A DNA stretch of 24,061 nucleotides, from positions 1 through 24,061 of the forward strand of contig JAWSUI010000057.1 of NCBI GenBank assembly GCA_033551855.1, written 5' to 3'. Each line of letters opens with the position of its first letter. Position 1 is the stretch's first letter. Below the pieces are notes generated by a model. It was not told the DNA's origin. It saw nothing but the letters and a program-made list of their open reading frames with translations, and ran no database searches. The position numbers and the translations under genes were made by a program. Source of the stretch: Deferrisomatales bacterium (GTDB taxonomy: Bacteria > Desulfobacterota > Deferrisomatia > Deferrisomatales > JACRMM01). Shown one piece after another: positions 1 to 24,061 of the stretch.

Positions 1-78
1 AAAATAATAGGGCCGTATCCTGGTTACATGCAACTACCTAACCGGACAACACTGACTGTTTGTAGAAACAGACATAGG

Positions 79-120
79 CAAAACCCCCTAGCCGCAAAGA
101 TAAAGGGCTAGGGGGTTTTG
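79..120. repeat. Perfect 15-bp inverted repeat (hairpin/operator/terminator-like)
   Basis: CAAAACCCCCTAGCC (79-93) and GGCTAGGGGGTTTTG (106-120), with a 12-nt loop; extends to 77-122 with one G-U pair. A/T runs at the stem base on both strands would also fit a bidirectional terminator. Confidence 0.8.
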
Positions 121-124
121 TCAA
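97..124 (-). promoter_or_regulatory. Sigma70-type promoter firing leftwards out of the window
   Basis: On the - strand, TTGACA (124-119), 16 nt, TATCTT (102-97), in locally AT-rich DNA. Confidence 0.5.
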
Positions 125-182
125 TCAAAAATTACCCACGTTTGGTAAACGGCTTGCACCCGCGGGGGCCGGCCTTCTTTGT

Positions 183-391
183 GGTTCTTGCGGCAAACGA
201 CCGGGTGGGCCCGCCCCCTCCGGCAGACGATGCCGGGCAGTACGGTAGGTGCGCCCCCGGGCCGCATTCGGAATCCTCGCGGCATCGCGGGTCTCGAAAC
301 GGCTGCTCCCGTCGAGCGGCCGTCCGCCTGCGTGGCCGGGCCCACCCGGCCGTCCCTGGGCACGAGTTCCCGGTCATTTCCCCGATGAACC
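183..391 (+). mobile_element. 209-bp MITE/REP-like structured repeat, copy 1
   Basis: Ungapped direct repeat of 10604-10812 (20 mismatches in 209 by manual alignment). Imperfect 24-bp terminal inverted repeats (18/24), several internal stems and no plausible coding capacity. Confidence 0.75.
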
Positions 392-427
392 ACTCTTGTC
401 GATGGGCCCGGGGGGCGGCGGAAGGGA

Positions 428-2335
428 TCAGAAGATGTCGCCGAAGGTCGAGCGGACCATGCCCTGAAGGCGCTCCGTGGCCTCCAGGGCGTGGCGCAAG
501 AGGTAGCGCTGCTGGATGGGCAGGGCCTGGGGGTCGATGTAGTTGTCGGGGGCTTGGCCCAGGCGAAGTTTCTTGGCTTGGGCCGTCAGGCGGAAGTGGC
601 AGAGGGTGCGGTACGCGGTCTGGACGAACTCGGCCTCGTCGGCGGGGATGGCCCCGGCCTGGGCCAGGGCTTCCAGGCGCTCGGTGGTCCCGGTTTCGGA
701 CACCCCGTGACGCAGCGCGAGGATCCGGGCGCACTCCACCACGAAGAGCAGCCCCGAGCGCTTCACGTCCATCTGACCCTTGTGGGGGCCGGAGCGCTCG
801 GTGACGAAGTTCTTGAAGAACGTCAGGGGCACACGGTGGTTGGAGGCCTCTCGGTACAGGCTTCGCAGGAGATGGAAGTTCCGTTGGATGCCCCGGGTGA
901 TGAAGGCCCGCAGGTTCTCGGCCAGTCCCGCGTCGCCCCAGATGGGCTCGAAGTCATAGAACAAGGTGGTGTAGCGCACGGCTTTGGAGTCGGGGTTGGC
1001 GTACCACCCCTGGACCTGCTCCTTCCACTCGCCGGCCGGCTTTCTCCACACGGGGTTTCGGCTCATCACGTGGCCCGTGCAAAGGGGGAACCCGGCGCGG
1101 GCCAGGCCCTCGGAGACCTTGTCTCCCAGGTCCATGAAGTAGGGCTCCACCAGGGCCCAGTCCTCCACCGGATAGTCTGCCAGGATCATGCCGTGGTCCT
1201 GGTCGGTGCTGAAGTGGTTCTCGCCCCGGCCGTGGCTCCCCATCACGATGAAACAGAAGGGCAGGGGGAGGCGGCCCCTCCCCTCCTCCTCCATCTCCAG
1301 GATCGAGAGCTCCAGAGCCCGCCGGTGAATGTCGCGGTTGATGTGGGAAAGGAGCCGGCTCACCTCCTCCGAGACCACCCCCTCGTCGAGGAGGTCGGCG
1401 CAGACCACGAGGCTCTGCTGGTGGGCCTCGCCCAAGTGCTCGAAGGACCGGGCGCCGTCGATGGCCTCCGCCAACTCCAAGGTGGCGTTGGTACCCAGGG
1501 CCAGGAGCTCCCGCATGGACAGGACCCCCACCAGCCGGCCTCCCTCCATCACCGGGAGGTGCCGCACGTGCCGGCGGCGCATGAGGCCCAGGGCGTTGTA
1601 GAGGTATGCGTCCGAGGGGAGGGTCACCACCGGGGCCGACATCACCTCGGACACCGGGACGCGGTCCGGATCCAGACTGCGGGCGAGGACCCGCTGGATC
1701 AGGTCCTTCTCCGTCACGATGCCTTGGATCCCCTCGGGGCCGGCCACGATCACCGAGCTCGCCTCGACCTCCCCCATGTACGTGGCGGCCTCCCGAGCGG
1801 TGGCCGAGGGGGGCAAAGTGGTGGCGGGGCTCGTCATCGCCTCGCTCACCCGCCGCCGGAACGGGAACGTCTGGACCCGGGTCAGGGGACCCCTTGCAGA
1901 CTGGGCCTCGATCTCGTGGAAGAGCTCCCCCACCCTCTGGGCCATGGTGACCGCCAAAACCTGGCCCACCGCAGGGTACTTCTGGACCAGGTCCTGCACT
2001 ATCGCCACCGGGATTTGAAGAATCTCCCCTGCCGCAAGCACCCGGGCCGAGACGGGGAAGGGGTCGGAAGTGAAGACGGTGAGCCAGCCCACGAACTGCC
2101 CCGGCCGGGCCAGGCTCACGGCCCGCTCTTCATCGGGGGGCCCGACCCGGATCTCCGCGGTGGCGGTGAGCAGGTAGAAGACGTGAGGGGGCTGCCCCTC
2201 TCCCTGGCGGAAGAGGTATTCCCCGACGGCGGCCTCCCTGCCGACGACCGTTTCCTCGAGCCGGCGCAGGGCTTCTTCGGGGAGCCCGCGCAGGGCGGGG
2301 ATGCCGTCGAGCAGCCGTTCCACGTCTCCGGTCAT
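428..2335 (-). CDS. cNMP-binding + tandem CBS + DUF294 nucleotidyltransferase + DUF294_C protein (635 aa)
   Basis: Start moved to ATG 2335 (MTGDVERLL), with GGAGG upstream. N-terminal Crp-type beta-roll (YLFRQGE..FYLL). CBS pair (VSEAMTSP..GIVTEKDL; VMSAPVVT..RHLPV..VGVLSMREL). Pol-beta NTase motif GSHGRGE...TDQD, then the DUF294 motifs MSRNPVWR and DVKRSG. Confidence 0.9.
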   Translation of the reverse strand: MTGDVERLLDGIPALRGLPEEALRRLEETVVGREAAVGEYLFRQGEGQPPHVFYLLTATAEIRVGPPDEERAVSLARPGQFVGWLTVFTSDPFPVSARVLAAGEILQIPVAIVQDLVQKYPAVGQVLAVTMAQRVGELFHEIEAQSARGPLTRVQTFPFRRRVSEAMTSPATTLPPSATAREAATYMGEVEASSVIVAGPEGIQGIVTEKDLIQRVLARSLDPDRVPVSEVMSAPVVTLPSDAYLYNALGLMRRRHVRHLPVMEGGRLVGVLSMRELLALGTNATLELAEAIDGARSFEHLGEAHQQSLVVCADLLDEGVVSEEVSRLLSHINRDIHRRALELSILEMEEEGRGRLPLPFCFIVMGSHGRGENHFSTDQDHGMILADYPVEDWALVEPYFMDLGDKVSEGLARAGFPLCTGHVMSRNPVWRKPAGEWKEQVQGWYANPDSKAVRYTTLFYDFEPIWGDAGLAENLRAFITRGIQRNFHLLRSLYREASNHRVPLTFFKNFVTERSGPHKGQMDVKRSGLLFVVECARILALRHGVSETGTTERLEALAQAGAIPADEAEFVQTAYRTLCHFRLTAQAKKLRLGQAPDNYIDPQALPIQQRYLLRHALEATERLQGMVRSTFGDIF

Positions 2336-2594
2336 TCCCCCTGCCTCCCGCCGCGGCGCATCCAGGCCTCCCCCCGACCGACTCCCGCCACCCCCGGGGC
2401 TCGACTCGAGCGTAACGCGGGCACCGGGTTCCGTCAACGCCGGGCCTGGTTCCCGGGGCCACCCGGCCGGGCAGATTCGGCCGGGCACGGCGGCGGGGCA
2501 GCCTTCCCTGGAAGGCCTTTTTGAGATATGGTTTGACAGTGACCCGCGGTCTCTGGTTCAAGGCAGGAAACGGAGGGTTGCACGGAGAGGGGAG

Positions 2595-2966
2595 ATGGCC
2601 AGGAAGAAGATCCTCGCGGTGGACGACGAGCCCAACATCCTCCTGTCTCTCGAGTACATCCTCGAGCAGGAGGGCTACGACGTGCACGTGGCGCGGGACG
2701 GGGAAGAGGCCCTGGAGGTCGCAGAGCGCGTCCGACCCGACCTGATCCTCCTGGACGTGGCCATGCCCCGCCGGGACGGCTATGAGGTGTGCCGCCTCCT
2801 GAGGCAGCGCGAGGACCTGACGGGGGTGCGGGTGCTGATGCTCACCGCCAAGGGGCAGCCCCTGGAGCGCAAGAAGGGGCTCGAGGTGGGGGCCGACGTG
2901 TACGTCACCAAGCCCTTCAGCGCCGACGACCTGCTCCAGAAGATCCGGGCCGCGCTGCGCGAATGA
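2595..2966 (+). CDS. Stand-alone response regulator receiver (CheY-like, 123 aa)
   Basis: ATG 2595 follows GGAGAGGGGAG. D10-D11, phosphoacceptor D54 (LLDVAMP), MLTAK and TKPF are all intact. No output domain. Confidence 0.92.
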   Translation: MARKKILAVDDEPNILLSLEYILEQEGYDVHVARDGEEALEVAERVRPDLILLDVAMPRRDGYEVCRLLRQREDLTGVRVLMLTAKGQPLERKKGLEVGADVYVTKPFSADDLLQKIRAALRE

Positions 2967-5686
2967 CGGTCGCGCCCCCTCCCCTCTCCGTCCGGCGAAG
3001 CCTGCGCACCCGCTTCGTGCTCACCTTTGCCGGGCTGGCGGTGATCCCCTCCCTGGCGGCTCTGGCTGGGCTCTTCTTCCTCGTGCGGTACGACGTGGGC
3101 ACCCTGCGGGGTGCGGACATGGCCCAGGAGGCGGGGCTGCTGGCCGCTCAGCTCGAGGCCCAGGTCGAGGCGGCCGCCCGCTCGGCGGCGGGGATCGCCA
3201 GCCTGCCCGACGTGCGGGGCCACCTCGCCGGAGAGCGACCCTACCCGCTCGCCGACCTCTCTGCCGCTCGCCGACTCGTGCCCGGCCTCCGGCACTTGAC
3301 CCTCCGGGCGGAGGCGACCCCCGATCCCCGGCTCTCCGACATCGTTACCTGGGGCACCGACGAGACCTTCGAGGTCCGGGTCCCGATCGTGGGTGTGGAG
3401 GGCGTTCGAGCGGGAACACTGGAGGTGTCCTTCGATCTGGAGCGCCTGCACCGGGTCCTCGAGTGGTACCGCCGGGGCGAGGCCGGCCGGGCGGTGCTCC
3501 TGGGGGAGGGGGGGAGGCTGTTGGCGGGGTTTGCCGATCTTCCCCTGCCGCCTTTGGGCCGGGCGAGCCGAGGATGGGTCAGCTATCGGGTGGGGGGCGA
3601 GACCTATTTTGCCGGCATCGCCCCCGTGGATCCCTGGGGCGGGGGGCTTCCGCCGGCCTGGCACCTGGCGGTCATCCAGCCGGGGGCGGAGGTCTATGCC
3701 TCCTTCTATACCGTGGCGGGGCAGATCGCCCTGGTCCTGGGCGCCTTCAGCCTGGTGGTGCTGGCCTTGGCGTGGCGCATGGCGGACCAGTTCCTGCGCC
3801 CGATCCTGCGGATTCACAACGGGGCCGAGATCATTTCCCGGATCAACCTCGCCCACCGCATTCAGGTGGACACGGGGGACGAGCTCCAGGCCCTGGCAGA
3901 AGGGTTCAACCGGATGGCCGAGAGTCTCTCGGGCGCCTACGGGGAGCTCGAGGGCCGGGTCCGGGAGACCACCCGTTCGCTGCAGGAGGAACGCAACCGG
4001 CTGGCTGCGGTGCTTCGCACCATGGCCGAGGGTGTGGTCATGGGCAACGAGGACGGAGATGTCGTCCTCATGAACCCGGCCGCCCGTGTCGCGCTGTGCA
4101 CCGGCCCTTCGGCGGGGATCGGCGGCCCCCTCTGCCACCTTCTCCCCGAGGCCCGCCTCGAGTTCTATCTGCGCCGCCTGCGAAGTCATTCGGAAGGGGG
4201 GCGGGACGCGGTCGAGCCGGTGACCTTCCCTCTGTCCCAGGGACCCCTGCTGCGGGGGCTGCTTTCCGCCATCCCGGGCCCCGGGGGCGGCCGGGCGGGG
4301 TATCTCGTGGTGTTCCGGGACACCAGCGCCCGGGCGCAGGAAGAGCGCCGCCTCGAGCGGGCGGTGCGGGAGATGCCGGAGCTCCTGCGGGGGCCCACGG
4401 CCGCCGCCCGTTCCCTCCTCGAGACCCTCGAGCGCCACCCGGACATGCCCGCCGAGCGCCAGAAGCGATTCCTGGACGGCATCCGGGAAGAGGTCTCCCG
4501 CCTGACGGATCGGCTGCGCCTGGCCGAGGACGCGGCCGAGGCGGGCCAGACCCTGCTCCCCGGCGTTCCCTGCGATCCCTCCGAGCTCCTGCGCGAGGCG
4601 GCCGCCTCGGTCTCCGGTGCCTTCGTCCAGATCGAGGACGCCGACGAGCGGCTGCCCGCGGTGTCGGTGGAGCCCTTCTCTTGGGTGTCGGCTCTGGCGG
4701 CGCTCCTGCGCTGGGCCGGGGCCCGGTCTTCCGGTTGGTCGCCCGTGCGAGCGGCCCTGCGGTGGGAGGACGGGGCGGTGGTGGCCACGTTCCAGGTGGA
4801 GGGGGCCCTGGGGTCGGGCACCGCGGAGATCGAGGAGCTCGACGCCGCGCCCCCGGGGGAGGCCCCCGCCTCCCTGGCCGAGGTGGTGCGCCGGAATCGG
4901 GGCGAGGTCTGGACGCGGGTAACGGAGGGAGGCTTCGAGGTGCGGCTGGCGCTGCTCCCGGCGACGGAGCCGGCGGCGGAGGCCCGGGTCGAGGGCATCG
5001 CGGACGAGCAGCCCGAGTTCTACGACTTCGACCTCTTCCTCCCTCGCCCTTCCACGGAGCCTGCGGAGATGCTCCGCACCTCCCTCGCGAACTTGGAATA
5101 CGTGGTCTTCGATAGTGAGACCACGGGGCTTCACCCCTCCCAGGGGGACGAGGTGGTGAGCCTGAGCGCGGTCCGGGTCCGCCACGGCAAGGTCCAGCAC
5201 GCCGACACCTTCCACAGCCTGGTCAACCCGGGTCGGCCCATTCCCCGTGCCTCGATTCGCTTTCACGGCATCGAGGACGCCATGGTGGCCGATGCCCCCG
5301 GCATGGCCGAGGTCCTTCCCCTCTTCTACGAGTACGTGGGAGGGTCGGTGCTCGTGGCCCACAACGCGGCCTTCGACAAGAAGTTCCTGGACCTGGCGGC
5401 CGGCCGGTTCGGCCTGCCCCTGCTGGAGAACCCGATCCTCGACACCCTGTTCCTCTCCTACGGCCTCCACAAGGACTTCGAGGGGCACAACCTGGACGCC
5501 ATCGCCGAGCGCTTGGGGATAGAGATGCAGGGACGGCACACCTCCCTCGGGGACGCCCGGGTGACGGCCCTGATCTTCCTGCGGCTGGTCCCGCTGCTCG
5601 CGACCCGTGGTATCGAGACCCTGGGTCAGGCCAAGGACTTCTGCGACCGGATGCTGCTCTTGCGCTGGCAGTCTTCCCGCTTCTGA
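2963..5686 (+). CDS. Membrane-anchored TM-Cache-TM-HAMP-PAS-degenerate HisKA/HATPase-DEDDh 3'-5' exonuclease (DnaQ-like) fusion (907 aa)
   Basis: ATGA overlap with the receiver stop. Two hydrophobic helices flank a periplasmic region. HAMP (LRPILRI..GDELQALAEGFNRM), PAS-like (MAEGVVMGNEDGDVVLMNPAA..LVVFRDTS) and an H-box-like ELLRGP lacking His. After the linker EFYDFDLF come Exo I FDSETTG, Exo II HNAAFD and Exo III RHTSLGDA. Confidence 0.85.
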   Translation: MTVAPPPLSVRRSLRTRFVLTFAGLAVIPSLAALAGLFFLVRYDVGTLRGADMAQEAGLLAAQLEAQVEAAARSAAGIASLPDVRGHLAGERPYPLADLSAARRLVPGLRHLTLRAEATPDPRLSDIVTWGTDETFEVRVPIVGVEGVRAGTLEVSFDLERLHRVLEWYRRGEAGRAVLLGEGGRLLAGFADLPLPPLGRASRGWVSYRVGGETYFAGIAPVDPWGGGLPPAWHLAVIQPGAEVYASFYTVAGQIALVLGAFSLVVLALAWRMADQFLRPILRIHNGAEIISRINLAHRIQVDTGDELQALAEGFNRMAESLSGAYGELEGRVRETTRSLQEERNRLAAVLRTMAEGVVMGNEDGDVVLMNPAARVALCTGPSAGIGGPLCHLLPEARLEFYLRRLRSHSEGGRDAVEPVTFPLSQGPLLRGLLSAIPGPGGGRAGYLVVFRDTSARAQEERRLERAVREMPELLRGPTAAARSLLETLERHPDMPAERQKRFLDGIREEVSRLTDRLRLAEDAAEAGQTLLPGVPCDPSELLREAAASVSGAFVQIEDADERLPAVSVEPFSWVSALAALLRWAGARSSGWSPVRAALRWEDGAVVATFQVEGALGSGTAEIEELDAAPPGEAPASLAEVVRRNRGEVWTRVTEGGFEVRLALLPATEPAAEARVEGIADEQPEFYDFDLFLPRPSTEPAEMLRTSLANLEYVVFDSETTGLHPSQGDEVVSLSAVRVRHGKVQHADTFHSLVNPGRPIPRASIRFHGIEDAMVADAPGMAEVLPLFYEYVGGSVLVAHNAAFDKKFLDLAAGRFGLPLLENPILDTLFLSYGLHKDFEGHNLDAIAERLGIEMQGRHTSLGDARVTALIFLRLVPLLATRGIETLGQAKDFCDRMLLLRWQSSRF

Positions 5687-5706
5687 CGGAGGCCGCCCCG
5701 GCACCC

Positions 5707-5895
5707 ATGGACCGCTCGAACCGAGGCCTGGCCGCCCTGCTGGTCCTGGGAGTCGCGGGGCTCCTGTCCCCCCTGGTGGGGGCCTTCAACCGGCCGGAGG
5801 GCGTGGCGGGGCTGCCGCTGCTCCCCCTCTACCTCTTCTCCACCTGGGGGGTCCTGGTCCTGGGGGCCTGGCTCCTGACCCGGAGGAAGAGGTGA
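5707..5895 (+). CDS. Small 2-TM membrane protein (62 aa), probable accessory subunit of the SLC5-type kinase
   Basis: Two hydrophobic segments (..FNRPEGVAGLPLLPLYLFSTW..) and a basic tail; GTGA-coupled to the next gene. Resembles the small membrane proteins that precede solute:sodium symporters. Confidence 0.75.
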   Translation: MDRSNRGLAALLVLGVAGLLSPLVGAFNRPEGVAGLPLLPLYLFSTWGVLVLGAWLLTRRKR

Positions 5896-8800
5896 TCTCC
5901 ACCTTCTGGGTGGCGTTCCTGGGGGTCGCCTACGTGCTGGGGCTCTTCGCCATCGCCTACGCGGCCGACCGGGCCCGCGCGCGCGGGCGGAGCCCCGTGG
6001 ACAACCCCTGGGTCTACAGCCTCTCCCTGGCGGTGTACTGCACCTCCTGGACCTTCTACGGGAGCGTGGGGCGGGCCGCGGGCCAGGGTCTCGGGTTCCT
6101 TCCCGTCTACCTCGGGCCCACCCTGGTCTTCCTCCTCGCCCCCACGGTGCTCCGGCGCGTCGTGGCCCACGCCCGGGCAGAGGGGGTCACGAGCGTGCCG
6201 GACCTGCTCGAGTCCCTGTACGGCAAAGGGCGGCTCCTGGGCGCCCTGGCCACCACGATGCTGGTGATCGGGGTGACCCCCTACATCGGCCTCCAACTCA
6301 AGGCGGTGGGGTACACCTTCGATCTCCTCACCGGGCGCCCCCCGGCGGCCACCCTGTGGGACGACGCCGCCCTGTGGGCCGCACTGGGGCTGGGTCTCTT
6401 TTCGGTTCTCTTCGGCGCCCGGACCCTTGTGACCACCGAGCGCCACGAGGGGATGGTGGCCGCGGTCGCCTTCGAGAGCGCCGTGAAACTGGGGGTTTTC
6501 CTGGTCCTGGGGGTGTACATCGTGTGGGGGATCGGAGGGGGTCTGGGGGCGGTCTTCACCGAGGCCCTGGCCCGGCCCGAGCTCTCCCATCACTTCGTCC
6601 TGGGGGAGGGGTCGGGCACGCCCTTCGCCGAATGGGTCAGCGTCAGCATCCTCTCCGCTTGCGCCGTGATCCTGCTGCCCCGGCAGTTCCACATGCTCGC
6701 CGTGGAGAACGTGCGCGAAGAGCACCTGCGGCCCGCGGCGTGGATCTTTCCCGCCTACCTCCTCCTCATCAACCTTCTCGTGCTGCCCGTGGCCCTGGTG
6801 GGGCTCCTGGCGGGGGAGCCGGGGTCGCCGGACTTCTTCCTCATCTCCATGCCCCTGTCCCGGGGCCGGATCGACCTGGCGTTCCTGGCCTTCGTGGGAG
6901 GTTTCTCGGCTGCCACCGGCATGGTGATCGTGGCTTCCGTGGCCTTGGCCACCATGATCCTCCACCACCCGGGAATCGGGCTGCTGGGGCAGTTCTCGGT
7001 CTCCCTGGGCAAGTACAACCAGGCGGACTTCAGCCGGCACCTCCTGCTCGCCAAGAGGCTCGTCATCTTTGGGGTGGTCCTTCTGGGCTACGGGTTCAAG
7101 CGGTGGATCGGAGACTCCCACACCCTGGTCAACATCGGGCTCCTGTCCTTCTCGGCGGTGACCCAGTTCGCCCCGGCCGTGTTCCTGGGTCTCTACTGGC
7201 GGGGAGGGACCCGTGCGGGGGCCCTCACCGGCCTGGTCCTGGGGTTCGCGGTCTGGTCGTACACGCTCCTCCTGCCGAGCGTCGCCGAGTCGGGGTGGGT
7301 CGGGGCGGCCATCCTTTTCGAGGGCCCTTGGGGTGTCGAGCTCTTGCGGCCCCAAGCGCTCTTCGGGCTCGCGGGGCTGGACCCTTGGACCCACGCCCTG
7401 GTGTGGAGCCTGGTGTTCAACCTGGGGGGCTACGTGACCGCCAGCCTGCTCTCGAAAGCCCGGCCCCGGGCCTCCGAGCTCTCCCCGCGCCAGACCTGGG
7501 CCTCGCGCGAGGACCTCGAGGCCCTGATCACCCGGTTCGTGGGCACCGAGAAGGCCCGGGAAGTGTTCGCGGGCCTCCCGGAGCGCGCCTCCCCCCAGGT
7601 GCTGGTGGAGACCGCCGAGCGGTGCCTCGCCGGTGCCCTCGGCACCCCTTCGGCCCGCACGGTGATCGAGAGCTTCCTCGCGTGGCCCCGGGATCAGGCG
7701 GGGGAGATCCTGGACGTGTTCGGGGGGGTGAGCCGGTCCCTGGAGGAGGGCCGCGGCTCCATGGAGCGCCGGCTGCGGGAGCTCATGGTGCTCCATGAGG
7801 CGTCGAGCACCCTCTCCAAGAGCCTCCACATCGACACGGTGCTCGCCGAGGTGCTCCACCTGATCCACCGCGAGTTCGGGTTCGAGTACCTCGGCGTGCG
7901 CCTGCTGGACCCCGACGGTATGCTCCGCATCCGCAGCAATGTGGGCCTGGAGCCCGATTACGTCCGGATCTCGGCGGTCCCCCCCTCCGAGGAAACCTAC
8001 TTCGGGACCTGCTTCCTGCGGGGCGAGCCCGTGGTGCTCGAGGACGCGCGCCACGTGGACAAGCCCGTCTTCTTCCGGCACCTGACCCAGAACGTGCCGG
8101 TGACCGCCCTGATCCACGCTCCGATGGTGCACGAGGGGCGCTCCATCGGCGTCCTGACCGGGTACGCGACCCGGGGGCCCATGCACTTCACGGAGGAGTT
8201 CGTGAGCCTGTTCGCGGCCCTGGCCAACCAGCTCGCGCTGGCCGTGGCCAACGCGCGCCTCTACGCCGAGGTCTCCGACTACAGCCACGCCATGGAGGAG
8301 AAGGTGCGCCACCGCACGGCCGAGCTCGAGGCGGCCAACGCCCGCCTCCGGGAGCTCGACCGGCTCAAGAGCGACTTCCTGTCCACCGTGAGCCACGAGC
8401 TGCGCACCCCCCTGACGTCGATCCGCTCCTTCTCCGAGATCCTGCTCCGCTATGACGTGGACAAGCCCGAGCAGCGGCGCAAGTTCATCGCGATCATCCA
8501 GGCGGAGGCAGAGCGGCTGTCCCGGATGATCAACGAGCTCCTGGACCTGTCCAAGATCGAGGCCGGCAGGATAGAGCTCAACCCCGAGCCGGTGGGGGTG
8601 GAGCAGGCGATCCGCAAGGCCCTGGACGTCGCGCGTCCCCTCCTGGCGGAGAAGGGGGTGCTCGGCCGGCAAGACGTGGAGCGGGGGCTGCCCCTGGTCC
8701 ACGCCGACTCGGACCGCCTGCAGCAGGTGCTGGCGAATCTGCTCTCCAACGCCGCCAAGTTCGCTCCGGCCGAGAGCGAGGTCCGGGTCTCGGCCCGGCG

Positions 8801-9092
8801 CCGGGGGGATTTCGCCGTCCTCAGCGTCTCGGACCGGGGCGCGGGCATCCCTGCCGCGCGACTGAACGAGGTGTTCGAGCGCTACCGCCAGGTCCGCGAT
8901 CCCGAGAAGGCCCACCCCCTGGGCACGGGTCTGGGGTTGTCGATCTCCAAGGAGATCGTCCAGCGCCTGGGCGGCCAGATCTGGGTGGAGAGCGAGCCGG
9001 GGGAGGGGACCACCTTCTTTTTCACCCTGCCCCTGGTGCCGGCCTCCACCGCGTCGCACCCCGACGGCACCCCCGGTACCCCCTCCGCGTGA
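5892..9092 (+). CDS. SLC5 (Na+/solute symporter)-STAC-GAF-HisKA-HATPase sensor histidine kinase, CrbS/CbrA-related (1066 aa)
   Basis: GTG 5892 follows GGAGG. SLC5-kinase motifs YSLSLAVYCTSWTFYGSVG, PYIGLQLKA, LPRQFH and GGFSAATGMVIV. STAC-like helices (LITRFVG..AERCLAGALGTPSAR) and a GAF domain (GEPVVLED..APMVHEGRSIGVL..LANQLALAVANARLY). H-box SHELRTP (H835), N-box NLLSNAAKF, G1 DRGAGI, G2 GTGLGL. No receiver domain. Confidence 0.92.
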   Translation: MISTFWVAFLGVAYVLGLFAIAYAADRARARGRSPVDNPWVYSLSLAVYCTSWTFYGSVGRAAGQGLGFLPVYLGPTLVFLLAPTVLRRVVAHARAEGVTSVPDLLESLYGKGRLLGALATTMLVIGVTPYIGLQLKAVGYTFDLLTGRPPAATLWDDAALWAALGLGLFSVLFGARTLVTTERHEGMVAAVAFESAVKLGVFLVLGVYIVWGIGGGLGAVFTEALARPELSHHFVLGEGSGTPFAEWVSVSILSACAVILLPRQFHMLAVENVREEHLRPAAWIFPAYLLLINLLVLPVALVGLLAGEPGSPDFFLISMPLSRGRIDLAFLAFVGGFSAATGMVIVASVALATMILHHPGIGLLGQFSVSLGKYNQADFSRHLLLAKRLVIFGVVLLGYGFKRWIGDSHTLVNIGLLSFSAVTQFAPAVFLGLYWRGGTRAGALTGLVLGFAVWSYTLLLPSVAESGWVGAAILFEGPWGVELLRPQALFGLAGLDPWTHALVWSLVFNLGGYVTASLLSKARPRASELSPRQTWASREDLEALITRFVGTEKAREVFAGLPERASPQVLVETAERCLAGALGTPSARTVIESFLAWPRDQAGEILDVFGGVSRSLEEGRGSMERRLRELMVLHEASSTLSKSLHIDTVLAEVLHLIHREFGFEYLGVRLLDPDGMLRIRSNVGLEPDYVRISAVPPSEETYFGTCFLRGEPVVLEDARHVDKPVFFRHLTQNVPVTALIHAPMVHEGRSIGVLTGYATRGPMHFTEEFVSLFAALANQLALAVANARLYAEVSDYSHAMEEKVRHRTAELEAANARLRELDRLKSDFLSTVSHELRTPLTSIRSFSEILLRYDVDKPEQRRKFIAIIQAEAERLSRMINELLDLSKIEAGRIELNPEPVGVEQAIRKALDVARPLLAEKGVLGRQDVERGLPLVHADSDRLQQVLANLLSNAAKFAPAESEVRVSARRRGDFAVLSVSDRGAGIPAARLNEVFERYRQVRDPEKAHPLGTGLGLSISKEIVQRLGGQIWVESEPGEGTTFFFTLPLVPASTASHPDGTPGTPSA

Positions 9093-9175
9093 AGCCCGGC
9101 GCACCGGGGCGTGCGGGGCCGCTGCTTCCCATGGCCGCGGATCGCGGGGAGGAGCGAAGGGGCTCCCCGGCCCCG
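9089..9175 (+). repeat. 87-bp dispersed intergenic repeat, copy A
   Basis: 78/87 identical, ungapped, to the reverse complement of 16238-16324. Confidence 0.8.
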
Positions 9176-9259
9176 CTCGGCTCGGCCGTTCACGCACCTT
9201 GACACGCGGTCGGCGAAGTCCGTATGTAGGCTCCCCTCGAGTCCCGCCGGGAGGAGCCC

Positions 9260-10396
9260 ATGGGAAAGGACTATTACGCCACCCTGGGGGTGGCGCGCAC
9301 GGCCTCGAACGAGGAGATCAAGAAGGCTTACCGCAAGCTTGCCCTCAAGTACCACCCCGACCGGAACCCCGGGGACGAGGGCGCGGAGGAGCGCTTCAAG
9401 GCCTGCGCCGAAGCCTACGAGGTGCTGGGAGACCCGGAGAAGCGCCGGCTCTACGACGCCTATGGGGAGGAGGGGCTGAGCGCCCGCGGGGTTCCCCACG
9501 GCTTCCGAGGGTTCGAGGACATCTTCTCTACCTTCGGCGACATCTTCGGCGACCTGGGTTTGGGATTCGGTGGGGGTGGCCGGCGGCGGGTGCGCCGGGG
9601 GCGGGACCTGCGGCACGAGGTCACGGTCACCCTGGCGGAGGTGGCCCGGGGGGACGTCCGGAAGATCCGGGTCCGCAAGCCCTCGGTCTGCCCCGACTGC
9701 GGCGGCCGGGGCGCGGCGTCCGCCGCGGACGTTCGCACCTGCCCGGCCTGTCAGGGGAGGGGCGCCGTGATCCAGGTGCTCCGCCAGGGCTTCACCACCT
9801 TCCAGACCACCCGGCCCTGCGGCGAGTGCGGGGGGACGGGCCGTCTCGTCACCCGGCCTTGTGAGGCCTGCCGGGGCGAAGGGATGGTGCGCGCCGAGAA
9901 AATCGTGGAGGTGCGCATCCCCGCCGGGGTGGAGGACGGCCAGCAGCTTCGCCTCGACGGGGAGGGAGAGGAGATCCCCGACGGGGTGCCCGGCGACCTC
10001 TACGTCGTCCTGCGGGAGGAGGAGCATCCGCTCTTCGAGCGCAGGGGCGCGGACCTCTTTGCCCCCCTTCGGGTGGACCTCCTCCGGGCGGTGGAGGGGG
10101 GCACCGTGGAGGTGGAGGGCCCCGGGGGCGACGCCGTGGCCGTGACCCTGGAGCCGGGGGTCCAGGCGGGCGCCGTGAAGGTGATCCGGGGGGGAGGCCT
10201 GCCGGTGCTGGGGCGGGGAAGGGCCCGGGGGGACCTCTACCTCCAGGTCTGGGTGACCACGCCCCAGGGGCTCGACCGGGAACGGGTGGCCGCCCTCCGG
10301 AAGGTACTGGAGGGCGCCCCCCTGTGCGCGGAGGAGATTCACCACCGGGGCTGGAAGGAGTGGCTCCGGGCCCTCTTCGGCGGCGGCCCGCCCTAG
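9260..10396 (+). CDS. dnaJ: Class A J-domain co-chaperone DnaJ (378 aa)
   Basis: J domain with HPD, a G/F region, four CxxCxGxG repeats ([32 protein letters not shown]) and the C-terminal domain (IPAGV, GDLYV). RBS GGAGGAG. Confidence 0.93.
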
Positions 10397-10597
10397 TGCT
10401 ACAACCCGCGATCGTTTCTCCGCGTGCGTCCGGCGCGAGACCGTCCCTCCGGCGGGCAGGATCCCGGCGCGCCGTGCAGCTCGCGAGGCGGTTTCGAGCG
10501 GCCCTTCGGTGCGCCCGGCGCATCGTTCCAAGGCCGCCTGCCCGCTCCCCAGGAAGGCCCCGCGCCCGACTCTGACGCAACTCTCGCGATAGTATTA
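10394..10597. repeat. ~200-bp imperfect palindrome (possible second MITE-like element)
   Basis: Arms 10428-10460 and 10537-10570 are complementary at about 25/34 positions. Inner stems CCGGCGCGCCG/CGGTGCGCCCGG and GCTCG/CGAGC; ends TAGTGCTA and TAGTATTA. Confidence 0.5.
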
Positions 10598-10603
10598 ACG
10601 GAA

Positions 10604-10812
10604 GGTTCTTCCGGCAAACGACCGGGTGGGCCCGCCCCCTCCGGCGGACGATGCCGGACTGTACGGTAGATGGGCTCCCGCGCCGCATCCGGAATCCTCG
10701 CGGCATCGCGGCTCCCGAAACGGCTGCTCCCGTCGAGCGGCCGGCCGCCTGCGTGGCCGGGCCCACCCGGTCGCCCCTCGACGCGAGTACCCGGTGATTT
10801 CCCGGATGAACC
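10604..10812 (+). mobile_element. 209-bp MITE/REP-like structured repeat, copy 2
   Basis: Direct repeat of 183-391. TIRs GGTTCTTCCGGCAAACGACCGGGT and ACCCGGTGATTTCCCGGATGAACC match 20/24. Perfect internal 16-bp inverted repeat at 10619-10634/10758-10773. Confidence 0.78.
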
Positions 10813-10837
10813 CAAGGGAATGTGGGGGGCCCGGGCG

Positions 10838-11935
10838 CTACGCGGAGATCCTCCCTCCGGAATTGAGCAGCACCGCCCGCTCGAAGTCGGAGGGGTTGGT
10901 TGCGGCGCAGCGGGCGGTCTCGAACTCGATGACGCCCTGGTTGTAGAGGTCCATGAGGTGCTGGTCGAAGGACTGGGTGCCGTAGTTGTCCCGGCCCGCC
11001 TCGATCACGTCCTTGATCTCGTGGGTCTTCAACGGGTCCTTGATGCACTCCTCCAGGTGCCGGGTCATCCGAAGGATCTCCAGGGCGGCGACACGGCCCT
11101 TCCCCTCCTTGCGGGGGAGCAGCCGCTGGCTGACGGTGGCCTTGAGGTTCTCCGCGAGCCGGATCCGCACCATGTTCTGCTCCTCGGCCGGGAAGACGCT
11201 GATGAGGCGCCCCACGGTCTTCGCCGCGTCGGTCGTGTGCACGGTGCTGAAGACCAGATGGCCGGTCTCCGCGGCCTTGAGGGCCGTGTCGATGGTCTCC
11301 GTGTCCCGCATCTCCCCCACCAGGATGATGTCCGGGTCCTGCCGCAGGGCGGCCCGAAGCGCGATGTTGAAATTGGGGGTGTCGAGCCCGATCTCCCGCT
11401 GGCTCACCGAGCTCCTTCTGTTCCGGTGCACGAACTCGATGGGGTCCTCGATGGTGATGATGTGGGCGCGGGACCGCTCGTTGAGGTGGTCGATCATGGC
11501 CGCCAGGGTCGAGGACTTGCCGCTTCCGGTGACCCCGGTGATGAGGACCAGCCCCCGCTCCTCCAGGGCGATGTCCTCCAGGACCCGGGGAAGCCCCAGG
11601 CTCTGGAACGTCGGGATCTCCAGGGGGATCACCCGCAGGATCACCGCCAGGGTGTTGCGCTGGCGGTAGATGTTTACCCGGAAGCGTCCCACCCCGCTCA
11701 AAGAGTACGAGCCGTCCCACTCCCGGATGTCCTGCGGGGGAACCGGCGGGCTGGCCCCCGCCGTGACCAGTGCGGCGACCGCGGCCGTGTCCTCCGAGGA
11801 CAGGGGCGGGGTCTTGGCCTCCTGGAGCACGCCGTTCACCCGGAGCAGGATGGGGGTGTTCACCTTGAGGTGGACGTCGCTGGCCTGGGCCTTGAGCGCC
11901 CCGGCCAGAATCCTGTGAAACGTCTCTTTCTCCAT
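10838..11935 (-). CDS. pilT: Type IV pilus retraction ATPase, PilT/PilU family (365 aa)
   Basis: ASDVHL, RFRVNIY, Walker A GVTGSGKS, Asp box TIEDPIE, Walker B ALRQDPDIILVGEMRD and His box ETGHLVFSTVHT. The AIRNLIRE motif is replaced by HLEECIKD, so this is a paralogue. Confidence 0.9.
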   Translation of the reverse strand: MEKETFHRILAGALKAQASDVHLKVNTPILLRVNGVLQEAKTPPLSSEDTAAVAALVTAGASPPVPPQDIREWDGSYSLSGVGRFRVNIYRQRNTLAVILRVIPLEIPTFQSLGLPRVLEDIALEERGLVLITGVTGSGKSSTLAAMIDHLNERSRAHIITIEDPIEFVHRNRRSSVSQREIGLDTPNFNIALRAALRQDPDIILVGEMRDTETIDTALKAAETGHLVFSTVHTTDAAKTVGRLISVFPAEEQNMVRIRLAENLKATVSQRLLPRKEGKGRVAALEILRMTRHLEECIKDPLKTHEIKDVIEAGRDNYGTQSFDQHLMDLYNQGVIEFETARCAATNPSDFERAVLLNSGGRISA

Positions 11936-11989
11936 CGCGCGCTCCCGTCGCCCGGCCCCGGAGGGGCCGCTGGGGGGGGGCGGGCCCCG

Positions 11990-12208
11990 TCAGTGCAGGG
12001 CGCACATCCCGTGGGGGGCCAAGAGGTCCCGGCCGAACCAGCCGGGGATGTCGGCCTGCTCGTGAACCCTCCGGCAGGAGGGGCAGTAGGTGTACCAACG
12101 GCATCCCGGCCCTTGGGGACGGGTTACCGCGACCAGCCGGGGGTGGCCGCACTCCAGGCACTCCCCCCGGTGGCGCTCGAGTTGCACTCTCGCCTCCCTG
12201 ACCGGCAC
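11990..12208 (-). CDS. Small Cys-rich putative zinc-ribbon protein (72 aa)
   Basis: GTG 12208 with GAGGAG 7 nt upstream. MPVREARVQLERHRGECLECGH..CRWYTYCPSCRR..MCALH contains CxxC-x21-CxxC. Confidence 0.6.
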   Translation of the reverse strand: MPVREARVQLERHRGECLECGHPRLVAVTRPQGPGCRWYTYCPSCRRVHEQADIPGWFGRDLLAPHGMCALH

Positions 12209-12277
12209 CTCGGCTCTCCTCTCCCCCCTGCGCAGGCCAAAGGATCGGCAGGACTCTCCCTGCCCTTGAGCCCCCGG

Positions 12278-12306
12278 GTGACGGTGCGCCGCGGACTCGG
12301 TATGCT
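12278..12306 (+). promoter_or_regulatory. Candidate sigma70 promoter for the 12348 gene
   Basis: GTGACG, 17 nt, TATGCT, ending 41 nt upstream of GTG 12348. Confidence 0.35.
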
Positions 12307-12347
12307 GTTCCCCCGGAGCGCGGGGCCGGGGAGGGAGGAGGGCCGGG

Positions 12348-12854
12348 GTGGACGATCTGCGGATCTGGAGCCTGGGAGAGTGGGTGCACGCCCTCGCCCG
12401 CCGGGACCCCGTGCCGGCGGGCGGTGCCCTCGCTCTGGCGACCCTGGCCGGAGCCTCGGCCCTGGCGGCCAAGGCCGCTCGTCTCTCGGGACGCCCGCCG
12501 GAGCCCTGGGAGGAGCGGGCGGCACACTTGCTGGCCGAGGCCGCACGGGACGGGTGGCTGTACGCCGAAGCTGTCCGGGGGGGGGCGGGGGCTGTGCACG
12601 CCAGCCTGGAGGCGACCCTAGGGGCCCTGGGGGAGGCGGTGACCCTCTTGGAGGAGTTGGCCCCCCTCTTCCGGGGCCTGGGACCGGCCCTGGCGGCCGA
12701 CGCTGCCGCGGCCGAGCGCCTGGCCCGGGCGGGGGCCCAGACCCTGTCCCTGAACCTCGCGGCGAACCTGGCGGCGTGGGCGGGCCGGAGCCCGGGGCTC
12801 GACCCGCTGGCCCGGCGCTGGTCCGAGCTCAGGGCTCGCCTGGAGGAAGCATGA
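12348..12854 (+). CDS. Cyclodeaminase/cyclohydrolase (FTCD_C-like) family protein, divergent (168 aa)
   Basis: The N-terminus SLGEWVHALARRDPVPAGGALALATLAGASALAAKAARLS resembles the family pattern S+xEF+xxLASxxPxPGGGS. All-helical and Ala-rich, with C-terminal LSLNLAANL. RBS GGAGGAGG. Confidence 0.7.
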   Translation: MDDLRIWSLGEWVHALARRDPVPAGGALALATLAGASALAAKAARLSGRPPEPWEERAAHLLAEAARDGWLYAEAVRGGAGAVHASLEATLGALGEAVTLLEELAPLFRGLGPALAADAAAAERLARAGAQTLSLNLAANLAAWAGRSPGLDPLARRWSELRARLEEA

Positions 12855-13051
12855 GCGGATGGGGTTGTCCCCACGAGGAGGGGGGCAGGTGCCGAGAACG
12901 GGGGGCGCCCTGTGATCCCGGGGCCCGAGGTTGCGTGCTGGAGGAGAGGCTCCGGCTCACGGGGCTCGGTTCCCCCCCCTCGGGGTCGCAGGACCCGGAG
13001 GAGGAAGCACCCGGGAAGCCCGCGGGGGTCGGTCCGGTCCCTGAAGGGTAG
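12851..13051 (+). CDS. Small 4-Cys hypothetical protein (66 aa)
   Basis: ATGA overlap with the upstream stop and a GGAGG RBS at 12842-12846. MSGWGCPHEEGGRCRERGAPCDPGARGCVL is followed by a low-complexity tail. Confidence 0.7.
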   Translation: MSGWGCPHEEGGRCRERGAPCDPGARGCVLEERLRLTGLGSPPSGSQDPEEEAPGKPAGVGPVPEG

Positions 13052-13138
13052 GGTCGGCCGCACCCTGCCTGGGAGGAGCAGGGCCTCGAGTGCCCGCGTG
13101 GCGCGGCGTCGGGCACGCGCTCCGGAGCCGGACGGCCC

Positions 13139-14221
13139 TCACGGGAGGTCCCGGGGCCGCGGGACCGTGAAGCGGAAGGTCGTCCCCCCTCCGGGCTCGG
13201 ACTCCTCCACCCAGATCCTGCCGCCGCGGGTTTCGACAATCTTTCGGCAGATGGCCAGCCCGATCCCGGTTCCGGGATACTCGGAGGCTCCCCAGAGCCT
13301 CTCGAACAAGCGGAAGATCCGCTCCCGGTCAGCGGGGTCGATGCCGATGCCGTTGTCCCGGACGGCGAACACCCACTCGCCCGGGTGCTCCTCCACGCCC
13401 ACGTGCACCCGGGGCGGCTCGCCCCCCCGGAACTTGAGCGCGTTGCCGACCAGGTTCTGGAAGAGTTGGACGAGCTCCGTGGGGTGGCCGGGCACAGCCG
13501 GGAGGGGGTCGTGCGTAACCCGGGCGCCACAGGCCTCGATCTCGGCGGCGAGGTTCGCCAGGGCTTCCTCCAGGGCGGTGCCCGCCTCGACGGGGACCGG
13601 CTCCTGCCCCCCCCTCCCCACCTTCGAGTAGGAGAGCAGATCGCAGATCAGCGTCTCCATGCGCTCGGCGCCCCGGGCGGCCTGGTCCAGGTACGCGAGC
13701 CCGTCCGGGCCCAGCCGGTCCGCGAACCGTCGCCGCAGGAGTTGGAGGTAGCCCAGCACGGCCACGAGGGGGGACTTGAGGTCGTGGGCCGCCGCGGCCG
13801 CGTACTGCTCCAGCTCGGTGTTGGACCGGGCGAGCTCCAGGCTCTTCCGGGTGAGGGCGCGCCGGGCCGATTCCCGCTCGGCGAGCAGGGTGCGGCTCCG
13901 GTCCGTGACGAACGCGAGCACGGCGAAGACGAGAAACCCCCCCAGGGCGTTCCAGTAGGGGGCCTGGGGCAGCAGGTAGCGGTGACCGCCGAGGTGGTCG
14001 GCGGCGAGCCACGTCAGGGCGGCCCAAGCGGCGAGGGCGATCCCGTGCCCCAAGCCGGCCCTCCAGGCCACGAAGTACACGGGGCCCACGTAGAGGATCT
14101 CGGCGCTGAGCTCGATCCCGGTCGCGAGATCCACCAACCCGACCACCAGGACCAGCAGCGCCCCCTGGTACAGGCTGCGCCTCCGGGCTGCTGCGCGGGC
14201 CGGGGGGTGGCTCTTCGACAT
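13139..14221 (-). CDS. Membrane sensor histidine kinase (360 aa), orphan
   Basis: Start ATG 14221 (MSKSHPP). About 4 TM segments (DUF4118-like intramembrane sensor, inferred). Cph1-like core: RSNTELEQYAAAAAHDLKSP, QLFQNLVGNALKF, DNGIGI, IFRLFERL, GTGIGL. Confidence 0.88.
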   Translation of the reverse strand: MSKSHPPARAAARRRSLYQGALLVLVVGLVDLATGIELSAEILYVGPVYFVAWRAGLGHGIALAAWAALTWLAADHLGGHRYLLPQAPYWNALGGFLVFAVLAFVTDRSRTLLAERESARRALTRKSLELARSNTELEQYAAAAAHDLKSPLVAVLGYLQLLRRRFADRLGPDGLAYLDQAARGAERMETLICDLLSYSKVGRGGQEPVPVEAGTALEEALANLAAEIEACGARVTHDPLPAVPGHPTELVQLFQNLVGNALKFRGGEPPRVHVGVEEHPGEWVFAVRDNGIGIDPADRERIFRLFERLWGASEYPGTGIGLAICRKIVETRGGRIWVEESEPGGGTTFRFTVPRPRDLP

Positions 14222-14352
14222 CCGAGCGCTCCGAAGACGGAGGGGAAGGAAGCCGGCACTCAACCCAGGAGTATCACGGCAGCCCCGCACGGGCCAAGCA
14301 CGACGTCGGCCTGGGGCCGCCTCCCGTCGGCCCGGCGCCGTCGCGGGGGGCC

Positions 14353-14799
14353 TCAGGTCCCGGACGCGGGGTGGCAGGCGGTGCACCCCCGGTCCGAGAA
14401 GCCCCGGTGATCGTCCGGGAAGGGGAAGACCCCCTCCGGGCCGTGGCAGTCCCCGCAGCTCTCGTACCCCTCGAGGGGGTGGGGAAGGGGCGCGGCGGCG
14501 CCGGGGGAGGCGGGGGGAGGCGCAGAGGGGGCCGGGCCGGGGGCGTGGCAACGGGTGCAGCTCGCGGTGCTCCAGCCCAGGTGCCGGACAGGATAGGGCT
14601 TCACCCCTTGGGGGCCGTGGCAGGCGCCGCAGCGCTCCCGCCCCTCGATGGGGTGGGAGACCTCCTGGGCCTGGCTCGCTGCGGTGCCCGCGGAGAGCTC
14701 CCAGACCTCCGGTGACTGGACCACCGCGAAGACGACGGCCGCCAGGAGGATGAGCGCCCCCGTCACCGCCGCCAGGTGTCTGGAGTACAGCTCGCGCAT
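14353..14799 (-). CDS. Membrane-anchored/exported tetrahaem c-type cytochrome with two NapB-like dihaem repeats (148 aa)
   Basis: N-terminal hydrophobic helix; four CxxCH motifs (CGACH, CTRCH, CGDCH, CTACH) and four extra His; an internal duplication separated by a Pro/Ala linker. Confidence 0.88.
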   Translation of the reverse strand: MRELYSRHLAAVTGALILLAAVVFAVVQSPEVWELSAGTAASQAQEVSHPIEGRERCGACHGPQGVKPYPVRHLGWSTASCTRCHAPGPAPSAPPPASPGAAAPLPHPLEGYESCGDCHGPEGVFPFPDDHRGFSDRGCTACHPASGT

Positions 14800-14809
14800 G
14801 GCTTCTCCC

Positions 14810-16132
14810 TCAGACGAAGTTGAAGCTCTCGGACTGGCACTGCTCCAGGGGTAGGCCGAGCCGCTCCAGCATCGTCTTCACCGCCATCTGCACGGGTTCC
14901 GGGCCGCAGACGAAGTAGTCGCGCTCCAGGCGGTCCGCGGGCAGGTACCGGGCCAGGGTTTCCGCCGAGAGCCGCCCCCTCTCCCCGGTCCACCCCTCCG
15001 CGGGCCGGGACAGCACGTGGACCACGTCCAGGTCGAGGCGCAGGCGCAGGTCCTCCAGCTCCTCCCGAAAGGTGGCCTCGGCCAGGTTCCGGCTCTGGTA
15101 CATCAGCAGCAGGGGCCGGCGGTCGCGCCGGTCGGCGAGGGTGCGCAGGATGCACATGACGGGGGTGATCCCCACCCCCGCGGCGATGAAGACGTAGCCC
15201 CTCGCCGGGTGGCGGTCCACCGAGAAGGAGCCGTAGGGGCCGTCCAGGTAGGCCCGGGTCCCCGGGGTCACCGACCCGATGGTGGAGGTGAAGTCCCCCA
15301 GCTCCTTGATGGTGATCTGCACGCGGTCCTGCTGGAGGGAGCTGGACGAGAACGAGAAGGGGTGCTCCCGGATCGCGAAGGGGGAGCGGTCGACCTTGAG
15401 CCACGCGAACTGCCCGGGCTCGAAGACCATGCCCGGGTGCCCGTCGGGGCGCAGGGTGAGCGTCCAGCTCCTTCCCCGCTCCGGAAGGACCTCGTCCACC
15501 ACCCAGGGGCGCCGGAGCATGCCCAGCGGCTTGATCAGCCGCACGTAGACCAGGGTGAAGACCCAGGCGGCGACGATCGTCACCCAGAGGCCGACCTTGA
15601 GGGGTCCCTGCACGTAGTAGCCCACCCCGGCGATGTGCCCCACCGAGAGCCCCACTGCCGTCACGGAGAGCAGGGCGTGGGAGACCCGCCACGCCTCGTA
15701 GCTCAGCCCCACGCGCTCGCGCTCCAGGGAGGCCGCGATGATGACGCCGAAGGCCGCCACGCCGGCCGTGCCCGCCGTGATCCACCAGGGCCCGGTGGCG
15801 GGGTTCAGGAGGGCGAGGGTGGCCGGGGCCTGGGCGAGCAGGATGGCCGCGTGGGCCACGATGAGCCCGAAGGCGATCAGGGAGATGCGCCGGTGGAAGT
15901 GATACACGACGTCGACCCCGTAGGGCGACGTGATGCGTCGGAAGCGCCCGGTCAGGAAGAACTGGAAGCCCATCATCGACACCCCCGCGAACCCCAGCCC
16001 CACCGAGAGCTCGCGCCAGAAGCCCCGCCCCGGCGGCATGGGCCCCACGAACAGGGCGAGCAGGGGCAGGGCCACGAAGGCAAGGTACACCGCGATCCAG
16101 AACGTCGCGCGGAGCAGGAACCGTGGGCTCAT
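14810..16132 (-). CDS. Ferric reductase/NOX-like flavocytochrome b (TM + FAD + NAD(P)H domains, 440 aa)
   Basis: Six TM helices with two His pairs (FHRRIS..VAHA; VSHALL..VGHI), FAD motif EHPFSFSS, GPYGSF, NAD motif AAGVGITP, CGP and C-terminal ESF. Confidence 0.9.
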   Translation of the reverse strand: MSPRFLLRATFWIAVYLAFVALPLLALFVGPMPPGRGFWRELSVGLGFAGVSMMGFQFFLTGRFRRITSPYGVDVVYHFHRRISLIAFGLIVAHAAILLAQAPATLALLNPATGPWWITAGTAGVAAFGVIIAASLERERVGLSYEAWRVSHALLSVTAVGLSVGHIAGVGYYVQGPLKVGLWVTIVAAWVFTLVYVRLIKPLGMLRRPWVVDEVLPERGRSWTLTLRPDGHPGMVFEPGQFAWLKVDRSPFAIREHPFSFSSSSLQQDRVQITIKELGDFTSTIGSVTPGTRAYLDGPYGSFSVDRHPARGYVFIAAGVGITPVMCILRTLADRRDRRPLLLMYQSRNLAEATFREELEDLRLRLDLDVVHVLSRPAEGWTGERGRLSAETLARYLPADRLERDYFVCGPEPVQMAVKTMLERLGLPLEQCQSESFNFV

Positions 16133-16170
16133 CGGTCACGGCCTGGGGAAAGGGTCCGGGGACCCTGGGA

Positions 16171-16198
16171 AGCCTACCAGAGGCGGTGCGGGGGTCAA
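16171..16198 (-). promoter_or_regulatory. Candidate sigma70 promoter for the reductase-cytochrome genes
   Basis: On the - strand, TTGACC, 16 nt, TAGGCT, with a TGn extension, about 40 nt upstream of ATG 16132. Confidence 0.45.
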
Positions 16199-16237
16199 GC
16201 CGCGGGGCCGCCCACGATCCACCGCCTGACACGTGCC

Positions 16238-16324
16238 CGGGGCCGGGGAGCCCCTCCGCTCCGCCCCGCAATCCGCGGCCATGCGAAGGGGTGTCCCCGC
16301 AGGCCCCGGTGCGCCGGGCTTCAC
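16238..16324 (-). repeat. 87-bp dispersed intergenic repeat, copy B
   Basis: Reverse complement matches 9089-9175 with 9 mismatches. Confidence 0.8.
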
Positions 16325-16534
16325 CCCCTTGTGGCGGCCTCGGCGGGTCGGTCGAGGAGGTGCGGGGCTGCGCTCCTAGGCTCCCCGGCCCCGCCCGAAC
16401 ATCCGGTGGTGGATCTTGGCCGCCCCGGGGGCGGGTTGGCAATCTCCCCGGGCGTGGTACCTTCGGCCCGGCGGGCGTCCGTTGGTTCTCCGGGGTCGGG
16501 GCGCCGGCACGGCGCCGGGGGGAAGGAGCTCCTG

Positions 16535-17095
16535 ATGGGTGATCGGGTCTCGGCGGCTGGGGGTGCCGGGGCGGAACGGCGGTTTTTCCGGACCCCGGGT
16601 CGGTACCTGGCCCGGGTGGCGGGGTACGGGCTCGTGTGGTGGGCGCTGGCCGGCGGGGAGGCCTCGTCCTGGGTTCTGGGGGCCCCCGCGGTCGGCGCCG
16701 CGGCGGCCCTCGGGCTGCGCCTGTCCCCTCCGGGCACCCCCCCTTGGAGAGCCGGGGGCGTGGCGCGCTTTCTCCCGTACTTCCTGTGGCAGTCCCTGAG
16801 GGGCGGCTTCGACGTGGCCCAGCGGGCCCTCGCCCCGGGCCCACCCCTCACGCCGGGCCTTCTGCACCTGCCGTGGCGGCTTCCCGAGGGTCCCGCCCGC
16901 GTCCTCTTCGCCAACGCGGTGAGCCTCTCCCCGGGCACCCTGAGCGCCGCGTTGGGCGCCGACGGGCTCACGGTGCACGTGCTCGACCTGGACCGGTCGG
17001 TCTCGTCGCACCTGGCGGTCCTGGAAGCGCGGGTCGCGGGGGTCTTCGGCCTGACGCTGCCACCCCCCCTCCCCGGGGAGGCCGGCGGTGGGTGA
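16535..17095 (+). CDS. mrpE: Mrp/Mnh Na+/H+ antiporter subunit E (186 aa)
   Basis: ATG 16535 follows AAGGAG. Motifs YFLWQSLRGGFDVA, LFANAVSLSPGTL and VHVLD. Confidence 0.85.
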   Translation: MGDRVSAAGGAGAERRFFRTPGRYLARVAGYGLVWWALAGGEASSWVLGAPAVGAAAALGLRLSPPGTPPWRAGGVARFLPYFLWQSLRGGFDVAQRALAPGPPLTPGLLHLPWRLPEGPARVLFANAVSLSPGTLSAALGADGLTVHVLDLDRSVSSHLAVLEARVAGVFGLTLPPPLPGEAGGG

Positions 17096-17378
17096 GCTCC
17101 ACGTGGGACTGGCTCTCCTGCTCCTCGGGACCCTCGTGGCGGGGACCGCCCGGATTCTCCGGGGTCCCACCCCTCCTGACAGGATGCTGGCGGCCCAGCT
17201 CATGGGAACCACGGTCGTGGCGGTGCTCCTGCTCCTGGCCGAGGGCCTCGGGACACGGGCCCTGGCGGACGTGGCGCTGGTCTTCGCCCTCTTGGCGGCC
17301 GTGGCCGCCGTTGCCCTGGTGCGCCGGGGCTGGCCACCCCCCCCCGAGGGGTCCGGAGACGGGAGGGGCGGGCAGTGA
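17088..17378 (+). CDS. mrpF: Mrp/Mnh antiporter subunit F (96 aa)
   Basis: RILRGPTPPDRMLA and DVALVFALL; 3 TM segments. Confidence 0.85.
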   Translation: MGELHVGLALLLLGTLVAGTARILRGPTPPDRMLAAQLMGTTVVAVLLLLAEGLGTRALADVALVFALLAAVAAVALVRRGWPPPPEGSGDGRGGQ

Positions 17379-17677
17379 ACCCGGTCTCCGTCCTCTCCCT
17401 CGGCCTGCTCCTCGGCGGCGCCTTCTTCTTCGTGGCCGGCACGGTGGGCCTCCTGCGGTTCCCGGATGTGTACACCCGCCTGCACGCCCTGACCAAGGCC
17501 GACAATCTGGGGTTGGGGTTCGTGGTCCTGGGCCTCGCGGTGGGGGCGGAGTCCGCTGGGCACGTGGTGCGCCTGCTCCTCACCTGGGCCCTGGTCCTGG
17601 TGGCGAGCGCCACCTCGGCCCACCTTGTGGCGCGGGCGGCAGGAGCGAGGGGAGTGCCCCCCTGGACGCGCCCGTGA
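17375..17677 (+). CDS. mrpG: Mrp/Mnh antiporter subunit G (100 aa)
   Basis: GLLRFPDVYTRLHALTKADNLG and SAHLVARAA; GTGA overlap. Confidence 0.9.
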   Translation: MNPVSVLSLGLLLGGAFFFVAGTVGLLRFPDVYTRLHALTKADNLGLGFVVLGLAVGAESAGHVVRLLLTWALVLVASATSAHLVARAAGARGVPPWTRP

Positions 17678-18618
17678 CGACCCTGGCTGCCTTCGATCTC
17701 CTCCTGGCGGCCTCCCTGGTCTGGCTCGGCTGGAGGCTGCTGGCCTCCGCAGATCTCTTCGAGGCGGTGGCGGGGTTCGTCGCCCTGGGGTTGCTCATGG
17801 CCCTCGCCTGGGCGCGCCTGGATGCGCCGGACGTGGCCCTGGCCGAGGCAGCGATCGGGGCCGGCCTGATGGGGGCGCTCCTGCTCTCGTTTCTCGGGGG
17901 CTGGGGGGGGGTGCCCACACCGGCGGGCCCCGGGGCGCCCGGCGCACCGCGGGGGGGGGCGATCCGGGTGCGGTTCCTCCTGGCCGCGGCCCTGGGCCTG
18001 GCCGTCGCCTGGGCCCTGGGCACGATTCCTCCCCGGGTACCCGGCCTGCGCGACGTGGTGCTGGCGCGCCTGCCCGAAAGCGGCGCGGAGAACCCCGTGA
18101 CGGCGGTGCTCCTGGGCTTTAGGGGCTACGACACTCTCCTGGAGGTCGGCGTCCTCCTGCTGGCGGTGGCGGCCGTGTGGTCCCTGGGGCTGCCGGGTGC
18201 CGCCCCCGCCCGACTCGCCCCTGCCGGGCCGGTTCTCCTCTCCATGGTCCGCGTCCAGCTCCCCCTGATGATCCTCCTGGGGGCGTACCTGCTCTGGTCC
18301 GGCGTGGCCGCCCCGGGGGGTGCCTTCCAGGCGGGGGTGGTGCTCGGGGCGGGGGGGGTGCTCGGCGCCCTGGCCGGCCAGAGACCGCCCTTCCGGGTGG
18401 GCAGCCGCCTCGCGCGCCTCGCCCTGGCCGGGGGTCTGGGCGTGTTCGTCGCGCTTGCGGCGGTGCCCCCTCTTGCCGGCCGGCGGGTGCTGGAGGTACC
18501 GACCTCCTGGGCCGGGCCCCTCCTCCTCGTCACGGAGACGGCCCTCACCCTCTCGGTGGCCGCAGCTCTGCTGGCTCTCTTCGCCGCGGCCCGGCCGGGG
18601 GAGGGAACCCCGCCGTGA
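17674..18618 (+). CDS. mrpB: Fused MrpA C-terminal (DUF4040)/MrpB subunit (314 aa)
   Basis: GTG 17674 (GTGA overlap). APDVALAEAAIG (DUF4040), NPVTAVLLGFRGYDTLLE (MrpA C-terminal/MbhE) and PGGAFQAG (MnhB). Confidence 0.85.
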   Translation: MTTLAAFDLLLAASLVWLGWRLLASADLFEAVAGFVALGLLMALAWARLDAPDVALAEAAIGAGLMGALLLSFLGGWGGVPTPAGPGAPGAPRGGAIRVRFLLAAALGLAVAWALGTIPPRVPGLRDVVLARLPESGAENPVTAVLLGFRGYDTLLEVGVLLLAVAAVWSLGLPGAAPARLAPAGPVLLSMVRVQLPLMILLGAYLLWSGVAAPGGAFQAGVVLGAGGVLGALAGQRPPFRVGSRLARLALAGGLGVFVALAAVPPLAGRRVLEVPTSWAGPLLLVTETALTLSVAAALLALFAAARPGEGTPP

Positions 18619-18914
18619 GCCCCGGCTTCCTCTACGCCTTTGCGGGGGCCGCCCTCTTCGCCCTGGGCCTGCACGCGGCCTTTTTTCGGCCCCCGTTCCT
18701 GCGCCGTCTCATCGGGGTGAACGTCATGGGCAGCGGCGTCTTCCTCGTGCTCGTCGCGGCGGCCCGCCGTGCCCCGGCGGGGCCTCCGGATCCCGTGCCC
18801 CACGCCATGGTGCTCACCGGGCTGGTCGTCTCTGTGAGTGCCACAGCCCTGGCGCTGGCCCTGCGGGCCCGGCTCCGGAAGCCGGGGGGCCCCACCGACG
18901 CTGCAGGGGGCTGA
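18615..18914 (+). CDS. mrpC: Mrp/Mnh antiporter subunit C, NuoK-like (99 aa)
   Basis: GTG 18615 (GTGA overlap). RRLIGVNVMGSGVFL and DPVPHAMVLTGLVV. Confidence 0.88.
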   Translation: MSPGFLYAFAGAALFALGLHAAFFRPPFLRRLIGVNVMGSGVFLVLVAAARRAPAGPPDPVPHAMVLTGLVVSVSATALALALRARLRKPGGPTDAAGG

Positions 18915-18916
18915 GG

Positions 18917-20437
18917 GTGGCCGTGCACCTCCTGGAGGCCGCCCCCTGGGCCTCGGGGGTCGTGCTCCTCCCCCTGGGGGCCGCCGCCCTGGCCTTCGCG
19001 GCACCCCGGGCGGGGCGCGGGCTCTCCCTGCTGAACGCCCTGGCCGTCCCGGCCTTCGCGGTCGGCCTGGCGGTGCACGTGGCCCGCCACGGCCCCCAAC
19101 GCTACAGGATCGGGGGGTGGGGGCCTCCCTTGGGGATCGACTGGCACGCCGACGGCCTCTCGGCCGCGCTCCTCCTGCTGACGGCGGCCGTGGGGTGCGG
19201 GGCCACCCTCCACGCCCTGGGCCGTTCCCCCGAAGGGGGTTCCCCGGCGCGAGCGTCCCGCCCCGGGAGCGCCCGGGCCCCGGAGCTGTTCTGGTCGCTG
19301 TGGCTCTTCGCCTGGGCGGCCCTCAACAGCCTCTTCCTCTCGGCCGACGCCTTCAACCTGTACGTCTGCCTGGAGCTCCTGGGGCTTGCCGCCGTCGGCC
19401 TCGCCGCCCACGGCGGCAAGGCGGAGGCCGTCGCCGCGGCACTGCGGTACCTGTTGGTGAGCCTGGTGGGGTCCTTCTGCTACCTCTTGGGGGTGGCCCT
19501 GCTCTATGCGGACCACTCCACCCTGGACCTGGCGTCCCTCGCGGCAAGCGTCCGGCCGGGCCCGGCGACCGCCGCCGCGGCTGCCCTGGTGACCGTGGGA
19601 CTGCTCCTCAAGGCGGCCGTCTTCCCGCTGCACACCTGGCTGCCCCCCGCACACGGGAACGCGCCCGCCCCGGTGAGCGCGGTGCTCTCCGCCCTGGTGG
19701 TGAAGGCCGCCTTCTACCTCTTCCTGCGCTTCTGGCTCCCGGTGCTCGGGCCGGCCGCCCCCGCCGCGGCCGCCCTGGTCCTGGGGCTGCTGGGGGCGGC
19801 GGCGGTGGTCTGGGGCTCTCTGCTGGCGCTGACCCAGGAGCGCCTCAAACTCCTGGTGGCCTACTCCACCGTGGCCCAGATCGGGGCCCTGCTCCTCGTG
19901 CTGCCCCTGGCCCGGGAGGGGCCCTGGGCCCCGGCGGCCTGGACCGGCGGGGTGTACCTGGCGCTCTCCCACGGCCTGGCCAAGGCCGGGATGTTCCTAG
20001 CCGCAGGGAGCCTGGCGGACAGCCTCGGGCACGACCGCACCGACTCCCTGGCCCCGGCCCTCCAGGCCAGGCCCCTGTCCGCCTTCGCCTTCGCCGCGGC
20101 GGGGGCGAGCCTCATGGGGCTGCCCCCCAGCGGCGGGTTCGTGGGGAAGTGGCTGCTCCTGGGCGCCGCCCTCGAGAGCGGCCAATGGGGTTGGGCCCTG
20201 GTCTTGGGGGGAGGAGGGCTCCTCACGGCCGCCTACTGCTTCCGGGTGCTCTCGGGCGCCTTCACCGCGCAAACCCCGGCGCCGGCGCTCCGGCCGGTGA
20301 GCGGCACCGCGGAGTGGGCGGGGCTGGGGCTCTCCCTGGCCTCGCTCCTGCTGGGTTTTCTGGCCCCCTGGGTACTGCCCCTGCTTGCGATCGGGTCCCC
20401 CTTTCCGATGCCCTTCGGGCAGTGGGGGTCCCCGTGA
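18917..20437 (+). CDS. mrpD: Proton-conducting membrane transporter, MrpD-like 1 (~506 aa)
   Basis: YRIGGWGPPLGI, DAFNLYVCLE, KAAVFPLHTWLPPAH, LSALVVK and GFVGKW. The start may be GTG 18917 or 18923. Confidence 0.88.
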   Translation: MAVHLLEAAPWASGVVLLPLGAAALAFAAPRAGRGLSLLNALAVPAFAVGLAVHVARHGPQRYRIGGWGPPLGIDWHADGLSAALLLLTAAVGCGATLHALGRSPEGGSPARASRPGSARAPELFWSLWLFAWAALNSLFLSADAFNLYVCLELLGLAAVGLAAHGGKAEAVAAALRYLLVSLVGSFCYLLGVALLYADHSTLDLASLAASVRPGPATAAAAALVTVGLLLKAAVFPLHTWLPPAHGNAPAPVSAVLSALVVKAAFYLFLRFWLPVLGPAAPAAAALVLGLLGAAAVVWGSLLALTQERLKLLVAYSTVAQIGALLLVLPLAREGPWAPAAWTGGVYLALSHGLAKAGMFLAAGSLADSLGHDRTDSLAPALQARPLSAFAFAAAGASLMGLPPSGGFVGKWLLLGAALESGQWGWALVLGGGGLLTAAYCFRVLSGAFTAQTPAPALRPVSGTAEWAGLGLSLASLLLGFLAPWVLPLLAIGSPFPMPFGQWGSP

Positions 20438-21930
20438 TCGCCGGTCCCTGGGTCCTGGTGGCCATCGTCCTGAGCTCCCTCGTGCCGGGCGTCGCCATCC
20501 TGCTCCTGCCCGAAGAGCGCCAAACGGTGCGCACCGCCCTCAACCTGGCGGGAGCGGGCCTCAAGATCCTGCTCGTGCTCCTGCTGCTCTGGGTCGTCTT
20601 CCAGGACCACCACCCGGAGATCCGCGGGCCCCTGCTGCCCGGCCACGACCTGGTACTCCGGGCCGACGCCCTCGGCGTCTTCTTCGTGAGCCTCTCGGCG
20701 GGTCTGTGGTTCGTGACCACGGTCTACGCGGTGGGCTACCTGGAGGGCTCCCCGCGGCGCCGGCGGTTCTTCGGCTACTTCAGCCTGTGCGTGACGGCAA
20801 CGGTCGGGGTGGCCCTGGCGGGGAACCTCCTGACCTTCCTCCTCTTCTACGAGCTCCTGACCCTGTCCACCTACCCCCTCGTGGTGCACCGGGGCACTCC
20901 GGAGGCCCTGCGTGCCGGCCGGGTGTACCTGGCCTACACCCTGGCGGGCGGTGCCGCCGTCCTGGTGGGGGTGGTGTGGCTCCACGGGGCGGTGGGGCCC
21001 TTCGAGTTCGTCAAGGGCGGGGCGCTCGGGGGGACGGCCGCCGCCCCGGCGGTGCTGGTCGCGGCCTTCGCCCTCCTGGTGGCCGGAGTGGGCGTCAAGG
21101 CGGCGGTGGTGCCCCTGCACGGCTGGCTCCCCGTGGCCATGGTGGCGCCGGCGCCGGTGAGCGCCCTCCTGCACGCCGTGGCCGTGGTCAAGGCCGGGGC
21201 CTTCGGGATCGTCCGCGTCGTGTACGACGTGTACGGGGTGGAGGTTGCCGCGGACCTCGGCCTCCTGAAGCCCCTCGCCGGTTTGGCGGCCTTCACCATC
21301 GTGTACGGCTCGGTGCGGGCCCTCTCCCAGGACGACCTCAAGCGTCGGCTGGCGTTCTCCACCGTGAGCCAGGTCTCCTACATCCTCCTCGGGGTGGCCA
21401 CCGTGGGGCCGGCGGTGAGCCTGGGGGGGGTGGTGCACCTGGTCCACCAGGGGCTGATGAAGATCACCCTCTTCTTCGGGGCGGGGAACCTGGCCGAGAC
21501 CCTGGGGATCCACCGGGTGAGCCAGATGGACGGGGTGGGCCGCCGCATGCCCTGGACCATGGCTGCCTTCACCCTGGCGGCCTTCGGCATGATCGGGGTG
21601 CCCCCCCTGGCCGGCTTTGTGAGCAAGTGGTATCTGGCCGTCGGGGCCCTGGAGGCCGGGCAGGGGTGGGTGCTCCTCGTCCTCGTCGCGAGCAGCGGCC
21701 TCAACGCCGCCTACTTCCTGCCGGTGATCCATGCCGCCTGGTTCCGCCCGGCCCGGCCCGAGCACTGGGCCGACCCCCACCCCCGGGGCCGCCTGGAGAC
21801 GGGGTGGATGCTCCTGGCGCCGATCTTGGTGACGGCGCTCCTCTCCGTCCTTGTAGGGGTTGCGGCCCACTCCCCGGCGAGCCCGCTGGCCTGGGTGCGG
21901 GTCATCGCCGCCCAGGAGGCGGGCCCGTGA
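20434..21930 (+). CDS. Proton-conducting membrane transporter, MrpD/MrpA(NuoL)-like 2 (498 aa)
   Basis: GTGA overlap. NLLTFLLFYE, KAAVVPLHGWLPVAMVAPAPVSALLHAVAVVK (TM8 His as in MrpA/NuoL) and GFVSKW. Confidence 0.88.
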   Translation: MIAGPWVLVAIVLSSLVPGVAILLLPEERQTVRTALNLAGAGLKILLVLLLLWVVFQDHHPEIRGPLLPGHDLVLRADALGVFFVSLSAGLWFVTTVYAVGYLEGSPRRRRFFGYFSLCVTATVGVALAGNLLTFLLFYELLTLSTYPLVVHRGTPEALRAGRVYLAYTLAGGAAVLVGVVWLHGAVGPFEFVKGGALGGTAAAPAVLVAAFALLVAGVGVKAAVVPLHGWLPVAMVAPAPVSALLHAVAVVKAGAFGIVRVVYDVYGVEVAADLGLLKPLAGLAAFTIVYGSVRALSQDDLKRRLAFSTVSQVSYILLGVATVGPAVSLGGVVHLVHQGLMKITLFFGAGNLAETLGIHRVSQMDGVGRRMPWTMAAFTLAAFGMIGVPPLAGFVSKWYLAVGALEAGQGWVLLVLVASSGLNAAYFLPVIHAAWFRPARPEHWADPHPRGRLETGWMLLAPILVTALLSVLVGVAAHSPASPLAWVRVIAAQEAGP

Positions 21931-23684
21931 GCCCCTGGGGAGCGCTGCTGCCCGCCGCGGTCCTGGCTCCCCTGCTCCTGGCCGCCGGCACCGCCTGGCC
22001 GGGTACCCGGGCCGCGGCGCTGCGGCTGGCGCCCTGGGCCGCCGGGCCGGGCCTCCTGGCCGCCCTCATCCTCCCCCAGGGGACGGCGGTCTCGGGGGAG
22101 TGGGTCCTCCTCGGGGCGTCCCTCGCGCTGGACGAGACCGGGCGGGTGTTCCTGGGGTTCACCTCCCTTCTTTGGCTCCTGTGCGGGTTCTACGGGCGGA
22201 GGTATGTGACGGGAGACCCCCGCCGGGTAGGGTTCTTCGCGGCGTTCCTCCTGGCCATGGCGGGGAACCTGGGACTGTGCGTCGCCGGGGACGTGGTGGG
22301 TTTCTACCTGGGCTTTGCCCTCATGACCTTCGCGGCGTACCCCCTCGTCGTCCACGACCGGTCGCCGGCCGCCCTGGCCGCCGGCCGGCTGTACATCGTC
22401 CTGGCCGTGGGGGGGGAGCTTCTGCTCTTCGCCGGTTTCGCGCTCCTGGTCGATGCTGCGGGGACCCTGATCCTCCCGGAAGCCGCCGTGCGCCTGGCCG
22501 ACTCCCCGCGTCGGGGTCTCGTGACCCTGCTGCTCTTCCTGGGGTTCGGGGTCAAGGCAGGGACGGTCCCTCTCCACCTCTGGCTTCCCCTCGCTCACCC
22601 GGCGGCGCCGACCCCCGCGAGCGCCGTGCTCAGCGGGGCTATGATCAAGGCGGGGCTGCTGGGGTGGCTCCGATTCCTGCCCCTGGGGGAGGCAGCGCTG
22701 CCCGGGCTCGGGCTCGCCGCCGTGGGGGTCGGACTGGCCGGTGCCTTCTACGGCGTGCTCGCCGGGCTTCCCCGTCAGGACCCCAAGGCGGTGCTGGCGT
22801 ACTCCAGCGTGAGCCAGATGGGGCTGATGACCCTCGTCGTGGGCCTGGGCCTGGCGGCACCCGAGACCTGGCCCGCCGGCTCGGCCGCCGCGTGCGCCTA
22901 CGCCTTGCACCACGGGCTGGCCAAGGGCGCCCTGTTCCTGGGGGTGGGGGTGGCCCCGGGGCCGGCGGGGTGGGGACGGCCTCGGCTGGCCCTGGCCCTG
23001 GGCCTGGGGCTTCCTGCCCTGTCCCTTGCCGGGGCGCCGTTCACCAGCGGCGCTGCGGCCAAAGCGGCCCTCAAGGCGGCCGCCTCCAGCCCCGGCGCGT
23101 GGTCCGCCTGGCCTGCCGGGGCCGTCTGGCTCGGGTGGCTCCTGCCTTTGGCGGCTGTCGGGACGACGGTGCTCCTGGCGCGATTCCTCGTCCTCGTGTG
23201 GTCGCGGCCTCGGGAGGCCTCCGGGGATCGGCCGTCCCCTGGGGGCCTCGCGGGGCCGTGGGCCCTGCTGGTCCTCGCGTCCGCGTCCGCCGCCTGGGTG
23301 GGGCCGGCGGCGGCCCACGGGGCCCCGGACTTCTGGGCCTCCCTGGGCCCGGTCGGGGTCGGGGCGGCGGGGGCCCTGGGGGTGTGTCTCGCGGGAAGAC
23401 GCTTGGGGCTGCGCCTGCCCGTGGGGCCGGTGGTGGATCTCTCCGGCAGGGCCGCGGGCCTCGCCTCCCGGTGGGGGGCTTTCTCCCGCCGCGCCGCGGG
23501 GGCCCTGGACCGGGCCGGGCGTGACCTCGAGGGGCTGGCACTGGGCGTCTCCCGGGGGACCGCTCGCCGGCTCCAGGCGGCCGAGGCCTGCCTCGGCCGC
23601 TGGGCCCCCCTGGGAGTCGCCTTCCTCCTGGCGGCCCTGGTACAGTGGGGCCTCTTCCTCTGGCGGGGGGCGGGCGAGGGGTGA
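21927..23684 (+). CDS. Proton-conducting membrane transporter, MrpD/HyfB-like 3 (585 aa)
   Basis: GTGA overlap. KAGTVPLHLWLPLAHPAAPTPASAVLSGAMIK, LAYSSVSQMG and HHGLAKGALF. The TM5 Glu is absent. Confidence 0.85.
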   Translation: MSPWGALLPAAVLAPLLLAAGTAWPGTRAAALRLAPWAAGPGLLAALILPQGTAVSGEWVLLGASLALDETGRVFLGFTSLLWLLCGFYGRRYVTGDPRRVGFFAAFLLAMAGNLGLCVAGDVVGFYLGFALMTFAAYPLVVHDRSPAALAAGRLYIVLAVGGELLLFAGFALLVDAAGTLILPEAAVRLADSPRRGLVTLLLFLGFGVKAGTVPLHLWLPLAHPAAPTPASAVLSGAMIKAGLLGWLRFLPLGEAALPGLGLAAVGVGLAGAFYGVLAGLPRQDPKAVLAYSSVSQMGLMTLVVGLGLAAPETWPAGSAAACAYALHHGLAKGALFLGVGVAPGPAGWGRPRLALALGLGLPALSLAGAPFTSGAAAKAALKAAASSPGAWSAWPAGAVWLGWLLPLAAVGTTVLLARFLVLVWSRPREASGDRPSPGGLAGPWALLVLASASAAWVGPAAAHGAPDFWASLGPVGVGAAGALGVCLAGRRLGLRLPVGPVVDLSGRAAGLASRWGAFSRRAAGALDRAGRDLEGLALGVSRGTARRLQAAEACLGRWAPLGVAFLLAALVQWGLFLWRGAGEG

Positions 23685-23688
23685 CGGA

Positions 23689-24061
23689 TTGCGAAGTGGG
23701 CCGAGACGGGGGGGTGCCGGGAGAGGCACAGGTGGGACCGGCGCCGGGGGCCCCGGGTTCGGAGGCCCGGCGCAGGGCCCCCGCCGCACCCTCCGCGTGA
23801 CGGGGCGCGAGGGGGGGCTGCGCCTGGACCTCTTTCTCTCCGCGGCCCTCCCCGAGCTGAGCCGCAAGCAGGCCAAGCGCCTCATCGACGCCCGCCGGGT
23901 CTCGGTGGGGGGGCGGATCGAGCCCATGGCCTCCCGCGTGGTCCGGGGCGGCGATGAGGTGGAGGTCGTCCTGGAGCGGGCCGCGCCCCCGGCGGCCCCG
24001 CCCGAGCTTCCCGTGCTGTACGAGGATGCCGCGTGCCTGGCGGTGGACAAGCCCCCCGGCC
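23689..24061 (+). CDS. RluA/RluD-family pseudouridine synthase, 5' part (runs off the window)
   Basis: Frame translated by hand: S4 domain GLRLDLFLSAALPELSRKQAKRLIDARRVSVGG..VRGGDEV, then LPVLYEDAACLAVDKPPG. Start uncertain (TTG 23689 or GTG 23797). Confidence 0.85.
   Translation, partial: MRSGPRRGGAGRGTGGTGAGGPGFGGPAQGPRRTLRVTGREGGLRLDLFLSAALPELSRKQAKRLIDARRVSVGGRIEPMASRVVRGGDEVEVVLERAAPPAAPPELPVLYEDAACLAVDKPPG

Follow-up and report, generated by a model that had tools for sequence, protein, structure and literature searches.

How does a two-component system deliver its output when none of its proteins appears made to bind DNA? This question is raised by a five-gene locus within the 24,061-nucleotide Deferrisomatales contig analysed here (hereafter the window), in which a transporter-kinase, a single-domain receiver (REC), a membrane protein ending in a DEDDh nuclease, and a small membrane protein stand divergently from a nucleotidyltransferase (NTase). 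Our preferred answer, held at a probability of roughly 0.45, is that the kinase phosphorylates the receiver, which then acts through a DivL-like pseudokinase to gate a nuclease that would erase a nucleoside monophosphate (NMP) placed on a transporter by the NTase. An initial annotation made from the letters alone had proposed a writer and an eraser split over two proteins, with post-translational output, and that interpretation is partly supported.

Table 1 Features of the locus, in positions of the window.
Feature	Position	Strand	Basis
COG2905-type NTase, 635 aa	428..2335	(-)	Pfam domains, alignment, structure model
Divergent intergenic region, 259 bp	2336..2594	.	sequence
Single-domain REC, 123 aa	2595..2966	(+)	Pfam, phospho-acceptor D54
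Membrane pseudokinase-DEDDh nuclease, 907 aa	2963..5686	(+)	Pfam, alignment, structure model
Periplasmic Cache-like domain of nuclease, residues 44-250	3092..3712	(+)	dCache_1 E 0.034 (below cut-off), model
Pseudo-kinase DHp-CA scaffold of nuclease, residues ~455-666	4325..4960	(+)	alignment, fold
DEDDh exonuclease domain of nuclease	5102..5578	(+)	Pfam RNase_T, invariant residues
Two-helix membrane protein, 62 aa	5707..5895	(+)	sequence, neighbourhood
SLC5-STAC-GAF-HisKA-HATPase transporter-kinase, 1066 aa, H835	5892..9092	(+)	Pfam, PDB 10ED

A conserved locus of five genes

The five genes, with their overlaps, gaps and catalytic residues, were as first annotated when read from the sequence, Pfam and alignments. 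The REC and nuclease genes share an ATGA overlap (2963-2966), a 20-nt gap (5687-5706) leads to the small two-helix gene, and this gene runs into the kinase gene through a GTGA overlap (5892-5895). No site passed in a scan of the divergent gap (2336-2594) for the sigma-70 consensus, no Rfam family was found in the window, and the Pfam matches of the five proteins contain no DNA-binding family, in agreement with the claim that the locus has no such domain. The divergent five-gene layout is complete in four related genomes, and this repetition, along with the co-occurrence of the genes across phyla, argues that the clustering is not due to chance. The module as such has been retained in several phyla.

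A GlnE-like nucleotidyltransferase

Functionally, the NTase (COG2905/DUF294) combines regulatory and catalytic domains, all above Pfam cut-offs, in the order cNMP (37-120), two CBS, DUF294 (311-450) and DUF294_C (488-631). Its GS..DxD motif is intact, with G366, S367 and D378-Q-D380 invariant in a 45-row alignment, and one CBS site retains the G-x-x-T-x-x-D pattern. CRP-type cNMP receptors have a phosphate-binding cassette with Gly-Glu and Arg; here, Gly-Trp and Val stand at these places, the canonical binding Glu and Arg are lacking, and that Glu occurs in none of the 23 aligned rows of the domain. The description of the protein as a cNMP-CBS-DUF294 NTase thus holds for its domains and catalytic motif, whereas its cNMP domain is without the canonical binding residues.

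No DUF294 core with a solved structure turned up in a search by sequence, and fold comparisons were made with a model (pLDDT 95.6). The closest folds were GlnE (Z 28.2 and 27.1) and DrrA (Z 26.1), superposed with an rmsd of 2.6-3.2 over 294-306 residues at 11-16% identity, the best match being the adenylyl-removing N-terminal domain of GlnE. Since GlnE and DrrA are both protein NMP-transfer enzymes, the model upholds the proposed GlnE-like fold and suggests that the NTase may modify a side chain of a protein with NMP. Nucleotide-signal and small-molecule NTases, in contrast, reach a Z of 9 or less, and the oligo-dA synthase HalB 6.2. Of the 250 Pseudomonadota genomes in our sample, 74 contained a COG2905 NTase. 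Aravind and Koonin (1999; cited in PMC5715377) predicted a signalling role for these enzymes, which are not known to have been assigned a substrate since.

An exonuclease fused to a dead kinase

The partner nuclease is organized as TM, Cache-like periplasmic domain, TM, HAMP, PAS, pseudo-histidine-kinase and DEDDh domain, of which Pfam recognizes HAMP, a weak PAS and RNase_T (714-872). The DEDDh residues D717, E719, D805, H859 and D864 are invariant throughout the alignment (120 of 120), as is Tyr687, and a conserved PEFYDFDLF motif precedes the domain, whose closest folds are PolC, DnaQ, ExoX and RNase T; comparison with PRK09145/09146 fell far below the cut-off. Glu473 occupies the phospho-histidine position of the pseudo-kinase, with no His in this column across 48 aligned rows, and a Pfam search of the protein for HisKA and HATPase gave no match, although the fold is still kinase-like. 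The protein carries a dead histidine-kinase scaffold and is not an active kinase, and its HAMP-PAS-DHp-CA portion is nevertheless kept at 71-82% mean column identity. That the nuclease is physically tied to the phosphorelay argues for a regulated signalling output rather than a housekeeping DNase.

The periplasmic domain, on the other hand, is absent in 50 of 115 nuclease homologues and shortened in another 26, so that control of the nuclease by a periplasmic ligand, as first envisaged, is not a general feature, and we rejected it as a core one because the domain is dispensable in the family. We gave no weight to the net negative charge of the nuclease domain, since DnaQ-like controls are equally acidic. 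A co-fold of the full NTase with the nuclease domain scored 0.00 and was weighed neither for nor against their pairing. Our literature search, with most subscription papers and supplements outside its coverage, found no paper that describes a fusion of pseudokinase and exonuclease, a substrate for COG2905 enzymes or a de-NMPylase of the DEDDh type.

The DEDDh domain is by its folds a textbook 3'-5' exonuclease, and the same phosphorelay could instead serve an NTase that adds a tail to an RNA or produces a short linear nucleotide as a signal, which the DEDDh domain would trim or destroy to control transporter expression or activity. Roles in mRNA turnover (PMC9927547) or symporter expression (bioRxiv 072470) have been proposed by the authors of those studies, and RNase T, which is itself of the DEDDh type, failed to remove AMP from SelO substrates both in vitro and in cells (PMC12663964), a result that favours this alternative and speaks against the mechanism preferred here. 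The Z scores of 26-28 for GlnE and DrrA, the lack of any RNA family found in the window, and the pair's association with transporters as unrelated as SSS and AmtB nevertheless make an RNA or nucleotide-signal output unlikely, if still the best placed of the alternatives.

Receiver, transporter-kinase and small subunit

The receiver keeps residues D10, D11, D54, T84 and K106, and its gene lies directly upstream of the nuclease gene in at least 66 of 80 loci. For the kinase, Pfam reports a weak SSF, GAF, HisKA and HATPase, with H835 and the N and G boxes intact, and the SLC5 domain matches PDB 10ED (E 4e-64). The STAC region had no Pfam match and its profile retrieved nothing from the PDB; its tentative assignment comes solely from a region-to-region profile match, at E 1e-24 to 1e-27, with the same region of SLC5 hybrid kinases of CrbS size (~1160 aa). 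A GAF kinase without an SLC5 domain takes the kinase place in 4 of 21 genomes of the class, on which ground we rejected the SLC5 domain as an obligatory input or target: the initial reading of an SLC5-STAC kinase stands for the SLC5 domain and the intact DHp-CA here, but the SLC5 input is replaceable within the class. The 62-aa two-helix protein, whose gene is present in 55 of 80 loci and one homologue of which matches DUF3311 below the cut-off, is by analogy probably a CbrX-like small subunit of the transporter-kinase.

When whole-domain profiles of the pseudo-kinase were compared with the kinases of the genome, the cognate kinase ranked first (E 1.6e-11, next 1.5e-5), and a second such comparison gave 0.018 against 0.36. 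With DHp helix 1 alone, however, it came only 4th to 7th of 36; the sharing of specificity residues through this helix was not borne out, so that helix 1 does not support a shared receiver specificity.

Co-occurrence of the proposed writer and eraser

The NTase and the nuclease fusion had been expected to occur together, and they do so strongly. In the sample of 250 Pseudomonadota genomes, an NTase was found within 6 kb in 23 of the 24 fusion genomes, against 51 of the 226 without the fusion, while 53 of 80 fusion loci hold an NTase and 25 of the other 27 have one elsewhere in the genome. Twenty hand-picked NTase loci from fusion-free genomes showed an adjacent DEDDh gene in 19 cases and an SSS transporter in 11, and one genome carries four NTases, each beside its own exonuclease. 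Transporters recur around the pair: SSS transporters neighbour 39 of the 80 loci, and for Bacillales, as we read Table 1 of PMC3412718, there are 8 species in which amtB, DUF294 and dnaQ share an operon, 6 of these rows showing no glnK. No VC_2705/ActP-type transporter match was found here or in five other class genomes (6 of 21), so the favoured target is missing in this genome unless another SSS protein serves.

These six genomes still keep the nuclease and an NTase, which would suit a writer and eraser acting on a protein other than a stand-alone transporter, be it the SLC5-kinase itself (in an adaptation loop like that of CheR/CheB), the conserved nuclease motif that contains Tyr687, or a soluble enzyme, for example acetyl-CoA synthetase (Acs). 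The invariance of Tyr687 and the presence of Acs in 11 of 80 loci, and in the present genome, point the same way. SSS transporters are nonetheless the more frequent neighbours, four class genomes keep the REC and nuclease with an SLC5-less kinase, and in three of these four a short NTase adjoins an SSS transporter, while two other genomes hold only NTase remnants at the divergent site; we regard a non-transporter target as rather improbable.

A further alternative is that the enzymes share a regulon and not a substrate, the NTase writing and erasing alone in GlnE fashion, or acting by binding, and the nuclease hydrolysing a small nucleotide that feeds the CBS or cNMP-like domains. The GlnE fold also removes AMP unaided, so that the NTase need not require an eraser, and its top fold match is the removing domain itself. 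Several short NTases, moreover, adjoin transporters with the nuclease undetected nearby, and NTase distances track those of the other genes at rho 0.56-0.67, compared with 0.69-0.92 among the latter. The tight adjacency (23 of 24, 19 of 20, and four separate pairs in one genome) argues against separate substrates, and the lone NTases can be accounted for by action in trans, because the nuclease is present in 21 of 21 class genomes; this alternative is accordingly held with little credence.

Least of all do we favour an ordinary transcriptional system, in which the kinase would signal to a DNA-binding regulator from another part of the genome, with the REC serving as a phosphate sink and the nuclease as an unregulated DNA or RNA exonuclease: characterised SLC5-STAC kinases do use LuxR- or NtrC-type regulators, and the genome holds about 55 receiver-containing ORFs, but REC-nuclease coupling is conserved across phyla, the nuclease retains its kinase scaffold, and a DNA-binding response regulator, in keeping with the initial annotation, is not a constant companion of these genes (it occurs in only 6 of 80 loci and then stems from three families), making such a system very improbable.

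A proposed switch for nutrient transport

Returning to the preferred reading, we posit that the SLC5-STAC kinase and its small membrane subunit sense a solute, probably a small carboxylate, and that the kinase, as the operon and intact residues suggest, phosphorylates the lone REC. Phosphorylated REC would bind the dead DHp-CA scaffold, as phosphorylated DivK binds DivL, and so gate the DEDDh domain. The divergent NTase, whose CBS pair may make it responsive to adenine nucleotides, would add NMP to a side chain, probably Tyr, of a solute transporter or its complex and turn it off, and the DEDDh domain would turn transport on again by hydrolysing a protein-O-NMP bond akin to a 3'-terminal nucleotide, an activity for which our searches gave no precedent in this fold. 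In Pseudomonas the pair is induced by transcription through CrbS/R, and in the present lineage the eraser would be wired straight to the kinase.

More tentatively, the locus may represent a widespread kind of two-component system whose output bypasses both transcription and second messengers and consists in the gated removal of NMP from a membrane transporter. A transceptor kinase would phosphorylate a lone receiver, and this receiver would bind an inactive copy of the same kinase and thereby activate a DEDDh domain that serves as a protein de-NMPylase and counteracts a GlnE-like writer sensitive to energy state. If right, nutrient transporters would be under the control of reversible nucleotidylation, two-component systems would gain a new class of output, COG2905 would have a function, DEDDh would count as a new fold among erasers, and SSS and Amt transporters could be gated without PII.

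Comparison with known systems

The NTase/exonuclease pair itself is already known from the genetics of carboxylate uptake, a point the initial annotation underrated. It corresponds to PP_0354/PP_0353 of Pseudomonas putida KT2440 (Pflu5625; PA3233/PA3232), a COG2905 NTase and an RNase T-like exonuclease in the MxtR/ErdR, or CrbS/R, regulon; a role like that of PII uridylylation has been proposed for the NTase, and published work has raised protein modification as a possibility for the pair. Both systems share the NTase architecture, a DEDDh partner, and linkage to SSS transporters and an SLC5-STAC kinase. In P. putida, loss of the exonuclease impairs growth on pyruvate in the same way as loss of the ActP transporter, whereas loss of the NTase does not (PMC9927547), and cofitness with a symporter small subunit was reported (bioRxiv 072470). 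These genetics fit a writer and eraser acting on a transporter; on propionate, however, both mutants are impaired, an outcome not expected of a simple inhibitor/activator pair. PP_0353 is a stand-alone protein of ~230 aa, co-transcribed with the NTase under transcriptional control, and the present form differs from it: the nuclease is a 907-aa membrane protein fused to a pseudo-kinase, in a kinase operon with a lone REC. Fused and stand-alone nucleases fall on separate tree branches (87/88 and 92/87, weak support), so the Pseudomonas genetics apply only by analogy.

Among nucleotidylating enzymes, GlnE, GlnD and the N-terminal domain of DrrA/SidM resemble the whole NTase core, an NTase with a helical substrate-binding fold and GS..DxD, but the present enzyme differs in joining just one NTase domain to regulatory domains of the CBS and cNMP-like kinds, and it has neither an HD nor a second NTase domain. 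The notion of a nuclease as protein deAMPylase is paralleled by the SelO/RNase Z writer-eraser pair, in which RNase Z, a tRNA nuclease, is a proven deAMPylase. RNase Z, however, has a metallo-beta-lactamase fold, not a DEDDh one, and RNase T was inactive when assayed for this reaction.

For the signalling arm, CbrXA offers the likeness of an overlapping upstream two-helix peptide, CbrX, which binds the SLC5 domain of CbrA (PMC13022988), and a similar peptide is encoded upstream here. Compared with the CbrXA, CrbS/MxtR and RpuS kinases, the present one has GAF instead of PAS after STAC and no C-terminal REC, and where CrbS/R, CbrA/B and RpuS/R use a DNA-binding response regulator, the only regulator in this operon is the REC. 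The nearest arrangement is Caulobacter DivJ/PleC-DivK-DivL, with a kinase, a single-domain receiver and a pseudo-histidine kinase described as a possible receiver sensor (PMC5361649). DivL, though, controls another kinase, whereas the present pseudo-kinase, on which phosphorylated REC may dock in the same manner, bears an enzymatic output of its own.

Domain anatomy of the locus

All five genes and every junction claimed in the initial annotation were found in the window sequence, which is one entire contig (24,061 bp). The genome, assembled in 132 contigs, totals 4.24 Mb, and marker analysis puts its completeness at 100%. Close named homologues belong to Deferrisomatales, Geobacter, and Desulfuromonas. 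This genome holds a single such nucleotidyltransferase (NTase) and a single such nuclease. The NTase catalytic motif was correctly described as intact (G366-S367 and D378/D380, all invariant), REC retains D54, T84, and K106, and in the kinase both the N and G boxes and H835 are preserved.

Structurally, Foldseek on the AlphaFold model of the nuclease protein (mean pLDDT 76.8, pTM 0.39, usable for domain folds only) recovered a HAMP-PAS-DHp-CA body resembling WalK and, C-terminal to it, a domain of the PolC/DnaQ type. Glu473 stands at the phospho-His position, and since His occupies this column in 0/48 diverse rows, the DHp-CA body is that of a pseudo-kinase. Of 478 homologues, the 120 best-listed all keep every one of the five DEDDh residues. 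Control by a periplasmic ligand, initially proposed, is not supported as a general feature: of the 115 among those 120 homologues whose first helix is intact, 50 have a periplasmic segment of <40 residues, 26 one of 123–138, and 39 the full-length form. The periplasmic domain, an optional input, matches Cache weakly (E 0.034), and conservation is concentrated in the cytoplasmic parts (mean column identity 71–88% versus 56%). A conserved PEFYDFDLF motif with an invariant Tyr687 lies just N-terminal of the nuclease domain, and a conserved aromatic residue ends the nuclease C-terminus; these elements could possibly be autoinhibitory or accept an NMP.

Features of the window
Feature	Position	Basis or remark
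NTase (DUF294)	428-2335 (-)	Pfam: cNMP, CBS x2, DUF294, DUF294_C, above cut-offs
PEFYDFDLF motif	5012-5038	in nuclease fusion
DnaJ	9260-10396	Pfam; unrelated neighbour
PilT-like ATPase	10838-11935	Pfam; unrelated neighbour
FTCD_C	12348-12854	Pfam; unrelated neighbour
Histidine kinase	13139-14221	Pfam; unrelated neighbour
Small multiheme cytochrome	14353-14799	Pfam; unrelated neighbour
Ferric-reductase-like protein	14810-16132	Pfam; unrelated neighbour
Hydrophobic ORF run	~16500-24061	resembles an Mrp/Mnh-type antiporter cluster
209-bp repeat	183-391; 10604-10812	copies 90% identical; internal inverted arms ~32 bp
87-bp intergenic repeat	9089-9175; 16238-16324	first copy directly after kinase stop

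Both repeats recur across the genome, with about 90 matches on 46 contigs for the 209-bp element and about 62 on 43 contigs for the 87-bp element. The former is MITE- or REP-like, returned no match in an Rfam search, and may explain the contig break.

Conservation across genomes

The system is real, conserved, and multi-phylum: the best 80 of 555 confirmed matches, many on short contigs, span Desulfobacterota, alpha-, beta-, and gammaproteobacteria, Magnetococcales, Nitrospirota, Chloroflexota, and Thermoleophilia. Among these 80 loci, 53 contain the NTase, at least 66 an adjacent REC, 55 the SLC5 kinase, and 33 all three. The small protein is encoded at 55 loci, a symporter resembling VC_2705/ActP at 39, and Acs at 11; for 25 of the 27 loci lacking the NTase, DUF294_C lies elsewhere in the genome. 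The 80 loci hold nine long receiver ORFs in all; the six scanned are all DNA-binding, and since they come from three families, no DNA-binding regulator is conserved at the loci.

Co-occurrence of NTase and nuclease, the main refuting test set in the initial annotation, was borne out in 250 Pseudomonadota genomes (centre genome left out), 24 of which carry the pseudo-kinase at a cut-off of E 1e-35, with a single borderline match at 6.5e-17 counted as absent. DUF294_C occurs in 23 of these 24, always on the same contig and within 6 kb, versus 51/226 of the rest (Fisher P = 8e-13, overstated, the genomes being non-independent kin). Within the window's class, 21/21 genomes have the nuclease and 20/21 DUF294. 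Four relatives show all five genes in the divergent arrangement, which contig ends truncate in another three. At two loci (L184:5625-5797, L185:6295-6618) the long NTase is reduced to deleted remnants at the divergent position; the four-gene operon is intact, and both genomes have other DUF294 genes. One chromosome (G150) carries four NTase genes at four sites (L168-L171), each next to a stand-alone exonuclease of its own; about 5 kb separates one of these pairs from a 1159-aa SLC5 hybrid kinase.

Evolutionarily, a 45-row tree places the fused nucleases and the PP_0353-like partners on separate, weakly supported branches, and Pseudomonas genetics is therefore taken as analogy rather than orthology. 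Shorter fused exonucleases of 465-496 aa (L139:2375-3865, L154:8994-10391), adjoining symporter and NTase genes, group with the pseudo-kinase-fused clade.

NTase fold and regulatory domains

The NTase core model (pLDDT 95.6) matches the GlnE N- and C-terminal domains and DrrA (Z 28.2, 27.1, and 26.1) far above antibiotic NTases (Z <=8.9) or the oligo-dA synthase HalB (Z 6.2). Shared fold alone does not demonstrate function, but the enzymes behind all three clear matches work on protein-NMP bonds. The pattern G205-x-x-T208-x-x-D211 is preserved at one CBS site, consistent with adenine-nucleotide sensing. None of 23 aligned rows has the canonical Glu in the cNMP-like domain, making cAMP control of the NTase doubtful. 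Elsewhere, an 853-aa sCache_2-PAS-DUF294 membrane NTase (L152:4400-6961) appears as a receptor-type writer, and 357-aa NTases with DUF294 and DUF294_C alone, without CBS or cNMP, lie downstream of the kinase at two loci (L001:6520-7593, L002:15438-16511).

Proposed wiring of kinase, receiver, and pseudo-kinase

With a pseudo-kinase profile built minus the window lineage's four closest rows, the cognate kinase came top of the ~45 kinases in the genome (E 1.6e-11, against 1.5e-5 for the runner-up), the paralogous SLC5 kinase falling outside the top 25; an own-lineage profile gave the same order, weakly. In the Pseudomonadota sample, the second match is an 890-995-aa ORF, not individually annotated, in 20/24 genomes, adjacent in 14. 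These sequence similarities suggest the cognate kinase as the origin of the pseudo-kinase scaffold. By analogy with DivL, which is described as reading DivK~P (PMC5361649), the pseudo-kinase may read the same receiver as the kinase; counting against such shared reading, DHp helix 1 alone places the cognate kinase 4th to 7th of 36.

In four class genomes (L173, L174, L176, L177), a 460-aa GAF kinase without SLC5/STAC replaces the SLC5 kinase, REC is kept, and the nuclease is kept without its periplasmic domain. This swap identifies kinase-REC-pseudokinase-nuclease as the stable core. On another contig, the window's genome encodes a second SLC5-STAC-GAF kinase (G000:C37:~7990-12912; 1092 aa, membrane part 49% identical). 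Its operon also comprises a separate small two-helix gene, a lone REC, and a gene for a REC-HisKA protein, the NTase and nuclease being absent.

Proposed mechanism and candidate targets

The analysis established the anatomy of the system, its catalytic residues, the fold, the co-occurrence of the genes, and the dispensability of inputs. We posit that the kinase would pass phosphate to REC, which would dock on the pseudo-kinase; the NTase would transfer NMP to a protein and the DEDDh domain would remove it. We put such a writer/eraser pair acting on any protein at a probability of about 0.6; a writer/eraser pair acting on a transporter is a tentative proposal, falling a little short of even odds. 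At 19 of 20 NTase loci hand-picked from the 51 genomes without the nuclease fusion, a DEDDh gene is adjacent; 11 of the 20 loci have an SSS symporter with its small subunit. In the window's class, short CBS-NTases adjoin symporters with no nuclease detected nearby, which fits a fused nuclease acting in trans. No VC_2705/ActP match was found in 6/21 class genomes, the window's own and five others (86-100% complete). In the window's genome, the target may be one of two other SSS proteins, a soluble enzyme, or the SLC5 kinase.

Comparison with known systems

The NTase/exonuclease pair is already known as PP_0354/PP_0353; our literature search found no paper on the pseudokinase-nuclease fusion or on a COG2905 substrate. 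Relative to this known, biochemically unsolved pair, the new element would be direct phosphorelay wiring to the nuclease. PMC9927547 describes the pair as an operon under MxtR/ErdR, with pyruvate growth impaired in exonuclease and actP mutants, unlike the NTase mutant, and its authors speculate on mRNA decay. A preprint (bioRxiv 10.64898/2026.09.07.749794) reports reduced propionate growth in NTase and nuclease mutants alike, suggesting protein modification by the NTase (cf. PII uridylylation) and comparing the nuclease to RNase T; according to PMC12663964, RNase Z is a deAMPylase and RNase T is not. Related accounts place Pflu5625 in the CrbS/R regulon with no phenotype (PMC5715377), report cofitness with the DUF4212 symporter subunit (bioRxiv 072470) and propionate induction of the PA3232-3235 cluster (PMC9765439), and describe CbrX binding to the SLC5 domain of CbrA (PMC13022988). 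Finally, Table 1 of PMC3412718 gives amtB-DUF294-dnaQ operons in eight Bacillales rows, in six of which, as the table is read here, glnK is not listed. AmtB represents a second, unrelated transporter fold, beside which the pair occupies the usual place of a post-translational inhibitor, suggesting from these rows that it may replace GlnK control of AmtB in Bacillales.

Follow-up and report, generated by a model that had tools for sequence, protein, structure and literature searches.

Is the gene at 2963–5686, whose product tends to be annotated as a replication proofreader, a part of the replisome, or does it encode a membrane receptor with an exonuclease as its output? The gene, here called the sensor-exonuclease, lies on contig JAWSUI010000057.1 of a Deferrisomatales bacterium (the window is the whole stretch analysed, 24,061 nucleotides). 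It starts with an ATG at 2963 and ends with a stop codon at 5684–5686, and the base composition of the frame (GC3 0.86 vs GC2 0.51) supports coding. Its parts, in order, are as follows.

2963–5686, forward strand: sensor-exonuclease gene, a single ORF of 907 aa
3014–3085, forward strand: TM1 (aa 18–41), from sequence reading; within model helix 14–79
3086–3703, forward strand: periplasmic dCache-like domain (aa 42–247), from AF2 and Foldseek
3704–3775, forward strand: TM2 (aa 248–271), from sequence reading; within model helix 246–291
3779–3931, forward strand: HAMP (aa 273–323), Pfam 2.4e-9
3998–4336, forward strand: PAS (aa ~346–458), from sub-threshold Pfam, profile matches and the Pfam assignments of homologues
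4328–4546, forward strand: DHp-like helical hairpin (aa 456–528), model helices 15–50 and 56–87
4565–4954, forward strand: CA-like alpha/beta domain (aa 535–664), model strands and helices 94–223
5012–5038, forward strand: linker motif PEFYDFDLF (aa 684–692), from conservation; ~25 residues before Exo I
5102–5578, forward strand: DEDDh 3'-5' exonuclease (aa 714–872), Pfam RNase_T 1.5e-34
5621–5683, forward strand: conserved C-terminal helix/tail (aa 887–907, ...FCDRMLLLRWQSSRF), from conservation; model helix 446–465

The first-pass annotation had proposed the order TM-Cache-like-TM-HAMP-PAS-HisKA-like-HATPase-like-DnaQ, and this order was borne out by Pfam, by profile searches and by AF2 models. 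The receptor with an intact DEDDh exonuclease as its output, also proposed there, is real: it is encoded by a single 907-aa gene, and none of its catalytic residues varies among the 25 aligned homologues. An assembly chimera was ruled out by the spread of the family, which comprised 521 proteins at E≤0.001 and, in contigs sampled at one genome per species, at least 569 confirmed stretches across many phyla. PF00929 was carried by all but one of the 120 homologues listed. A literature search found no paper on the fused form. The gene product is a membrane-anchored, receptor-like protein with an epsilon/PolC-type DEDDh 3'-5' exonuclease as its predicted catalytic output.

Domain-by-domain HMM searches and structure prediction supported both the periplasmic and the HAMP parts (Pfam HAMP, AF2, Foldseek). 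A basic N-terminus (RRSLRTR) precedes TM1, and both TM segments form long helices in the AF2 model of aa 1–345 (pLDDT 81.6; periplasmic domain mostly 80–96). Between them, the secondary structure of the model has the layout of a dCache domain, in which two PAS-like alpha/beta modules come after a long N-terminal helix. By Foldseek, this domain resembled the dCache domains of chemoreceptors at E values of 1e-6 to 1e-5 (TM 0.5–0.59 by target); the top example was PscC (6mni_B, E 1.6e-6, TM 0.59 by target), and Mlp24, Mlp37, PctA, CtaA and Tlp3 were further matches. No Cache family was matched in the Pfam search at E≤0.01. HAMP, directly after TM2, passed its Pfam cut-off (37.8 bits vs 25). PAS_4 and PAS fell below theirs (20.4 vs 23.1 and 20.0 vs 22.6); many homologues carry PF08448/PF00989 in precomputed Pfam assignments, and profile searches matched VicK (4i5s_A, 1.9e-7, aa 303–517) and the WalK PAS domain (4mn5_A/7duc_A). 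The signalling part is a WalK-like TM-HAMP-PAS-DHp-CA chain, with an extra periplasmic dCache-like domain here. The first-pass annotation had proposed that the protein is ligand-gated. The periplasmic domain that this requires is structurally supported, but gating through it cannot be the general logic of the family, because forms of ~830 and ~720 aa lack it in part or entirely.

The kinase core has the fold of a class I histidine kinase, with a DHp hairpin and a CA alpha/beta domain. In the AF2 model of aa 442–907 (pLDDT 77.1), it resembled HK853 (4jav_A, E 6.4e-9, 243 columns), and the family profile of the DHp+CA region matched histidine kinases (9m08_C, 3.8e-9; HK853, 3.3e-8). The N, G1 and G2 boxes of the CA-like domain are degenerate; in the 9m08_C alignment across DHp+CA, neither the N-box Asn nor the G2 glycines were found. 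The position of the phospho-acceptor His is occupied by Glu473, where the 'E' of the family profile aligns with the H of 'SHELRTPL' in HK853, and this residue varies (E/R/Q/A/K) among close homologues. Neither HisKA nor HATPase_c was matched in the Pfam search. Having lost both its phospho-acceptor His and its ATP boxes, the core is dead and cannot act as a kinase. The earlier designation as HisKA-like and HATPase-like thus holds for the fold but missed this inactivation. WalK and VicK have the same TM-HAMP-PAS-DHp-CA order (positions 179–422 of the WalK profile NF033092 match aa 249–514), and the likeness extends to fold for HK853 and to profile for VicK (4i5s_A). Unlike these class I kinases, the sensor-exonuclease has Glu473 in place of His, degenerate N/G1/G2 boxes and an appended exonuclease.

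The exonuclease domain scored far above the RNase_T (PF00929) cut-off (120.4 bits vs 24). All five catalytic residues named in the first-pass annotation are present, D717 and E719 in Exo I, D805 in Exo II, and H859 and D864 in Exo III, and these are the residues invariant in the 25 homologues. By strict regular expressions, the DTETTG-type motif was retained in 79 of 80 loci, HNAAFD in 78 and Exo III in 75. With the five residues invariant and the motifs kept at this level, the nuclease looks live and is predicted to be active; it is presumably Mg2+-dependent. The best matches were to PolC-exo and Pol III epsilon, both by profile (2p1j_A, 1.4e-38; 1j53_A, 3.2e-23) and by fold (9qrn_A, 5.3e-14; 2gui, 1.3e-11). 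The characterised proteins closest to it are nucleases that proofread DNA (PolC-exo, epsilon, DinG-exo and Exo X), which makes plain DNA or RNA 3' ends the default substrate.

Two conserved elements flank the nuclease. In the linker, E685, F686, Y687, F689, D690, L691 and F692 do not vary among the 25 homologues, and the P-E-x-Y-D-F core, as PE[FYV]YDF or PEFFDF, runs through the 79 loci listed, with two PVYYDF and two LE[FY]YDF variants among them. The AF2 model has pLDDT <50 in this region. In the tail, F893, C894, D895, L898, L900, W902, Q903 and R906 are likewise invariant (25/25), and the final residue is aromatic in 76 of 80 loci.

The genomic context (receiver, SLC5-type kinase, DUF294) had been missed by the first-pass annotation. 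The neighbouring features are as follows.

428–2335, reverse strand: gene for a cNMP-binding / 2x CBS / DUF294 nucleotidyltransferase / DUF294_C protein, 635 aa, from Pfam
2336–2594, no strand: divergent intergenic region of 259 bp between the DUF294 and receiver genes, as delimited by the chosen starts
2595–2966, forward strand: single-domain response-regulator receiver gene, 123 aa, Pfam Response_reg 9.2e-31
5892–9092, forward strand: gene for a sensor kinase with SLC5-type transporter-like, GAF, HisKA and HATPase_c domains; start at 5892 inferred

The receiver has its full set of phospho-acceptor residues (D10, D11, D54, T84 and K106), which are conserved across 20 aligned orthologues. Its TGA overlaps the ATG of the sensor-exonuclease in the ATGA at 2963–2966, and by this stop/start overlap the two genes are translationally coupled. 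Downstream, the SLC5-type kinase exceeded the cut-offs for HisKA (1.2e-22) and HATPase_c (1e-30), matched GAF_2 (1.2e-16) and has an intact H-box, SHELRTPL. SSF was below its cut-off (1.6e-4, 21.1 bits vs 22.8), and aa 9–465 matched the PDB entry 10ed_A, 'histidine kinase', at 3.5e-64. With an N-terminal SLC5-like domain and an intact kinase core, this protein fits the SLC5/STAC sensor kinases (CrbS/CbrA type). The DUF294 gene starts at the Met at 2335, diverges from the receiver gene and lies 259 bp from the receiver/sensor-exonuclease operon. It matched DUF294_C (2.3e-43), DUF294 (6.7e-39), CBS (1.5e-23) and cNMP_binding (1.7e-11) and is the single strong DUF294 match in the 4.24-Mb genome. 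All 16 aligned relatives retain its motif G366-S367...D378-x-D380, and the enzyme looks active by this prediction. No sigma-70-like site and no Rfam match were found in the intergenic region.

This arrangement is conserved. A same-strand receiver lay directly upstream of the sensor-exonuclease in 62 of the 70 loci that had upstream sequence, and relatives of the SLC5-kinase N-terminal domain were found in 52 of 80 loci. Among the 42 fully flanked loci (>7 kb upstream and >5 kb downstream), the SLC5-type domain occurred in 33 and DUF294 in 28; at least one of them was present in 39 and both were present in 22. At its fullest, the conserved module combines four genes, those for the sensor-exonuclease, the receiver, an SLC5-type sensor kinase and a cNMP/CBS-gated DUF294 nucleotidyltransferase. 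The most conserved partner of the sensor-exonuclease is the coupled receiver gene, usually with an SLC5-type sensor kinase.

For the locus as a whole, we lean slightly towards the reading that the protein is a signal-gated exonuclease that gives the SLC5-kinase/receiver pathway its enzymatic output in partnership with the DUF294 enzyme. The receiver would be phosphorylated by the intact SLC5-type kinase and, in its phosphorylated form, would bind the sensor-exonuclease at its DHp-like hairpin, which lacks the His. The signal would thus run 'backwards' into a dead kinase, in the manner of DivK/DivL. Together with the dCache/HAMP/PAS inputs, the phospho-receiver would switch the C-terminal exonuclease on or off. 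In Caulobacter, the pseudokinase DivL lacks the His, senses whether the single-domain regulator DivK is phosphorylated and controls another kinase. What DivL and the sensor-exonuclease share is a DHp/CA core that lacks the His and the pairing of this core with a single-domain receiver; gene coupling makes reverse signalling a possible model here. Unlike DivL, the sensor-exonuclease would control the enzyme to which it is fused.

The strongest competitor, which we think rather unlikely, is a nuclease under signal control that works independently of DUF294 on the ordinary 3' ends of nucleic acids (ssDNA, RNA in processing or turnover, short oligonucleotides), the neighbourhood reflecting shared regulation only. 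The closest relatives in sequence and fold are indeed DNA 3'-5' exonucleases, and the links to the receiver and the SLC5-type kinase are stronger than the link to DUF294. In addition, DUF294 was absent near 14 of the 42 fully flanked loci, and when five genomes with DUF294-less loci were searched whole, one (Colwellia) had no DUF294 match. However, a DUF294 gene, present in only about one to three copies in the genomes searched, was found no more than 8 kb away in 51 of 80 loci. These 51 DUF294 genes also have no separate small exonuclease beside them: in the 80 loci, PP_0353-type queries matched only the nuclease domain of the sensor-exonuclease and two paralogues. A search for fusions among DUF294 proteins longer than 1113 aa found none, which is weak evidence against the signal-gated reading.

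Much less probable is that the protein is a functional epsilon-like proofreader, membrane-tethered and possibly signal-modulated, of a lineage without a canonical dnaQ. The closest counterparts of its nuclease domain are PolC-exo and epsilon, with which it shares the DEDDh fold and motifs (TM 0.85–0.88 by target to epsilon structures). In the 100%-complete Deferrisomatales genome, it is the sole gene over the cut-off of TIGR00573 (98.9 bits; the other match, 12.5 bits, was under it), and in all four genomes sampled from its order, including one that is a single contig, no second gene over the dnaq cut-off was found. In this genome there is no second dnaQ-family gene above the cut-off that could be cited to set the epsilon reading aside. 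TIGR00573, a broad domain model, was however the only dnaQ-type model passed; the epsilon models were failed clearly, both TIGR01406 (dnaQ_proteo; 96–100 bits vs 222.7) and PRK05711 (95.5–99.6 bits vs 196). Epsilon is small (about 240 aa) and soluble and binds the polymerase subunit alpha through its C-terminal tail. A 907-aa protein with two TM helices, a sensor chain and only ~35 aa after the nuclease domain does not have this build and suits a replisome subunit poorly. Unlike epsilon, it has its own PEFYDF motif N-terminal of the nuclease and its own C-terminal helix.

The distribution of the genes also argues against a lineage proofreader. In three of five other carrier genomes, the fusion coexists with short stand-alone dnaQ-type frames over the dnaq cut-off (Pseudomonas, 246 aa, 222 bits; Colwellia, 263 aa, 165 bits; Desulfuromonadaceae, 209 aa, 105 bits). 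Its conserved neighbourhood consists of signalling and transporter-like genes rather than of genes for replication. In many bacteria, moreover, proofreading is provided by the PHP domain of DnaE, which counts against the need for such a protein. The sensor-exonuclease is thus unlikely to be the replication proofreader of its usual annotation, as the first-pass annotation had suspected. Least credible of all is a non-catalytic ligand- or partner-binding module, or a part of an anti-phage defence system: DEDDh domains are known in defence contexts (Cas2-DEDDh, 8fy9_A, was among the nuclease profile matches at 1.2e-9), and the sole other RNase_T-family match in the Deferrisomatales genome has a WYL regulator on one side and a Cas3-like gene on the other, but the five catalytic residues are invariant and the neighbourhood is kept across phyla with metabolic-signalling genes, unlike a variable defence island.

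A pairing comparable to that of the signal-gated exonuclease and the DUF294 enzyme is found in Pseudomonas putida (alloputida) KT2440, where PP_0354/PP_0353 are a cNMP-CBS-DUF294 nucleotidyltransferase and an RNase_T-family exonuclease; we take PA3233/PA3232 to be their equivalents. The likeness is a DUF294 nucleotidyltransferase beside a DnaQ-type exonuclease, functionally tied to an SLC5-type kinase system (MxtR/ErdR = CrbS/CrbR). MxtR/ErdR directly targets PP_0354-PP_0353 (PMC9927547); the tie is also made in 10.64898/2026.09.07.749794, and Pflu5625, cited as an equivalent of PP_0354/PP_0353, adds to it (PMC5715377). In P. putida, loss of PP_0354/PP_0353 had no more than mild effects, seen on pyruvate and propionate (PMC9927547, 10.64898/2026.09.07.749794, PMC5715377), which counts against the signal-gated reading. 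In Pseudomonas the nuclease is small and soluble, and its tie to the kinase is transcriptional. Unlike PP_0353, the nuclease here is fused to a dead-kinase membrane sensor and adjoins the kinase and receiver genes.

Membership of the PP_0353-type sequence subfamily was ruled out: the nuclease domain is only 28.6–28.9% identical to two DUF294-adjacent exonucleases of Pseudomonas, and that pair has no PEFYDF motif. The relation to PP_0353/PP_0354 is one of logic, not of orthology. A single Pseudomonas genome holds both kinds, the fused sensor-exonuclease and, elsewhere, two DUF294 genes that are each followed by their own small DnaQ-type gene. The sensor-exonuclease may take the place of such a small nuclease as partner of the DUF294 enzyme.

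The sensor-exonuclease, then, belongs to a widespread gene module that is biochemically unstudied. A nucleotidylated target or a nucleotide messenger as its substrate, an idea of the first-pass annotation, would be consistent with the divergent DUF294 nucleotidyltransferase, whose DUF294 domain weakly matched the GlnE model PRK14109 (5.5e-5). GlnD and GlnE are nucleotidyl writer/eraser enzymes that act on a protein and use an HD or a second NTase domain for the removal. The proposed likeness is a sensor-gated Pol-beta-type nucleotidyltransferase paired with a removing activity; unlike in GlnD/GlnE, the remover here would be a DEDDh nuclease. In the signal-gated reading, the exonuclease would remove, as 5'-NMP, a 3'-terminal or ester-linked nucleotide added by the DUF294 enzyme. 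The two would form a writer/eraser pair on some acceptor, which might be the 3' end of an RNA or oligonucleotide, a linear nucleotide messenger or a protein side chain, and this pair would be tied to the sensing or uptake of small organic anions.

The sensor-exonuclease combines a membrane receptor scaffold, which contains a dead kinase core, with a live DEDDh nuclease whose catalysis is predicted from sequence. The gene is one open frame of 907 codons (window 2963-5686, forward strand), with a codon-position pattern typical of a real gene in 72%-GC DNA (GC1/2/3 = 0.77/0.51/0.86). It is translationally coupled to the preceding receiver gene, its ATG overlapping the TGA of that gene in ATGA at 2963-2966. 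A promoter and terminator scan of window 2250-6000 found no sigma-70-like site or intergenic terminator, and Rfam matched nothing across the window. Among Pfam models, the RNase_T exonuclease domain covered aa 714-872 (E 1.5e-34; 120.4 bits vs a cut-off of 24) and HAMP covered aa 273-323 (37.8 bits vs 25). PAS matches were slightly below the Pfam cut-offs, and neither HisKA nor HATPase_c was matched.

The five catalytic residues reported as present by the first-pass annotation (D717, E719, D805, H859 and D864) are indeed intact: they were invariant in 25 of 25 aligned homologues, and strict regular expressions for the Exo I, II and III motifs matched 79, 78 and 75 of 80 related loci, respectively. 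A structural model of aa 442-907 (25 sequences, pLDDT 77.1) ran from a helical hairpin through an alpha/beta domain and a linker of poor prediction quality to the exonuclease domain and a terminal helix. With this model, Foldseek retrieved the exonuclease of PolC (9qrn_A, 5.3e-14), epsilon (2gui, 1.3e-11), the exonuclease of DinG, Exo X and RNase T. The nuclease subfamily has two hallmarks. One is a PEFYDF motif about 25 residues before Exo I, predicted to be disordered, with flanking residues invariant in 25 of 25 homologues. Its P-E-x-Y-D-F core was found in all 79 loci printed, as PE[FYV]YDF or PEFFDF, the variants being two PVYYDF and two LE[FY]YDF. The other is a conserved C-terminal helix with an aromatic last residue in 76 of 80 loci. 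A reading of 'DFDLF' as a sliding-clamp-binding motif was dropped, since only PEFYDF is constant and the residues that follow vary among loci (SLA, SLL, ELL).

In the same model, Foldseek matched the kinase HK853 across 243 columns (4jav_A, 6.4e-9). A profile of the kinase-like region built from 20 family members matched histidine kinases over both DHp and CA (9m08_C, 3.8e-9; HK853, 3.3e-8). In the profile alignment, the His of 'SHELRTPL' lay opposite a family-consensus Glu, which is Glu473 in the window protein; close homologues had E, R, Q, A or K at this position. The N-box Asn and the G2 glycines were also absent from the family. Thus the part described earlier as HisKA-like and HATPase-like is structurally a DHp and a CA domain, but with Glu at the His site and without the N-box Asn and G2 glycines it is predicted to be catalytically dead, its structure having been kept. 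When two copies of the DHp/CA-like region were modelled as a complex with the receiver, the prediction scored 0.37, and a control with an unrelated protein as chain 1 scored 0.45; the result counts neither for nor against docking.

The N-terminus is basic and is followed by hydrophobic stretches at aa 18-41 and aa 248-271. In the AlphaFold model built for aa 1-345 (41 aligned sequences, pLDDT 81.6), a transmembrane helix extends as a long helix and is followed by two small alpha/beta modules and then by a second long helix leading into HAMP. In Foldseek, the matches of this model were chemoreceptor models of full length and dCache ligand-binding domains, such as those of PscC (6mni_B, E 1.6e-6, TM 0.59 by target), Mlp24, Mlp37, PctA, CtaA and Tlp3. 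The proposed 'Cache-like' periplasmic domain therefore holds at the level of fold, but no Cache sequence model matched it.

Of 8000 candidates in a protein search with the sensor-exonuclease, 521 scored E<=0.001, and at least 569 stretches were confirmed in a one-genome-per-species collection. These numbers rule out an assembly chimera, which the first-pass annotation had raised as an objection. Among the 120 matches listed, all but one had PF00929 and all but one had PF00672; the named members among the listed proteins were from Geobacter, Desulfuromonas, Deferrisomatales and Steroidobacteraceae. The confirmed stretches came from Desulfuromonadaceae, Competibacteraceae, Burkholderiales, Rhodocyclales, Rhodospirillales, Pseudomonas, Colwellia, Magnetococcales, Nitrospirota, Chloroflexota and Actinomycetota. 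In the window's phylum, 6 of 151 sampled genomes carried the full-length nuclease module (five over query residues 1-227, one over 3-227), including all five of the window's own order, its own genome among them.

Family members fell into three length classes (about 890-920, about 813-840 and about 690-723 aa). In the alignment these classes differed in the periplasmic domain, which was present, truncated or absent, so the periplasmic sensor is an optional add-on. The conserved core, as read from the alignment, is a transmembrane segment, HAMP, PAS, the predicted dead kinase and the nuclease. A search with the nuclease part only recovered shorter forms, among them PAS-nuclease proteins of ~460-490 aa and, on long contigs, proteins of 294 aa; both forms covered 96-100% of aa 680-907. 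Two of the related loci, L026 (699-1337 and 9351-10016) and L038 (1739-2347 and 9294-9941), each held a pair of paralogous long exonuclease fusions within one 10-18 kb stretch, and in L038 the second copy directly adjoined a DUF294 gene.

The genes around the sensor-exonuclease were as follows.

Genes of the window other than the sensor-exonuclease
428-2335, reverse strand, divergent: nucleotidyltransferase with cNMP-binding, CBS, CBS, DUF294 and DUF294_C domains; GS...DxD invariant in 16 of 16 relatives
2595-2966, immediately upstream: single-domain receiver of 123 aa; all phospho-acceptor residues present
~5892-9092, downstream: sensor kinase with an intact H-box and GAF, HisKA and HATPase_c domains
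9260-10396, forward strand: DnaJ; ordinary, no link to the sensor-exonuclease seen
13139-14551, reverse strand: second, conventional histidine kinase; ordinary, no link seen
14810-16132, reverse strand: ferric-reductase-like flavocytochrome; ordinary, no link seen
~16600-23700, forward strand: Mrp/Mnh-type multisubunit cation/proton antiporter cluster; ordinary, no link seen

The window also has a PilT/T2SSE-type ATPase gene (10838-11935, reverse strand; T2SSE 3.9e-46), flanked at 11.99-13.1 kb by long open frames with no Pfam match. The N-terminal transporter-like domain of the sensor kinase (window 5892-7300) matched Pfam SSF weakly (21.1 bits vs 22.8) and, at 3.5e-64, a 606-aa chain of known structure titled 'histidine kinase' (10ed_A), so modelling could draw on an existing structure of an SLC5-type sensor kinase domain. 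The same genome has, on another contig (G000:C37:8211-9932), a further SLC5-type transporter-like domain with 46% identity to that of the window. For the DUF294 domain, a search for a solved relative gave nothing meaningful with the single sequence, and profile matches were swamped by CBS domains.

The linkage of the sensor-exonuclease to an intact SLC5-type kinase and a DUF294 nucleotidyltransferase recurs. When the window's proteins were compared by tblastn with 80 related loci, 65 of the 80 had a same-strand receiver gene whose end lay 1.1-2.7 kb ahead of the nuclease domain, and a same-strand receiver lay upstream in 62 of the 70 with enough upstream sequence. Among 42 loci with >7 kb upstream and >5 kb downstream, DUF294 was found in 28, the SLC5-type domain in 33, at least one of them in 39 and both in 22; three loci (L004, L035 and L071) had neither. 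Gene order varied, with DUF294 upstream or downstream and on either strand, while the gene set recurred. Because a genome has only about one to four DUF294 genes, their adjacency to the sensor-exonuclease should be far above chance. In a Rhodospirillales MAG, the DUF294 relative adjoining the sensor-exonuclease (L037:5789-7351) contains an in-frame stop, which may reflect a pseudogene, a split gene or an error in sequencing.

The sensor-exonuclease belongs, as a variant, with a known but uncharacterised DUF294/DnaQ-like pair. In P. putida, PP_0354 (cNMP-CBS-nucleotidyltransferase) shares an operon with PP_0353 (RNase_T family); ErdR of the SLC5-kinase system MxtR/ErdR (CrbS/CrbR) directly binds the promoter of this operon, and deletions are reported to cause no defect on acetate or succinate (PMC9927547). 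A preprint places both genes among the most MxtR/ErdR-dependent and reports moderately lowered growth of both mutants on propionate, and of the PP_0353 mutant on pyruvate as well (10.64898/2026.09.07.749794). PMC5715377 mentions the equivalent Pflu5625 and an old prediction of protein nucleotidylation; PMC9100948 has nothing on the pair.

The window nuclease is not an orthologue of PP_0353. A Pseudomonas genome with the fused gene has two DUF294 genes elsewhere, each followed by a small DnaQ-type gene, but neither small gene has the PEFYDF motif, and their identity to the nuclease domain of the window is only ~29%. When the 80 loci were searched with PP_0353-type queries, the matches were the fused nuclease domains themselves and nothing else. 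Therefore, in the fetched DNA, a DUF294 gene adjoining a sensor-exonuclease has no small nuclease of its own. No exonuclease gene was found in the 427 bp downstream of the window's DUF294 gene, up to the contig end. One further RNase_T-family gene, and no more, occurs in the window's genome (locus L081, G000:C39:11500-14200); it encodes a 201-aa DEDDh exonuclease (1033-1638, reverse strand; RNase_T 7.1e-9) between a WYL-type regulator (1722-2687, reverse strand; read by eye) and a gene resembling a Cas3 HD-helicase, and is possibly a CRISPR- or defence-associated nuclease. This complementary distribution of small and fused nucleases is our main argument that the fused one would be the partner of the DUF294 enzyme here.

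These relations suggest a most likely scheme. The SLC5-type kinase would phosphorylate the receiver, and the phospho-receiver would dock onto the His-less DHp hairpin, which has the same fold as the receiver-binding surface of HK853. DivL and DivK provide a precedent for receiver docking on a His-less DHp. Docking, together with HAMP/PAS input and here also dCache input, would gate the nuclease, which would undo the reaction of the DUF294 enzyme and release 5′-NMP. To our knowledge, every characterised DEDDh enzyme cleaves sugar-3′-O-P bonds; for this reason, we consider a protein side chain a less likely acceptor than the 3′ end of an RNA or oligonucleotide, or than a linear nucleotide messenger. 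The module, running from kinase through receiver and membrane-borne dead-kinase scaffold to a DEDDh eraser of a nucleotidyl mark or linear messenger written by the cNMP/CBS-gated DUF294 enzyme, is a possible, though doubtful, reversible switch tuning small-organic-anion uptake or metabolism, and a new two-component output widespread across phyla. Whereas in Pseudomonas the SLC5-kinase system turns the pair on transcriptionally, the window module would act post-translationally.

Some evidence cuts the other way. The closest characterised relatives of the nuclease are DNA proofreaders, and DUF294 was absent near 14 of the 42 fully flanked loci; both observations favor a nuclease that acts on plain nucleic-acid 3′ ends independently of DUF294. 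When five genomes with DUF294-free loci were searched whole, four had DUF294 elsewhere and one (Colwellia) had none. The phenotypes reported for the Pseudomonas pair mutants were mild. No in-frame DUF294-exonuclease fusion occurred among the 80 loci, and a Rosetta-stone search found no DUF294 fusion longer than 1113 aa, which is weak evidence.

That the sensor-exonuclease is the lineage's proofreader is unlikely, as the first-pass annotation had expected. In favor of that reading, no canonical dnaQ was found, and no other gene exceeded the TIGR00573 cut-off, in the window's genome (G000; 100% complete by marker genes, 132 contigs) or in four of four sampled genomes of the order (G099, G025, G065 and G130, one of them a single contig). 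Against it, the protein has a membrane anchor and signalling neighbours, it coexists with short dnaQ-type genes in three of five other carriers, and the only NCBIfam model it passed was the broad 'dnaq' domain model TIGR00573 (95-99 bits vs 71.5), the epsilon-subunit equivalogs being failed (96-100 bits vs 222.7; 95.5-99.6 vs 196). Proofreading in this order may rest on the DnaE PHP domain. A variant in which the sole epsilon-like nuclease of an order without dnaQ is signal-gated is much less likely than the scheme of a DUF294-linked eraser, and we consider it very improbable.

All parts of the proposed eraser module are of known kinds. What appears new is a dead WalK-like kinase as the scaffold of a DEDDh nuclease, wired to an SLC5-kinase/receiver pair and DUF294; literature searches on DUF294 with exonuclease and on HAMP-PAS-DEDDh sensors did not find this combination in print, nor any published biochemistry of the family. 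Databases name its members 'exonuclease domain-containing protein' or 'DNA polymerase III subunit epsilon' and nothing more specific; the latter label is misleading, most of all where a lineage has no second dnaQ-type gene. The family is both large and widely spread among phyla, with a clear, testable wiring of kinase, receiver, dead-kinase scaffold, nuclease and nucleotidyltransferase partner. Its substrate, once solved, would also explain the DUF294/exonuclease pair that has long been noticed in Pseudomonas and Vibrio, where CrbS/MxtR controls it, and SLC5-kinase signalling would gain an enzyme-output branch.
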